64,000 nt of DNA from Nitrospira sp. (GTDB lineage: Bacteria; Nitrospirota; Nitrospiria; Nitrospirales; Nitrospiraceae), in contig JAHBWR010000002.1 of the NCBI GenBank assembly GCA_019636875.1, positions 10,277 through 74,276 of the forward strand, given 5' to 3'. The notes below the pieces were generated by a model, which saw nothing but the letters and a program-made list of their open reading frames with translations, was not told the DNA's origin and searched no databases. Shown one piece after another: positions 1-64,000 of this stretch (positions within the stretch are counted from its first letter, which is position 1; every line of letters begins with the position of its first letter). The position numbers were made by a program, and so were the translations under genes.

Positions 1-1323
1 CGACTTCAACTTGCGACGCAAGGGCTCCCGCACGGAGGAGGCGTCGGCTTTGAGATTTTCGACCGGACCTCGATCGGTATGTCGGAGTTTGTGCAAAAAC
101 TGAACTATCGTCGGGCGTTACAGGGGGAATTGGCGAGGACGATTGCCCAGATGCCGGAGGTGGAACGAGCTCGGGTTCATTTAGCCATCCCAGAACGGCG
201 GTTGTTTGCGAGTGAACAAGAAAAGGCTCGTGGATCCGTCATCCTCTCCCTGCGCAACGGACAACAGTTGAGCCAAGCACAGGTCCAGGGAGTCATTCAC
301 CTCGTCTCCAGCAGCGTAGAAGGGCTCCAGGCCCGGGATGTTACCGTCGTCGATGGGCATGGGCGGATGTTGTCGGCGACCATGACGGATGAGGCGGCTG
401 GTCTCAGCAACACGCAGCTCGATTATCAACGGAACATCGAAAAAGATGTGGAGACACGGATTCAAACGATGTTGGAGCGGATTGTCGGTCCGAATAAGGC
501 CGTCGTTCGTGTGTCCAGTGTCGTGGATTTTAGAAAAGTCGAGACGACGGAAGAACGCTATGACCCGAACAGCCAGGTGGTACGAAGCGAACAACGGGGG
601 CAAGAGAAAGCCAATGGTACGAATGGGGTCGGTGGCGGTGTGCCGGGTGTGCAGTCGAATGTTCCGCCGGGGACGGACCAAGAGCCCGCACAAACCAGTT
701 CAAACAGCAGCCAAACAAAAAATGAGACCGTGAACTATGAGATTAGCCGGACGGTGTCGAAAATCGTGGAGCCCGTCGGTGTCATCAAGCAATTATCGGT
801 TGCCGTTCTTGTCGACGGGATCTATGAGCCGGTGAAAGCCGGTGAGGGAGAAACCACGGATGCATCAGCCACAGCGAGAAAATACACACCACGGTCAGAA
901 GAGGATTTGAAACGGATCGAAGACATCGTCAAGAAAGCGATGGGGTTTTCAGCTGAACGCCAGGATCAAGCGCAGGTCGTCAATGTGCAATTCGGAACCG
1001 GCCCGGAGGAGGCGCAAGGCTTGGTGGCTGAAGCCGAGTCGGAAGGCCGCGCGGCGTGGCTTCCCTATCTTCGGTATGGCGTCGGAATCCTTCTGTTTGC
1101 GGTCATTTTCTTGTTCGTGGTTCGCCCGTTGCTGGCGATGTTGGGATCGACAACAGAACAAATGCAGTCCGAAGCCTCGGCGTCCGCCCTTCCCGGCAGT
1201 ACGGGAATGGCACAAGCCGCATTGGCCGATACCCCAGACCATGCCCAGATCATCGATATGGCACGAAAGAATCCTGACACGACGGCGGTGGTGGTGAAAC
1301 AGTGGCTCAAGAGTCCGACGTGA
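1..1323 (+). CDS. fliF: Flagellar MS-ring protein FliF (5'-truncated by window)
   Basis: Frame open from base 1 (RLQLATQGLPHGGGVGFEIFD), then YRRALQGELARTI, ARVHLAIP, GGVPGVQSN, ETVNYEI and a C-terminal TM segment; directly upstream of fliG. Confidence 0.97.
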   Translation, partial: RLQLATQGLPHGGGVGFEIFDRTSIGMSEFVQKLNYRRALQGELARTIAQMPEVERARVHLAIPERRLFASEQEKARGSVILSLRNGQQLSQAQVQGVIHLVSSSVEGLQARDVTVVDGHGRMLSATMTDEAAGLSNTQLDYQRNIEKDVETRIQTMLERIVGPNKAVVRVSSVVDFRKVETTEERYDPNSQVVRSEQRGQEKANGTNGVGGGVPGVQSNVPPGTDQEPAQTSSNSSQTKNETVNYEISRTVSKIVEPVGVIKQLSVAVLVDGIYEPVKAGEGETTDASATARKYTPRSEEDLKRIEDIVKKAMGFSAERQDQAQVVNVQFGTGPEEAQGLVAEAESEGRAAWLPYLRYGVGILLFAVIFLFVVRPLLAMLGSTTEQMQSEASASALPGSTGMAQAALADTPDHAQIIDMARKNPDTTAVVVKQWLKSPT

Positions 1324-1330
1324 TTTAGGC

Positions 1331-2323
1331 ATGGCGAAGAATCTGACGGGCGAACAGAAAGCAGCGATTCTTCTTCGCGCCATCGGTGAGGAGGCGGCTG
1401 CCCAAGTCATGAAACAACTTGATCCAAAGGAGATCAAGAAACTTGGAGGGTTCATGAGCGGGACGGCACAGATCTCTCGTGACGAGGAGGAAGCGGTCAT
1501 ATCAGATTTTCAGGCGGTGAGTGCGGCGGGTGGGGTTCAGTTTCAGGGGAAGGAGTTCATCAAGACGGTGCTGACGAAGGCACTCGGCCCCGATAAGGCG
1601 GCACGCATCATCGAATCCATGACGCAGAAAAGCTATCCAGGGCTGGAGGCTTTGAAATGGGTGGACGTGAAAACGCTTACGCAAATGCTGAAGGTTGAGC
1701 ATGCTCAAACCGTTGCGGTGGTACTTGCTCATTTAGAGAGCGATCAGGCCAGTCAGGTGTTGGCGGCCCTTCCGGAGGACATGCGAGGAGATGTGGCCCT
1801 TCGGTTGGCGACGATGGAAGAAGTGCAGCCCGACGTCTTAGAGGAACTGAGCGAGACCTTACAGGAAACGTTAGTGGCGGGGAAAGAGATGGGATCCCAG
1901 AGCGTCGGAGGGGCGGAGGTCATCGCCAATATCTTGATGCGAATGGATAAGACGAACGAGGGCGGCATCATGACCAGAATTTCTGAGAAAAGTCAGACCC
2001 TCGCCGATAATATCCGGGCGCTTATGTTTGTGTTTGATGACATGGTGAAGGTCGATGATCGCGGGATGCAAGAATTGATGAAGGAAATCAGCAAGGAAGA
2101 TCTGCCGGTCGCACTGCGCGGCGCGAATCCAGACGTGAAAGAGAAATTTTTCAAGAATATGTCCAGCCGTGCTGCAGAAATGTTGAAGGATGACATGGAG
2201 GCACGGGGACCGGTCAAAGTGTCCGATGTCGAGAAGGCACAACAGAATATTCTTAAGGTCTGTCGCAAGCTTGAAGACGAAGGGCGCATCGTCATCGCTG
2301 GCGTGGGAGAGGAGATGTTGTAG
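1331..2323 (+). CDS. fliG: Flagellar motor switch protein FliG
   Basis: LTGEQKAAILL, EHAQTVAVVL, GGAEVIANIL, MFVFDD and NMSSRAAEMLKDDME motifs. Confidence 0.97.
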   Translation: MAKNLTGEQKAAILLRAIGEEAAAQVMKQLDPKEIKKLGGFMSGTAQISRDEEEAVISDFQAVSAAGGVQFQGKEFIKTVLTKALGPDKAARIIESMTQKSYPGLEALKWVDVKTLTQMLKVEHAQTVAVVLAHLESDQASQVLAALPEDMRGDVALRLATMEEVQPDVLEELSETLQETLVAGKEMGSQSVGGAEVIANILMRMDKTNEGGIMTRISEKSQTLADNIRALMFVFDDMVKVDDRGMQELMKEISKEDLPVALRGANPDVKEKFFKNMSSRAAEMLKDDMEARGPVKVSDVEKAQQNILKVCRKLEDEGRIVIAGVGEEML

Positions 2324-3351
2324 TGAATGGTGCGGCGATGACCGCAGGGATGTTTCGTGAGCACGAGCTCGCTCAGCTGCAGGAGACGATCCTCATCGTT
2401 GATGATGAAGAGGGGATTCGTCATCTTTTTCTTGAGCTGTTCCGACCTGAACGCGTACCGGTGCGAGTCGCCGGATCCGGCCAAGAGGCGATTGCGATGG
2501 TGAAGCAGATGGCTCCAGCGCTCTTGATAGCCGACATCCTTCTGCCGGACCAAGACGGCATTGCGGTGCTGGAGGAAGCCCAGAAGATTGATAACCGGAT
2601 CATTGGCGTGGTGATGACGGGAGCCGCAACCGTTGAACTCGCCGTCCGGGCTATGAAAGCCGGTGCCATAGATTTTCTCATCAAACCGTTTCAGACCGAA
2701 CTTGTGGTAGGGACCGTGCGGCGGTTGCTGGAACTCCATCGGTTGCGGGCCGAGAACGCGGTGTTGAAACACGCGGCTGTCCGGTCTGGTGCGGTGCGAC
2801 TGCACAGTCTTCCGTTTCAAACGTTCGGGGAGAATGGCGGAACGGTGGAGGAGGATGACGACCAGGCTGAATATGAGCGAGGTCTTGCTGATGGACAGCG
2901 CCAGATGGAGGAAGAGCGCCGGCATGATCTGGTCGTATTGATCGAAGCAGCGCGTAAATTCGATGCAGCTCGGACCAACTTGCAGCGATCAGTCGAAGAT
3001 GAGGTGATTGCACTGTCCCTTCAGATCGTGTCCAAGATTCTGCATCAGGCGGCCGAGACGAGCCGTGAGCAAATTGTCATCCAGGTGAAAGAGGCACTGG
3101 GTGTAGTCGGAGAATCGGATACTGTGGTGATACAGGTGCACCCTCTCGATGCGGCCGTGATTGAGGCGGCTCGTACAGAGCTGACCAAGCAATCAGACAC
3201 TGAGGTGAAGCTGACCATCGAACCGGTGGCCTCGCTCCCACGGGGCAGTTGTCTGGTGCATACCAGCACGCGAGTAGCGGACGCGTCTCTCGACACGCAG
3301 CTGCTCCGCTTGGGCGATAGCTTAAGGAACCGAGCGTATCGTGAGTCTTAG
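2323..3351 (+). CDS. fliH: FliH fused to an N-terminal response-regulator receiver domain
   Basis: Between fliG and fliI. N-terminal REC (ILIVDD..ADILLPDQDG..VMTG..FLIKPF); C-terminal FliH (YERGLADG, VIQVHPLD, LPRGSCLV, DASLDTQL). GTG start overlaps the fliG stop; ATG at 2338 or 2350 also possible. Confidence 0.9.
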   Translation: MNGAAMTAGMFREHELAQLQETILIVDDEEGIRHLFLELFRPERVPVRVAGSGQEAIAMVKQMAPALLIADILLPDQDGIAVLEEAQKIDNRIIGVVMTGAATVELAVRAMKAGAIDFLIKPFQTELVVGTVRRLLELHRLRAENAVLKHAAVRSGAVRLHSLPFQTFGENGGTVEEDDDQAEYERGLADGQRQMEEERRHDLVVLIEAARKFDAARTNLQRSVEDEVIALSLQIVSKILHQAAETSREQIVIQVKEALGVVGESDTVVIQVHPLDAAVIEAARTELTKQSDTEVKLTIEPVASLPRGSCLVHTSTRVADASLDTQLLRLGDSLRNRAYRES

Positions 3352-4648
3352 CAGCCTCATCGAAGATGTCGGCCCCATCGAGGTGTCGGGGAAAGTCGCG
3401 CAAGCGGTGGGAATTGTCGTGGAAGGATATGGGCCCATGACGACGGTCGGAGAGCTGTGTCGGATTACCCGGGAAGTGGGAGATGGCCCCATCGCTGCAG
3501 AGGTGGTGGGATTCCGTGGAGATCGCGTGTTGTTGATGCCACTCGGAGAGATGCAGGGCATTGGCCCAGGAAGTCGAATTATCATGACTGGTCAGGTGGC
3601 CAATTTGGCGGTTGGGCCTGGCTTGTTGGGGCGTGTGCTCGATGGGTGTGGCACTCCTCTCGACGGCAAGGACTTGCCTGCCATGCATATCAGATATCCG
3701 CTTCATGCTGAGGCGCCGAATCCGTTGCAACGAGCACGCATTCATGCGCCTCTTGATCTCGGCGTTCGTGCGATCAACGGGTTTCTGACCTGTGGTCAAG
3801 GTCAAAAAATGGGAATCTTTTCCGGTTCCGGCGTCGGCAAAAGTGTGATGTTGGGCATGATCAGTCGCTACACACGAGCGGATGTGAACGTCATTGCCTT
3901 GATCGGGGAGCGAGGACGAGAGGTGAACGAGTTCTTGGAACGAGATCTCGGCCCCGAGGCGCTCGCGCGCTCCGTGGTGGTCGTGGCGACTTCCGATCAG
4001 GCACCGCTCATCCGACTCCGGGCTGCCTTGGTGGCAACGACGATCGCCGAGTATTTTCGTGACGTGGGGAAGCACGTCTTGTTGCTGATGGATTCGTTGA
4101 CACGATTGGCCTACAGCCAGAGAGAAGTCGGTCTCGCGATCGGGGAGCCTCCAGCAACGAAAGGGTATACTCCCTCCGTCTTTGCGTTCCTCCCGAAGCT
4201 TTTGGAACGTGTGGGGACGGGACCTGGTCCAGGTACCATCACTGGATTATACACGGTGCTCGTCGACGGCGATGATTTGAATGATCCGATTGCCGATACA
4301 GTTCGGTCGATCCTAGACGGTCATATCGTCCTGTCTCGTGCCCTGGCGGCCCGCAATCATTTTCCCGCCATCGATCTACTTCAGAGCACCAGTCGTGTCA
4401 TGCGAGATATCGTCAGCCGAGCACACTATGATGCGGCGAGGCGTCTTCTAGAATTGGTCGCCCGCTATCGGCAATCTGAGGACTTGGTGCTCCTCGGAGC
4501 CTATAAACCGGGGATGAATGCCAACCTTGATCGCGCTGTTGATGCTCAGGACGCGATCAACGGGTATTTGCGACAGGATATCGATCAGGGAGCAAGCTTT
4601 GCGTCGTCAGTGGAGCAACTCGAAGCGCTGGCCAAACACAAGGCATGA
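3341..4648 (+). CDS. fliI: Flagellar export ATPase FliI
   Basis: GSGVGKS Walker A, ALIGERGREV, LLMDSLTR, GEPPATKGYTPS, DGHIVLSR. Confidence 0.97.
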   Translation: MSLSSLIEDVGPIEVSGKVAQAVGIVVEGYGPMTTVGELCRITREVGDGPIAAEVVGFRGDRVLLMPLGEMQGIGPGSRIIMTGQVANLAVGPGLLGRVLDGCGTPLDGKDLPAMHIRYPLHAEAPNPLQRARIHAPLDLGVRAINGFLTCGQGQKMGIFSGSGVGKSVMLGMISRYTRADVNVIALIGERGREVNEFLERDLGPEALARSVVVVATSDQAPLIRLRAALVATTIAEYFRDVGKHVLLLMDSLTRLAYSQREVGLAIGEPPATKGYTPSVFAFLPKLLERVGTGPGPGTITGLYTVLVDGDDLNDPIADTVRSILDGHIVLSRALAARNHFPAIDLLQSTSRVMRDIVSRAHYDAARRLLELVARYRQSEDLVLLGAYKPGMNANLDRAVDAQDAINGYLRQDIDQGASFASSVEQLEALAKHKA

Positions 4649-5070
4649 GCCTCCACTCGTTACGAAAGCTGCGTGAACAGAGAGTCGAGGCCCTGATGAT
4701 GGAATTGGGCGAGATTGCTCAATCTCTTTCGCGCAACGAAGAACGGTATCGCCAAGTTGAGGCCGAGATGCAGACGGATACCGAGCGGTATAGGAAAGAT
4801 ATGCAGCAAGGGCTCACTATCGAGAGGCTGCTGGAGTGGGAGGCTCGCTTGGGTTCGCAAGAGGCGACCTTGCACCAGGTACACCGTGACATTGAGCAAG
4901 GCGCCTTGTTGTGGAGTCGTACCAACAGCCTCCTCGTCGAAGCGAGCCAGGAGTGCAAGGTGCTTGATCGTGTCCTTGAACGGCGCGAGGCCATCCATCG
5001 AGCTGAGGTAGCCCGTCAGGAGCAGCAGGCAACGGATGAGGCTGCCAGTCGTCGTTGTTCGTCACGATGA
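4645..5070 (+). CDS. fliJ: Flagellar export protein FliJ
   Basis: 141-aa coiled coil with ATGA overlap on fliI; C-terminal EQQATDE. Confidence 0.85.
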   Translation: MSLHSLRKLREQRVEALMMELGEIAQSLSRNEERYRQVEAEMQTDTERYRKDMQQGLTIERLLEWEARLGSQEATLHQVHRDIEQGALLWSRTNSLLVEASQECKVLDRVLERREAIHRAEVARQEQQATDEAASRRCSSR

Positions 5071-5843
5071 GGGTGTGGTTCATGAACTCATCTTCTCCCG
5101 TACACAGGACAGACCGGGTTCGGTTCACTCGTATGGGACATGATGGTTCAACTGCACGAGCCAATCGCCGTTCCCTTCTTTTAAGGTTGGCTGGTGGACT
5201 CATTGTATCGACCATCCTCCTCTGGGTCATGGTGCAACTAGGACAAGCCTCTTCTGAACAGAAAACTTCCAAGGCATCCCCGACAGCATCGCCGTCGTCC
5301 TCCCAGGATGTGGTGCCGCCTGATCAACATGGGGAACAGAAAGAAATAGCTGACCAGAACGATGCCACACTCTTAGCGCCTCCTAAGAGTCAGGGGCCTG
5401 CCATCGAGGTTCCGCGCGAAGTGCTGGAGATGCTGGAACAGCGCAAACGTGATCTGGACCGACGAGAAGAAACGATTCGTGAAAAGGAGGAACGGCTCAT
5501 GATCGTGCGTACCCAGATCGAGGAGCTGTTGGAGCAGAACGAAGCATTGGAAAAAAAGATTCAAAGTGCACAAGAGAAAAAAGAAGAACAGGCCTCGGTT
5601 AAGCAGGTCAAGGTCCAGGGTGAGAAAGAACGTCAGGTACAGGAGGAACGGATCAGGCTGGCAAAAATGTACGAGTCCATGCCGTCGGAAGATGCGGCGG
5701 CTCGGCTGGAGCATATGCCGGATCGGAAGGCGGTTGAAATCCTTCGATTAGTCAAATCGAAAACCGCAGGGTTGATACTCTCCCAGGTTAAAGCAGATCG
5801 AGCGGCGAAGCTCACCGAACAGTTATTGGCACAAGTGCCATAG
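5067..5843 (+). CDS. MotE/FlbB/YlxF-like flagellar protein (TM, coiled coil, MgtE-N-like C-terminus)
   Basis: LAKMYESMPSEDAAARLE..KTAGLILSQVKADRAAKLT; typical position after fliJ; ATG at 5067 overlaps the fliJ stop. Confidence 0.75.
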   Translation: MRVWFMNSSSPVHRTDRVRFTRMGHDGSTARANRRSLLLRLAGGLIVSTILLWVMVQLGQASSEQKTSKASPTASPSSSQDVVPPDQHGEQKEIADQNDATLLAPPKSQGPAIEVPREVLEMLEQRKRDLDRREETIREKEERLMIVRTQIEELLEQNEALEKKIQSAQEKKEEQASVKQVKVQGEKERQVQEERIRLAKMYESMPSEDAAARLEHMPDRKAVEILRLVKSKTAGLILSQVKADRAAKLTEQLLAQVP

Positions 5844-5871
5844 CACAGTCTCTTCACACCTTCCTACGGCT

Positions 5872-5976
5872 CCCTATCCTTCGGCTTGTCTTACGACAAG
5901 GCGATGGCATCCTCCTGAATGCGGACATCAGAGGGGCATTCAGCTTGGGGTCGCTCCTGGCCATGGCCGGATAGGG
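5872..5976. other. Intergenic multi-stem structured element
   Basis: CCCTATCC/GGATAGGG encloses CTTGTC-TTAC-GACAAG, ATGGC/GCCAT and CTGAATGC/GCATTCAG. Confidence 0.4.
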
Positions 5977-6086
5977 CAGAGGACTCCCGTCGTCGCACTG
6001 TCTTGTATCTTCTGCGAGAGTTAAATTATACTACGTAGGTCTTTCAGTCGCGGTAGCAAGTTCCTGGCTCTGGAAAGGGGTGTCTC

Positions 6087-6695
6087 ATGCATAAGGGTCG
6101 AGTGTTGCCCGTCCGCTCTCCGCAACTTGTGCTGGGTGTGGCAGCCTGTCACGTCTTCGCCTTGATTGTTGGGATAGGCGCCATTTCTCGCCCTGCACTA
6201 GCAGGACCACCTGTCCCCTTTAGCGCGAGTGGTACCATTTTGACGATTGATGCGGGGGATGTTCGCTCGGCCGGGCAGAGCGGACGATTCATCGTGAGGG
6301 ATCGACAGATTACCGGGACCCTCACAGGATCGATTGGAGGAACGGCTGGTGTCCCATTCGTCATCACCTATGATTCTAACGTGCCGCTTGCCACCCAGAC
6401 TGGGCGCATTCATGCTCGGTTGATTGCGGGCGTCTATGAAGCAAATATGACGATGGCCTCCAACGCAGGACCGACTCCGGTCGAGTGTGAGACTCCGGAT
6501 GGTGCGACGTGCATTGCGACGGGAGCTGGAAATTTCGTTCCGGGGCTTCTACTGAACGGGCGGATGAATTTCCTCAGTGGGGCGAAAGGTCAGGGCACGG
6601 TTAATGGGTGGCTGATTCCGATCCTTGACGAACAAGGGCATATCGTCAGCATTGCGGCCAGCCTTTTGAGTCTGAGTGGCCGGTGGATACCCTAA
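6087..6695 (+). CDS. Hypothetical exported beta-rich protein
   Basis: Signal-peptide-like N-terminus ending ALA-GPP; Gly/Thr-rich strands; Cys pair; purine-rich RBS (GGAAAGGGG). Confidence 0.6.
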   Translation: MHKGRVLPVRSPQLVLGVAACHVFALIVGIGAISRPALAGPPVPFSASGTILTIDAGDVRSAGQSGRFIVRDRQITGTLTGSIGGTAGVPFVITYDSNVPLATQTGRIHARLIAGVYEANMTMASNAGPTPVECETPDGATCIATGAGNFVPGLLLNGRMNFLSGAKGQGTVNGWLIPILDEQGHIVSIAASLLSLSGRWIP

Positions 6696-6748
6696 AGGTC
6701 AAGTTTCAGGACATTGACTAGGCACTGGTTGGTCGGTAGAGTTTTCCT

Positions 6749-7141
6749 ATGATACTGATCGTGATCATTGCGTTCTGGTTTGGGTATGGGGTTGCTCCGG
6801 TTCAGGCAACCCAAGCGGACGCGTTCGATCCGGACCAACCGTTCGAACAGATGTTGGGCACCGGGATTCTTCGTTCCTTGTTAAACCAGGCACTGGATCG
6901 TCTGGATGAGCATGTTGAAATTTCCGGCAATCTCAATCCCAATGAAACGAATGGTGATGAGGGGAAGCATCTGCGGTTCAAGTTCTATCCAGAAGGCAAG
7001 TCAATGTCAGACCAGCATTTCACGGCTGAAGGCTGGTTCCGCTCATCTCCCGAATCCGGCCAGCACGATTGGCATTTCAAGTTCAAACGGCCGGAGGAAC
7101 GCCCACAGAAATTGCTCCCGCAGTTGAAATCACCTCTGTAG
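6749..7141 (+). CDS. Hypothetical exported protein
   Basis: Hydrophobic N-terminus followed by a small soluble domain; fills the gap before the fliK promoter. Confidence 0.55.
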   Translation: MILIVIIAFWFGYGVAPVQATQADAFDPDQPFEQMLGTGILRSLLNQALDRLDEHVEISGNLNPNETNGDEGKHLRFKFYPEGKSMSDQHFTAEGWFRSSPESGQHDWHFKFKRPEERPQKLLPQLKSPL

Positions 7142-7174
7142 TCCATGAAAAGATAAGTCCTCATTGCGGGTGCA

Positions 7175-7296
7175 GGAAACTTTTGCCCACCACCGAATCA
7201 AGTTTTCCTTTCTCCTAAGAACGTCGTTGGCCTTGTCATCGTAAAAGCCAAGATATCAAAGGCTTTCCGATCAACCTACCTGGCATGGGGATTGTA
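7175..7296 (+). promoter_or_regulatory. Candidate sigma54 promoter of fliK-flgD-flgE with upstream activator-like and IHF-like sites
   Basis: TGGCATGGGGATTGTA at 7281-7296 (-12 GT instead of GC); TATCAAAGGCTTT at 7254-7266; GGAAACTTTTGCC at 7175-7187. Confidence 0.55.
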
Positions 7297-7332
7297 TTCC
7301 TCAGTGCCGGATCATCACGAGGGTCGACGTAG

Positions 7333-8967
7333 ATGCCAACCTTTGCCGCAGACATACTGTCCGTTTTCTCCGGTCCTACCGGAGATGGTGGTATACGAAA
7401 CGTCCGGGAAACCTCGCTCAACTCGGCCGAGAGTCGGAGGGGGTTTTCGGCGGTACTTCGTTCGGTTCGTGGTGAGGTCGGGAGAGCCACTGTGCGTGAA
7501 GCGGAAGATCCTCGACCAGCGAGCAACGCCGATGGCGGCTCCGTGGCGAAAGGAACGAAAGGGTCGCATCATTCTGCTCGCCTCGATACATCGGATAGCT
7601 CCTCTCAGACCACGGAGAAAGTCGATACAGCTCAGAGTGACGACAAGCCGGCTGATGAGACCCAAGTAGGCGCTGAATCCTCAGCCCGTCAGACGGATAG
7701 TGGGTCTGGTCTCCAGGATCAAGGAACTCTTCCGCTCTCAGGTCTGATGTTTGTTTCGAACCAGCTTCAAGTGATGGATGAGGCGCAGGTTCAGACACAG
7801 ACCGGGCCACATCTGCTTGGTGATGAAACGAGTGTGGATACGAGCTCAGTGCATCCGTTGATGTCCGACGAATCGAACGAACCCGTGGCCACCACTCCGG
7901 AGACGAATGGGAGCCATTTCTCTCTGAGTCGTATGGGTGGGATCTCAGATCCCTCTTTAACGCAACCCTTACACCGAGCTGACTCTTCCATACATGCCGG
8001 TGAGGGCGAGGGACCGGGTGTTGAAGGAAGGGCAGGCGAAGTGATCGAAGACGGTGGGAGGATTGCGGCCGATCTGAGTGGCCTTACACCTGTTCAGAAA
8101 AATACTATTCCTGCTGAACCGCTTCGCGTTCATGATCCAGGTATTCAACAGGTTCTTCAAGCCCATGTCCAGGGCGCCTCGCTGCAGGGAAGCGTCTTAG
8201 CGACGAAGGTCGAGACGGGGCAAGATGATGCAGAGCCAGCCGATCATTCTGTTTCCAGTCTGGCCGCTCGGCAGGGAGAGACAATCGGGGATCATCTTGT
8301 GGTCGGTGCAGGCAAGGAGCAGTCGTTTACACAGGGGCAACAGTTCGGGAGCGAAGGATCTGAGCAATTTGCTGAACGATGGTCAGGTCCCAACGGGAGA
8401 CAGATGGATACAGGTGAACCGAAGATCTCCCAGTCATTTCTCGTTGATCCGACGCTCGTAAATGGATCGGTAGCGGACTCGACCGTGTCGGGATCCTCAC
8501 GCCAGGCCAGCTCCCTTCCTGGAACTCCCACAGCGACATCGTTTGCCAGCCAAACTCCTTCAGGTTCAGGCGTAGAGGATACTGCTCGATTGGCAGGTAC
8601 GCCGGCGATGCGATCAGTCGTCGTCAACGTTACTCAACCCGACCTGGGGCACGTGAATATTCGCGTCGCCATGGCCAATGATGTCGTCCATACCCATTTT
8701 TCATCTGACCGGCTCGAAGTCGGGCAGTTCATCGTAAATGGTCAGGATCGCCTTCAGGCGGCATTGCAATCGAGCGGATTGGATATGGGGCAGTTCCGTG
8801 TCGACATTGATCGTCAGGGCGGAGGGCGGTCGTTTCAACAGGGCGGATCTCCGGATCATGGTCAGTCTTGGAGCCAGGGGTCGCATGGGATGGGACAGGA
8901 GTCCCGTCAAGATCAGCAGGACCCTACGCGTGGCCCACTGCCTGGTTTGTTGAATTTGGTCGCCTAA
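7333..8967 (+). CDS. fliK: Hook-length control protein FliK
   Basis: Long, low-complexity S/T/G/Q-rich N-terminus; C-terminal T3S4-like domain (QPDLGHVNIRV..LQAALQSSGL); upstream of flgD. Confidence 0.85.
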   Translation: MPTFAADILSVFSGPTGDGGIRNVRETSLNSAESRRGFSAVLRSVRGEVGRATVREAEDPRPASNADGGSVAKGTKGSHHSARLDTSDSSSQTTEKVDTAQSDDKPADETQVGAESSARQTDSGSGLQDQGTLPLSGLMFVSNQLQVMDEAQVQTQTGPHLLGDETSVDTSSVHPLMSDESNEPVATTPETNGSHFSLSRMGGISDPSLTQPLHRADSSIHAGEGEGPGVEGRAGEVIEDGGRIAADLSGLTPVQKNTIPAEPLRVHDPGIQQVLQAHVQGASLQGSVLATKVETGQDDAEPADHSVSSLAARQGETIGDHLVVGAGKEQSFTQGQQFGSEGSEQFAERWSGPNGRQMDTGEPKISQSFLVDPTLVNGSVADSTVSGSSRQASSLPGTPTATSFASQTPSGSGVEDTARLAGTPAMRSVVVNVTQPDLGHVNIRVAMANDVVHTHFSSDRLEVGQFIVNGQDRLQAALQSSGLDMGQFRVDIDRQGGGRSFQQGGSPDHGQSWSQGSHGMGQESRQDQQDPTRGPLPGLLNLVA

Positions 8968-8988
8968 GCAGGAAGGGAGCGTGTCGAC

Positions 8989-9642
8989 ATGCTAGATGTA
9001 TCTCAACTCACCTCTGCAGGCGCGACACCCGCTCCGGAACGAACGGGGCCCCGCCCACTAGGGCAAGATGATTTTCTGAAACTCCTGATTACACAGCTCA
9101 AGAACCAGGACCCCTTGAATCCGACGGACAATACGGAATTCGTCTCGCAACTCGCCCAATTCAGCCAACTTGAGCAGAGCGCCAAGCAGGCTCAGCTGCT
9201 TCAGCAGAGTCTCGACGCGCAGACCGCATCCTTGCAGTTTACGTTGCTTCCCATGATCGGCCGAACCGTCACCATTGGGGAGCCGGTAGTTCAACTTGGG
9301 GATGGACCAGCGGCCTTTGGCTATACGCTCGAAAAGAACGCCCAGAAAGTCCTTGTGAGTATTCAGGACCATCAAGGACAGGTCGTACGGAGCCTGGAAT
9401 ACCGGGATCAACAAGCCGGAGTTCATGCCGTTGAATGGGATGGAAAGGACCAAGACGGCATCGCCATGCAGAAAGGGCTCTACCGGTATGTCATTTCAGC
9501 GCTGGATGCTGAAGGGAAGGCTGTTCCAGTGGAAGGGCGTGCCTCACTCACTGTGACAGGAGTGCGTATGGAAGAGGGACAAGCCAAGCTGCTTGTAGGA
9601 GATCTGGCTATCCAGCCATCTGCGATTGTTGAGTTGCGGTAA
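8989..9642 (+). CDS. flgD: Hook capping protein FlgD
   Basis: DFLKLLITQLKNQDPLNP, FVSQLAQFS, WDGKD Ig-like domain. Confidence 0.96.
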   Translation: MLDVSQLTSAGATPAPERTGPRPLGQDDFLKLLITQLKNQDPLNPTDNTEFVSQLAQFSQLEQSAKQAQLLQQSLDAQTASLQFTLLPMIGRTVTIGEPVVQLGDGPAAFGYTLEKNAQKVLVSIQDHQGQVVRSLEYRDQQAGVHAVEWDGKDQDGIAMQKGLYRYVISALDAEGKAVPVEGRASLTVTGVRMEEGQAKLLVGDLAIQPSAIVELR

Positions 9643-9663
9643 ACAAGAGGAGGACTTGCACCG

Positions 9664-11022
9664 ATGGGAATTCTGTCGTCGCTTTTTACGGGCGTCAGTG
9701 GGCTCAACGCGAATGGGAACGCCTTATCTGTGGTGGGGAACAACATCGCGAACCTGAGTACCGTCGGGTTCAAATCCAGCCGTTCGGTCTTTGCCGACCT
9801 GATCAGCTCGTCACTCGGTGGAGCGGGAGGGGCGATTCAGACCGGTCTGGGTGTCGCGCTCAACGGTGTACAAGGAAACTTCAGCCAGGGATCGCTGAGT
9901 ACGACGAGCAACGCGCTGGACTTGGCGATCGATGGGAACGGATTTTTCATTGTGCGCGATACGGCCGGTGCGACCTTCTATTCTCGGGCCGGGCAGTTCC
10001 ATTTGAATGCACAGAACCAGATCGTCGACCCCAGCGGGTTTTTACTCCAAGGCTATCAAGTCAACACCAACGGGTTGATCACCGCCAGTATCAGCGGGGT
10101 CACACTTCCAACCACCACGGCGCCACCTAATCCGACCACAACGGCTGATATCGGGGCCAATCTCGATTCTCAATCGTCGACAGGGACCTTTTCGCTGCTC
10201 GACCCGGCCGGCACGGCGGAATTCTCGACGTCACTCACGGTCTATGACTCCGTCGGTAATAGTCATCTTCTCACGACCTACTTCACAAAGACCGCACCCA
10301 ATGCATGGACCTATAATATTTTGGGAAGCACGAGTGAGATCGTGACCGGCAATTATAATGCGGCCAATGTGAATGCCACATTGGGGCTTGTCCGTTTAGG
10401 GTCGGGCAATCTCACCTTCAACACTTCCGGTGCACTGGATACCGAAAGCGTCGTCACGAGCTACAATGACGGCACCGCCGGTGGAACCGCTGGAGGCGCC
10501 GTAGGTCAAGCCCAAATCGATTTTATCGGCGCTACGGCGAATCAGGCGATCGCCTTCAATTTTGGTACGAGCGTGACGACCGATGGTGGTACCGGGATGG
10601 ATCTCTCGACACAATTTGGTGCCGCATCAGGTCTGGTGCAACAGTCGCAAAATGGCTTTGGTGCCGGTGCGCTTCAAACGTTCTCGGTGGAGACCAATGG
10701 CATGGTCAACGGAAGGTTTTCAAACGGTCAGGTTCGCCCACTGGCACAGCTGGCACTCGCACGATTTCCGGATCCTCTCGGTTTGGTCCGCACGGGGAAA
10801 AATACGTTTGCTGAATCTGGCACGTCAGGACAGCCGTTGGTCGGAGCGGCAACCACAGCGGGCCTCGGACGGGTTCTTGCTAACACGCTTGAGCTCTCCA
10901 ACGTGGATCTTGGAGAAAGCTTTATCGACATGATTGCGGCGCAACGAGGATTCCAAGCCAACTCAAGAGTGATCACGACCTCCGATGAAGTACTTCAGGA
11001 ATTGGTCAATCTGAAACGATAA
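9664..11022 (+). CDS. flgE: Flagellar hook protein FlgE
   Basis: GNNIANLSTVGFK, DLAIDGNGFF, YSRAGQF, VYDSVGNSH, LELSNVDL, QRGFQANSRVI. Confidence 0.97.
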   Translation: MGILSSLFTGVSGLNANGNALSVVGNNIANLSTVGFKSSRSVFADLISSSLGGAGGAIQTGLGVALNGVQGNFSQGSLSTTSNALDLAIDGNGFFIVRDTAGATFYSRAGQFHLNAQNQIVDPSGFLLQGYQVNTNGLITASISGVTLPTTTAPPNPTTTADIGANLDSQSSTGTFSLLDPAGTAEFSTSLTVYDSVGNSHLLTTYFTKTAPNAWTYNILGSTSEIVTGNYNAANVNATLGLVRLGSGNLTFNTSGALDTESVVTSYNDGTAGGTAGGAVGQAQIDFIGATANQAIAFNFGTSVTTDGGTGMDLSTQFGAASGLVQQSQNGFGAGALQTFSVETNGMVNGRFSNGQVRPLAQLALARFPDPLGLVRTGKNTFAESGTSGQPLVGAATTAGLGRVLANTLELSNVDLGESFIDMIAAQRGFQANSRVITTSDEVLQELVNLKR

Positions 11023-11028
11023 GCGCGA

Positions 11029-11070
11029 TGGGTTTGGCCTCGGATAAACCTGGAACCGAGGCCAAGCCCA
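11029..11070 (+). terminator. Stem-loop after flgE (terminator or mRNA stabiliser)
   Basis: TGGGTTTGGCCTCGG / CCGAGGCCAAGCCCA inverted repeat; no clear U-tract. Confidence 0.55.
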
Positions 11071-11117
11071 CTCCGTCTCTCTGGTTCCCCCTCCGACCGT
11101 GACACCCACCCCGTGCC

Positions 11118-11131
11118 GTCAGTTTATTGAC
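11118..11131. promoter_or_regulatory. FleQ-box-like enhancer-binding-protein site
   Basis: GTCAGTTTATTGAC (reverse GTCAATAAACTGAC), ~125 bp upstream of a sigma54 motif; second partial box GTCAATGGATT at 11135. Confidence 0.55.
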
Positions 11132-11254
11132 GCCGTCAATGGATTCCCTGACGAGAGGAGGAGAGACTCCCTTGCGCGTCCGATGACTCCTTCGTAACTG
11201 CGCGTTGGATGGGTGGATTACCGATCATCACCGTGATGGCATAGCTCCATATAA

Positions 11255-11270
11255 TGGCATATGCATTGCA
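11255..11270 (+). promoter_or_regulatory. sigma54 (-24/-12) promoter of the fliL operon
   Basis: TGGCATATGCATTGCA with exact GG-N10-GC spacing, 40 bp before fliL. Confidence 0.8.
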
Positions 11271-11310
11271 ATCTCCCTCAGCTGGCCAACGAGTCATGTG
11301 AGGAGGAGTT

Positions 11311-11856
11311 ATGGCAGATGCAGCCGCGGCAGACGACAAATCCCCAGTAGCGGCCCCCGCTCCTGGGTTTCCGATCAAATTGCTCATAATGGTGTCGGTG
11401 GTCGCACTTCTGTTCGGTGTTGGCGGGGCTGTGGTCGCGGTCAAGTTATTGGGCGGATCGGACAAAGCTTCGGAGAGTTCAGAAGAGCATAAAAGTGAGG
11501 CGGCGGCGAAGTCCGAGTCCCATGGCGGGGGAAAGCAAGGTCAGGCGGCCGCACCAGGCGCCATGTTCGACTTAGATCCCTTTATCGTGAACCTCGCGGA
11601 CACGCCGGACGTTCGGTACTTGAAGATTACGATTAAACTTGAAGTAGAGAATGAGGCTGTGTCCACGGACTTGTCCGCGCGAGTCCCTCAAGTTCGTGAT
11701 GCCGTACTGGTTCTGCTTAGCAGTAAAGATGTGAATGCCGTCCGGACGACACAAGGGAAATTCCAACTGCGTGACGAGATTACGCAGCGCATCAACGGCC
11801 TCCTGCCGAAACCCGGTGTCCGCTCCGCATACTTTACCGACTTCGTCGTTCAGTAA
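11311..11856 (+). CDS. fliL: Flagellar basal-body protein FliL
   Basis: Single TM; LDPFIVNLAD..RYLK..PQVRDAV..YFTDFVVQ; AGGAGG RBS. Confidence 0.95.
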   Translation: MADAAAADDKSPVAAPAPGFPIKLLIMVSVVALLFGVGGAVVAVKLLGGSDKASESSEEHKSEAAAKSESHGGGKQGQAAAPGAMFDLDPFIVNLADTPDVRYLKITIKLEVENEAVSTDLSARVPQVRDAVLVLLSSKDVNAVRTTQGKFQLRDEITQRINGLLPKPGVRSAYFTDFVVQ

Positions 11857-11867
11857 CAGCCGACATT

Positions 11868-12842
11868 ATGGAAAAAATTCTTTCACAAGAAGAGATCGAT
11901 GCGCTCTTGAAAGGCGTCGTCTCCGGAGAAGTCGATACGGCTCCCAAGGAGAATGAAGCCGCGTCGAAAGGAGTATCGCAATACGATCTCTTCAACCAGG
12001 AACGGATCATCCGTGGTCGTATGCCGGGGATGGAAATGATCAACGATCGTTTTATCCGCCGTCAGTCTGTGGTCTGGACCAACATGTTGCGTGAGGCGGT
12101 CGATTTTGTGGTGGTCGGAACGCAGGTGATCAAGTTCGGCGAATTTCTTAAGAAGGTGCCGATGCCTTCGTCGTTGAACGTGTTTCATATGCCACCCCTA
12201 CGAGGCAGTGCGCTCTTCGTGATGGATGCCTTCCTGGTGTATCTCATCGTCGACTATTTCTTTGGTGGAAAAGGGCAAACACATGTGAAGCCTGAAGGGC
12301 GAGACTTTACGCCTGTTCAGTTGAGAATCATCAGGAAGTTGTTGTTGCAGGCCCTGATTGACCTGGAGAAGGCTTGGCACGCCATTGTGCCGCTGAAAGT
12401 GGAGTATTTGCGTTCTGAGAGCAATCCGCAGTTTGCGATGGTGGTCACCTCCTCGGAGATTGTCGTGGTCGTGACGTTGCAAGTCGTATTGGGTGAAACC
12501 GCACGGGAGCTGTACATCGTCTATCCCTACGCCATGCTCGAGCCGATCAAAGAAAAGTTGTATTCCGGGTTAGTGTCCGATCAGGTCGATCAGAATGGAG
12601 ACTGGAGTCAGCGGTTCCGCGAGCGACTGCAAGAATGTCCTGTGCCGATCGCGGTTCGCCTTGGCACGGCCACGGTCACGGTGAAAGATGTCATGAACTT
12701 CTCCAAGGGCGACGTGATTCTCCTCGATCAGCGTCCTGGTGATCCTCTCCACTGTTATATCGAAGGCTACCTCAAATTTCATGGCAGTCCCGGTATTTAT
12801 AAGGGCAATCATGCCTGTCGTGTGACGAAAGTGATGAATTAG
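11868..12842 (+). CDS. fliM: Motor switch protein FliM
   Basis: CheY-binding LSQEEIDALL, EGRDFT, ESNPQF, SpoA C-terminus. Confidence 0.97.
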   Translation: MEKILSQEEIDALLKGVVSGEVDTAPKENEAASKGVSQYDLFNQERIIRGRMPGMEMINDRFIRRQSVVWTNMLREAVDFVVVGTQVIKFGEFLKKVPMPSSLNVFHMPPLRGSALFVMDAFLVYLIVDYFFGGKGQTHVKPEGRDFTPVQLRIIRKLLLQALIDLEKAWHAIVPLKVEYLRSESNPQFAMVVTSSEIVVVVTLQVVLGETARELYIVYPYAMLEPIKEKLYSGLVSDQVDQNGDWSQRFRERLQECPVPIAVRLGTATVTVKDVMNFSKGDVILLDQRPGDPLHCYIEGYLKFHGSPGIYKGNHACRVTKVMN

Positions 12843-12866
12843 TCCTCACGGAACAACGAGAACATT

Positions 12867-13235
12867 ATGGCTGAATCAGAACCCCTCATGCGTGCCGAAC
12901 CACAAACGGAAGGGAAAGCCTCACCCCAACCTGCCTCCTTTCCGCCTGTACAGGGTGGAGAGACAGGAGGGGGGCAAAAGAATATGGATTTTCTTCTCGA
13001 TATCCCCATGAGCGTGGCGGTGTACGTCGGATCTGCCAAGATGGCGATTCGTGACCTGTTGCAGCTGGCGCAAGGCTCGGTCATCGAGCTCGACAAACTG
13101 GCCGGGGAACCGATGGAGGTGATGGTCAATAACAAGCTGGTGGCTCGTGGTGAGGTCGTCGTTGTGAATGAAAAATTCGGCATTCGACTGACGGATGTGG
13201 TTAGTGCAGCAGAGCGCGTGCAACAGCTTCGTTGA
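12867..13235 (+). CDS. fliN: Motor switch protein FliN
   Basis: LLDIPMSVAV, GSVIELDKLAGEP, ARGEVVVVNEKFGIR. Confidence 0.97.
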   Translation: MAESEPLMRAEPQTEGKASPQPASFPPVQGGETGGGQKNMDFLLDIPMSVAVYVGSAKMAIRDLLQLAQGSVIELDKLAGEPMEVMVNNKLVARGEVVVVNEKFGIRLTDVVSAAERVQQLR

Positions 13236-13253
13236 GCGGCCGAAGGAGAGCTA

Positions 13254-13652
13254 GTGATCGACCTGTGGGAAAGCCTGTTCCGTACCGCCTCCGCCCTGGC
13301 GATTGTGTTGGTGTTGATCGGAGTTGTGACGATTATCTTTCGACGTGTGACAGGGAATCGATGGAGAGTGGGCGGAGGACGTCCACTCGTTCAAGTCTTG
13401 GCCACAGGATATGTGGCTCCACGGAAAACGATATCGCTGGTGTCTGTCGCCGGCGAGTATCTGATCGTTGGGACGACGCCAACCGATCTTGTCCCGCTGG
13501 GGCGTATCAACGATTCTGGTCACGTGACGGAATTGCTGGCTCAGACGTCGGACACACAGACGTCGTCCACTCCGGATGCGGTCTTTTCGTCATGGCTTCG
13601 GCGTCGCGATCTCGTCACGGTCTCCAGCGAGAAGGATGTTCATGGACCATAG
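13254..13652 (+). CDS. fliO: Flagellar biosynthesis protein FliO
   Basis: N-terminal TM followed by [19 protein letters not shown]; between fliN and fliP. Confidence 0.88.
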
Positions 13653-14409
13653 TCTGGACAGGAGACATGGGATGATCTGGGTGAGCGGCCTCTGTGCGAC
13701 GGCGCTTTTCCTGATATCGGCATCGGACGTGCTGGCGAGTGGTCCATCGCTCAGTCTCGATTTCGGACCAGACGGTCCGAAACAAACGGCCGTCGTCATC
13801 CAGATCTTGATTCTCCTCACGGTGCTGTCCCTGGCACCGGCCCTGTTCATCATGGTGACCTCGTTCACGCGGATCGTCATTGTGCTGTCCTTCCTGCGTC
13901 AGGCGCTTGGCACTCAGGCGGTTCCACCTAATCAAGTCCTGTTGTCATTGGCCCTCTTCTTAACGATGTTCATTATGGCGCCGGTCGGTCAGGCTGTGTA
14001 CAGCACTGCCTTGCAACCGCTCATGGCAGAGCAAATCTCGTATGAAGAGGCTTGGAACAAAGGAAGTGCGCCGATTCGCGGATTCATGTTGCGTCAGGTC
14101 AGGGATAAGGATTTGGAACTCTTCATCACGTTGAGTCAGATTCCCAAGCCGGAACGAGTGGAAGATGTCCCGACTCATGCGATTATCCCAGCATTCATTC
14201 TCAGTGAACTGAGGATCGCATTCCAAATTGGGTTTTTGATCTATATCCCATTCTTGATCGTCGATATGGTCGTCGCGAGCATTCTCATGTCGATGGGAAT
14301 GATGCTCCTGCCGCCTGTGGTGATCTCACTTCCGTTCAAGTTGATTCTCTTTGTGTTGGCCGACGGGTGGTATCTGGTGGTGGGGTCGATGGTGAGAAGT
14401 TTTCAATGA
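13642..14409 (+). CDS. fliP: Export gate protein FliP
   Basis: [40 protein letters not shown]; start uncertain (13636, 13642 or 13672). Confidence 0.96.
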
Positions 14410-14492
14410 AGCACGGATCTGGAAGCGTCGTGCTCCGGTCGGTTGGAGGCTGTTGCAGGAACAATGAGACATGAGCAACGAGGGAATAGGCC

Positions 14493-14762
14493 ATGACGCC
14501 AGAAATGGTGACTGAATTGGGTCGGCAGGCACTTGAAACTACGCTGTTAGTATCGTCTCCGATCCTCGGGCTGAGTCTGTTGATCGGGCTGGCCATCAGC
14601 GCTTTGCAGGCGATGACGCAGCTGAACGAAGCGACGCTGACGTTTGTGCCGAAGGTCTTAGCGCTCTTCGGGGCGTTGCTCGTGTTTCTACCGTGGATGC
14701 TGAGTGTGATGACGACGTACATGTCGAATCTGCTCATGAATATTCCCAACTACGTGCATTAG
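14493..14762 (+). CDS. fliQ: Export gate protein FliQ
   Basis: QAMTQLNEATLTFVPK. Confidence 0.97.
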   Translation: MTPEMVTELGRQALETTLLVSSPILGLSLLIGLAISALQAMTQLNEATLTFVPKVLALFGALLVFLPWMLSVMTTYMSNLLMNIPNYVH

Positions 14763-14771
14763 TGACACACG

Positions 14772-15560
14772 ATGGCTTTCGCGCAGCCGATTCACATACT
14801 GCTTCCTGAATTCCAGGCCTTCCTGGTCCTCATTTCCCGCATCGGCGGACTGCTGGCGGCAGTCCCTGTCTTGAGCGGACGCGCGGTTCCGCTGAAGGTC
14901 AAGGTCGCCCTGATTCTGAGTTTGGGACTGTTGCTCGCTCCGATGCTCCATCTCCCGAGCATGCCGTATGACCCATTGGCCCTTGCAGCCGGGCTGGTGA
15001 GCGAAATGACGATCGGTCTCGCGATCGGGTTGGCGGTTCGGTTGCTCTTCAGCGCACTGGAGGTTGCGGGTGAACTGATCGGTATCCAAATGGGGTTCGG
15101 TGTCGTGCAGCTGTTTGATCCAGCCACGGCAACCCAGACTCCCATCATCGCACGATTCTTTACCTTGTTGGCATCGCTCGTGTTTCTCTCGATGAACGGC
15201 CATATGTTTCTCGTGGCGACGATTCTTTCAAGTTATGAGGCTATTCCCGCCTTCGGGGCGTCTCTTCCGGGGAGCGTGGCCGATGATGTCCTGCGGTTGT
15301 CTCAGAATATGTTTCTGCTCGGGTTGAAACTCGCCGCGCCTGTGCTCGTCATCATTTTTGTGATCAATATTCTGTTAGCCATGCTGGGACGGGCGGTCAG
15401 TCAAATCAACGTGTTTGTCTTGAGTTTTCCCGTGACGATTGCCGGGGGTTTGGCCGTCTTAGCGCTTTCCATGCCGTTTACGATTGGGCTCTTGGCACGT
15501 GAGCTCGAGCAACTGCAATTCACCATCCAGGGGCTTCTGAAAGCATTGGGACATGGCTGA
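14772..15560 (+). CDS. fliR: Export gate protein FliR
   Basis: Multi-TM; AGELIGIQMGFG..DP, QINVFVLSFP. Confidence 0.96.
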   Translation: MAFAQPIHILLPEFQAFLVLISRIGGLLAAVPVLSGRAVPLKVKVALILSLGLLLAPMLHLPSMPYDPLALAAGLVSEMTIGLAIGLAVRLLFSALEVAGELIGIQMGFGVVQLFDPATATQTPIIARFFTLLASLVFLSMNGHMFLVATILSSYEAIPAFGASLPGSVADDVLRLSQNMFLLGLKLAAPVLVIIFVINILLAMLGRAVSQINVFVLSFPVTIAGGLAVLALSMPFTIGLLARELEQLQFTIQGLLKALGHG

Positions 15561-16629
15561 AGACAAGTCCAATAAGACAGAGCCCGCGACTCCGAAACGA
15601 AAGGAGGAGGCCCGGCGAAAAGGGCAGGTCGCGATGAGTCGCGATGTGTCGACGGCGGCCATTCTCTTGGGGGGGATTGGGTTGTTGGCGGCGATGTTGC
15701 CGGTCGGCCTGCAGCGAATGACGGAGATGACGAGGCAAGGGCTCACGCTCTCGTTCCCTGCCGGATTCTACGAAGGCATGTCCATCGAGCAAGTCTACAC
15801 GGTCGTGATCCAAGCCGGGCTCACGGTGTTTGCGTTGAGCCTTCCGATCGTGGTCGGAGTGTTTGTGGTCGGAAGCGCCGCCTCCCTCCTGCAAACCGGC
15901 CTGTTGTGGAAATCAAACGGGCTGCAGCTGGAATTCTCCCGTATCAATCCGATCAAAGGGCTTTCCAAGCTGGCCTCGTTCCGGTCCGTCATGGAATTGA
16001 TTAAGGGGCTGTTCAAAATTGCGATCGTCACGGGAGTCGGGATCTGGGTCATCCGGTACGACATCTTACGAGTACCTGAACTGATCGAATTTGATATGGG
16101 GTCGGTCTTACAGACGACCGGGTGGTTGTCGCTGAAAGTCGGATTGGCTGTGGCCGGGGCGATCGCCGGGCTGGCCGTGCTCGATTATTTTTATCAGCGA
16201 TATGAATGGGAACGAGACCTTCGCATGTCGAAGGAAGAAATCAAGGAAGAGCATAAGTCCACAGAAGGCGATCCCTTAATCAAGAGTCGGGTACGGACGG
16301 TCCAGCGAGAGTTGACGAAGAAGCGCATGATGGCTGCGGTCAAGACGGCGGACGTGGTGATTACCAACCCAACACATTTGGCAGTCGCCCTGAAATACGA
16401 CACGACGAAGATGGCGGCACCGGTCGTCGTGGCCAAAGGAGCAGGCCTGATCGCCGAAAAGATTCGCGAGTTGGCACGGCACCATGGTGTGCCGGTCGTG
16501 GAAAATAAGTTCGTGGCGAGAACGATCTTTAAACTCGTCGAGATCGGGAATGAAATTCCGAATGATCTCTACCGTGCCGTGGCTGAAATATTGGCGTTTG
16601 TGTACCGCGCCAGAGGCGTGACCCCATGA
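15553..16629 (+). CDS. flhB: Export switch protein FlhB
   Basis: KTEPATPKR, EGDPLIKSR, autocleavage NPTH. Confidence 0.97.
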   Translation: MAEDKSNKTEPATPKRKEEARRKGQVAMSRDVSTAAILLGGIGLLAAMLPVGLQRMTEMTRQGLTLSFPAGFYEGMSIEQVYTVVIQAGLTVFALSLPIVVGVFVVGSAASLLQTGLLWKSNGLQLEFSRINPIKGLSKLASFRSVMELIKGLFKIAIVTGVGIWVIRYDILRVPELIEFDMGSVLQTTGWLSLKVGLAVAGAIAGLAVLDYFYQRYEWERDLRMSKEEIKEEHKSTEGDPLIKSRVRTVQRELTKKRMMAAVKTADVVITNPTHLAVALKYDTTKMAAPVVVAKGAGLIAEKIRELARHHGVPVVENKFVARTIFKLVEIGNEIPNDLYRAVAEILAFVYRARGVTP

Positions 16630-16652
16630 GTGCTGGATAGGTCGGGACAGGT

Positions 16653-18749
16653 ATGGCAACAGCAACGGAACCCATAAGCGGAAATCAGCTCCTGAAACAT
16701 CCGGACATTCTGATGTCCGTTGGCGTGGTGGCCATTATCATGGTGATGTTGCTGCCGCTACCGCGTTTCATGCTGGATCTGCTGCTGAGTTTTGATATTA
16801 CGCTCTCGGTCATCATCCTGCTCGTGGGGCTCCAGGTACGGAGACCGATCGAGTTTTCCGTATTTCCCTCGATCCTCCTCATGATCACGTTGTTTCGGTT
16901 GTCCCTCAATATCGCCTCGACCCGACTGATTCTGTTGCATGGCAACGAGGGGGCTGGAGCGGCCGGCGAGGTCATTCGGGCATTCGGGAATTTCATCGTG
17001 GGGGGAAATTACACGGTCGGCTTGGTCGTGTTCACCATTCTCGTCATCATCAATTTTGTCGTTGTAACCAAGGGTGCGGGACGGGTAGCCGAAGTGGCCG
17101 CTCGATTCACCTTGGACGCGATGCCGGGGAAACAGATGAGCATTGACGCGGATCTCAATGCCGGTCTGATCAATGAAGCTGAAGCACGTCGCCGTCGGCG
17201 AGAGATCACGGAGGAGGCCGACTTTTACGGTGCGATGGACGGTGCCAGCAAGTTTGTGCGAGGGGATGCGATCGCGGCTGTGATCATCATTCTGGTCAAC
17301 ATTCTCGGTGGGTTGGCGATCGGTATTCTGCAGCAGGGCATGAGTCCAGGGCTGGCAGCGCAAACCTATACGGTGCTGACCGTCGGTGAGGGATTAGTCG
17401 CACAGATTCCCGCTCTCATCGTCTCAACGGCAGCCGGTATTGTCGTGACGCGTGCTGCTTCTGAGACAGATCTGGGTGGAGAGATGGCTCGCCAGCTGCT
17501 GATGTCCTCCAAGGCGGTAGGCGTCGCTGCCGGGATCCTCCTGACGCTCGGACTCGTACCGGGTCTTCCGCATGTGGCGTTCCTCGTATTGGGAGCTGGG
17601 GTCGCATGGATCGCGTACCATCTTCACCAGCAAGAACAGGTCCAGGCAGCGCCGACACCGGCTCCCGTCACCGCTAAAGTGGAAGAGGGCGTGACCCGCG
17701 TGACACCGCTTGACCTCATGGAGGTTCAGGTCGGGTACGGACTGATCGGACTCGTTGAGGGCACGCAAGGGACTGCGTTGCTGGATCGGATTAAGGCGCT
17801 CCGGCGGCAATTTGCTGAATCAATGGGGTTTGTCGTACCTCCCATTCACATTCGAGACAACCTTCAACTGCGTCCGAATGAGTATGCCATTATTTTGAAA
17901 GGGGTCGAGGTGGCTAAGGCGGATGTCGTTCCCGGCCATCTCTTGGCGATCGATCCAGGAACCGGGCAGCGAGGATTGGTGAAGGGAATTGAGACCAAAG
18001 AACCGGCATTCGGTCTGCCGGCGCTCTGGGTTCCTGAAGATGCGCGTGAGCAGGCTCAGATCGCTGGGTATACGGTGGTTGATGCGAGTTCAGCCATCGC
18101 AACACATCTGTCTGAATTGATCAAGCGCCATGGGCATGAACTACTGGGAAGGCAGGAAGTGCAAGTGTTGTTGGATGAGGTCGGAAAATCGCACCCCAAG
18201 CTGGTGGAGGAACTCATCCCCACTCTGTTACCGCTCGGGACGGTCGTGCGTGTCCTGGGTAATCTCCTCAAAGAAGGGATTCCTATTCGGGACCTTCGAT
18301 CCATTCTGGAAGCCATCTCTGACCAGGCGACGAACGTCAAGGATGCGGATATCCTCACGGAGTATGCGCGGCAGTCGCTTGCCAGAACCATCACGAAGCA
18401 ATATCAGGCGCCGGATGGAACCCTTCAGGTCATTACGTTGGATCCACGGCTTGATCGGTCTTTGGCGGATCAAGTCGCGGCACTCCCCCCCGGGGCCGCG
18501 TTGAACCTGGATCCGACGCTCTCACACAAACTGCTGAGCAATTTGAAGCAAGCCGCCGAACGCGTTGCCGCGCGAGGGCAGCAACCGATTGTCCTGTGTT
18601 CGCAGGTGGTGCGTCGCCACCTGCGGCGGCTCAGCGATCGTCTGCTGCATTCCGTGCCCGTCATGGGTTTGAACGAAGTCGATTCGTTCGTTCGCCTGCA
18701 ATCCCTCGATACCGTTCGAGTCGATCTGGAATTGGCGCAGCCGTCCTAG
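16653..18749 (+). CDS. flhA: Export apparatus protein FlhA
   Basis: RVAEVAARFTLDAMPGKQMSIDADL, FYGAMDGASKFVRGDAIA. Confidence 0.98.
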   Translation: MATATEPISGNQLLKHPDILMSVGVVAIIMVMLLPLPRFMLDLLLSFDITLSVIILLVGLQVRRPIEFSVFPSILLMITLFRLSLNIASTRLILLHGNEGAGAAGEVIRAFGNFIVGGNYTVGLVVFTILVIINFVVVTKGAGRVAEVAARFTLDAMPGKQMSIDADLNAGLINEAEARRRRREITEEADFYGAMDGASKFVRGDAIAAVIIILVNILGGLAIGILQQGMSPGLAAQTYTVLTVGEGLVAQIPALIVSTAAGIVVTRAASETDLGGEMARQLLMSSKAVGVAAGILLTLGLVPGLPHVAFLVLGAGVAWIAYHLHQQEQVQAAPTPAPVTAKVEEGVTRVTPLDLMEVQVGYGLIGLVEGTQGTALLDRIKALRRQFAESMGFVVPPIHIRDNLQLRPNEYAIILKGVEVAKADVVPGHLLAIDPGTGQRGLVKGIETKEPAFGLPALWVPEDAREQAQIAGYTVVDASSAIATHLSELIKRHGHELLGRQEVQVLLDEVGKSHPKLVEELIPTLLPLGTVVRVLGNLLKEGIPIRDLRSILEAISDQATNVKDADILTEYARQSLARTITKQYQAPDGTLQVITLDPRLDRSLADQVAALPPGAALNLDPTLSHKLLSNLKQAAERVAARGQQPIVLCSQVVRRHLRRLSDRLLHSVPVMGLNEVDSFVRLQSLDTVRVDLELAQPS

Positions 18750-18757
18750 GATAAGCG

Positions 18758-20104
18758 ATGAAGATCAAGATCTTTCATGCCGTGACGATGCAGGATGCCA
18801 TGCGGGCCATCAAGGAAGAACTTGGGCCGGATGCCATCATCCTGTCATCGAAAGAGGTGCGTGAAGGGGGACGGTTGCTGCGGGTATTCAATCGGCCGGT
18901 GCTGGAAATTATGGCGGCTGCTGAACAAGAGGTACAACAGCCTACTCAGCCGAAGGAGAGCCGTCAAGTCAGCGATCGCTCCGCGGCTCCCATCGCTTCT
19001 CAACCGCCTTCGCCGGTCGCGTTGCAGACCTTTCAGCAAACGCTGCAAACCATTCTGCAGCCGAATCAGGACAAGAGCACGCCATCTGGAAACCAACCGG
19101 TTCCTCCGTCGAGACCGACGCGTGTTCAGAGAAAGAGACAGCATCAACATCACATGCGCGTGGCTGTGGCGGAGCTCACCAGATTGGTACAGGATCTCTC
19201 GCGTGACCCCATTCACACGGCTGGTCCTCCCGTATCACCGCTTCTTTATGCCATGCGCCGTCCGCTCTTGGCGCGAGGGCTGCAATCATCAACGGTTGAA
19301 CTCCTTGTCACGGACGTTCACTCGACACTTCTGCCTGAAGAAGCCTCCGACGAGGAGTCAGTACGACGCGCACTTCACCGAACCATTGCATCACGCATCC
19401 CCACCACCGGTCCCGTGTCAACTGATGAGAGACATCCCACGATCGGCATTTTCCTTGGACCAAGTGGAGCCGGGAAAACCTCCACTGTGGCGAAGCTAGC
19501 GGCCTATTATCGTTCGGAGCAACGCAAATCCGTTGCGCTGATCACCTTTGATACCTTTCGTGGCACATCGGTGGAGCAGTTGCGGCGATATGCCAAGCTT
19601 GTAGGAGTGCCGTTCGCCTGTGCCTTGTCTGCGCGTCAGGTCTCTGCAGGATTGCGTCGCCAGACCCGGTGCGATGTCGTGCTGATCGACATGCCTGGAA
19701 TCGGACCAGACGATCTCACCTTGGCCACAGAGCTGGCCTGTCTGTTACCCGAAGACTCGGTCACGACCCATGTTGTTCTTCCAGCTTTTACCGGGGTACA
19801 GGAAGCTCGTCAAATCACTGCCCGCTTCGGCAACCTCCCACGGCCGCGTCTGTTGTTTACGAAGCTGGACGAGACTGAATCTCTCGGGATGATCTTCGAA
19901 GTGTTGCAGCAGGTCCGTATGCCTCTTTCCTATTGGAGTATCGGGCGACGAGTGCCCGGGGATCTTGAGGTCGCCTCATCGGAACGTCTGGCCACGCTTC
20001 TTACGGCTTATGAAGCTGCCGATTTTCCGATGGCCAGGCGTCAATCGGTTCGAACGTCGGTCGGCACGCCTGTCATGACAGGAGTCGGAACTCACCGCGG
20101 ATAA
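18758..20104 (+). CDS. flhF: SRP-family GTPase FlhF (divergent motifs)
   Basis: IKEELGPDAIILS N-terminus; GPSGAGKT, DTFR, TKLDE, VPGDL. Confidence 0.9.
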   Translation: MKIKIFHAVTMQDAMRAIKEELGPDAIILSSKEVREGGRLLRVFNRPVLEIMAAAEQEVQQPTQPKESRQVSDRSAAPIASQPPSPVALQTFQQTLQTILQPNQDKSTPSGNQPVPPSRPTRVQRKRQHQHHMRVAVAELTRLVQDLSRDPIHTAGPPVSPLLYAMRRPLLARGLQSSTVELLVTDVHSTLLPEEASDEESVRRALHRTIASRIPTTGPVSTDERHPTIGIFLGPSGAGKTSTVAKLAAYYRSEQRKSVALITFDTFRGTSVEQLRRYAKLVGVPFACALSARQVSAGLRRQTRCDVVLIDMPGIGPDDLTLATELACLLPEDSVTTHVVLPAFTGVQEARQITARFGNLPRPRLLFTKLDETESLGMIFEVLQQVRMPLSYWSIGRRVPGDLEVASSERLATLLTAYEAADFPMARRQSVRTSVGTPVMTGVGTHRG

Positions 20105-20122
20105 CTGGCTGGAGGTCACACA

Positions 20123-20992
20123 ATGCAATTCAGAATGCGAAGGCCCACCCCTGTATCAGAAGATGCGGACGCTGTCGGTGAGTCGCCAACACGTGTCATC
20201 GCGGTGACCAGCGGGAAAGGTGGGGTGGGAAAAACTAACGTCGTAGCGAATCTTGCCGTTTCGCTCTCCAAGATGGGGAAGAAAGTCCTCATTCTGGATG
20301 CCGATCTGAGCCTCGGGAATCTTGACGTCCTCCTTGGGTTGGTTCCACGGCATACTATTGAAGATGTGCTTATCGGTTCACATACCCTGGCTGAGATCAT
20401 GCTATCAGGTCCGGCGGGCATCCATGTGCTGCCGGCCAGCTCGGGCGTCTCACGCCTGACATCGCTGACGGAAGCGCAACAGCTCATGATTCAAGAGCAG
20501 CTGGCTGACCTGGCTGCGGAGATGGATATCTTATTGATCGATACCGGTGCCGGGATCTCACCGACTGTGACGTTTTTTGCTTCGTCGGCAGACGAGACGA
20601 TGGTCATCATCTCACCTGAGCCTACTTCCCTGACCGATGCCTACGCGTTGATCAAAGTCTTGGCTCGCCAATATCGTGAGCGTCGATTCAAGGTACTCGT
20701 CAATCAAGCCAAGAGTCCGCGGGAAGCCTCAGAAGTATTTGGGAAGCTTGATGTCGCGGTCGATCGATTTCTGCATGTAGCCGTCGAATTGGTCGGCACA
20801 ATTCCTGACGACGACTACGTTCATATGGCCGTAATGCAGCAGAAGGCAGTCGCCGACATGTTTCCTGACGCACCGGCTGTCCAGGCCTTCAAACGGCTTG
20901 CTCAGCAGGTGGCGCAGTGGCCAAAACCTGGCCTTCCCAAGAGTTCCGTGCAACTTGTGTGGCAACGAACCGCGACGCATGTAGGTAACTGA
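20123..20992 (+). CDS. flhG: MinD-like ATPase FlhG/FleN
   Basis: SGKGGVGKT, DADL, DTGAG, PEPTSLTDAYALIK; flhF-flhG-fliA order. Confidence 0.93.
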   Translation: MQFRMRRPTPVSEDADAVGESPTRVIAVTSGKGGVGKTNVVANLAVSLSKMGKKVLILDADLSLGNLDVLLGLVPRHTIEDVLIGSHTLAEIMLSGPAGIHVLPASSGVSRLTSLTEAQQLMIQEQLADLAAEMDILLIDTGAGISPTVTFFASSADETMVIISPEPTSLTDAYALIKVLARQYRERRFKVLVNQAKSPREASEVFGKLDVAVDRFLHVAVELVGTIPDDDYVHMAVMQQKAVADMFPDAPAVQAFKRLAQQVAQWPKPGLPKSSVQLVWQRTATHVGN

Positions 20993-21015
20993 GAGGACCC
21001 CTCAACGGAACACCC

Positions 21016-21765
21016 ATGAGAAAGACAGCCGTATCACAGAATCGCAAATCGTTCTCAGCGCAGGGAGCGAGACGGGAAGAGCTGATCAAAGAGTTTGCGC
21101 ACGTGATTCGTGCGATGGCCCATCGGCTGGCCTTTCGACTTCCGGCGTATCTGGATGCCGAGGACTTGATTTCAGTCGGTACCATCGGGTTGATGGATGC
21201 CATGGATAAGTATGACCCAACCCGCGAGGCAAAATTCAAGACGTACGCGGAGTTTCGCATTCGCGGGGCCATGCTCGATGAAATTCGGTCGATGGATTGG
21301 ATTCCACGCTCTGTTCATGAGCGCATCGGCCTTCTCCAAAAAACACACGTCACGCTCATGAGCCGACTGGGGCGTCCTCCGCATGATGAGGAGGTGGCCG
21401 CGGAGTTGAAGATGTCGATGGAAGAACTGGATGAGTTCATCACGCGTGCCAGAGGTGCCGTCATGATTAGTGTCGATGACTTGAGTCTGCATGAGCCGGA
21501 TGGACATAAGGTCGTCAAGATGTTAGCTGATACCCATACGCCTGATCCGCTCGCGTCCTTGGTCAACGAACGGGAACGGGAAGTGATCGCCACGGCTATT
21601 CGGCAGCTTCCGGAAAAGGAGAGGTTGGTGCTCACGCTGTACTATTATGAAGAGCTCACCATGAAGGAAATCGGGGAGTTGATGAAGGTGACGGAATCAC
21701 GCGTCTGTCAAGTTCATACCAAAGCCATCATCCGCCTCAAGGCGCAGCTACAAGTGGAACGGTGA
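21016..21765 (+). CDS. fliA: Flagellar sigma factor sigma28
   Basis: RIRGAMLDEIRSMDWIPRS, LYYYEELTMKEIG, VTESRVCQ. Confidence 0.97.
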   Translation: MRKTAVSQNRKSFSAQGARREELIKEFAHVIRAMAHRLAFRLPAYLDAEDLISVGTIGLMDAMDKYDPTREAKFKTYAEFRIRGAMLDEIRSMDWIPRSVHERIGLLQKTHVTLMSRLGRPPHDEEVAAELKMSMEELDEFITRARGAVMISVDDLSLHEPDGHKVVKMLADTHTPDPLASLVNEREREVIATAIRQLPEKERLVLTLYYYEELTMKEIGELMKVTESRVCQVHTKAIIRLKAQLQVER

Positions 21766-22006
21766 TGGTGGTGTCTCTGTTTCGCGTGGTTGATCATTCG
21801 AGGACAATGTTATCCTCTTCCCCTCGTGAACTTCGTGATACCCGCCAGTCTGACTAGGAATAATTTTCACCCCACCAGGAAGAATCGGTCCTCGCTTCAT
21901 AGCGGGGTGAGTGTTGTCCGACTCGGCCGTCGTCCCTCATCGGAAATTCTCGCCTGAATTCAGCAGGTCCCGACGGCCTGAGCGAACATATTTGCAAAGA
22001 TACTCC

Positions 22007-22022
22007 TGGCACGAGGGTTGCT
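22007..22022 (+). promoter_or_regulatory. sigma54 promoter of the flgF operon
   Basis: TGGCACGAGGGTTGCT, a consensus -24/-12 match 35 bp before the flgF ATG. Confidence 0.85.
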
Positions 22023-22056
22023 GTCACTCTGTGGAAGCCACTATGGAGTTGAGTAC

Positions 22057-22827
22057 ATGAATCGAGGCATCTATCCGATTTTGTCCGGGGCGTTGGCCCA
22101 CGAGCGCCGCATGCAAGTGTTTGCCAACAATATGGCGAATGTGAACACGGCCGGTTTCAAACAGGATGAGCAGGCGTTCAAAGCGATATTCCCCCGATAT
22201 AGTGCAGTGATGCCGAGCGGTGGTCGGATGGGAAGCTTAGCGCAACAGATCATGGCCAGGCCCTTTGGGCCGACTGAACGGGCCTTTGTGGCACCCCACC
22301 AGATCAAGACGACGTTTGAAGCGGGACGCGTTCGATTGACCGGCAATCCCCTGGACATCGCCATTCAAGGCCGTGGGTTTTTTGAAGTACAGACGCCTCA
22401 GGGACCTCGGTACACCAGGAACGGGATGCTCTCTCTCGACGCTGATCGGCGGCTGGTCACCGGGTTGGGTTTCCCGGTCATGGGCACGAAGGGCGAAATC
22501 AAGATTCCAGCAGGGAAGCTGGATATTTCAGCGCAGGGAGAGATCAGAGTCGACGAGAAGCCCGTCGCAAAGATTAAGGTCATGGAATTCTCGGAAGACG
22601 AGATGCCGACGAAGTCATCGGATGGGCTCTTCTTTTCAGAAAACGGTACGGAAAGCAAGAACCCACAGATTCAGGCCGGACATATCGAAGAGTCCAACGT
22701 TAATTCGATCGGGGAGATGGTGAAGATGATTCAGGGCATGCGGAACTATGAGTCGACGCAAAAACTGATTCAGACGCTGGACCGGATGGCTGAGGTCGCC
22801 ATTCAGGATGTGGGACGCGTGCTATGA
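22057..22827 (+). CDS. flgF: Basal-body rod protein FlgF
   Basis: ANNMANVNTAGFK, TGNPLDIAIQGRGFF, YTRNG, EESNVN; precedes flgG. Confidence 0.9.
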   Translation: MNRGIYPILSGALAHERRMQVFANNMANVNTAGFKQDEQAFKAIFPRYSAVMPSGGRMGSLAQQIMARPFGPTERAFVAPHQIKTTFEAGRVRLTGNPLDIAIQGRGFFEVQTPQGPRYTRNGMLSLDADRRLVTGLGFPVMGTKGEIKIPAGKLDISAQGEIRVDEKPVAKIKVMEFSEDEMPTKSSDGLFFSENGTESKNPQIQAGHIEESNVNSIGEMVKMIQGMRNYESTQKLIQTLDRMAEVAIQDVGRVL

Positions 22828-22918
22828 GCAATGCGCTGAACAAGAGGAGTTCAACAGCCGTTGAGGTTTATGCCGTTCCGAACCTCATGTGCCATCAGGG
22901 TTGGCTTGGAGGGAAACC

Positions 22919-23710
22919 ATGATTCGTGCCATGTGGACAGCCGCAACCGGAATGACGGCTCAACAGATCAACGTCGATACGGTCGCACATAATCTCGCGA
23001 ACGTCAATACTAATTCTTTTAAAAGAAGCCGCGCAGAATTCGCCGATCTGCTGTACCAGATTCAACGACTGCCCGGTACAAATGCCTCCAATGTCGGTGT
23101 CTTCCCGGTGGGTATCCAGGTTGGAGCCGGGGTGCGACCGACGACCGTGGCGAAGGAATGGATCCAGGGGAACATGCGCCAAACAAACAATGAATTGGAT
23201 CTCGCGATCGATGGGACGGGTTTTTTTCAGGTATCCCGTCCGGACGGGACCATCATGTATACGCGCAACGGCTCCTTCAAGCGAGACAACGTCGGCAATC
23301 TTGTTACGGGCGATGGAGATCTTCTCAACCCTGTTATTACCATTCCTTCCGGTGCCCTCAAGGTGGATATTGGCCAAGATGGGACGGTCTCCGTTCTGCT
23401 TCCTGGAGTCACCCAAGCTTCGCAAGTGGGGCAAATTCAGCTGACGCGATTCGACAATCCATCGGGTTTAGTAGCCATGGGGAACAATCTCTTTATCGAT
23501 AGTTTTGCGTCCGGACCGCCGACACAGGGGACGGGCGGATTTACCACCGGATTCGGCACGATCCAGCAAGGGTTTCTGGAAAGTTCAAACGTGAATCTGG
23601 CTGAAGAAATGGTGAACATGATCATCGCGCAGCGCAGTTATGAGATCAACTCCAAGACGATTCAGGCATCGGATGAAATGATGGCCATCGCCAATAATCT
23701 GAGACGGTAA
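22919..23710 (+). CDS. flgG: Distal rod protein FlgG
   Basis: MIRAMWTAATGM, FADLLYQ, LESSNVNLAEEMV, QRSYEINSK. Confidence 0.96.
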   Translation: MIRAMWTAATGMTAQQINVDTVAHNLANVNTNSFKRSRAEFADLLYQIQRLPGTNASNVGVFPVGIQVGAGVRPTTVAKEWIQGNMRQTNNELDLAIDGTGFFQVSRPDGTIMYTRNGSFKRDNVGNLVTGDGDLLNPVITIPSGALKVDIGQDGTVSVLLPGVTQASQVGQIQLTRFDNPSGLVAMGNNLFIDSFASGPPTQGTGGFTTGFGTIQQGFLESSNVNLAEEMVNMIIAQRSYEINSKTIQASDEMMAIANNLRR

Positions 23711-23720
23711 GGAGTCGCTT

Positions 23721-24518
23721 GTGACTAGGTTCTTCATCGTGATCCTGCTCCCATTCCTGGTGGCCTTTGGGACTGAAACGGTAGCGATGGCTGGGACTCA
23801 GGCAGAAGCCCACGCAACTGCCGTAAAAAAGAGACCAACGAGTCCTGTGAAGGTCGCACCTGCTGCGGAACGCCAGAGTACCAGTGAGGTAACCGTGGAG
23901 GTACTGACTCTGGTGGTTCAGAAGTACCTTGAAAGGGAGTGGAAGCAGAAGGTGGCAACGGTCTCCGTTACGGTTCTGGAACCAGCTGAATCGGTCGTCA
24001 TTCCTGGCGACTCAGCCGACTTCCAGGTGATTCCCGGCCCTAGTGAAGAGGGCCCTGGACGCCGTATGTTTCGCGTGGCGGTCGCGAATGGCAAATCCAA
24101 AAAGACCCTTCAAGTGGTCGCGGATGTGACGGCAATGATCGATGCGGTCGTCCCCAACCGCTTTCTGAAGGCCAATGAACCGATCGATGCCGAGGATCTT
24201 AAGACGGTACGGATGCGCGTTCACCAAGTGAATCATCCCTTTCTGACGAACGAACGTGAAGTCATCGGGATGAGTGCGGCACGGCCTCTTCCGCCAGATG
24301 TTCCCTTGCGCGCCGCGTTTATCAGACCTCCGCTGGCTGTCAAAAAAGGCGACCGTGTCCTGATTGAGGTGCAGCGCGGGGGGCTGTCGATCAGAACCTA
24401 TGGCATTACCAAATCGAGCGGACAGATCGGGCAAACTATTACAGTCGCTAATTTGGATTCCGGCAGGGAACTGACGGCCAAAGTGGTTGGTCCTAGCCTC
24501 GTGCAAGTGGAGTTTTAA
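23721..24518 (+). CDS. flgA: P-ring assembly chaperone FlgA
   Basis: Signal peptide; SAF-like domain; VKKGDRV..GQTITVANLDSGR. Confidence 0.92.
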   Translation: MTRFFIVILLPFLVAFGTETVAMAGTQAEAHATAVKKRPTSPVKVAPAAERQSTSEVTVEVLTLVVQKYLEREWKQKVATVSVTVLEPAESVVIPGDSADFQVIPGPSEEGPGRRMFRVAVANGKSKKTLQVVADVTAMIDAVVPNRFLKANEPIDAEDLKTVRMRVHQVNHPFLTNEREVIGMSAARPLPPDVPLRAAFIRPPLAVKKGDRVLIEVQRGGLSIRTYGITKSSGQIGQTITVANLDSGRELTAKVVGPSLVQVEF

Positions 24519-24522
24519 CCGG

Positions 24523-25308
24523 ATGCCAACGAAGCTCAGAAGGGCCATAAAACTTGTTAGAGGGTCTGAGGCGAAGGCTCGCAAACAGGAATTGCCCATA
24601 CCTGGGAGCGGAACCTGGGTTTTTCGTCAATCGTCGATCAGTTGTCTGTGTGTGTCCGTCATCCTCTTGCTGCTGGGATGTACGAGTCCCCCGGATGTCT
24701 CGAGCAAGATTGCAGTGGCTCCTCTGCCTCCGCCGAAGACTGTGGGGTCCTTGTGGCAGGAAGAAAACGGACGGGCCTACCTCTACGAAGATCTTCGTGC
24801 CATGCGCATCGGCGATATTCTCACCGTAAAGATCGTTGAAAATCACAAGGGGTCAAAATCAGCCGATACGGCAGCGCAACGCGAATCGACGATCCAAAAT
24901 AGCCTGATCGGGACCGGCATGGGTTATATTGGAATACCAGGCATCCGTTTCAGTGATGAAACACGTCGCGGAATGGGGGTCGATGCGAGCGCCAACAGTA
25001 AATTTGGCGGAAAGGGTTCCACGAGTCGGGCTGGGACACTGACTGGAACTATCTCGGCGATTGTGACAGAGGTGCTGCCGAATGGTGATCTTCGTATTGA
25101 AGGGCGGAGAGAAGTCACTGTAAACAGTGAAAAGCAACTGATGAGTATCGGAGGAATCGTCCGTCGAGTCGATGTCGATACCAAGAATACGGTGCTCTCC
25201 TCCGCCATTGCCGATGCCAAGATCGAATATTCTGGGCTAGGTGTTCTCGACGATGTTCAGAGACCAGGCTGGTTTGTTCGCATTCTTGACTGGATCTATC
25301 CATTTTGA
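24523..25308 (+). CDS. flgH: L-ring lipoprotein FlgH
   Basis: Lipobox LLGC, DLRAMRIGDILTV, VLPNGDLRIEG, QRPGWF; start uncertain. Confidence 0.94.
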   Translation: MPTKLRRAIKLVRGSEAKARKQELPIPGSGTWVFRQSSISCLCVSVILLLLGCTSPPDVSSKIAVAPLPPPKTVGSLWQEENGRAYLYEDLRAMRIGDILTVKIVENHKGSKSADTAAQRESTIQNSLIGTGMGYIGIPGIRFSDETRRGMGVDASANSKFGGKGSTSRAGTLTGTISAIVTEVLPNGDLRIEGRREVTVNSEKQLMSIGGIVRRVDVDTKNTVLSSAIADAKIEYSGLGVLDDVQRPGWFVRILDWIYPF

Positions 25309-25588
25309 TGCAAGGAAATTCGATGCCGGCTCAAGTGAGACGAAAAGTTTGGAGAAGCAGTCTGCCAACGCGGCGTCTGCTCAGTCATGATTCTCTCCAA
25401 CTGATGGTGCAAAGTGGGGTGGTACGACGCGCTGACTCCAGTTCTCCTCACGTCAGCCTGACCCAATTCCATGTGATCGAGAATAGTGATCAGAGCTACA
25501 ACAAGGATATGGTTGTCGAGCGGGGATGGCTGTCGCGCATCGTCCTGGGACGAAGGTCGCAATCACTGTTCGTGAAACGTCCAAAAAC

Positions 25589-26746
25589 ATGATAGGTCTT
25601 TCATCTATGCGTTCACGCTGCGTATTCTTGATCGGTATGGTGGTGCTTACGGGGACACTTGTCTCTCCCTTCCCGGCCGATGCCGTGCGGATCAAAGATA
25701 TTGGGGTGATCGAGGGAGTGCGCGAGAACCAGTTGATTGGCTATGGGTTAGTGGTCGGACTCGACAGTACCGGGGACCGAGTCATCGGAGGCCAATTCAC
25801 GATCCAAGCGATGATGTCCATGTTGAATAAGATGGGAGTCAATCTTGTGATTGACCCGATCCAATTGCTGACGAGGAACATTGCGTCGGTCATGGTGACC
25901 GCCAAGCTTCCTCCGTTCTCGAAGGCCGGCATGACGCTGGACGCAGTCGTGTCGTCCATGGCCAATGCGAAAAGTCTACAAGGCGGTACGCTCTTGTTGA
26001 CGCCGTTAAAGGCTGCAAATCAGCAAGTGTTTGCCGTGGCGCAGGGACCGGTGTCCATCGGGGGATTTCTCGGAGGGACGGGCGGAGCAGGTGGCGCCAC
26101 CGTGGTCAAGAATCACCAAGCGGCTGGAGTGGTTCCTGGTGGGGCCATCATTGAAAAAGAGCTGCCTGTCGACATCGATTCCTGGGAAACGGTTTCCGTG
26201 CTTCTGCGGCGACCTGATTTTACGACTGCGATCAGGACGGCCGAGGCAATCGAAGGCGCGTTCGGGAAGGGCAGCGCCTCAGCGGTCAATGCCGGATCTG
26301 TCAGGTCGACGATCCCTCAAGCCTTCCAGGGTCGCGTCGTCGAGTACATCGCCTCAATTGAGGGGCTGGACGTGGCCGTGGATGCCGTGGCCAAGGTCGT
26401 TGTGAATGAACGGACCGGAACGGTCGTACTAGGGGAACATGTCCGGATTTCGACCTGTGCCATTTCACACGGCAATCTGACGATTTCAGTGAAGAATACG
26501 TTGAACGTATCTCAACCGTCGGCTCCGCTCATTGGTTCAGCAGCCGGTCAAACAACCGTCACTCCTGACGTTCAGACTGAAATCAAGGAGCAGGAATCGC
26601 GTCTGATTGTCGTGGATGAAACAGTGACCTTGGGTGAAGTTGTACAGGCGTTGAATGCCGTAGGCGTCACCCCTCGTGATCTTGTGGCTATCCTCTCGGC
26701 ATTGCGAGCGGCCGGATCTCTTCAGGCCAATCTAGAGATAATTTAG
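25589..26746 (+). CDS. flgI: P-ring protein FlgI
   Basis: RIKDI..GVRENQLIGYGLVVGL, KSLQGGTLL, VVVNERTGTVV. Confidence 0.96.
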   Translation: MIGLSSMRSRCVFLIGMVVLTGTLVSPFPADAVRIKDIGVIEGVRENQLIGYGLVVGLDSTGDRVIGGQFTIQAMMSMLNKMGVNLVIDPIQLLTRNIASVMVTAKLPPFSKAGMTLDAVVSSMANAKSLQGGTLLLTPLKAANQQVFAVAQGPVSIGGFLGGTGGAGGATVVKNHQAAGVVPGGAIIEKELPVDIDSWETVSVLLRRPDFTTAIRTAEAIEGAFGKGSASAVNAGSVRSTIPQAFQGRVVEYIASIEGLDVAVDAVAKVVVNERTGTVVLGEHVRISTCAISHGNLTISVKNTLNVSQPSAPLIGSAAGQTTVTPDVQTEIKEQESRLIVVDETVTLGEVVQALNAVGVTPRDLVAILSALRAAGSLQANLEII

Positions 26747-26754
26747 GTCATGGC

Positions 26755-27159
26755 ATGACTCATCCCATCAAACAGACATCCATGGATGGTGCTCAATGGG
26801 TCTCCTCACCAGCCTCCGTCTATGGAGGTTATGACGTTGGCATCCAGCCCAATCGTTTAGACAGTCGGCTGAACTCTTTGAAATTACAAGATTCCGTCGA
26901 GAGTCGTGAGCAGTTAGTGCAGGCTGGTCAGGAGTTTGAATCCTATTTTATCTCGTATTTACTGAAGGTTATGAGAGAAACGGTGCCGGAAGGCGCCCTC
27001 GCGAACAAGCAAGGCGCCTATTTTTACTCGTTCTATGACGAGGAAATCGGGAGGCGGGCGGCCGAATCTGGGGGAATTGGGATTGCCAGAATGGTACAGG
27101 AATACGCCGATAAACATTTTTCATCATCTCCTGTGAAAGACTCAAGTTCTGGTGGGTAG
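26755..27159 (+). CDS. flgJ: Rod-capping FlgJ (rod-binding domain only)
   Basis: QEFESYFISYLLKVMRETV..GGIGIARMV; no muramidase domain. Confidence 0.85.
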   Translation: MTHPIKQTSMDGAQWVSSPASVYGGYDVGIQPNRLDSRLNSLKLQDSVESREQLVQAGQEFESYFISYLLKVMRETVPEGALANKQGAYFYSFYDEEIGRRAAESGGIGIARMVQEYADKHFSSSPVKDSSSGG

Positions 27160-27169
27160 GAACCGATAG
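27142..27169 (+). promoter_or_regulatory. sigma28 promoter of flgMN(KL)
   Basis: TCAA-N16-ACCGATAG. Confidence 0.7.
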
Positions 27170-27246
27170 AGGGTACGACCGGGGTAAAGGTCGTGATGAG
27201 GGTAGGCCGGTAACATGGCCCTGGAAATATAAGAAGGAGTGAGGTT

Positions 27247-27552
27247 ATGCAGATTTCAGGTCATGGGAAAGTCGATCATCTAGCAAAGGTGTTGCTGGGG
27301 GTTCACGAGGCTGAAAGCTCAGGATCCCGACACGCAACGGCCCGTACGCAGGCAGGAAAGGATGAAGTTCAGATTTCCACCCAAGCGAAGGAGCTTCAGC
27401 GAATTCGCGAACTGGCCAATCAGCCAGACCCGGAGCGGGCTGAGCGAGTGGAGAGCATCAGGCGTTCTCTCGATGCCGGCACCTACGATGTCAGTGGTCG
27501 TGCCGTCGGTGACGCTCTTGTGAAACAGGTGCTGACCGACGCGATTCTCTAA
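27247..27552 (+). CDS. flgM: Anti-sigma28 factor FlgM
   Basis: DEVQIS..RAERVESIRRSLDAGTYDV. Confidence 0.92.
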   Translation: MQISGHGKVDHLAKVLLGVHEAESSGSRHATARTQAGKDEVQISTQAKELQRIRELANQPDPERAERVESIRRSLDAGTYDVSGRAVGDALVKQVLTDAIL

Positions 27553-27611
27553 ACTGATTCCGTTTTGTGTTCGTGCGACAGCAACGGACGGACTTCCGTT
27601 CTGGCCTATGG

Positions 27612-28136
27612 ATGGGCAGGTTGTCGATCGTGAAAGACTCACGCCTTCTCGAACAGGTACTTCATCTCCTCAGCCGTGAATCCGCGCAATGTGACCTCCT
27701 GGCACACAATATTCTCCAAGAGCGTGATGCCATTAAGCGTATGGCCCTTCACGAATTTATCGCCATCAATCAAACTCGGATTTCAATCCTCGAGTGCCTG
27801 AGCGGATTGAAAGAAGAGTTTGACGAGTTAGTGCGAGATCTCTCCGCCGCTCATGGGCTACCGGACACGGGGCGAACCTTACCGGACATTCTGCAAAGCA
27901 TTAAGAGTGCACAGGCTCTTGCCGGCTTGGAATTGTATGAACGACTCGCTGATCGAGTTCGAACCGTCCAACGGGATATTTCAGTCAACCAGCTGCTCGT
28001 GAAGAACATTCAGTCGTTTATCGTACGGGCTTTGGAGGCTCATCGGCAGACTGCTCCAGAAAGTGATGTCTATTCGATATCGGGTGGTCGGAGCTCCACC
28101 GGCACGCCTGCGTCGTTGATCAGGTGTAAGGGGTGA
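27612..28136 (+). CDS. flgN: Export chaperone FlgN
   Basis: Helical protein between flgM and flgK; VNQLLV and C-terminal YSISG; start uncertain (27567-27630). Confidence 0.78.
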   Translation: MGRLSIVKDSRLLEQVLHLLSRESAQCDLLAHNILQERDAIKRMALHEFIAINQTRISILECLSGLKEEFDELVRDLSAAHGLPDTGRTLPDILQSIKSAQALAGLELYERLADRVRTVQRDISVNQLLVKNIQSFIVRALEAHRQTAPESDVYSISGGRSSTGTPASLIRCKG

Positions 28137-28142
28137 TGATCG

Positions 28143-30167
28143 ATGGGGATTAGCGGACTGCTCGACGTTGCGAAGACCGCTCTCTTTACCGCCCAACAAG
28201 CGTTGACCGTGACCGGTCATAACATCGGCAATGTGAACACTCCAGGCTTCTCCCGGCAAGAGGTCATACTGACTGAGCAGCGCCCGGCCGATGGGAGTCC
28301 AGGTCAGGTCGGGACGGGTGTGAAGATCGCTGAAATTCGACGAGCCGTGGATACGTTCCTGAACCGGGAGTTAATCCAATCTCATGAAGATCTGGGCCAG
28401 TTCACTGTGGCGCGCGAGGAACTGAGCCGGTTGGAGAGTCTCTTCGGAGATGCCAGAGGACAGGGTTTGTCGGAGAAACTGGACGCGTTCTTCAAGGCAC
28501 TGCAGGACGCGACTACCACCCCGTCTCAGCTCGCTCCACGTTCCGTAGTTCTTTCACGAGCCTCGACCTTGTCGAGCGCATTCCAACAGCTCAACGGGGA
28601 TTTGGTCGAGACCCGTCGAGCCCTTGATGTGCAAATCGGTGTCACGGTTGGCGAGATCAATAGCTTGACGGGCAAGATTGCCCAATTTAACAGCCAGATT
28701 AAATCGGCTGAAGTCAGTGGCCAGAACGCCAATGATCTCCGCGATCAGCGTGACTTGACGATCAATGAGCTTGCCGCACGAGTCGAGGTGCTCACCCTCG
28801 ACCGTCCGGACGGCACGGTGTCAGTATTCACCGCCCGTGGACTTGTCTTGGTGGACCAGCAGACGACGCGCAACCTCATCGGAGTTGAATCATTGGACAA
28901 TAGCGGCCTGCTGGATATCGGATATGATATTGGCGGGCCTCAACCGTATGTGATCAGCGATCTGATAGGAGCGGGGAAGTTACGTGGACTTTTGGACGTC
29001 CGGGATCAAACGATTCCCTCCGTCCAACAGGGCGTTGACGCTCTGGCCGGCTCGCTCCTGACCGAGGTGAACCGCATTCACCGAGTGGGATATGGTCTTG
29101 ATGGGTCGACAGGGCAAGATCTCTTTGGTGGACTATCGGTCACAACCCAGGCGCCTGCTACGAACGTAGGGTCTGCGTCGATCGCCAATGGCTCAGTGAC
29201 GGCGCCGAGCCTTCTGACCTTCCATGACTATGAAATTCAATTCACAGGACCGAGTGGATACGCGATCATCGATGCGACAACGGGTATCGGGATCAAGGGA
29301 AACTATACCGGAACCGTGCTGACACCTCCCACGGTTGATGTCCCCGTCAATATTGTGACCGGAATAAACGACACACTGGTCGTCTCGATCGATGGTACGA
29401 CGTCAGGAACGATTACGCTCAACGGCACCGGGTCACCGGGGTTGGCCTATACCTCTGGCGAGGCTCTTGCCGAGGAGGTCCAAAGTCAGGTCAATGCGGA
29501 CTCTACACTGGCCGCAGCCGGCCGTCAGGTCACGGTCTTGTTTGATCGTACGACCAATCGACTGGTCTTGCAGTCGAATTCCACCGGAGGAGGGAGTTCG
29601 GTCGATGTGACAGGCGGAACGGCAAGGGCCACGCTGGGATTGTCGGGCGGGGTCAGTACTGCGGCGTCCGGCACCTATAGCGGACCTCAGACGTTTCATC
29701 TGGACGGGATTGCGGTGACGGTTTCGGGGGCTCCGGCTGCCAACGATGTCTTGCGGGTGAACTCCCGCGAGAATGCGGCGAGAGACCTGGCCGTCACGTT
29801 GTCCGACCCGGCGAAAGTCGCGTTGTCTTCAACCCGGGCCGGTGTCCCGGGAAACAACCAAAACGGATTGGATCTCGTTGCCCTGCAGTCGAAGGTGCTC
29901 ACCGGCCTCGATAACGCGACGCTCTTCGACGCCTATCGTAAGACCGCAACAGATCTTGGCGTGTCCTCTCAGGTGGCTGGTCAACGTCTTGAGACGGAAG
30001 AGATCCGCCATGAGCAGCTTCAGAACTTTCGGGCCCAAGTATCCGGTGTCTCGCTTGATGAAGAACTTGTCAATCTTCTCAAGTTCCAACGCGCGTTTGA
30101 GGCAGCTTCGCGTATGATCGTCGCGGCCGATGAAATGATGTCGACCTTGATTTCGCTCAAGCGGTAG
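28143..30167 (+). CDS. flgK: Hook-filament junction protein FlgK
   Basis: GHNIGNVNTPGFSRQ, NDLRDQRD, SGVSLDEE..FQRAFEAASR. Confidence 0.96.
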   Translation: MGISGLLDVAKTALFTAQQALTVTGHNIGNVNTPGFSRQEVILTEQRPADGSPGQVGTGVKIAEIRRAVDTFLNRELIQSHEDLGQFTVAREELSRLESLFGDARGQGLSEKLDAFFKALQDATTTPSQLAPRSVVLSRASTLSSAFQQLNGDLVETRRALDVQIGVTVGEINSLTGKIAQFNSQIKSAEVSGQNANDLRDQRDLTINELAARVEVLTLDRPDGTVSVFTARGLVLVDQQTTRNLIGVESLDNSGLLDIGYDIGGPQPYVISDLIGAGKLRGLLDVRDQTIPSVQQGVDALAGSLLTEVNRIHRVGYGLDGSTGQDLFGGLSVTTQAPATNVGSASIANGSVTAPSLLTFHDYEIQFTGPSGYAIIDATTGIGIKGNYTGTVLTPPTVDVPVNIVTGINDTLVVSIDGTTSGTITLNGTGSPGLAYTSGEALAEEVQSQVNADSTLAAAGRQVTVLFDRTTNRLVLQSNSTGGGSSVDVTGGTARATLGLSGGVSTAASGTYSGPQTFHLDGIAVTVSGAPAANDVLRVNSRENAARDLAVTLSDPAKVALSSTRAGVPGNNQNGLDLVALQSKVLTGLDNATLFDAYRKTATDLGVSSQVAGQRLETEEIRHEQLQNFRAQVSGVSLDEELVNLLKFQRAFEAASRMIVAADEMMSTLISLKR

Positions 30168-30182
30168 GCAGAGGAGCACCCC

Positions 30183-31952
30183 ATGCGTGTCACAGAGCAA
30201 CAGGTATTTGGATTTCTGGTGAACAGCTATCAACGGGCTCGATCTCACGCACTGCGATTACAAGAACATCTCGCGACCGGCAAACAGGTCTTACAACCTT
30301 CCGACGACCCTGGACGTTTTCATCGGATCGTCGGGGAACACATCACGCTGACAAGGCTGGAGCAACGTCTCCGCAACATTTCCACGGCGACGACGCGAGT
30401 GGAACTGGCCGATACATCCCTCCAAGGGACCACCGCTACCTTATCCCGTATCCGGCAGTTGGCGGTTCAGTATGCATCTGATACGAACGGTGCGGCTGAA
30501 CGAGCGGCTGGTGCACATGAAGTGCGGGCCCTCTTCCAGCACCTGCTTCAGTTGGGCAATGCGGAGTTCGACGAGAACCAACCGGTATTTGGAGGCACGA
30601 GCCGCCATGGCTTCGCCGCCGGGCTGGCGGTCTCTGCACCGATTACCTTGACGAACGCGGTCGCTGATACGTTGAGTGTGAGAATTGATGGTGTGACATC
30701 CGGTCTGATCGATTTGACAAGCGGCACCGAGACGCTCACCGGTCCAGAAACAGCTGCACGAGTACAGAGCCGGATTAATACTGATTCAACCTTACTCGCA
30801 GCGGGAAAAAGCGTGTCGGTGACGTATGAGAACGGTCGTCTTGTGATTGCATCAAATTCCGAGGGACCGAGCGCCAGCGCAGAGGTGGTCGGAGGGTCCG
30901 CCCGGGGCCTGCTCGGATTCAACGGAGGGAGTGCCGGCGATGGTGCTTCGACATTCGTCCCCACGGTCGTCACACAGGTTGCCTCGACCAATATCGGAGG
31001 CGCCACAATCTCTCAGGGGCAGGTGCGTAATCCAGGCGTCACGTCGTTCGACAACCATCTCATTCGATTCACGGGACCGGCGAGCTTCGATGTCCTGAAT
31101 ACTTCAACGCCGGTTGCGGTGACGGCAAACGTAACCAATGTGGGACGGGTTGGTACCATCGATGCCGGGGTCGTCGATCATCAGCGTCTGACCCTCGATT
31201 CGTACGAGATTCAATTCACGTCGTCGTCGCAGTATTCTGTCGTGAACACAACGACCGGGTCGACGCTGTCGACAGGGAACTCGTATGTCTCCGGAAGCGC
31301 CATCGAATTTGATGGGCTACGTGTTGTTCTTGCGCACGAGCAGCCAGGGTCGCCGGTTACCGGGGATCGATTTGCCGTGGCGCTTGCCCCCAAGACGGTA
31401 CTGAGCGGACAGACCTACGTCTCAGGAGCCGCGATCACATTTGATGGCCTTCAGTTCGCGATCAGCGACGGAACAGCACCTCCTGCCGCAGGAGATCTCT
31501 TTCATATCGTCAGCCAGAGCCGATATACGGGAGATTCCAGCGTTCATGAAATTGAAGTGGCCGATGGGGAGGTCATCTCCACAAGCGTACCCGGCCATGA
31601 AGTCTTCAGCGGTCCGAATGTCAATGTGTTTGAGGCGGTACAACATCTGCTTGCCGCCCTGCGAGGAAACTTTAGAGCCGGTGTCGAAGAGAGTTTGGGA
31701 GACTTAGATCATGCACTGAGTCAGGTGTCGGCAGCTCAGGCCGAAGTGGGCGCGATCGCGAATCGTTTGGAAGCCACCTCCTCGGCATTGGATGACACCA
31801 GAGTGCTGGCCACGAATACGCTGTCCTCGTTCGAAGATATCGATTTGGCACGAACCATCTCTGCTCTCACGCTGCAAGAATATGCGATTCAAGCCGCGGG
31901 CGAGACGCTCGGTCGGATCTTCGACAATTCCCTCCTGAAACATCTCCGGTAG
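30183..31952 (+). CDS. flgL: Hook-filament junction protein FlgL (enlarged)
   Basis: MRVT.., LATGKQV..PSDDP, flagellin-like termini; follows flgK. Confidence 0.92.
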
Positions 31953-31960
31953 GATCGTTC

Positions 31961-31988
31961 TCAAGTTTGTACCGTGGAGAGCCGATAA
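31961..31988 (+). promoter_or_regulatory. sigma28 promoter of csrA-fliW
   Basis: TCAA-N16-GCCGATAA. Confidence 0.78.
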
Positions 31989-32023
31989 TTCCATGTCACC
32001 TTGTGTCGCCATGGAAGGCTGTC

Positions 32024-32269
32024 ATGCTGGTACTGACTCGTCGACGTGGAGAGAGTGTCACAATCGGTCCCGATATCCGTGTGGTCGTGCTGGGGATGAA
32101 GAGCGGGCAGGTTCGTCTCGGAATCGAAGCCCCACCGGCTGTCGCCGTACATCGGGAGGAGGTCTATACGAGAATCCAAGAAGAGAACCGGTTGGCCGCC
32201 AAAACACAGGTTGTGCCGATTGATGCGTTGCGGAGCTTAGCTCCTGTGAAACGGCGTGTGGTCTCGTGA
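32024..32269 (+). CDS. csrA: Translational regulator CsrA
   Basis: [30 protein letters not shown] plus a C-terminal extension (IQEENRLAA) of the kind seen in FliW-associated CsrA. Confidence 0.96.
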
Positions 32270-32273
32270 GGCT

Positions 32274-32762
32274 ATGTCCGTGAACTGCACATCGACTCGA
32301 TTTGGGTCCTTCGAAGTTCCCGATGAAAGCGTCGTCACGTTTCCTTCTGGGCTACTGGGGTTTCCCGAGCAGCAACGGTACGTGATCCTTGATCATGATA
32401 CCGAGGCGCCCTTCAAGTGGCTTCAATCAATGGAAGAGCCTGATCTTGCCTTTGTGCTGATGGATCCTGCCACGTTCCATCCTGATTACCACGTTGAAGT
32501 GCCGGCCGATGCTCTGATGGAAATTAAAGGAGGAGAGCGCGAGGATCTCACGTTGGTCGTGATTTTGACCATTCCTTCGGATGATCCAAGCCGAATCACA
32601 GCCAATCTTCGTGGGCCGCTACTCATGAGCCACAAGAGCAAGCTTGGGAAACAATTAGTGCTCTCGGAGGAGTTTCCTACCAGACATCCGTTGTTCCCGA
32701 GTGCGTCTCCGTCTCGAGGTGCATCCACGGATGTACAGCCCACCACAGAATGTCCTGCGTGA
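32274..32762 (+). CDS. fliW: Flagellar assembly factor FliW
   Basis: TRFG, FPSGLLGF, WLQS..PDLAF, TANLRGP. Confidence 0.95.
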   Translation: MSVNCTSTRFGSFEVPDESVVTFPSGLLGFPEQQRYVILDHDTEAPFKWLQSMEEPDLAFVLMDPATFHPDYHVEVPADALMEIKGGEREDLTLVVILTIPSDDPSRITANLRGPLLMSHKSKLGKQLVLSEEFPTRHPLFPSASPSRGASTDVQPTTECPA

Positions 32763-32799
32763 GTCGTCGCAAGGGAAATGCGAGCGGACACAAGTTGGT

Positions 32800-35691
32800 T
32801 TACGCAGCTGCCTCACGGGTAGGCTGATAGCCTCGTCGGTAGGATTCCAACACGCGGACGAGCCGAGCGACTTCGAGCTCGAGCTGTGCGTAAACGGGCG
32901 GCGCATCGTGAAGCGCGCTGAGCCGGCCGACGGCTTCCAGACGACTGGCCGTGAGTCCGACCTCAGAAGCACACAGATTCCCGGCGGTTCCTTTGAATGT
33001 ATGGGCCGCTCGTTCGACTGCAGATGAATCGGCATCGGCCAGTGCCGTTCTGATTTCAGCCAGCATCGTCTGATGACGATCAAGGAACAGGCAGATAAGC
33101 TGAGCGAAGAGGTCGTTGTCACTCCCGATATTTTGGTACATTCTGGCGGGGTCAAAGACGCCCCGTGTCGGGTCGGTCGTCGCCTGGGCTGGTGGGCTTG
33201 TCTCGGAAGCGGTACTGCTAGGCGGTAGGATGGCCCACCGTGCAAGCGCTGCACGAAGTTCTTCCAACTTGATGGGTTTGGAAAGATAATCATCCATTCC
33301 GGCGGCCAAACAACGCTCCCGGTCTCCCTGCATGGCATTGGCGGTCACGGCAATGATCGGGATATGCGGCATGGATGATGGAGGCCCCTTCAATTCGGCA
33401 TCGCCTCCTGCCGGCGTGGTGGAAGATGCAGCGCTGGCTTCACGCTCGCGAATGTTCTTGGTCGTTTCAAACCCGTCCATGATGGGCATCTGACAGTCCA
33501 TCAAAATGGCGGTGTAATCACCCTTTTTCAACGCAGTCAATGCTTCCTGTCCGTTGTCGACGACATCAGGTTGATACCCGAGTTTCTCAACCATGCGAAC
33601 GGCGAGTTTCTGATTGACGATATTGTCTTCTACCACGAGTACGCGTCGGTGCTGGATATTTTCGGCGACCGTATGCCTGGTAACGAGTTGAGGAACCGTC
33701 GAGAGTGTCCGAGCTTCTTTCGGTTTTTGGGTATCGGCCAGACCGAGAACGGTTCGCAAACAGTCTCGTAACTCATCATGGCGAACGGGTTTCGGTAGGT
33801 ACCCCATGGCACCTGCCCGACGGGCTTCTTCGGCGTGGCCGCGTTGGAGCAGCGAGGTCATCACGACAAGGCGTATTCCAGCCCCTTCCGGATGGTACTG
33901 AATTTCTCGGGCAAGCTGGAGTCCATCCTTCCCTGGCATCACGAAATCCAAGATGGCGAAATCGTAGGGTGTACCACGCTGTGTGGCGTCGGATATTCGA
34001 CGTAAGGCCGAGTCAGCGTCTTCTGCGAGGTCGTCCACCATCCCCCAGCCGGAGACCAAGTGATGAAGGATGAGACGGTTCGATTCGTTATCATCGACGA
34101 TCAAGACACGTTTTCCGGCAAGATCTCCCATCGGAAGAATCGCACGTGGTGAGTCGGGTTGTTTGCGGAGACGTGCCGTACACCAGAAGGTGCTTCCTTG
34201 CCTTTCCGTGCTGCGGACACCGATCGTCCCTCCCATCAGTTCTACGAGTTGTTTCGAAATCGAAAGGCCAAGCCCGGTACCGCCGAACTTTCTTGTTGTG
34301 GAACTATCGGCCTGCACGAATGGACGAAAGAGTTTGGCTTGAGTGGTCGGGCTGATGCCGATCCCGCTGTCGGTGACTTCAAACCGAATGATGGCTGACT
34401 CCGGAAGATCTTCCTCGAGATAGGCCTGCAGCGTCACTTCTCCCCTGTCGGTAAATTTCACGGCATTCGCCACAAGATTGGTCAGGATCTGGCGCAATCG
34501 TCCGGGATCACCCTTGAGTCCGGTCGGGACTGCGGCGTGGACGAGCCCGGTCAGCTCAAGTCCTTTCGTCTCAGCACGTTCGGCAAACTGGGCGAGCACC
34601 TGTTCGACCGTCGTGCGGAGATTGAAGTCGAGGCACTCCAACTCCAGCTTACCTGCCTCAATCTTGCTGCATTCCAGCACGTCATTGATCAACTGCAGCA
34701 ACGCTTCACCGCATTGGCGTATGGTTTCGGCGTAAGACTGCTGCTCCGGCGTCAATGCGGTTTCCATGAGCAAGCTTGTCATGCCGATCACGCCGTTCAT
34801 CGGGGTTCTCAATTCGTGACTGACCGTTGCCAGGAACGCCGTCTTGACCCGTGCAGACTCCTTTGCCTCTTCCAGTGCTTTGTCGAGGCAGTGATTGCTG
34901 TGAAGCAGTTGGTCGGCAGACAATTTGAGCGCCTGCTGGACCTTACGGACGTTGGTCATATCCGTGGCATAGCCACGAACCACCCCATGTTGAGGAAGGG
35001 GGCAGAAGGTCCATGAAAAGCTCGCGTCCGGCAGGAGGACTTCCTCATTGTGGAGTGGGCGACCAGTCGTGAGACATTGCTTCACAATGTCTTGTAGACG
35101 GTTGGGCGCGACGTTAGGAAAGCCCTCAAGGCCATAGCCGAATCGAGAGAGGAGCGCGATCATCGCAGGATTTGCGTACAAGAGGCTGGAATGGTGATCC
35201 AATTCGATCAGAGGCGAAGGACTGTCTTCGGCGATGGCGGCTAGGCGATCACGGTCCTGTTCCAACTCTAGCTCATGAGACAGGTCTCGAATGGTGATGA
35301 GCAGCACCCTCCCGGCATTGAATGTGGTGCGGACACAGGTCCATTCTACGGGGATGCGCATCGTGCTGCTCTTGAGGAGAAGCTGCTGTGTCGAGGAAAT
35401 AGGAATGCCTGTTTTCAGCGTGTTCTGTAACTGAGAGGAGAGGCGAGTTTCACTGCATCGGGTGAGTTGTGTCCAGAACGTTGGGAACGGCAATCCTTGA
35501 GCTACGCTCGATCCTGGTCCGAGTAACCGGATGCCCTCTTGATTGATCCCCTGCACCGCGAGAGTAGGGTCAAGAATGAGGGTGGCAAAAGGAAGCCCGT
35601 CAAGGAGTTCCATCGCTACGGGGACGACTGTGTGAGCGGAGATCTTTGGAACCCGATGGCGTCTTTGTTTCCGTTCGGGTTTATTCATCAC
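32800..35691 (-). CDS. Cytoplasmic hybrid histidine kinase (PAS-like x2, HisKA, HATPase, REC, REC, Hpt)
   Basis: SHELRTPMNG H-box, NLVANAVKFT, DSGIG, GGTGLGL; two intact REC domains; Hpt AAHTFKG; no TM segment evident. Confidence 0.93.
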   Translation of the reverse strand: MMNKPERKQRRHRVPKISAHTVVPVAMELLDGLPFATLILDPTLAVQGINQEGIRLLGPGSSVAQGLPFPTFWTQLTRCSETRLSSQLQNTLKTGIPISSTQQLLLKSSTMRIPVEWTCVRTTFNAGRVLLITIRDLSHELELEQDRDRLAAIAEDSPSPLIELDHHSSLLYANPAMIALLSRFGYGLEGFPNVAPNRLQDIVKQCLTTGRPLHNEEVLLPDASFSWTFCPLPQHGVVRGYATDMTNVRKVQQALKLSADQLLHSNHCLDKALEEAKESARVKTAFLATVSHELRTPMNGVIGMTSLLMETALTPEQQSYAETIRQCGEALLQLINDVLECSKIEAGKLELECLDFNLRTTVEQVLAQFAERAETKGLELTGLVHAAVPTGLKGDPGRLRQILTNLVANAVKFTDRGEVTLQAYLEEDLPESAIIRFEVTDSGIGISPTTQAKLFRPFVQADSSTTRKFGGTGLGLSISKQLVELMGGTIGVRSTERQGSTFWCTARLRKQPDSPRAILPMGDLAGKRVLIVDDNESNRLILHHLVSGWGMVDDLAEDADSALRRISDATQRGTPYDFAILDFVMPGKDGLQLAREIQYHPEGAGIRLVVMTSLLQRGHAEEARRAGAMGYLPKPVRHDELRDCLRTVLGLADTQKPKEARTLSTVPQLVTRHTVAENIQHRRVLVVEDNIVNQKLAVRMVEKLGYQPDVVDNGQEALTALKKGDYTAILMDCQMPIMDGFETTKNIREREASAASSTTPAGGDAELKGPPSSMPHIPIIAVTANAMQGDRERCLAAGMDDYLSKPIKLEELRAALARWAILPPSSTASETSPPAQATTDPTRGVFDPARMYQNIGSDNDLFAQLICLFLDRHQTMLAEIRTALADADSSAVERAAHTFKGTAGNLCASEVGLTASRLEAVGRLSALHDAPPVYAQLELEVARLVRVLESYRRGYQPTREAAA

Positions 35692-36953
35692 GCGGCTCGT
35701 GGCAGACTGGGTTCCAGGTGCATGCCCACATTGACACGCTCGTGACTCGGGTCGAGGACGCGCAGGACGGTTCGTACGGTATGGTCGGATGACGGTGCCG
35801 CGAGATCGATCTCAAGCGGCGTGGCGTAGGACCCGCCCTGCGGGTCGGTCGTGACCTTCACAAGGGGCTTGAGCCGTTGCTGGGGATTCACGCCGACCAC
35901 AATGGCCTGTTCGCCGGTATTGAGTTTGAGCAAGCTTCCAACCGGGTAGACTCCGATACTGCGAATCATGGTCTCCACCAAGGGTTTTGGGAACTGTCCC
36001 CGCTCGCCTGCGAGAAAGAGTTGACGAACGGCATCGTGGGGGATCATCGCAGGGCGTGTTCCCCGCCGAGTGACCATTGCGTCGTACACGTCTACAATCC
36101 CGACAATCTGAGCGAGAGGGCAGATCGTGTCGGTCCCAAGACCTGCTGGAAAGCCTGTCCCGTCGGCACGTTCATGATGCTCCCGTACAATACGAAGGAC
36201 GTCCTCGTGCATCCCCGGGTGTTCGGAAAGGAGCGCCACGCCGAGTTTGCAATGTTGTTCAAGCAGGGTCTTATCCTGGCCTGTACATTCATCCCGTTTA
36301 CGAACGAGATTCCGAGGGAGACGGACATAGCCGGCATCGTGAAGCAGCGCGCCCATGCCGACCAATTCTTGCTGTGGTTGTTCCAGGCCGTTTTCAATGG
36401 CGACGATGAGAGAGAGGACACAGGTATCCAATGCGTGGGTTGTCAGAGACCGATCGAATTGTTTGATTTTCTGGATAGCGACTTGAGTGGCCATAGCCAC
36501 CCGGTCATTCAGGACATGCTCCAATACGTTCGATACGATGGCCTTTGTGGCTTCAGGACTAGGAGGCACTCCACGCTCTAGGTCATCAAAGATGCGCTCG
36601 ACCGCTTCTTGGGCTTGCGCGTACATAAGCACCGCAGACTGATTGCCAAGTACGGGCTTGCCGGTTTCGTCCATGTGTGGTGTCTGAGGAGGAAGGGGAG
36701 GGGAAGGAAGTGGAGGTGGAACCGCTGGTTGAGTGCGATCGGATGGCTCAGGCGGCATCGAAGGAAGATCGGCTCCTTTATTGGTATCGATTGTGACCAT
36801 CCGAATGCCATGCTGCTTCATGATCTCAATGGTTTGCAGGTCGTTGACCATTCGTTTATGGAAGAGGAACGGGGTCCGGTACCAAGGAACATCCATGTCA
36901 ATCACAAACATGCCGGGAACGAGTTGCTCGATCGCGATACGCTTGGTCGCCAT
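35688..36953 (-). CDS. HD-GYP domain protein with DUF3391-like N-terminus
   Basis: EQLVPGMFV..W N-terminus; LLHDAG, HHERADGTGFP, DVYDAM, GVYPVGS; GGAG RBS before ATG 36953; stop overlaps the kinase start. Confidence 0.9.
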   Translation of the reverse strand: MATKRIAIEQLVPGMFVIDMDVPWYRTPFLFHKRMVNDLQTIEIMKQHGIRMVTIDTNKGADLPSMPPEPSDRTQPAVPPPLPSPPLPPQTPHMDETGKPVLGNQSAVLMYAQAQEAVERIFDDLERGVPPSPEATKAIVSNVLEHVLNDRVAMATQVAIQKIKQFDRSLTTHALDTCVLSLIVAIENGLEQPQQELVGMGALLHDAGYVRLPRNLVRKRDECTGQDKTLLEQHCKLGVALLSEHPGMHEDVLRIVREHHERADGTGFPAGLGTDTICPLAQIVGIVDVYDAMVTRRGTRPAMIPHDAVRQLFLAGERGQFPKPLVETMIRSIGVYPVGSLLKLNTGEQAIVVGVNPQQRLKPLVKVTTDPQGGSYATPLEIDLAAPSSDHTVRTVLRVLDPSHERVNVGMHLEPSLPRAA

Positions 36954-37020
36954 AACGACTATGCTCCAGGTCAGAAGAATTGCAGGTCGGCCATGCCGAC
37001 GGAAGACAAATCTGTGAGTC

Positions 37021-37048
37021 ATATCGGTGAACTCCGCGTTGAACTTGA
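37021..37048 (-). promoter_or_regulatory. sigma28 promoter of the HD-GYP/kinase operon
   Basis: Minus strand TCAA-N16-ACCGATAT. Confidence 0.7.
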
Positions 37049-37117
37049 CGATTGTGATCGAGGGAGGGTGCGTACAGTGTCGTTGAGGTCGGTGTGACGG
37101 ATACTGTCCGTTTGTCC

Positions 37118-37145
37118 TCAAGACGAAGCGATGAGTTGCCGATAA
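37118..37145 (+). promoter_or_regulatory. sigma28 promoter of the PilZ flagellar-brake gene
   Basis: TCAA-N16-GCCGATAA. Confidence 0.78.
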
Positions 37146-37190
37146 GGTTCATCAGCGATGGTTTGTGTCGGCTGACAGACATCAGGAGTC

Positions 37191-37922
37191 ATGGGCATGA
37201 ATGAAATGATCGTGTCGGTTCCTCCCGCCGTGTCGTTTCTTTCGGTTGGGTTGCCGCTGAAAATATCGCTGACTCTGGATCAACAGAAGATGATGTATGG
37301 CTCGACCCTGTTGGGCTGGAAAGATCATGCCTGGCTCATCTGTGAATGGCCGCTGCAGCTCGGCCATGACCAACCGATCAGTGGTGGTACGCCATGTACG
37401 GTCAGCTACCTCCATGAGGGGAAACTGGTTGGATATCGCAGCGAGATACGCGATGTCCTCAATGCGCCGGTGCCGTTGCTCTTTCTGGCCTATCCGAAAA
37501 CCGTCGAAGAGATGCACATGCGCAAACATGTGCGGGTGCCGTCGAATGAGCCGATCTTACTCATGCGAACCGATCAGGGGCATCCATCCGAATCCACCGT
37601 CCCGACCAGCGATTATTTCGGTGGGTTACTGAAAGATCTCAGCGAGGGGGGATGCAGCGTCGCGTTGGTCACACGACCGGGCTGGCTGGGTCCCGGCAGT
37701 ACAGTCCGTTTGGAGTTCGAGCTGCCTGGATTGGGACACATTACGAACCTTACCGGCATCGTGAAGAACTCCGATAGACGTCATGGCAGCGAGATGATCG
37801 GCATCGAGTTCTGCTTCAACGAACTCGAGTACATCGAATACCGAGGGTGGGGCGGCTCCGTCCGAAACGCCATCGAGCAATGTGTCTTTCAGAAGGTCAG
37901 CGCTTCGTTCCTACTCCCCTAG
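37191..37922 (+). CDS. YcgR-like c-di-GMP-binding flagellar brake (PilZN-PilZ)
   Basis: RKHVR (RxxxR) and DLSEGG (DxSxxG) after a YcgR-like N-domain (LLFLAYP). Confidence 0.87.
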   Translation: MGMNEMIVSVPPAVSFLSVGLPLKISLTLDQQKMMYGSTLLGWKDHAWLICEWPLQLGHDQPISGGTPCTVSYLHEGKLVGYRSEIRDVLNAPVPLLFLAYPKTVEEMHMRKHVRVPSNEPILLMRTDQGHPSESTVPTSDYFGGLLKDLSEGGCSVALVTRPGWLGPGSTVRLEFELPGLGHITNLTGIVKNSDRRHGSEMIGIEFCFNELEYIEYRGWGGSVRNAIEQCVFQKVSASFLLP

Positions 37923-37969
37923 TGCGGCTCCCCTTGTCCCGGACATCGGATGATTCTTCCGTCTCGCCG

Positions 37970-38070
37970 GGCAAATCTTGCCGAGAGGGCGAGGCCTGAG
38001 GCACTCCTCCAGCTTCGAATAAGCTAATTTATCTTATCCAATCGCGACACCAGCTGGCACAAGACTTGGA
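37970..38070 (+). promoter_or_regulatory. Candidate sigma54 promoter of the glycosylation island
   Basis: TGGCACAAGACTTGGA at 38055-38070 (-12 GG instead of GC); palindrome GGCAAATCTTGCC at 37970; AT-rich spacer. Confidence 0.5.
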
Positions 38071-38118
38071 AGTAGGTGCCATGCGGTAGGTTCTATTCAA
38101 GGGTGTTGTGGGTCACAA

Positions 38119-40974
38119 ATGCATAGTGTGGAAAAAATACGACCTATTCTTTCCGATCGAGTTGAAACAGAAGAGCCTGTTCAGGTTTTCACTCGTTCAA
38201 AGCTGGATGCTCTCCGGTTGGTGAGAGAGGCCTCGACTCTGTTTCGAGATGCCTGGATGCCATTGGAGGTATGTCTGTCTCTTCGTGATCAGACGACAAC
38301 CGAGTGTGAGGGTGAGGATCCGCTCGCGACACTGTTCCAGCGTGTGCGGGGAACCGTGGGGCGATTTCGAAATACAAAACTGCAGCAACTACTCACGTCT
38401 GAACCCGTAGATGGGTGGGCGCTGTGTGCAGAAACTCTGGATTATCTCGTAGACAGGATAGAGCACGATCGTCCAACTGCAATACTGGAATTCGGGAGCG
38501 GAACAAGTTCTCTCGCGCTGGCTTGGGCAATGACGTGCTTGCATGGGCAGTCGTCGACACCTCGTGTATTCAGCATCGATCAGTCAATGCCCCATATTGA
38601 ACAAATCCAAGGGGTGCTGCGGCGGCATCATCTTGCCGACGCCGTCCGCTTTCTCCATGCCGATCTCTCCATGCAAACCATCGGGTCGCGAGCGGTTCGC
38701 TGTTATGCCTTACCGCCTAAAACCATTGAAGAATTTCTGGGGGGAACACGGCCGGAGATGATCCTCATCGATGGACCTGCAGGGGAAAACGGGATTCGGT
38801 TCGGAACCGTCCCGCTCGTCAACAACATTGTGGCTCCTTACGCGGTGCTGTATCTCGATGATGGACTTCGCGACAGTGAACTCGATACGGCAGATCAGTG
38901 GAATCGGTTAGGCTATGTCCGATGGAAGGGAATCCGTTGGGAAGGGAAAGGTTTACTGAGTGGAAACGTACGCCCGGTCCTGCATGCACGAAGACGACGG
39001 TGGTTGGAACAGGTGGAAAGTACGATCCAATCACGGTCTTGGAGCGCGCCGTGGAGGGAGCCTACTGCCTTAGAGCAGAACGAGCCCAGCGCGAGGGTAC
39101 TATCTATGTCTTCAGGTCAGCAGCCTGTGACCGCCCATGCGGCGGCAGGCGCTGCAATAGCAGCGCGTACCAGCAAAGAATTGCCAAGGTGCTTGTTTGT
39201 GAATACCTATTATCCGGGGTTTCTGGACCAACACTATGCCGTTCATTCAGCACTCCGATCGGCGCCCTACGAAACACAGCATGAAGCTCTTCAGGCAGCC
39301 TGCTTCGGGGATAGTGATTATTATTCTGTCGGCTTGCAAGCCGCTGGATGGGTGGCGCAGGAGGTGATCGCAAATTGTGTTCCACTGCAACGGCAGTGGG
39401 CACTCGAACAGGGATTGGACTCTACGGCAACGCCGTTGCAAACGACGCTCAACCAGATCGCCAAGGTGCGACCCCATGTTCTGTATGTGCAAGACCTCAG
39501 TGTCGCGACTAAAGAATTCCTTGCTGCAGTTCGTGCATATGTCCATTTGATTGTCGGTCAGATTGCGTCGCCCATTCCGTCTCAGACACATCTGGATGGA
39601 TTCGACATCCTGATCTCCTCGTTTCCTCATTTTGTTGAGTTGTTCCGGAAACAAGGGCGTCTGTCTTACTACCAGCCGTTGGCGTTCGATCCGCGGGTAC
39701 TCATGCGATTGGGGAGTCATCAACGCCGTCATGCCTTGACGTTTGTCGGAGGCGTTTCGCCAGCCCATCAAGGGCGCTATGACTTGCTAACTGCCATGGC
39801 CAAAGCGGTCCCCATCCAGTTCTGGGGGTATGGCACGCAGGCATTACGTAAGCACGGAGTTGAAGAGAGTCGGATTCATGGTGAGGCGTGGGGCTTGGAC
39901 ATGTTCACAGTGCTCGCCGAGTCTAAGATCACTCTCAACCATCACATCGACGTCGCGCAATCGAATGCGAACAACATGCGACTGTTCGAGGCTACGGGGT
40001 GTGGCGCACTCCTTGTGACGGATTACAAAGACAATTTGAGTGATCTGTTTGATATAGGCTCCGAGCTTGTCGCATACCGGTCCGTGACGGAGTGCGCAGA
40101 CCTCATGCAGTATTACCTCACCCATCCGGATGAGGCAGCGGCCATCGCCGACCGTGGACAGGCGAGAACGCTTCGGGATCATACCTACGAAATCAGAATG
40201 CGTCAGACTGCAGAGTTGTTGTCTAGGCATTTGGAGATCAAGATCGGATCTCATCGTCTTCCGGATCCCGATCTCGGTCGGATTTCGTATGGTCGACGAG
40301 AAATCCAGTCTGATGAGGTCACGGCCGAACTTGCCCAATCCTGGCAATCAGATCGCATTCCACTGAAGCAACGAGCGTTGGTTCAGCGTGAGTTGCTCGA
40401 TATGTATCGGGGAAATCCTCCTGTCGTATTTCGGGCCCTTGCCGACGCCATCCGACCTTATGTCAGGCCGCACGTCGGCGTACTGGAGATCGGTTGTGCA
40501 AGCGGCTACTACTACGAAGTGTTGGAGTATCTGCTCAATACACGCCTTGCCTATCTTGGTGTCGATTTTTCCGATGCCATGATTCGTACTGCCCGTGCCT
40601 ACTATCCACACGCTCGGTTTGAGATTGGAGACGGCAGCGCGCTGCGGTTTCAGGATCGATCTGTTCCTATTGTTGTGTCGTCGTGTGTCTTGCTGCATGT
40701 GCGTGAGTACGCCTTGCACATTGCTGAGGCGGCGAGGGTGGCTTCAGAAATCATCGTCTTTCACCGGACACCCGTCGCACGCCAAGCGGCAACCAAACAC
40801 TTCACAAAATTCGCGTATGGGGTAGAAACCTTTGAGATTCGGTTCAACGAAACGGAATTCTTCAGGCTCTGTCGCGAGGTCGGTATGGAGTTCATCACAA
40901 TGGTGGACATTTCCAGTGATCCTACGCGGGATGAATTTGAGATGACCTATGTCTTTCGTGCACCTCAATCGTAG
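38119..40974 (+). CDS. Multidomain methyltransferase / CgeB-like glycosyltransferase / methyltransferase
   Basis: ILEFGSGTSS..LIDGP..LDD (SAM MTase); NNMRLFEATGCG..HTY (CgeB-type GT-B); VLEIGCASG..GVDFS (SAM MTase). Confidence 0.85.
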   Translation: MHSVEKIRPILSDRVETEEPVQVFTRSKLDALRLVREASTLFRDAWMPLEVCLSLRDQTTTECEGEDPLATLFQRVRGTVGRFRNTKLQQLLTSEPVDGWALCAETLDYLVDRIEHDRPTAILEFGSGTSSLALAWAMTCLHGQSSTPRVFSIDQSMPHIEQIQGVLRRHHLADAVRFLHADLSMQTIGSRAVRCYALPPKTIEEFLGGTRPEMILIDGPAGENGIRFGTVPLVNNIVAPYAVLYLDDGLRDSELDTADQWNRLGYVRWKGIRWEGKGLLSGNVRPVLHARRRRWLEQVESTIQSRSWSAPWREPTALEQNEPSARVLSMSSGQQPVTAHAAAGAAIAARTSKELPRCLFVNTYYPGFLDQHYAVHSALRSAPYETQHEALQAACFGDSDYYSVGLQAAGWVAQEVIANCVPLQRQWALEQGLDSTATPLQTTLNQIAKVRPHVLYVQDLSVATKEFLAAVRAYVHLIVGQIASPIPSQTHLDGFDILISSFPHFVELFRKQGRLSYYQPLAFDPRVLMRLGSHQRRHALTFVGGVSPAHQGRYDLLTAMAKAVPIQFWGYGTQALRKHGVEESRIHGEAWGLDMFTVLAESKITLNHHIDVAQSNANNMRLFEATGCGALLVTDYKDNLSDLFDIGSELVAYRSVTECADLMQYYLTHPDEAAAIADRGQARTLRDHTYEIRMRQTAELLSRHLEIKIGSHRLPDPDLGRISYGRREIQSDEVTAELAQSWQSDRIPLKQRALVQRELLDMYRGNPPVVFRALADAIRPYVRPHVGVLEIGCASGYYYEVLEYLLNTRLAYLGVDFSDAMIRTARAYYPHARFEIGDGSALRFQDRSVPIVVSSCVLLHVREYALHIAEAARVASEIIVFHRTPVARQAATKHFTKFAYGVETFEIRFNETEFFRLCREVGMEFITMVDISSDPTRDEFEMTYVFRAPQS

Positions 40975-41977
40975 CTCGAACTCGTTTCGTGGCGCTCAGG
41001 TTCTCATTACTGGAGGCCTAGGGTTCATCGGATCGAACTTGGCAATCAGGCTGGTTCGTGAAGGTGCGGAGGTGATAGTGGTCGACAGCATGATTCCAGA
41101 GTATGGAGGTCATCTCTGGAATATCGAACCGGTCCGAGACCAGATCAGAGTCAACATCGCCGATGTTCGCGATGAACACGCCATGAGATATCTGCTCGCT
41201 CGCAGTGAGTACTTATTCAACCTGGCCGGGCAAACAAGCCATCTTGATTCGATGGATCATCCCTATCAGGACCTGGATATCAATGCGAAGGCACAGTTAT
41301 CTCTCCTGGAATGCTGCCGGCACTACAATCGCAACATCAAAATCGTCTTTGCGGGGACACGCCAGATCTATGGGAAGCCACGCTATGTGCCGGTTGATGA
41401 ACAGCACCCGCTCGACCCGGTCGATGTTAATGGCATTAATAAATTGGCCGGCGAGTTGTATCACCAACTCTATCATCGGGTGTATGGCATCAAAACCGTC
41501 GTTCTGCGGCTGACGAATACGTATGGGCCTCGGATGCGGGTTGTCGATGCACGGCAGACATTTCTCGGTATCTGGATTCGAAATATTCTCGAGGGTCGTC
41601 CGATCGCCATTTTCGGGAGCGGTGCACAAGTGAGGGATTTCAACTATGTCGATGATGTCGTGGATGCATTGATGCTGGCCGCCCTCTCAAGCGAGAGCGC
41701 AGGAGAAACCTATAACCTTGGAGCCGAGCAGCCGATCAGCCTCAAGGAGACCGCCGAGTTATTAATACGATGTCATGGGCGTGGGACGTACCAACTAGTG
41801 CCGTTCCCTCCGGAACGGAAGTCTATCGACATTGGAGACTACTACGGCGACTTTCGAAAGATCAGCAGTCACCTGAACTGGAAACCATCCGTCTCGCTAG
41901 CTGATGGTCTCATGCAGACCCTAACCTATTATGAGAAACATGGGCACCGATATTGGCCTACAGCCGATGCCGCCTAG
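40949..41977 (+). CDS. NAD-dependent nucleotide-sugar epimerase/dehydratase (extended SDR)
   Basis: [30 protein letters not shown]; active-site motif reads NGINK. Confidence 0.9.
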
Positions 41978-43118
41978 CACTATCCTCGTCGCCGACCCTG
42001 GGGCAGGCGTACGATGTGAACGAGAGATACTGCTCTCGGCCATGGATCGTGTGTTGGGTGGCGGCCAGTATATTCTTGGCCCAGAAGTCCACTCCTTTGA
42101 ACAGGAGTGGGCGGGGTATCTTGGAGTCTCTCACTGCGTTGGGGTGGCGAATGGCACGGATGCGCTCGCTTTGGCTCTGAAGGCGACAGGGGTGCAGGCC
42201 GGGGATGAAGTCATCACGGTGTCCCATACCGCCGTGGCCACCATCGTCGCGATCGAGGCAATTGGAGCGATCCCGGTATTTGTCGATATCGATCCGACTA
42301 CGCGGTGCATGGATCCTGGTCTTCTCAAGGCGGCAATCACGTCGCGCACGCGTGCGATCGTTCCGGTGCATATGTATGGCCAGCCGGCGCCGATGAACAA
42401 CATTCTCTCTCTAGCTCGTCGATTTCACTGTTGGGTTGTCGAAGACTGTGCTCAAGCCCACGGGGCCGCGATCGGTGAGAAGAAGGTCGGAAGCTTTGGG
42501 GATGCCGCCGCATTCAGTTTCTATCCGACCAAGAACTTGGGGGCGATCGGTGATGCCGGCGCGGTGGTATGCCAGAGTCCAGTGATCGAGTCGCGTCTCC
42601 GCGCACTGCGTCAATATGGCTGGCGCGATCGGTATGTGAGTGAGGATGTGGGAACCAATTCCCGGCTGGACGAGCTCCAGGCGGCCATTCTTCGAGTGAA
42701 ACTCCGTCATCTCGACCAACGGAACCGCACGCGGAGGGCTATCGCTGAGCGGTATCGGGGTGCACTTGCGTCGACTGGTGCGGTCCCGCCACCGACCATT
42801 CCCGGCACAACTCATGCGATGCATCTGTTTGTCTTAGAAAGCGAGCAGCGAGAACGCTTGGCAACATACCTTTCTGAGGTAAATATCGCGACGGCACGGC
42901 ATTATCCAGTCCCGGTGCACCGGCAGCCCGCATATGTGGGACGAATTACTGGAGCGGATCGATTGCCAGTGACGGAGGCGCTTTACCAGCGAATCTTGAC
43001 AATCCCCTGCCACCCGGAGCTGACCGATGAGCAAGTGCAGCGGGTCTGTGATCGATTGCAGACCTGGTCCGAAGTCACGTCGTCATCGCTTCATGTATTG
43101 GAGAAGACAGCCTCATGA
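41967..43118 (+). CDS. DegT/DnrJ/EryC1/StrS PLP-dependent sugar aminotransferase
   Basis: [33 protein letters not shown]. Confidence 0.95.
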
Positions 43119-46100
43119 CACGCTACTATTGCACATATTTTGATCGGAAGTATCTGACGCGGGGTGTGGCTTTGATCGAATCGTTGCGACGGACGGAAGC
43201 AACGAATTGGGAGATTTTCGTCGTCTGTATGGATGAAATAACCGCAGTCGTATTACGGAGTCTGTCGTTGCCTAATGTTCGTCTTCTCCCAGTGCATGAG
43301 ATCGAGGCGCGAGACCACGAACTCCTAGCCGTGAAACCTGCACGAACGGTGGTTGAATATTATTGGACTATGACACCGACGGTCATTCTTCGCATTCTGG
43401 AACGGAATCCGGAAGTGAACCAGTTGACCTATCTAGATGCCGATCTCTTGTTCTTCTCCTCACCCCAGCCGCTGTTTGACGAACTGCGTGACGGATCAAT
43501 TCTGATCCACGAGCATCGCTTTTCTCCGGCTCAGGCTCAACTGGGAGCAGGGAACGGCAAGTACAATGTCGGGCTCCTCTCATTCAATAGGACGGCGACT
43601 GCGTTCAAGGCACTGCAGTGGTGGAGAGCGCGATGCTTGGAGTGGTGTTTCGCACGGAGTGAGAACGGGAAAATGGGCGATCAGATGTATCTAAACGATT
43701 GGCCTGAGCGATTCAAGGACGTCGTCGTTCTGGCGAACCATGGCGGTGGAGTCGGTCCGTGGAACCACGATCAATATCGCTTTCAAAAGGATGAAAACGG
43801 TTTGCCCTGGGTCAACGAGGTTCCAGTTATCTTCTACCACTTCCATTCCTTCACTCAAGTGACCGACGATGTGGCACTCCCGGTCAAGCATGCACACTAT
43901 CCCTTGCCATGGACGGCATTGACGTACTGTTTTACTCCGTATCTGCAGGCTCTCGAGCAAGCGACGCAGCAGGTTCGGTCTCTGTTCCCACAAGGCCTCT
44001 GGCATCTATGTCCAGAACAACTCGTCACCTCGCAACACACTGTTCTCGTCCGACGGTCAGTATCCGTATCGCGTGACACCGCGCGGAGCGCTCACGAGCG
44101 GATTCAGTTGGATGCAGAATGGGACTGTGTGTGTTCAAACCAGGTTCTTGGGCGTCCCGCGACATCGACTCTTTTCGTACATGGCGTGAGGGGGAAGACG
44201 GTTGCACAATCGGGAGACTCTCATGGATTCGAGAAGCCTGCTTCAGGTTCTGCTTCCAGTATTGAAGGGAGTCGCATTCGACAATCGGTCGGTGTGAGTG
44301 AGATAGGACAGCTATACGAAAGCTTGGCGAGGTTGATGCAAGCGTGCGCAACTCTCTCAGCGGAACTGGCTCGATCTGGATCCAATCCAGTCGGTTTGAA
44401 TCAAGCGCTCATGGATTGGACGAAGGCGAATGCTCACGATCCGATGGTGGTACAAGTCATTCGTCAGCTCCAGCAGCGTGATCCCTATCTATTGGCGTTT
44501 TTACCGCAACGGCTGCAGTTGGCAATGGGCTATGTCACTCGTCCTCTCCAAGATCTCGTGGCCTGGTTGGGAACCTCGAACGAAACAACCAATCTCACGT
44601 ATGATTTAACTCCCGCAAACACCATCCACTTGGCATGGATGCTGTCTCTGGTTACATCCATGCCTCTTTCAGCGATCCAAGGATTTCTCACTGAGTTGGA
44701 TGAGGATGTCCACCTGAAAAGCCATATCAAGCAGCAGACCGCCAGCAGTCCCAAACGGTTGACGGCCGATGCCGAGGCTCGATATGGCCGGCGCGCTGGA
44801 TGGTATGCCCTCGTTCGCGCATTAAAACCAAAAGTTGTGGTCGAGACCGGAGTTGATAAGGGCTTGGGGACCTGTGTGCTGGCAGCGGCACTGATGAAAA
44901 ACCGCGATGAGGGACATGGGGGCCGTCTCATCGCGACAGATATTGATCCGACAGCCGGGTTTCTCTTTGCCAGTCCTTATGATCAGGTCGGAAAGATCAT
45001 GTATGGAGACTCGATCGCAACCCTGACGGGTATGCGGGAGGCCATCGACCTCTTTATCGCAGATAGCGCGCATACGGCTGAGTATGAACGTGGAGAATAC
45101 GAGACGGTACAGCAGCGGTTGGCGCCACAGGCAGTCATCGTCAGCGACAATGCGCACGTGACACAAGAGCTTGCCCATTTTGCCGAGCGCACGAGCCGCC
45201 AATTCCTGTACTTCCAAGAAAACCCGCGCGATCACTTTTATCCAGGCGCTGGCATGGGGATCGCCTACCGTGGACATTCCGCTCCCAAGGAGCACATCAA
45301 TGAGCAAGCAGACCTACGAGTTCTCAGAGTGGGAACACCAACACCCGATGAGACAGTCGATCCCGCTCGCAACGGGAGCTGTGATCCACTGGTGTCCGTT
45401 CTGGTGTCTGCTTACGAGTCCGAGGCCTTCATGCGCGAGTGCTTGGAAGATTTGGTACAGCAGACAATTGTGGATCAAATGGAGATCATCATTGTGGACG
45501 CGGCGTCTCCACAAGGTGAAGGCACAATTGTGAAGGCCTTTCAAGAACGCTATCACAACATTCAGTACATCAGAACTCCCGCTCGTATCGGCGTCTATGC
45601 CGCTTGGAACATTGCGATCAGGCGTGCGAAGGGGCGATACATTACTCCGTTCAGCACAAACGATCGTCTACGGCCCGACGCGTATGAAATCTTGTCGAAC
45701 AGTTTGAATCAGCACCCCGATGTATCGTTGGTTTACGGCGATACCTACCTGACGGATCTGCCGCACCAAACATTTGAGCGACATCAACGAATTGGCGTCT
45801 GGCATTGGCCGGAATACTCCTATGAATATTTGTTGACTCATTGCACGATCGGCCCCCATCCGATGTGGCGACGGCAGCTCCACGAAACAGTGGGCTATTT
45901 CGATGAGAGCTACATCGCACTTGGTGATCAGGATTTTTGGATTCGCGTCGGGGCACGGCACCCTATGCTGCATCTTCCCATCGTGACCGGCCTCTATTGG
46001 CGCTCAACGGATGGATTATCCAATCGCCCCGAGATTGTGGGACCTGAGCAACAGCGCTTGCGGGAGACGTACCCGAATGACTCTTCAGCGTCAAGTTCCC

Positions 46101-47746
46101 GTATCTCCACAGTCGATACCGTCAGGTATGACTGCTCGGTAATTATTCCGGTGTGGAACCGATGTGAACTGACGCGGCAATGTCTGGAGGCTCTGGTTAA
46201 GACGACCGATGACGTGTCATGGGAACTGATTGTGGTCGATAATCATTCGACGGACGAAACGGCGTCATTCCTTTGCAGTCTCGGAGGGGATGTTCAGATT
46301 ATCACCAACCAGGACAATCTGGGATTCGCTAAAGCCTGTAACCAAGGCGCGCGGGCGGCGCGCGGTAAGTATCTTGTCTTCTTGAATAACGATACGGTTC
46401 CGCAGCCTGGTTGGCTGAGTGCGCTGGTAGCGGAAGTAGACACACACCCGGAGGTTGGCGTTGTCGGTAGCAGACTGCTCTACCCTAATGGGACAATTCA
46501 ACATGCCGGCGTAGTCCGGGACTGCCAACATCGCCTGCCATACCACATCTACAAATCTTTTGCTGGCGACCATCCGGCCGTCAACCTACGACGTGAATTC
46601 CAAATTGTGACGGCTGCATGTCTCTTAATCCGTCGGTCGTTGTTTGAGGCGGTTAGTGGATTCGATGAGGGGTATATCAATGGTTTTGAAGATGCGGATC
46701 TTTGCCTAAAAGTAAGAGAACACGGATATCTGATTGTCTATCAGCCACGGAGCGTCGTTGTTCATCTCGAAAGCCAGACTCCTGAACGGAAGGGACATGA
46801 GCATTCCAATGCCGCTCGGTTCTTAGACCGATGGGGGGGGCAATGGTGGGCAGCGGACGAAGATCGGCAGTTCCACATCGATGGCTATAAACTGAAACGT
46901 ATTTTCCGTGATGGGAGCCTGGGAGGGGATATTCACCTGATCGGTGACATTAAGGATCGTGTCTCATGGTCGCATGTGGCGGCTGCACAAACCGCTGCGC
47001 TGAAAAAAGACTGGCTATCTGTGCGGCGCGAATTGGCCTTGGTCGATGACTGGCCACAGGACCTGTACGTCTTGTCCTGGGGGGCGATGGTGGCTGAGCG
47101 GCTGGACGAGTTAGCCTTACAGGTGAAGTTTCTCGACCGTTACCTGGAATTGCAGGATGATCTGCCGATGCGTCTTCAGGTCATCCATACGTTTCTGGAA
47201 CAACAGGATCTTGGAGCCGCTGACCGACATCTACAGAAGTTGTTGAGTGTGAGCCCCAATCACGCCGAAGGTCTGTTGCTAAAGGGGATCCTCGGCATGC
47301 AGCGCGAACAGTACGAGCAAGCCGAAGCAGCATTCGATTCGGCTATGCGTGCTGGGGCAGACAGGAAGAAATGTTTGATGGGAATGGGGATGGCTGCGAT
47401 GGGTAGGTCCTACACGCAAGGGGCGTGGGAGCGATTTGTTCGGATCCTAGCAGAGTATCCTGATGATGCTGAAGCGATTCATTGGTTGCTGCGAGCGGGG
47501 ACTGCGCAAAATCGTTGGCGGGAGCTGAGCGGACAGCTGCACGGCTATGTCGAGAGAAATCCAGAAGACGTCGCCATGCGATTTGCCTTTGCCAGCGTGT
47601 TGTTGCGTGGGGAGCAGATTGAGGCAGCCCGTCGGGAGTATGACACCCTTCGACAGATTGCGCCGAGCTATGACGGGTTGGATGAACTTGGTCGAGCCAT
47701 CACAGGGAGAGAAGCAGCGCTCGCACTCGAGGCCGCTTCGTCGTAG
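43115..47746 (+). CDS. Giant multidomain glycosyltransferase (GT-A, methyltransferase, GT2, GT2, TPR)
   Basis: [56 protein letters not shown]; helical TPR-like C-terminus. Confidence 0.87.
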
Positions 47747-47750
47747 CCGG

Positions 47751-48938
47751 ATGACGCCACGCGTCCTTGTGATTCAACTGGCCAGATTAGGGGATCTCGT
47801 GCAAACGATTCCTGCGATCACGGCGATGAAGATGTCTCACCCAGATTGGCAGATTGATCTCTTGTGCCCAAGGCAGTTGTCTGCCCTCGGCCGTCTCGTG
47901 CCTGGAATCTCGGAAGTCGTGCCCTGGGATGGCGCCGCATGGCATCGGCGAGCGGCGAACGCTGAAGAGGAGGTACGTGCCGAACATCTTGCTGAAGCCG
48001 GTGCCGGGATTCGTGCCATCAGCGAAGACCTCTATGACCGCGCGTGTATATTGAACCAACATCCTCGAGCGTTCCTAGCCGGCGCACTCCTCGCACGCGA
48101 GTCCGTTGGGGCCGTCAGCGGGAAGCCGTTGAACCATAAGTTGTCTCCATGGGCGGAGTACATCAGACGCGTGGCGATATCCAAACGCAGCCATCATGTT
48201 CATTTGGCTGACGCGTTTTGTGGCATGTGTGGCCTCTCACCACCGAATGACATCAGGCCGATACACCTTCCACCAACGGTCTTTCCCACCGATCTTGAGC
48301 CGATCGGGCAGTCGGATGGTGATTGGATTGGCCTGCTGGTCGGGGCGGGGGATCAGGAGCGATTGGTTCCGATTGGAGTCTGGGAGCGGCTGATTGTCGA
48401 GTGTCTGTCGATTCGCCCTGCCAGTCGCGTCGTGCTGATCGGGGATCAGCACGAACAAGAGCGGGCTCATCGTATTCAGGGAGCACTCTCTCCGTTGCTT
48501 CTGGGTCGGGTGTGGGACACCACTGGAAGATTCTCACTGGTTCAGCTGGCGAACCTTCTCGCTCGTTGTCGTGTTGTAGTCGGAACGGACACCGGTCCAC
48601 TTCATCTCGCAGCAGCGGTCGGGACCAGAGTGATCGGGTGGTATTTTGCCAGGGCTCGTGTGCATGAAACGGGGCCGTATGGTCCGAATCACTGGGTATG
48701 GCAGGCGGAGACGAAAGAGATGGATCGGATGGCCGCCATAAAGCCAACTCAATGGCCTATTGCTGAGACGATCGCCTTGCTCGGTGATGCCGCTGCTGCA
48801 TCGGTCGAGGACTGGTCGTTGTGGAGAAGTTACCGCGATGACCTGGGCGCCTATTATGTCGAGTCGGATCACGAGCCGATCGAGCCATGTGAACGGGCGC
48901 AGATCTGGCGGCAGCTGCAACCGTTGTCGGTGGCCTAA
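47751..48938 (+). CDS. GT9 (heptosyltransferase-like) glycosyltransferase
   Basis: QLARLGDLVQ, DTGPLHLAAAVG, ETGPYG. Confidence 0.88.
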   Translation: MTPRVLVIQLARLGDLVQTIPAITAMKMSHPDWQIDLLCPRQLSALGRLVPGISEVVPWDGAAWHRRAANAEEEVRAEHLAEAGAGIRAISEDLYDRACILNQHPRAFLAGALLARESVGAVSGKPLNHKLSPWAEYIRRVAISKRSHHVHLADAFCGMCGLSPPNDIRPIHLPPTVFPTDLEPIGQSDGDWIGLLVGAGDQERLVPIGVWERLIVECLSIRPASRVVLIGDQHEQERAHRIQGALSPLLLGRVWDTTGRFSLVQLANLLARCRVVVGTDTGPLHLAAAVGTRVIGWYFARARVHETGPYGPNHWVWQAETKEMDRMAAIKPTQWPIAETIALLGDAAAASVEDWSLWRSYRDDLGAYYVESDHEPIEPCERAQIWRQLQPLSVA

Positions 48939-48947
48939 GAGGATGTA

Positions 48948-50765
48948 GTGGAGTATCTACAGCACAACTTGGAGAGGCTTCATCCTCGATGGCCGGCTCT
49001 CGCTATGGCCATACGGGAAAGTGCTGGAAACGTCCTAACCGTGACGCCTTCGCGTGAAGGCGCCCCCTCTGCCATGTATCAAGGTCAATGGGTCCACAGT
49101 GCCTACGATCCTCGTACGGAAGCAAGATCTTGGGCAGAGCAACAAGTGGGTGAATGGAAGCGGGGAGAGTTGGGTGTCATCCTCGGGGTTGGGTTGCTGT
49201 ATCACATCGAGGCCTTGGCTCAGGTTATCCCACACGATTCCCGTCTCGTCGTTGTCGTGCCAAATTTATGCGTCCTCAAAGATGCACTAGGAGTGAGGCC
49301 GCTCGGTCCCTGGCTCGACACGCTTACCTGGGTCACGGGGACCGCACAGGAGATGGCCGAGCAGCTGGCCTCACACGCTACGCCGTTGCGATTCTTTACC
49401 TATGGGGCGGCGGCGCGAGTCCATGCTGAGGAACACCAGCGGCTTGAGGCCAGCTTGCGGCGAATCGTTGCCGCGCAAGCAGGAGGCCGCCTGCACGTGG
49501 CGGTGGTCGGTCCGATTTATGGTGGCTCGCTTCCGATTGCCCGTTATGCCGTCCGCGCCCTCGGCGAGTTAGGTCACCGGGTTACGTATGTCGATCATAG
49601 TGTTCATCATGCCAGTTATCAGGCCTTTGAAAACTATCGGGATGAACGATCTCGACTGACCGTGCAGAGCCGCTTTGCCGATGTCCTGAGTCTCAGTACC
49701 ATGGCCACCATCGCCGAGGATCCTCCCGACCTCGTGCTGGCTATTGCCCAGGCTCCGTTGTCGTTGGCTGTCCTCCAACATTTGCAGAAAAAAAAGTTTC
49801 TGACGGCCATGTGGTTCGTGGAAAATTTCAGGCATCTCACATACTGGCAACAACTGGCGGCCGGGTATGAGTACTGGTTCGTCATTCAACAGGCGGAGTG
49901 CATGGACGCACTGAAGCGGGCCGGAGCTACGCAGGTGCACTACCTTCCCATGGCAGCGGATCCGGTCGTCCATCATCCCATTACCCTGACGGGTGATGAA
50001 CAGCAGGCGTATGGGGCCGACGTTTCGTTTGTCGGAGCAGGATACGCCAATCGACGCCGTCTCTTGCCTCAGTGGCTCACCAAGGAATGGTCCTTCAAGC
50101 TGTGGGGAAATGAGTGGGATGGTGCAACGGATCTCTCCGGCGTCCTCCAACGAAACGGAGCCCGTATCGATACTGATACCTGCATGAAGGTGTTCAATGC
50201 GACAACCATTAATCTGAATCTCCATTCCGTTTCTGGTATGGGACTGGATGCTCATCCTGATTTTGTGAACCCTCGCACGTTTGAGCTTGCTGCATGCGGA
50301 GCGTTCCAACTCGTGGATGAACGATCCCTGCTTTCAGAGCTTTTCACGCCTGAGGAGATGGTGTGCTTTCGAAGCCCAGATGAGGTTCCATCATTAATTC
50401 GGACATGGCTTAAGGACTCGGGCGGGCGGCGAGCCTATGCAGAGGCCGCGCAACGGCGCGTGTTGCGTGAACATACCTATCGACACCGGATGCAGGATCT
50501 CCTCGCTGCAGTGGGCCTGCATCAGCCCGATCGAATTGGCTCGATCTTGCGTGGCGAGCGATCCGCGACTGAACTACAGCGTCGGACAGATTCCGCGACC
50601 GAACTCTCTCCGTTGCTCAGCCGATTTCCTCCCGGCCAGCGGGTCGAGCTCAAAGATCTTGCGGCCGATATCCGGGCACGGGCGCCCGGTCGCGAGCTGA
50701 ACCGAGAGGAATTGCTGGTCCTCATGTTGGATAGTTATCGAGGCGAGACGAGGGATTTGTTGTGA
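48948..50765 (+). CDS. Maf-like N-terminal domain fused to CgeB-type glycosyltransferase
   Basis: NLERL..P.LA..VHSAYDPRTEA..LGVGLLYH (Maf N-terminus); VSFVGAGY, NPRTFELAACGAFQ, HTYRHR (CgeB-like). Confidence 0.82.
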   Translation: MEYLQHNLERLHPRWPALAMAIRESAGNVLTVTPSREGAPSAMYQGQWVHSAYDPRTEARSWAEQQVGEWKRGELGVILGVGLLYHIEALAQVIPHDSRLVVVVPNLCVLKDALGVRPLGPWLDTLTWVTGTAQEMAEQLASHATPLRFFTYGAAARVHAEEHQRLEASLRRIVAAQAGGRLHVAVVGPIYGGSLPIARYAVRALGELGHRVTYVDHSVHHASYQAFENYRDERSRLTVQSRFADVLSLSTMATIAEDPPDLVLAIAQAPLSLAVLQHLQKKKFLTAMWFVENFRHLTYWQQLAAGYEYWFVIQQAECMDALKRAGATQVHYLPMAADPVVHHPITLTGDEQQAYGADVSFVGAGYANRRRLLPQWLTKEWSFKLWGNEWDGATDLSGVLQRNGARIDTDTCMKVFNATTINLNLHSVSGMGLDAHPDFVNPRTFELAACGAFQLVDERSLLSELFTPEEMVCFRSPDEVPSLIRTWLKDSGGRRAYAEAAQRRVLREHTYRHRMQDLLAAVGLHQPDRIGSILRGERSATELQRRTDSATELSPLLSRFPPGQRVELKDLAADIRARAPGRELNREELLVLMLDSYRGETRDLL

Positions 50766-52444
50766 CCAAGCAAGTGTTGATCATCAATATTACTCGAATG
50801 GGTGATCTCGTTCAGATGGGAGCCCTGTTGAACCGACTTCAAGAAGAATGGCCGGGAGCCTCGGTGGATCTGGTTGTGGACCGGCGGTTCGCTTCGGTGG
50901 CGGCCTTGATGACGGGTTTGCGGGACGTGATCCCGTTCGATTTCCACGTGCTCATCGACGAGAGCCGAGCCGCGGTAAAAGATGTGGTCTCACTCTACCA
51001 AGGGGTGAACGCCTGGGTGCGCCCCCTTACCGAACGGCGTTACGATCGTATTATCAACCTCACGTTCAATCGGCCCAGTGCCCTCTTGGCTGGTGCGATC
51101 GGAGCAGCGGACATTCGCGGCGCGCGAAGCGCATGGGACGGTGGAATGGTGGTCGACAATCCATGGATGGCCTATTTTTGTGATTTCCACCAATTCCGCC
51201 GGTTCAATCGATTTAATCTCGTGGACGTATATGCGTTAGGTGGCAGCGGTCTCGGTTCGTTTGCGCCACTGCAGGCCAGGATTCCGGCAGAGGATCGCCT
51301 CTGGGCCAGGCACGTTCTGGTAGGACCGTCTCAGTGGGTTGCCGTTCAGGCCGGGGCTAGTGATGTTATGAAGGCATGGCGTCCGCATTTATTTGGCTTG
51401 TCACTGGCACAACTCTCTCACCAATGGGATGGTGGTCTTGCCTTCATCGGCAGTGCCGATGAGGAAGGGACCATTGCTCAGGTCATGCAGGCCTATCGAG
51501 AGGCGGGGGGCCGGAATGCGGTCAAGAACCTCGCAGGTCGTACGACCTTAAGTCAGCTCGCCGCGCTCTTGTCGGAATGCCGAACGCTCCTGACGAATGA
51601 TACGGGCCCTATGCATATCGGAGTTGCAGCGGGAACCTCGGTGATCGATCTTTCAGTGGGTCACGTGGATTTCCAAGAAACGGGTCCCTACGGGAGGGGG
51701 CATTGGGTTATTCAACCTGAACTCGATTGTGCTCCCTGTGGGTTTGAGCAGGTCTGTGCCCATCATGCCTGCAAGGATCGGATTGCACCGGACCTCGTGG
51801 CGGATCTGTTGCTTCATATCTTGAAGGGTGCACCGCCACCATCACGAGCGACGGGTGTGCGGTTGTATCGGTCGGATGTCGATGAGGATGGATTGGGGAC
51901 GTTCCGCTTGACCTCAGGATCGGAAGCCGTTGGAACGGCGTGGTATGCCGGCTTCTGGCGCCGGTATTGGTATGAGACCTACACCGGAGTTGAGAGTAGG
52001 GTTCCGGCACCCGAGGGGGCACCCCCTGATGAGCAGCAGGCAAGAGCATCCCTGCAACGGTTGATTCCGCTTCTCACGGCTGCGTGCCGGAAAGCCGAGG
52101 AAATCGCTCATATGGCTGGTCGGAAAACCGTGAACATTGCCAAGATCACACAGCTTCAACAGCAGCAGGGGAAAGAAAAGGAGCGGCTGGTTCTTACCGG
52201 CATGGGCAATTCGGCCACGGCACCGGTGACCGCTGCCTTTCTGCGACAACTCCAAAATGACAACGTCAAGGGCTTGGACCGGTTAGCGCATCACCATGCA
52301 GGTGCCTATCGAACGCTTCTGACAAGGGTATTAGATATTGATCGACGGTTTTTCGGTTCACGTGCAAATTCAAGTGACTCCTGTCCCTCACCGAGTCTCA
52401 GACCATCTATGCGCCAGACTGGATCGACGCAACACGCTGCGTGA
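50762..52444 (+). CDS. GT9 (heptosyltransferase-like) glycosyltransferase with helical C-terminal extension
   Basis: TRMGDLVQ, NDTGPMH, ETGPYG, CAPC..C..HAC; C-terminal helical tail. Confidence 0.88.
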   Translation: MTKQVLIINITRMGDLVQMGALLNRLQEEWPGASVDLVVDRRFASVAALMTGLRDVIPFDFHVLIDESRAAVKDVVSLYQGVNAWVRPLTERRYDRIINLTFNRPSALLAGAIGAADIRGARSAWDGGMVVDNPWMAYFCDFHQFRRFNRFNLVDVYALGGSGLGSFAPLQARIPAEDRLWARHVLVGPSQWVAVQAGASDVMKAWRPHLFGLSLAQLSHQWDGGLAFIGSADEEGTIAQVMQAYREAGGRNAVKNLAGRTTLSQLAALLSECRTLLTNDTGPMHIGVAAGTSVIDLSVGHVDFQETGPYGRGHWVIQPELDCAPCGFEQVCAHHACKDRIAPDLVADLLLHILKGAPPPSRATGVRLYRSDVDEDGLGTFRLTSGSEAVGTAWYAGFWRRYWYETYTGVESRVPAPEGAPPDEQQARASLQRLIPLLTAACRKAEEIAHMAGRKTVNIAKITQLQQQQGKEKERLVLTGMGNSATAPVTAAFLRQLQNDNVKGLDRLAHHHAGAYRTLLTRVLDIDRRFFGSRANSSDSCPSPSLRPSMRQTGSTQHAA

Positions 52445-52471
52445 ATTCCTCTTGGAAGAAGGAGACATCGT

Positions 52472-53017
52472 ATGCAGATCAGACTAGATGATGAGCAATG
52501 GGTGGCGCCGACCGATGCGTCATTGGAGGAGGTCTTTGCCGAGTTGAGCGAGCGTGCGCACGCCAAAGCGCGTATTGTGACGACCATGACGCTCGATCGG
52601 CGCCGACTGACGGATCGCGATCTGGAGCCAGGATTACTGAAAGAATCTTCCGCCAAGTTCGGGAACCTCGTCGCGATGTCACGCACCCAAGAGGAAATCA
52701 TCGAAGATGCCCGTGGTGCAATCCGTCGATACCGAGAACTGGTCGTTCAGGAAGGAAGCTCACTGGCACGTCAGCTTCGGCTGGGCCACCAGGAACTCCC
52801 CTCACTGGATCGATGGTTGGGGAAGGTAGCCGATCTGCTGGAATTGATCGGAAACCAGGCGTCCAATCCCGAAGCGGACTCGATGGTCAGCGACAAGGCC
52901 AAATGGATCGAGGAGCTCCTGACCGCACGGCAGCTCAGCGATACGGTTCGGATGGCTGATCTGCTCGAGTATGAAATCCTCCCGAGGCTGTCCTCCGATA
53001 ACGCCGGTATCCGTTAA
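52472..53017 (+). CDS. Hypothetical flagellin-associated helical protein
   Basis: GAAGGAG RBS; C-terminal ADLLEYEILP; last gene before the fliC promoter. Confidence 0.65.
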   Translation: MQIRLDDEQWVAPTDASLEEVFAELSERAHAKARIVTTMTLDRRRLTDRDLEPGLLKESSAKFGNLVAMSRTQEEIIEDARGAIRRYRELVVQEGSSLARQLRLGHQELPSLDRWLGKVADLLELIGNQASNPEADSMVSDKAKWIEELLTARQLSDTVRMADLLEYEILPRLSSDNAGIR

Positions 53018-53066
53018 GTACCGTTGCAGAGCAGTGCCTCCGCTCTCTGGTGGTTGGTCTGAAGGC

Positions 53067-53093
53067 TCAAGTCCCACTGGGAACGGCCGATAA
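53067..53093 (+). promoter_or_regulatory. sigma28 promoter of fliC
   Basis: TCAA-N15-GCCGATAA ~100 bp before fliC. Confidence 0.85.
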
Positions 53094-53114
53094 GACAGGC
53101 ACGCCACGTAGAGG

Positions 53115-53185
53115 CGTAATGGAATACGGCTTCTGCACGGATGTCGGAAGCACAGCAACGGATGGTGTTCTAGTTTCAAGGAGGA
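53115..53185 (+). promoter_or_regulatory. CsrA-binding array in the fliC 5' UTR
   Basis: ATGGA 53119, ACGGA 53137, ACGGA 53158, AAGGA 53178 (in the SD); the first two lie in hairpin loops. Confidence 0.75.
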
Positions 53186-53191
53186 AGGGCA

Positions 53192-54019
53192 ATGGCTCTT
53201 ATCGTTAACAACAACCCCGCGTCCATTGCGGCGCAGCGGAACCTCGCGATCAACACCCTGAGTCTGAACCGTTCGGTCGAACGGTTGTCATCCGGTCTGC
53301 GGGTGACCCGCGCTGCGGACGATGCCGCCGGGCTCGGTTTGTCCGAGTCGTTGCGCGCACAGATTCGTAGTATCAACCAGGCGACTCGAAATGCCTCGGA
53401 CGGCATCAGTCTGACGCAGATCGCAGACGGTGCCGCCGCGACGATCGGTTCGTTGCTGGCTCGACTTCGAGAGTTGTCTTCACAGTCCGCCAGCGGAACG
53501 GTGGGCGTCACGGAACGGTCCTATATCGATCAAGAATTTCTTGCTTTGCGCTCCGAAATCGACCGGATCGCGCAAGTGACGGAGTTCAACGGGCAGGCCT
53601 TGACCAGTGGGACCACGATCAGCTTCTCCGTCGCCATCGGGTTCCGTAGCGGATCGGGGAATACGTTGGACCTGGCGCTCAACGATATCACGACGACCTC
53701 GTTGGGGTTGAGCACGGTGAACGTGTCAACCTCCGCGAATGCGACCAGCGCGTTGGCAAACATCGATAATGCCATCAGCGCGATTGCGAGTGCACGAGCG
53801 GAATATGGATCGATTCAGAATCGGTTCGAAGCGACGATCGCGAATCTGCAGGTCACGAGTGAAAACCTCACGGCTGCAGAATCACGGATCCGCGATGCCG
53901 ACATCGCACTCGAAACATCGATCTTCACGAAGAACCAGATCTTGGTGCAGGCAGGTATTGCGACGTTGGCACAAGCCAACACCTTGCCGCAACAGGCGCT
54001 GGCGTTACTCAGAGGATAA
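53192..54019 (+). CDS. fliC: Flagellin (minimal, 275 aa)
   Basis: ERLSSGLRV..AADDAAGL, NASDGIS, AESRIRDAD, LAQANTLPQQAL. Confidence 0.98.
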   Translation: MALIVNNNPASIAAQRNLAINTLSLNRSVERLSSGLRVTRAADDAAGLGLSESLRAQIRSINQATRNASDGISLTQIADGAAATIGSLLARLRELSSQSASGTVGVTERSYIDQEFLALRSEIDRIAQVTEFNGQALTSGTTISFSVAIGFRSGSGNTLDLALNDITTTSLGLSTVNVSTSANATSALANIDNAISAIASARAEYGSIQNRFEATIANLQVTSENLTAAESRIRDADIALETSIFTKNQILVQAGIATLAQANTLPQQALALLRG

Positions 54020-54040
54020 TTGGCAGCACGTCGTCCACCA

Positions 54041-54064
54041 CCCCTCTCCTCATGAGGAGAGGGG
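54041..54064 (+). terminator. Perfect 24-bp palindrome after fliC
   Basis: CCCCTCTCCTCATGAGGAGAGGGG; no U-tract. Confidence 0.6.
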
Positions 54065-54096
54065 ACCGGTGAGCGAAGTGATATAAGGGGGGTATC

Positions 54097-54456
54097 ATGA
54101 TCACCAATGTTACATCGAAGGTGGATCTCCCGACCACTGCCAACCGGAAAAGTCAAACCGATGCTCCTCCCACGAACACACGTGTGGCTGAGCATGCACG
54201 GGGTTCAGAGTTCACGCCCGCGTCTCCGACGCAGCGAGCTGCGCTTGAACAAGCCGTGGGCAAGGTAAGGGAAGCGTTGCAGCAATCGGGTTCACACTTG
54301 CAGATCGAAGTGGATCAAGAACTTCAACGAGTCGTCGTCAAGATTTTGAAGGGAGACTCGGGAGAGGTGATCCGGCAGATTCCTCCTCAGGAGGTGATTG
54401 ATCTGGCCAAGAATTTGGCCAATCACAAGGGTCTGCTCTTTGAAGAACATGTCTGA
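54097..54456 (+). CDS. flaG: Flagellar protein FlaG
   Basis: VVVKI..SGEVIRQIPPQE; between fliC and fliD. Confidence 0.93.
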   Translation: MITNVTSKVDLPTTANRKSQTDAPPTNTRVAEHARGSEFTPASPTQRAALEQAVGKVREALQQSGSHLQIEVDQELQRVVVKILKGDSGEVIRQIPPQEVIDLAKNLANHKGLLFEEHV

Positions 54457-54477
54457 TCCGACGCACAAGGATGTGAA

Positions 54478-55884
54478 ATGCCGACGATAAGTTTCGGAGG
54501 CCTAGGGAACGGGCTGGATTTTGGACAGGTCGTCGATCAACTGGTGAAGGTGGCACAACTACCGGTTGATCGACTGACCAAGAAGCGAACGGATCTCAAT
54601 ACCAAGCTGACCGATCTGACGACGGTGAGCACCAAAGTGGCGGGGTTGCAGAGCGCCGCGGAGGCGCTCAGGCTTTCGACCTCGTTCGACCGGACCACGG
54701 TATCCGTCAGTGACTCGACGGTGTTGTCCGCCTCCGCCTCTTCTTCTGGGGCAACGGGGACCTACAGCGTGCGGGTCGTGCAGCTGGCACAATCTCATCA
54801 GATCGTCAGTAAGGCGGCCAAAGCGGTGTCATCAGAGACTTCGGACATTGTCAGTGGCGGATCTGCCACATTCACCTTCCAGGTAGGGTCCGGATCTAGC
54901 CAAACCGTGAATTTAGGATCGACCGCCACATTGGCGGACCTGCGGGACCAAATCAACGATCTTGGAGCGGGAGTGACAGCCTCGCTGATCAATACCGGGA
55001 CGGAAGCAACCCCGTCATACCGGTTGGCGTTATCGTCCAACAACACGGGGAGCGACAACGCGATTACCATTGTTGCCGACGGCACGGATCTGGATCTCTT
55101 GAACAGCAGTGGTACCGGTGGGATTGATACGCTGTCGGCCGCCCAGAATGCTCAGGTCGAGATCGGAGATCAGTCGCTTGATCCGTTGACGATTGAGCGT
55201 AGTTCGAACACGATCAGCGATGCCATCCCAGGACTCTCTCTGACGCTCACCAAGACGACAGGAACGGAAACGGTTCAGGTAAGCCTGTCTCAGGACGTCA
55301 ATGCCGTCAAAACGAATATCAAGGCCTTGGCAACCGCATACAATGAGGTCGTGAAATTTATCAACGAACGAACGACCTACGACGTGACGACCAAGCAAGG
55401 CGGCGTGTTCTTTAACGAGTCATCCGCTAGAACCGTCATTGCGCAACTCCGGACCGCACTATCATCCACCGTAAGCGGCGCCACTACCTACTCGAGTGTT
55501 GGACAAATCGGGTTTAAGACTGAGCGTGACGGGACCATCACGGTCGATGATGGGCAGCTGACCACCGCCTTGAGCACCAACTATAGTGCGGTGAAAGCAC
55601 TCTTCACCAATCAGGGCGCGGTAGCAGGCTTGGCCCAATCGCTCGTCTCCGCTGTGGATGCGTTAAACGACATCGCAGGTGGCGCCCTCACGGTTCGCAA
55701 GAATGGCTTAACAAACGAGATCACTCGAGTGGGCAACGACATCGCCAGGCAGGAAGATGCCGTGAGTCGCTATGAAGAGCGACTCAGACGCCAGTTTGCT
55801 GCGCTGGACGGACTCCTGCGCCAACTCCAGGGACAAAGTAGCTTTCTGCAATCTCAGTCTTCATCGAATCAATCTCAAAACTAG
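54478..55884 (+). CDS. fliD: Filament cap FliD
   Basis: GLGNGLD, VVQLAQ, SSNTISDAIPGL, RLRRQFAALD. Confidence 0.96.
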   Translation: MPTISFGGLGNGLDFGQVVDQLVKVAQLPVDRLTKKRTDLNTKLTDLTTVSTKVAGLQSAAEALRLSTSFDRTTVSVSDSTVLSASASSSGATGTYSVRVVQLAQSHQIVSKAAKAVSSETSDIVSGGSATFTFQVGSGSSQTVNLGSTATLADLRDQINDLGAGVTASLINTGTEATPSYRLALSSNNTGSDNAITIVADGTDLDLLNSSGTGGIDTLSAAQNAQVEIGDQSLDPLTIERSSNTISDAIPGLSLTLTKTTGTETVQVSLSQDVNAVKTNIKALATAYNEVVKFINERTTYDVTTKQGGVFFNESSARTVIAQLRTALSSTVSGATTYSSVGQIGFKTERDGTITVDDGQLTTALSTNYSAVKALFTNQGAVAGLAQSLVSAVDALNDIAGGALTVRKNGLTNEITRVGNDIARQEDAVSRYEERLRRQFAALDGLLRQLQGQSSFLQSQSSSNQSQN

Positions 55885-55895
55885 GATCATCAGCT

Positions 55896-56291
55896 ATGCT
55901 CACCCAGTATGCGCGTCAGTACGAACAGACCCAGGTCGTGACATCCTCCGGGGTCCAGTTGGTTGTGTTGCTCTATGACGGTGCCATTCAGTCGATTGAG
56001 ATCGCGAGGCGAGAGATTCAGATGAACAATGTCCGAGAGAAGGCACGACACCTTGGGCGAGCCATCGCCATCATTGGAGAGCTGAACAGTGTGTTGGATC
56101 ATGAGCAAGGCGGAGCCATCGCGAGATCGTTACGGAGGTTGTACGACTACATGATGGCAGAGCTGGTTGAAGCGAATGTGCGTAACAATGAGCAGAGGCT
56201 GGAAGGGCCTCTCCGTTGCCTGATCACGTTGCGCGAAGCATGGCGCGAAGTCGCTGCCCAACAGCAGTCTCGCATGGCGGGAGTACGATGA
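55896..56291 (+). CDS. fliS: Flagellin chaperone FliS
   Basis: LVVLLYDGAI, LRRLYDY, LREAW. Confidence 0.96.
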   Translation: MLTQYARQYEQTQVVTSSGVQLVVLLYDGAIQSIEIARREIQMNNVREKARHLGRAIAIIGELNSVLDHEQGGAIARSLRRLYDYMMAELVEANVRNNEQRLEGPLRCLITLREAWREVAAQQQSRMAGVR

Positions 56292-56614
56292 GTGCTCCGA
56301 GGCCTCACCATACGTCCGAGATCGAGCGACTCACCAAAGTTGCCGTTGATGCCGCTCAATCAGGGCAATGGGATGTGGTCATCCAATGCTACCGAGACCG
56401 GGGAAATCTCTTGGAAACGATGCACCCCATACTCGAACAGGGAGATGAATTGTTACAGTTGGACCGCCAGGTTTTCAACCACGTACAGACCACACAGGCC
56501 GTGCTGACATCGCTGTTAGGGGAAGCTGCGGCGACCAAACGCCGATTACAAGGGCTCCGTCAACGACTAGGGGGGGCTGCCTTGGCGCCCGAGGCGATGT
56601 CCGTGGAAGCCTAA
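56288..56614 (+). CDS. FliT-like chaperone
   Basis: 108-aa helical protein (GQWD..YRDR) with ATGA overlap on fliS; call is positional. Confidence 0.6.
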   Translation: MSAPRPHHTSEIERLTKVAVDAAQSGQWDVVIQCYRDRGNLLETMHPILEQGDELLQLDRQVFNHVQTTQAVLTSLLGEAAATKRRLQGLRQRLGGAALAPEAMSVEA

Positions 56615-56632
56615 TCGAACTAGGAATGGACA

Positions 56633-57754
56633 ATGGCAAGCGAGGAGCTGCCTCCAGCCAATCTCCAGCGAACACCTGATCCCCAGCTGCTCCCGACCAA
56701 CCAGCGACTGGAATCGCTCCATCAGTTGCTTGCCGCGGTGGCGGCCTGCCAAGACGAACATGACATACTCAAGACGTTGACAAGACGATTGCCCGAGCTG
56801 ATCCCCGCTGATGCGATCGGAATCGCTCGATCAAGGTGTGAGCATGTCCGGCTCTGGTCGAGTGATCAGAGTCGAGAAACAGAGGCACGTCTCCGTCGCT
56901 ACCTCCTTCGACGTCTCGGTCTTGTGGCTCCTGATACGCCTCAGCCCGCAAGGCCCCGACGGTCGGGGCGTTCACGACATCTTTCGCTCGTGCCAAGGTC
57001 GGGGTGCACCTTCCTAGAGCCCGATGAACGACCGACGAATGCACATGAAATATCCTTGGCCTTAGGACAGGAAGAGGGAGGTCTATTCTTGGTTAAGAGA
57101 AACGGCCACGAGGCGTTCTCCGAGTGGGAAAGACAGGCGCTTCATATCGTCGGTACGGTCCTAGCGGTGTCTTTTCGGAATGCCGAATCTCGGCGATTTC
57201 AGCAGGACCTCGACCGTTGCGATTCGTTGACCGCCATACTCAATAGCCATGCGTTCGATGGTGCCTTGACCCGTGAATTGCGTGTCGGGCAACGCTACGG
57301 AATCACGGCTTGTTTGCTGGTGATCGGACTCGATTACTTCAGAACCGTCAATGATCGTCTTGGCCACGAAGCAGGGGATCACGTGCTTCGATCGGCAGCG
57401 GCGGTGATACGCGAGATGGTGCGTGACACTGATATCGTGGGGCGATGCGGAGGTGACACCTTCGGAGTGGTCCTCCCGCATACGGAGAGGCGGCAAGCCT
57501 GTCATCTGGCGGAGCGATTGAGAGAACGCATCGAGCGTCACCTGTTTATCAGTCGATCGGGGCAGGTTCGTATTACGGCAAGCATGGGAGTAGCTGTGGC
57601 TCCGGATTTGGACGTCGCGACGAGCTCGGATTGGGCAACGATTGCCGGGTCTGCCTTGAAGGAGGCGAAGGCTCAAGGAAGAAACTGCGTGGCCATCCAT
57701 GTGCCGCAACCGCCGGCGTTGGCCTGTGCCGTTGCACTCAGTCTGGCGGCATAA
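56633..57754 (+). CDS. Degenerate GGDEF protein (GGDTF) with GAF-like N-terminus
   Basis: DSLT..LN, VNDRLGHEAGD, RDTD I-site, GGDTF, AKAQGRNCV. Confidence 0.85.
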   Translation: MASEELPPANLQRTPDPQLLPTNQRLESLHQLLAAVAACQDEHDILKTLTRRLPELIPADAIGIARSRCEHVRLWSSDQSRETEARLRRYLLRRLGLVAPDTPQPARPRRSGRSRHLSLVPRSGCTFLEPDERPTNAHEISLALGQEEGGLFLVKRNGHEAFSEWERQALHIVGTVLAVSFRNAESRRFQQDLDRCDSLTAILNSHAFDGALTRELRVGQRYGITACLLVIGLDYFRTVNDRLGHEAGDHVLRSAAAVIREMVRDTDIVGRCGGDTFGVVLPHTERRQACHLAERLRERIERHLFISRSGQVRITASMGVAVAPDLDVATSSDWATIAGSALKEAKAQGRNCVAIHVPQPPALACAVALSLAA

Positions 57755-57773
57755 CGCCAATCGGAAGGTACCC

Positions 57774-58382
57774 ATGACTTCACTCAGCACAACATCATCG
57801 GTTCCGCCGGTCGAGATCTCACAGGACGAACGGCGTGAATGGATCAGAATCGACGATCGGATATTGATGGAATATCGCATCGTGACCGAGTCGGGGAATG
57901 CTCTTCCCGTCACGGCGGCACTTCCGACGGCTCAGTCGATTTCTGAAGCCGTGGCGAAACCCACGGCGGAACTTCTTGCTCGCTCAGGTGAATCGGTGAT
58001 GGCCTCACCGATGCTGCCATGGATCATGAAGGTGGATTATCTCCTCGAGGTCATCTTGAACTCCTTGGCGGCCAGTCGACCAGAGACGGTCAACATTGCT
58101 CGACTGACGGATGTCAATTTGAGCGGGGGAGGAGTAGGATTTGCGGCTTCACAGGAGTTTGTGAGCGGGGATCATCTGATGCTCAAGCTGATTCTCCCTC
58201 CGTTTACTCCGATTCAGACCACCGTCCGAGTCATCCGATCGGAGCCGTTGACACAGGGCCAGGGGTTCATGATCGCGACGGAATTCATTGATCTGAAGCC
58301 CGATGATCAGGAGCATCTGATCCGCCACATTCTTCAAACACAGGCGGAACGACTGCGATCGCGTCGAAAATCCCCAACATAG
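57774..58382 (+). CDS. PilZ-domain protein
   Basis: RREWIR (RxxxR) and NLSGGG separated by a helical insert. Confidence 0.8.
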   Translation: MTSLSTTSSVPPVEISQDERREWIRIDDRILMEYRIVTESGNALPVTAALPTAQSISEAVAKPTAELLARSGESVMASPMLPWIMKVDYLLEVILNSLAASRPETVNIARLTDVNLSGGGVGFAASQEFVSGDHLMLKLILPPFTPIQTTVRVIRSEPLTQGQGFMIATEFIDLKPDDQEHLIRHILQTQAERLRSRRKSPT

Positions 58383-58406
58383 GCACACCCTCACAAACCT
58401 GCTGGG

Positions 58407-59306
58407 CTAGGCTGCTCGAGTGGAGGGTGTCGACAGGATGTGGAGCAGAGCCTCTCCCATCTTCGTCAACGCCGTTGCAGCCGGAGAGGACGGAGCGTGT
58501 TGGATCACAGGGGTATAGGCGCGTACGGCTTGCTCCATTGCAGGATCTTCAGGAATCTCACCGAGCAGAGTTAAGTCACCACCGACATATTCCTTGAGTA
58601 ACTTTTTCAGCTGCGGCACGTTGACGCGGGCACGTCCCGATACACGATTAAGGACGAGGGCAGGCTGAAAAGCCCGCAATGTTGATTCAGCGATCGTTCG
58701 CCCTGATTCGTCCGTCTTGCCGGCGACCTCGAGCACTTCCTCCACGCTGCAGTAATCGCGATTGGCAAGTCCTTCCGCCATGACATCGCGCATCAAAAAC
58801 ATGGAGAGCACGCGTCGAATAGCGGCCAGCTTGATAAAGCGGTAGAGATCCAGAACCGAGGTCGGATCAGGGGTCGCCACCGCGAGGTGGTGGTCAGCCA
58901 TAAGAAAAAAGTCAAGCGCGTGATAGCTTGTGCCGGCTCCGATATCGGCGACAATGACGTCGGCATGCACGTCTTGGAAGGTGCGAATGAGTCGCTTTTT
59001 TTGAGAATACGCCATATTGGCTGTTGCGAGTGTGTCCCCCGTTCCCGCGATGATCCGAAGCGAAGGATGCAGAGGAAGAGGGAGCGCCAACTCGTCGAGA
59101 CACTTCACCCGGTGATCAAGAAAATCAGTCATCGTCAGGGTAGGGTGTAGCAGTCCGACCAGCACGTGCGCATCGGAGCCCCCTATGTCGAGATCGGCGA
59201 GGACGACCTGTTTCCCTCTCTTTGCCAGGGCAAATGCCAGATTTGCTGCGACGACACTCTTGCCGACCCCTCCCTTTCCGGATGCAACTGAAATGATGTG
59301 TGCCAT
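58407..59306 (-). CDS. Second MinD/FlhG-family P-loop ATPase
   Basis: SGKGGVGKS, DLDIG, DIGAG, TPDPTS; internal helical insertion. Confidence 0.88.
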   Translation of the reverse strand: MAHIISVASGKGGVGKSVVAANLAFALAKRGKQVVLADLDIGGSDAHVLVGLLHPTLTMTDFLDHRVKCLDELALPLPLHPSLRIIAGTGDTLATANMAYSQKKRLIRTFQDVHADVIVADIGAGTSYHALDFFLMADHHLAVATPDPTSVLDLYRFIKLAAIRRVLSMFLMRDVMAEGLANRDYCSVEEVLEVAGKTDESGRTIAESTLRAFQPALVLNRVSGRARVNVPQLKKLLKEYVGGDLTLLGEIPEDPAMEQAVRAYTPVIQHAPSSPAATALTKMGEALLHILSTPSTRAA

Positions 59307-59444
59307 TAGGATCGGTTCCTGCCGGTTGGCACGGGGTCTAGGGTCCGCTGTGAGGACGTCTGAACAACCTGAATAGACATCGCCAATCCTCGCCTAGTGG
59401 GAAAAAACGAAGCCGAATGTCGGTACGTTGAGTATAGCACCGAC

Positions 59445-59472
59445 TCAAGTTTTCACACTACGGCACCGATAC
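59445..59472 (+). promoter_or_regulatory. sigma28 promoter of the HTH gene
   Basis: TCAA-N16-ACCGATAC. Confidence 0.62.
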
Positions 59473-59482
59473 GGCACCTGTC

Positions 59483-59722
59483 ATGAATGGTGACGTCTCT
59501 ACGGCAACTGAAGATCAGACGGAATCCCGTACGAGTCAAAACGGTGAGATTCTAACCGTGATGGAAGTCGCACGCTTCCTCCGAGTGCCGAAGTCCACTG
59601 TATATAAGCTCGCACGGGCCGGCGAATTGCCTGCCTCAAAAATCGGGAAGCATTGGCGGTTTCTTCGCCGGGATATCCATGAATGGATGCACAGCCGCTC
59701 CGGCCTGACGAAAGATCTATGA
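59483..59722 (+). CDS. Excisionase-like (HTH_17/MerR-type) DNA-binding protein
   Basis: LTVMEVARFLRVPKSTVYKLARAGELPASKIGKHWRF. Confidence 0.88.
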   Translation: MNGDVSTATEDQTESRTSQNGEILTVMEVARFLRVPKSTVYKLARAGELPASKIGKHWRFLRRDIHEWMHSRSGLTKDL

Positions 59723-59746
59723 CCTGCACGTCAATCGTCCAATCCG

Positions 59747-59814
59747 CATGTGCCGGTTCTCAACCGGCGACCCTTCAGGTGCTGAAGACATGAACGGCAG
59801 GAACGGTCCTGCCG
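59747..59814. other. Compact multi-hairpin element
   Basis: CATGT/ACATG closes GCCGGTT-CTC-AACCGGC and CTTCAG-GTG-CTGAAG; followed by CGGCAGGA-ACGG-TCCTGCCG. Confidence 0.45.
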
Positions 59815-59894
59815 GCCTTGTGATGTGCCGAAGATATCGTATTCGGTTCAGATTCCCTCTCACGTGTCTTCGTTCTCTCTCCAATCGTTTCGGC

Positions 59895-59922
59895 TCAGGT
59901 CATTCACCACACATGCCGATAT
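59895..59922 (+). promoter_or_regulatory. sigma28 promoter of cheY-cheZ-motAB
   Basis: TCAG-N16-GCCGATAT. Confidence 0.65.
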
Positions 59923-60001
59923 TCCATGAGATGCCAAGACGTAAAAATGGCGCGGGTCCATCACTGTCCAAGGCGGGACGAACCGTGACAAAGGAGCGAT
60001 T

Positions 60002-60382
60002 ATGCCAGCCGATCCGAATATGAAGATCCTCGTGGTCGATGACATGGTGACGATGCGACGGATCGTGAAAAACGTCCTGAAGCAGTTGGGATTTTCCAAT
60101 ATGGATGAGGCGGAGAACGGGCAGGAAGGTCTCCAAAAGCTGCGCGCCGGCTCGTTCGACTTTGTCGTGTCGGACTGGAACATGCCGGTGATGACGGGTA
60201 TCGATATGCTCCGGGCGATTCGAGCCGACGAGAAGCTCAAAGCGATTCCCGTGTTGATGGTGACGGCAGAGGCTCAGCAACACAATCTGGTCGAGGCGGT
60301 ACAGGCGGGGGTGAGTAACTATATCGTCAAGCCCTTTACCGCAGAAACCATGCAAGAAAAACTCGCGAAGATATTCAAATAG
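60002..60382 (+). CDS. cheY: Chemotaxis response regulator CheY
   Basis: [32 protein letters not shown]. Confidence 0.96.
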
Positions 60383-60431
60383 CACGAAGTCCATTGGAGG
60401 GCGAGGTGCTCGAATTCGGAGGGAGGGGAGA

Positions 60432-61019
60432 GTGAAAAAAAGAGGACATAAGCTCTACGAGGAGCTGGGTGAGTTGGCTCGATTCGTAGAAAACGCCATG
60501 AAGGCGATTTCTGATGCGAGTCCTCAGATTACCTCCAGTGCCACACAACTTCCGACGGCGGCCTCTCATCTGGCGGATCTCTCAAAAATGACTGAAGACG
60601 GGACGATGGAGGTGATGCGCCTGACGGAAACGATTCAGGACAATCGCGACCGCATTGAAAAAGAACTCGCATCGATCGCCGAAACGTTGCACGCAGTGGA
60701 TTGCGTCACGCTTGAAGAACGGGTCGAGACGCTTACGGCTCTACTCGCACAAGACGGGAAGCATCTGACGGAGATCATGACGACCCTGTCGTTTCAGGAT
60801 TTGGTCGCCCAACGAGTCAAGAAACTCGTGACGATTCTGGATGAAGTGCAAGGCAAACTCATGCATCTCGTCGTCGTCTTTGGCCTTCAGCAGAACAATC
60901 AAGACTCCGTCGATCATGGACTGGCCGGTCAGATGCTCAAACAACTTGAGGATTCCAAGACGACCGCGATGAAACAAAAAGTGGCCGACGATATCCTGGC
61001 GCAATTCGGGTTCAAATGA
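60432..61019 (+). CDS. cheZ: CheZ-family phosphatase
   Basis: LYEELGELAR, MTE, SFQDLVAQR (DxxxQ), C-terminal DDILAQFGF. Confidence 0.85.
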   Translation: MKKRGHKLYEELGELARFVENAMKAISDASPQITSSATQLPTAASHLADLSKMTEDGTMEVMRLTETIQDNRDRIEKELASIAETLHAVDCVTLEERVETLTALLAQDGKHLTEIMTTLSFQDLVAQRVKKLVTILDEVQGKLMHLVVVFGLQQNNQDSVDHGLAGQMLKQLEDSKTTAMKQKVADDILAQFGFK

Positions 61020-61031
61020 GGCGTTCTCATA

Positions 61032-61802
61032 ATGGATATTGCAACAATTCTCGGGGTGGTCATTGCATTGGGCTCGATCGCCGGAGGGCAAGCGCTCGAA
61101 GGCGGGCATCTGGGCTCGATCATGCAGCTGACGGCCTTCATCATCGTGATCGGAGGAACGATTGGGGCCATTTGTATTCAGAATCCATTGTCCGTCGTAC
61201 TGAAGGCCGTCGGCGCCCTCTCGCTTACCATTTCGAGTCCCCATATCGACAATAAGGGAACGATCAAGCTCATTCTCGATCTGGCCAATATTTCGAGGAA
61301 GCAAGGCTTGTTGGCACTGGAGGGGAAGCTCAAAGATATTAAAGACCCCTTTATGAAAAAGGGCATTCAACTCATCGTCGATGGGACCGAACCGAAAGCC
61401 GTGATCGAGATCCTGGAGATCGAGGTTGAACACCATGAAGAACAGGGTGTCATCGCGGCCAAGGTCTGGGAAGCAGCCGGTGGGTATGCCCCGACCGTCG
61501 GGATTCTCGGTGCGGTCCTTGGATTAATCCACGTGATGGAAAATCTGGCCGATCCTTCAAAGCTAGGGAGCGGGATTGCCGTGGCCTTCGTCGCGACCGT
61601 GTATGGGGTCGGTGCAGCCAACCTCTTTTTCCTCCCTTTTGCCAACAAGATCAAGCTGAAGCTCAAGGAGGAAGCCGGAGCCCGCAATCTTATGATTATG
61701 GGTCTGGCCGGACTTGCACAAGGCGAAAACCCTCGGCTTCTTCAAGAAAAACTGGAAGGGGTGCTGCCCCATAACGAACGAACCAAGGAGACAAAGAAGT
61801 AA
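61032..61802 (+). CDS. motA: Stator protein MotA
   Basis: RKQGLLALE, GGYAPTVGILGAVLGLI, VATVYG. Confidence 0.96.
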   Translation: MDIATILGVVIALGSIAGGQALEGGHLGSIMQLTAFIIVIGGTIGAICIQNPLSVVLKAVGALSLTISSPHIDNKGTIKLILDLANISRKQGLLALEGKLKDIKDPFMKKGIQLIVDGTEPKAVIEILEIEVEHHEEQGVIAAKVWEAAGGYAPTVGILGAVLGLIHVMENLADPSKLGSGIAVAFVATVYGVGAANLFFLPFANKIKLKLKEEAGARNLMIMGLAGLAQGENPRLLQEKLEGVLPHNERTKETKK

Positions 61803-61873
61803 CGCGTGAAATGTCATGCTCCAAGGCTGAGGCAAAACGTCTCACCGCTCACGTCTAACGGCATACGCACACC

Positions 61874-62674
61874 ATGGCGAAGCATAAACACGAAGAACAT
61901 GAAAACCACGAGCGGTGGCTGGTCTCCTATGCAGACTTCATCACCCTCCTGTTTGCCTTCTTTGTCGTCATGTATTCCATCTCGTCCGTCAATGTCGGGA
62001 AGTACAGAACGGTCAGTGAGTCGATCAAAGCTGCGCTCAATCCCGTTGTCAGTCCTCCGTCCTCTCCGGCGGCGTTTACGTTACAGACCAATAAGTCGGC
62101 ACTCACGGCGCCGGACGCACCGGGGAGCAAAGAACTGGTTGTTCGAAAGCTACGCAATCTGGTGAAGAGCATCAAAGCGGTGCCTCAAATGTCGGCGGTG
62201 CGTGTCACAGAAAAAATCAACGGCGATATCGTGATCACGATTCCTGATCAGCTCCTGTTCAACAGTGGTGAGGCGGCCGTGCGAACCGAGGCGTTGCCAT
62301 TTCTTGAGGGTCTGGGCAGCGCAATTGTCGAACTCAATCGGTACACCAGAGTTGAGGGGCATACCGATAATGTTCCTATTCACACCGCACAATTTCCCTC
62401 CAACTGGGAATTATCAGCCGCCAGAGCCGTGATGGTTGTGCGGGTCCTGTCTGAACTCTATGGCGTCCAGACCGATCATCTTGCCGCGGTCGGACATGCC
62501 GACAGCAGGCCTGTGACGAATAACCTTGATGCCGACCAAAGAGCCAAGAATCGCCGAGTGGAAGTCGTGATTTTAGAGCAAGCGCCGCCGTCTCCTTTGC
62601 TTCAGGAAGAGAGTGATGCGGCTGGTTCAGGGGAATCCACGGGACTAGAGGAGTTGTCGAGCGCCTATCCGTAG
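61874..62674 (+). CDS. motB: Stator protein MotB
   Basis: WLVSYADFITLLFAFFVV, GHTD, NWELSAARA, NRRVE. Confidence 0.96.
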   Translation: MAKHKHEEHENHERWLVSYADFITLLFAFFVVMYSISSVNVGKYRTVSESIKAALNPVVSPPSSPAAFTLQTNKSALTAPDAPGSKELVVRKLRNLVKSIKAVPQMSAVRVTEKINGDIVITIPDQLLFNSGEAAVRTEALPFLEGLGSAIVELNRYTRVEGHTDNVPIHTAQFPSNWELSAARAVMVVRVLSELYGVQTDHLAAVGHADSRPVTNNLDADQRAKNRRVEVVILEQAPPSPLLQEESDAAGSGESTGLEELSSAYP

Positions 62675-62741
62675 ACCCAAAACATACTCGGGCATGAGGC
62701 ATTCAAGGGGAGCTGATCGTGGGGCAGAGTGGGCCGACCAC

Positions 62742-62768
62742 TTAAGTCTCCCGAAAAAGAGCCGACAG
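62742..62768 (+). promoter_or_regulatory. Possible sigma28 promoter of the second che operon
   Basis: TTAA-N15-GCCGACAG (imperfect -10). Confidence 0.4.
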
Positions 62769-62804
62769 TAGATTCTGGTGACTTCACAATGGGGAGCACA
62801 GCAG

Positions 62805-63107
62805 ATGACCACGGAGATATCCGGATCCCAGATGAGTGACCCGGGAGATGCCAATCCACGGCACCTGGCTCCGACCGGCGATCTTACGATCTTTGAAGCA
62901 GGAGAGTTCAAGGAGTCATTGGTGAATCTCATGGCCAACGAAGGGTTGGTCTCGATGGATCTCAGCGGAGTGGCCAGAGTGGATACCGCCGCCATTCAAT
63001 TGATGTTGTCGGCCAGGAAGCAGGCACGCCTGCTGGTGATGGGCATTCCTCAGGAATTGCAGAACAAGTTGAAACAACTTGGGTTCACCGAGCAACTGAG
63101 TGAGTAA
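62805..63107 (+). CDS. STAS-domain protein
   Basis: GDLTIFEA..MDLSGVARVDTAAIQL; GGGGAG RBS. Confidence 0.85.
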   Translation: MTTEISGSQMSDPGDANPRHLAPTGDLTIFEAGEFKESLVNLMANEGLVSMDLSGVARVDTAAIQLMLSARKQARLLVMGIPQELQNKLKQLGFTEQLSE

Positions 63108-63230
63108 CGCGTTGTGCTGATTGAAGCTGAGACAGGATTCGGGCGTGGGCGGCCATGACACGTTATCGTACGCCGTGACCATGAGCGTGTATTGCTCAGA
63201 ACGGAAACACCGCTTCTGCGACAAACGACG

Positions 63231-63773
63231 ATGAGGATCGTGAACGACCACGAAGGAGAATCTCAAAGATTGGCGACTGGTGGGCAGGTCTCCACGACAG
63301 AGCTGGCGGCCCGGCAGCAAGCGTGGAATGCGTTTGCCGACGGGGCCATGCGCATGATTCCAGCCCTAAAGGCACAAATGACGGCCGTGACGGCGGAAAC
63401 CGAACGGGCTGCGGTCGAGCTGTTGGTACACTTACAAGCCCTCGCCTCTCGCGCGGATACCATGACTTCCACGGAACGCTCGGAGAGTGTGTCCCGGGTC
63501 GTCGTGGCGATGCAGTTCCAGGACATTACAAGACAGAAATTGGAGCATGTCGGTCTTGCGCTCGATCAGCTCAAGCGCCACCTGCAAGTTTTGCAAGAAG
63601 GGCCGCTGACGGAGGAGGCACGACAGGAGATCGCGGCGCTTGAACGCATCGAAGAGACGTTCACGATGGAGGAGGAGCGTCGCCTGCATAAGGCCGCACT
63701 GCAACCGGATTATCAAGAACCCGTGCCGGTGGATGTATCGGACAACGGCGGGGATGCGGTGACTCTGTTTTGA
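63231..63773 (+). CDS. Chemotaxis protein with QFQD motif (CheZ-like or receptor C-terminal fragment)
   Basis: TERAA..VVAMQFQDITRQKLEHV, FTMEEER..H, terminal VTLF; start uncertain. Confidence 0.65.
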   Translation: MRIVNDHEGESQRLATGGQVSTTELAARQQAWNAFADGAMRMIPALKAQMTAVTAETERAAVELLVHLQALASRADTMTSTERSESVSRVVVAMQFQDITRQKLEHVGLALDQLKRHLQVLQEGPLTEEARQEIAALERIEETFTMEEERRLHKAALQPDYQEPVPVDVSDNGGDAVTLF

Positions 63774-63824
63774 TGGTGCACCTATACACCCGATCGCACA
63801 CGCAAGACGGTCCTGGAGGGAAAC

Positions 63825-64000
63825 ATGAGTAAGACAGCGCTGATCGTAGATGATTCACCGACGATGCGCCAGATGGTCGCCTTTACCCTGACCAACGCTG
63901 GATTTACTGTGGTTGAAGCCGAGCACGGGAAGGATGCCGTGAACAAGGCCTCAGCCGGGGGGAAGATGGATATCGTGGTCACCGACCTCAACATGCCGGA
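63825..64000 (+). CDS. Second CheY-like response regulator (3'-truncated by window)
   Basis: GGAGG RBS; MSKTALIVDDSPTMRQMVAFTL..VVTDLNMP; not in the supplied ORF track. Confidence 0.9.
   Translation, partial: MSKTALIVDDSPTMRQMVAFTLTNAGFTVVEAEHGKDAVNKASAGGKMDIVVTDLNMP

Follow-up and report, generated by a model that had tools for sequence, protein, structure and literature searches.

FliH is the adaptor through which the flagellar export ATPase FliI docks to the base of the motor. Type III export in flagella and injectisomes is known to be regulated via transcription, chaperones, substrate-specificity switching and c-di-GMP effectors, and we know of no case of a two-component receiver within the export ATPase complex. 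In NtrC1/DctD/NtrX-type proteins, phosphorylation re-packs the receiver/linker dimer. In E. coli and Salmonella the gene for the canonical FliH/SctL lies between fliG and fliI, and its product has a long coiled-coil helix and a C-terminal domain; the Nitrospira protein described here has the same gene position and the same two parts. Unlike canonical FliH, however, it carries approximately 155 extra N-terminal residues that form a receiver and a linker helix, and we refer to it as REC-FliH.

The window, that is the whole stretch of 64,000 nucleotides that was analyzed, contains REC-fliH at 2323..3351 (+), an ORF of 342 aa counted from a GTG start. It lies between fliG (1331..2323, +; Pfam FliG_N, FliG_M, FliG_C) and fliI, which encodes the flagellar export ATPase (3341..4648, +; Pfam ATP-synt_ab, T3SS_ATPase_C), with fliF (1-1323) and fliJ (4645-5070) on the flanks. 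The GTG overlaps the TAG stop of fliG by 1 nt, the 3' end overlaps the start of fliI by 11 nt, and neither a stop nor a frameshift interrupts the frame. A Shine-Dalgarno-like sequence read off the DNA, GGGAGAGGAG (2305..2314, +), stands 5' of the GTG, and the homologues start at the position aligned with it. REC-FliH is the single FliH match in the whole 3.55-Mb assembly (84% complete), and an exact look-up of its protein sequence returned none on record. Frame and Pfam thus agree with the initial annotation, which had described a single ORF running from an intact receiver through an NtrC-type helix into FliH.

The receiver occupies residues 23-124 (2389..2694, +) and matches Response_reg (PF00072) at residues 23-129 (Pfam; E 1.3e-21, 77.3 bits against a cut-off of 30.2). 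AF2 predicts a (beta-alpha)5 fold of five strands and five helices at a pLDDT of ~90, and in Foldseek comparisons this fold matched many solved receivers at TM 0.88-0.94, and the NtrX REC (4d6y) at TM 0.90 and 36% identity. The active-site quintet is complete (D27, D28, D71, T99, K121-P122). D27/D28, D71, T99 and K121 had been placed at these positions before, and the translation confirms all of them, with P122 following K121. D71, encoded at 2533..2535 (+), is the predicted phospho-acceptor, and neither F118, at the aromatic switch position, nor P122 varies within the genus. Alpha5 continues as an NtrC/DctD-type linker helix, HRLRAENAVLKHAAV (residues 125-154; 2695..2784, +), and AF2 predicts helix over the same residues. 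Sequence matches in the PDB to NtrC1 and DctD extend through this helix, the structural match to NtrC1 spans 139-145 columns with the linker included (Foldseek), and the helix aligns with the REC-AAA+ linker FHRLRQENHLLRRAV of an upstream sigma-54 activator. Since neither AAA+ (PF00158) nor HTH_8 was found with Pfam and NCBIfam profiles, REC-FliH is, on its domain content, not an NtrC-family sigma-54 activator, and has only the receiver and linker in common with that family.

The remainder of the protein is FliH. PF02108 matches residues 208-329 (Pfam; E 6.4e-17, 62.1 bits against a cut-off of 24.1), so that both domains for which the initial annotation had proposed an HMM scan exceed their Pfam cut-offs. 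Residues 177-337 are also matched by the FliH and YscL models of NCBIfam, although the FliH equivalog models stay under their whole-protein cut-offs (61.7 vs 180 bits). A long helix, the putative FliH dimerisation coiled coil, covers residues 179-246 (2857..3060, +; AF2 pLDDT 77-90). The C-terminal globular domain at residues 249-341 (3067..3345, +) is an alpha/beta domain in the AF2 model, and FliI binding, a function of this domain in characterised FliH, is predicted for it from the family. The AF2 model of the whole protein has a mean pLDDT of 79, but gives no confident placement of the domains relative to each other (pTM 0.42).

Between the linker helix and the coil lies a flexible segment (residues 155-178; pLDDT <50 at 156-176 in AF2) that contains LPFQTF (residues 163-168; 2809..2826, +), a candidate motif for docking to FliN and FlhA, whose F168 is invariant in the genus. 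At the motif level it resembles the LPWKTW of the E. coli FliH N-terminus, MSDNLPWKTW, in which W7 and W10 bind the V111-V113 patch of FliN and also FlhA (PMC4185386). The two proteins have an LP-aromatic-x-T-aromatic motif in common, which is internal in REC-FliH and at the extreme N-terminus in E. coli. In BLASTP against E. coli FliH, the alignment of SLPFQTF with NLPWKTW had an E of 17, and the match of residues 150-342 was not significant (E 0.96). The expected docking partner is FliN (12867..13235, +), whose VVVV patch at residues 97-100 is invariant, in the C-ring with FliM (11868..12842, +; Pfam FliM, FliMN_C; C-terminal SPOA domain at residues 252-323). A complex prediction of FliM_C, FliN and residues 138-186 supported docking weakly: it scored 0.53, the best of three controls reaching 0.01, and no contacts were returned; the pass may reflect the predictor's acquaintance with a like complex that has already been solved. 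The mark used in these predictions was reached by 58/80 solved complexes and 2/110 mismatched pairs; with scores of 0.60 or lower, it was reached by only 7 of the 80 solved complexes, and by both mismatches that passed. At least 90% of the contacts agreed among the runs, with a partner pLDDT of at least 57. LHSLPFQTF (residues 160-168) and the NtrC-type helix (LELHRLRAENAVLK, 136-149) stand where the initial annotation had put them. It had further taken LHSLPFQTF as a possible remnant of the original docking peptide, a reading that gains from the likeness to LPWKTW and from the survival of the motif in a receiver-less variant; "retained docking segment" is nevertheless the better description. 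In unfused sister genera FliH starts with V(S/I)AQDFA(L/R)ILK, at a similar spacing to YERG. We considered ENxVLK of REC-FliH as the old FliH N-terminus and rejected it: the activator linker FHRLRQENHLLRRAV matches much more closely than the unfused N-terminus, and this region is therefore more likely to be of NtrC-linker origin.

The receiver-FliH architecture is present in 38 independent species-representative genomes, most Nitrospiraceae genera retain it, and both domains were found in every one of the best 120 of 846 homologues. The fusion is accordingly real and kept in relatives, as had been supposed, and an assembly artefact is excluded. Outside Nitrospirota, none was found among the best 150 of 1.84 billion representatives or ESM Atlas clusters, a search in which independent divergent fusions could rank beneath numerous receiver-only matches. 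One annotation in the public record already names a receiver-FliH fusion, and full-text literature searches found no paper describing it.

A genomic fusion could still be only apparent at the protein level if a receiver-less FliH were made from an internal start, and the natural receiver-less FliH of one species shows that such a protein can work. The frame is open in all 38 genomes, however, and a Shine-Dalgarno sequence precedes the GTG at 2323. An internal FliH start, which the initial annotation had named among the findings that would overturn its reading, was ruled out for the linker: no conserved Met or start codon was found there across species, and the codon of V147 is mostly GTC and varies among GTC, GTG, GTT and ATC. 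The low dN/dS of the receiver (given below) shows that it is translated. In addition, metatranscriptome contigs match parts of REC-fliH at no less than 99% identity, and contigs extend from fliG into the REC-fliH start (2243-2447) and from within the receiver into the FliH body (2526-3293). The sample consists of contigs from four runs of one wastewater study and covers at most 0.39 of the sampled words; such contigs are blind to starts, strand and level, may include DNA, and their gaps prove nothing. Taken together, we regard it as very improbable that the fusion is an artefact of assembly or annotation, or is bypassed by an internal start.

A different question is whether the receiver works as a receiver. 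D71 and K121 are each kept in 54/55 aligned homologues and T99 in 52/55 (two homologues have T99A and G100E); in 37/38 species representatives D71, T99 and K121 are all present. Median dN/dS over 283 pairs was lowest in the receiver (0.135), followed by the C-terminal domain (0.175), the coil (0.198) and the linker (0.214), and the receiver exceeded the FliH body in identity in nearly all comparisons. Judged by these ratios, purifying selection on the receiver is no weaker than on the FliH parts, and the check on D71 conservation and selection that the initial annotation had called for came out in favor of its proposal. There are also exceptions. The second acidic residue, the Mg-binding D28, has given way to A, H or G in 8/38 species representatives, among them the Ca. 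N. nitrificans-type proteins. Three Nitrospiraceae genera have a plain FliH without a receiver. In one Nitrospira species (G092) the receiver has been cleanly deleted, with fliG, fliH and fliI intact; its FliH begins just ahead of ILKHAAV and keeps the linker end and the LPFQTF motif. Finally, one lineage (G136/L036, P0183) keeps the receiver domain in frame after the loss of every phospho-residue. The deletion and the plain-FliH genera show that FliH can do its basic work without a receiver; taken with the degenerate lineage and the D28 replacements, they make the receiver a regulatory add-on, not a requirement.

The D28 replacements and the degenerate receiver that is still in frame would also fit a purely structural receiver that works independently of phosphorylation, adding a further dimerisation or docking domain to the flagellar base, and whose residues are kept for the fold or for binding of a ligand or partner. 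FleQ-type and aspartate-less receivers function without phosphorylation, the REC and linker of NtrC1 and DctD type are a dimerisation device in themselves (PDB matches), and no cognate kinase gene is adjacent to REC-fliH. Aspartate-less receivers, however, as a rule lose residues of the kind that are jointly kept here in 37/38 species (D71, T99, K121-P122 and F118), which is the signature of a working phospho-switch; moreover, the receiver has the lowest dN/dS in the protein, and degeneration is confined to a single lineage. We therefore think a purely structural role unlikely, though deserving of weight, and prefer a receiver that is phosphorylated.

Where the receiver came from is suggested by its phylogeny. 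A tree including 22 RECs from the genome groups the FliH RECs in a single clade (96/93), which is sister to the REC of a sigma-54 flagellar activator (97/99) encoded at C112:2095-3552, 10 kb upstream of REC-fliH and within the same cluster. The two receivers are 43% identical, and the linker motif HRLRxENxxL+ is common to both proteins. Receiver and linker were acquired once, and their closest relatives in the genome are those of this activator. As the activator is also present and syntenic in unfused genera, it predates the fusion, and by this comparison the receiver is a copy from the neighboring flagellar transcription activator.

This kinship, and the fact that one cluster contains both the activator and REC-fliH, a PAS kinase and a second activator lying in between, would be expected as well if the FliH receiver were mainly a phosphate sink or reporter. 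It would then compete with its activator paralogue for the same kinase, and free and docked FliH would report the assembly state of the export apparatus to gene expression, with the activity of FliH not the target. The Campylobacter FlgS and Vibrio FlrB kinases sense whether the export apparatus and the MS ring have formed, which counts for that reading. The alpha1 positions, which usually determine kinase specificity, are nevertheless unlike in the two receivers (G-I-L-E-L in FliH, A-L-I-E-T in the activator), and the receiver abuts the FliH docking segment, so that control of FliH itself is the simpler account. A sink or reporter function consequently seems improbable to us, and direct control of FliH is the reading we pursue.

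Candidate phosphodonors are encoded nearby. Besides the PAS kinase, a hybrid histidine kinase (PAS-HisKA-HATPase-REC-REC-Hpt in Pfam; 32800..35691, -) lies inside the flagellar cluster. A full-length orthologue was found in the flagellar region of 9/9 fused genomes from six genera, ~27-33 kb from fliH wherever one contig holds both (7/9). A full-length orthologue is also present in the receiver-less G092; none was found in the three unfused genera, nor in genus g4, whose member G083 has an intact fused receiver. We examined this co-occurrence as a means of naming the cognate partner and set it aside as not decisive: it is imperfect, and the pattern tracks phylogeny. None of the two activators and two kinases reached an NCBIfam equivalog cut-off.

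An intact receiver on the sole FliH suggests direct input from a kinase to the machine that builds the flagellum. According to our hypothesis, a kinase would phosphorylate D71, the donor being the kinase of the paralogous activator, the upstream PAS histidine kinase or the hybrid kinase-Hpt of the cluster. Once phosphorylated, the receiver/linker dimer would change its arrangement, as it does in DctD and NtrC1. Because the linker joins the docking segment directly and FliH acts as a dimer, the rearrangement might expose or withdraw the two docking peptides of the FliH dimer, whose state would in turn control recruitment of FliH2-FliI to FliN/FliM and FlhA. In this way a two-component system would control flagellar export post-translationally, perhaps in response to the signal that also drives sigma-54 flagellar transcription. 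On balance we lean towards the general form of this proposal, in which REC-FliH is a FliH extended at its N-terminus by a phosphorylatable receiver, phosphorylation gating export via the docking segment. The more specific version is put forward tentatively: a phosphorylation switch that would control docking of FliH2-FliI to the C-ring and FlhA and so turn flagellar export on or off in step with transcription, possibly through the activator's own kinase or a descendant of it.

In soils, waters and wastewater plants, Nitrospira are the main nitrite oxidisers and also act as complete ammonia oxidisers, and a receiver on FliH would give their flagellar assembly a direct, fast and reversible input. 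The receiver-less species, the degenerate-receiver lineage and the unfused sister genera offer natural controls for studies of FliH docking and export. More generally, the case shows how a machine can gain a regulatory module by copying from the transcription factor that controls its genes.

In fold and sequence class, the receiver of REC-FliH matches those of NtrC1/DctD/NtrX-type activators (PDB 1ny5, 1zy2, 1qkk, 4d6y; 30-36% identity, TM ~0.9). In those proteins the linker ends in AAA+ and HTH domains and the output is transcription, whereas in REC-FliH it enters FliH, a secretion-system adaptor. In concept REC-FliH is like RssB (PDB 3f7a), an adaptor under receiver control that brings RpoS to the ClpXP ATPase and whose receiver is among the structural matches (137 columns, Foldseek); output domain, machine and client are all unrelated, however, and the likeness is one of analogy only. 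CheY is likewise a receiver that acts at the flagellar C-ring, through FliM/FliN. It is, however, a free single domain of a different class that sets the direction of rotation, whereas the receiver of REC-FliH belongs to the NtrC class and is covalently part of the export adaptor.

Our results show that the sole FliH of this Nitrospira assembly (3.55 Mb, 84% complete; profile search and tblastn) carries an NtrC-class receiver and linker, and that this fusion is real, of single origin and under selection. The REC-fliH gene, which encodes it, lies on the forward strand at 2323-3351 and runs through 342 codons without stop or frameshift, as the initial annotation had maintained. Both domains it named are present in that frame with Pfam scores far over the curated cut-offs, the receiver at residues 23-129 (E 1.3e-21) and FliH at residues 208-329 (E 6.4e-17), and NCBIfam matches are to NtrX, AtoC, FixJ and NtrC receivers at the front and to FliH/YscL models at the back. 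The gene is preceded by fliF and fliG and followed by fliI and fliJ. Two further ORFs stand after fliJ, one of 262 aa (5055-5843) with a weak MgtE_N-like match alone and one of 202 aa (6087-6695) for which no Pfam family was matched; their position is kept in Ca. N. nitrificans (L002, L003).

That the fusion is an artefact, or that translation begins at an internal start, we regard as very improbable. The GTG start shares one base with the fliG TAG and is preceded by a Shine-Dalgarno sequence, GGGAGAGGAG, and the aligned start position is Met in the homologues. RNA contigs, at least 99% alike, came from four wastewater metatranscriptome runs (X1-X4) of one study; one (2526-3293) covers part of the receiver and continues into the FliH body, and another runs (2243-2447) from fliG into the start of REC-fliH, although strand and start are unreadable in both and they could derive from DNA. 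Contigs at least 99% identical to window positions 1400-4400 occur in these libraries, which fits a Nitrospira of wastewater plants.

A word-indexed search returned 846 homologues, and among the best 120 of these both domains were found in every one, all the named ones being Nitrospira. The homologue of Ca. N. nitrificans is already annotated as [quoted passage not shown], so the architecture is already visible in public annotation; a full-text literature search found no paper on a receiver-FliH fusion. When 1.84 billion representatives were searched exhaustively, the matches listed included about a dozen further clusters aligning at full length (28-45% identity), with named members assigned to Nitrospira, Nitrospiraceae or Nitrospirota, and the four receiver-FliH clusters of the ESM Atlas are likewise all from Nitrospirota. 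Within this phylum a FliH body was detected in 147 of 401 species genomes, and reading frames were checked with a receiver query. Seven genera of the window's family have the fusion (g1, g2, g4, g5, g6, g8 and g12), three have a plain FliH of 200-260 residues (g3, g9 and g10), and plain FliH was also found in all four frame-checked genomes from other families; beyond those four, the open frame around the match in other families is mostly 200-280 residues, too short for a receiver. In a receiver tree all FliH receivers form one clade (support 96/93), and consequently the fusion arose once. The plain FliH of g3, g9 and g10 could be either ancestral or the outcome of further losses.

One loss is evident within the window's own genus. 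Species G092 has a FliH of 215 residues without receiver (locus L027, G092:C3:60661-64260, at 1495-2142 on the minus strand). It starts immediately behind the fliG stop and retains ILKHAAV...VPLQKF, and both fliG and fliI are intact. Since it is nested deep within the fused clade in the FliH-body tree, the loss is a secondary deletion. Among relatives the fusion is kept in seven genera and is missing from g3, g9, g10 and species G092. The G092 protein is in effect a natural receiver-deletion "mutant".

The receiver was copied from a neighbouring flagellar activator. Upstream on the contig (C112) lie, in order, a first sigma-54 activator (REC-AAA+-HTH), a TPR protein, a PAS-HisKA-HATPase kinase, a second REC-sigma-54 activator, flgB, flgC and fliE, an order identical in Ca. 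N. nitrificans. When the genome's 22 receivers are placed in a tree, that of the first activator comes out as sister to the FliH receivers (support 97/99); it is 43% identical to the FliH receiver, and the two share a linker (FHRLRQENHLLRRAV in the activator, LHRLRAENAVLKHAAV in FliH), so that the "NtrC-type helix" of the initial annotation was correctly named and the junction falls near residue 155. Unfused genera also have the first activator, in a syntenic position, so it is older than the fusion. The TPR protein (726 aa; L004 3671-5851, upstream of the window) overlaps the start of the PAS kinase, and both share an operon with the second activator, as in Ca. N. nitrificans.

The residues of the phospho-switch (D27/D28, D71, T99 and K121) stand where they had been placed, and are intact in this genome and most relatives. 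D71, the predicted phospho-acceptor, and K121 are retained in 54 of 55 aligned homologues and T99 in 52, with D71, T99 and K121 together in 37 of 38 species representatives; the genus shows no variation at F118, which occupies the aromatic switch position, or at P122. Median dN/dS over 283 pairs was lowest in the receiver (0.135, against 0.214 in the linker, 0.198 in the coil and 0.175 in the C-domain), and identity is higher in the receiver than in the FliH body in nearly all comparisons. Against a universal switch count the replacement of D28 by A, H or G in 8 of 38 species, T99A with G100E as well in two homologues, and one lineage (L036, G136:C1:3062100-3064200, and protein P0183) in which all phospho-residues are gone (V, E and G at D71, V at T99, V at K121) and the domain is still in frame; L035, from the other species of the genus of L036, retains them. 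A phosphorylation-independent, structural role of the receiver, to which such a degenerate domain would be suited, appears unlikely beside the retention of D71 elsewhere. On balance we lean towards FliH being phospho-regulated.

As to candidate kinases, the upstream PAS kinase is paired with the second activator. A hybrid kinase with Hpt domain (PAS-HisKA-HATPase-REC-REC-Hpt, 963 aa; 32800-35691, minus strand) adjoins an HD-GYP-type protein (DUF3391, minus strand) and a YcgR-like PilZNR-PilZ protein; the three genes (32800-37922) sit within the flagellar cluster and together resemble a c-di-GMP/phosphorelay module with a link to the motor. Full-length orthologues of the hybrid kinase occur in all nine fused genomes tested (six genera), about 27-33 kb from fliH in the seven where both genes are on one contig, and at a distance of 116 kb in one. 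Receiver-less G092 has the hybrid kinase as well, and it was found neither in unfused g3, g9 and g10 nor in g4, though g4 is fused; the pattern tracks phylogeny and decides nothing. Descent from the activator's receiver would suit a receiver that serves the activator's kinase as a sink or by feedback, a role we consider improbable; at the alpha1 specificity positions the FliH receiver differs from its activator paralogue. Elsewhere in the window, fliD and fliS are directly followed by a diguanylate cyclase (GGDEF) whose gene overlaps that of a PilZ-domain protein (56633-58382). A probable island for flagellin glycosylation, about 14 kb long (38119-52444), separates the motor genes from the gene for flagellin (53192-54019); it carries glycosyltransferases, methyltransferase domains, an epimerase/dehydratase, a DegT-type aminotransferase and a 1543-aa ORF (43115-47746).

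In Salmonella, FliH binds both FlhA and the V111-V113 patch of FliN through Trp7 and Trp10 (PMC4185386). The E. coli FliH N-terminus, retrieved via its fliI, is MSDNLPWKTW; in Nitrospira FliH, residues 163-168 read LPFQTF, F168 does not vary across the genus, and Nitrospira FliN retains an invariant VVVV. BLASTP against E. coli FliH was not significant, and the likeness of LPFQTF to LPWKTW is at motif level only. Complex prediction with FliM_C, FliN and residues 138-186 supported the interaction weakly, scoring 0.53 against 0.01 for the best of three controls, a result that gives no contacts and may reflect memory of a like complex already solved. Of 80 solved complexes 58 pass the mark used, as do 2 of 110 mismatches, and passing scores of at most 0.60 include just 7 of the 80 together with both of these mismatches; the runs agreed in at least 90% of contacts, with partner pLDDT of at least 57.

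In an AlphaFold2 model built from 55 homologues (mean pLDDT 79), a (beta-alpha)5 receiver (residues 23-124, pLDDT ~90) continues through an unbroken extension of helix alpha5 to residue 154, a disordered segment bearing LPFQTF (156-176), a 68-residue helix (179-246) and an alpha/beta C-terminal domain (249-341), the inter-domain arrangement being of low confidence (pTM 0.42). Foldseek groups the receiver with NtrX (4d6y; TM 0.90, 36% identity) and matches NtrC1 over 139-145 columns, linker helix included; at the sequence level, too, the matches with NtrC1 and DctD extend through that helix. In DctD and NtrC1, phosphorylation re-packs the receiver/linker dimer. By analogy, phosphorylation of FliH would re-pack its own receiver/linker dimer and alter how the adjacent docking peptides are presented, and the changed presentation could in turn gate recruitment of FliH2-FliI to FliN/FliM and FlhA.
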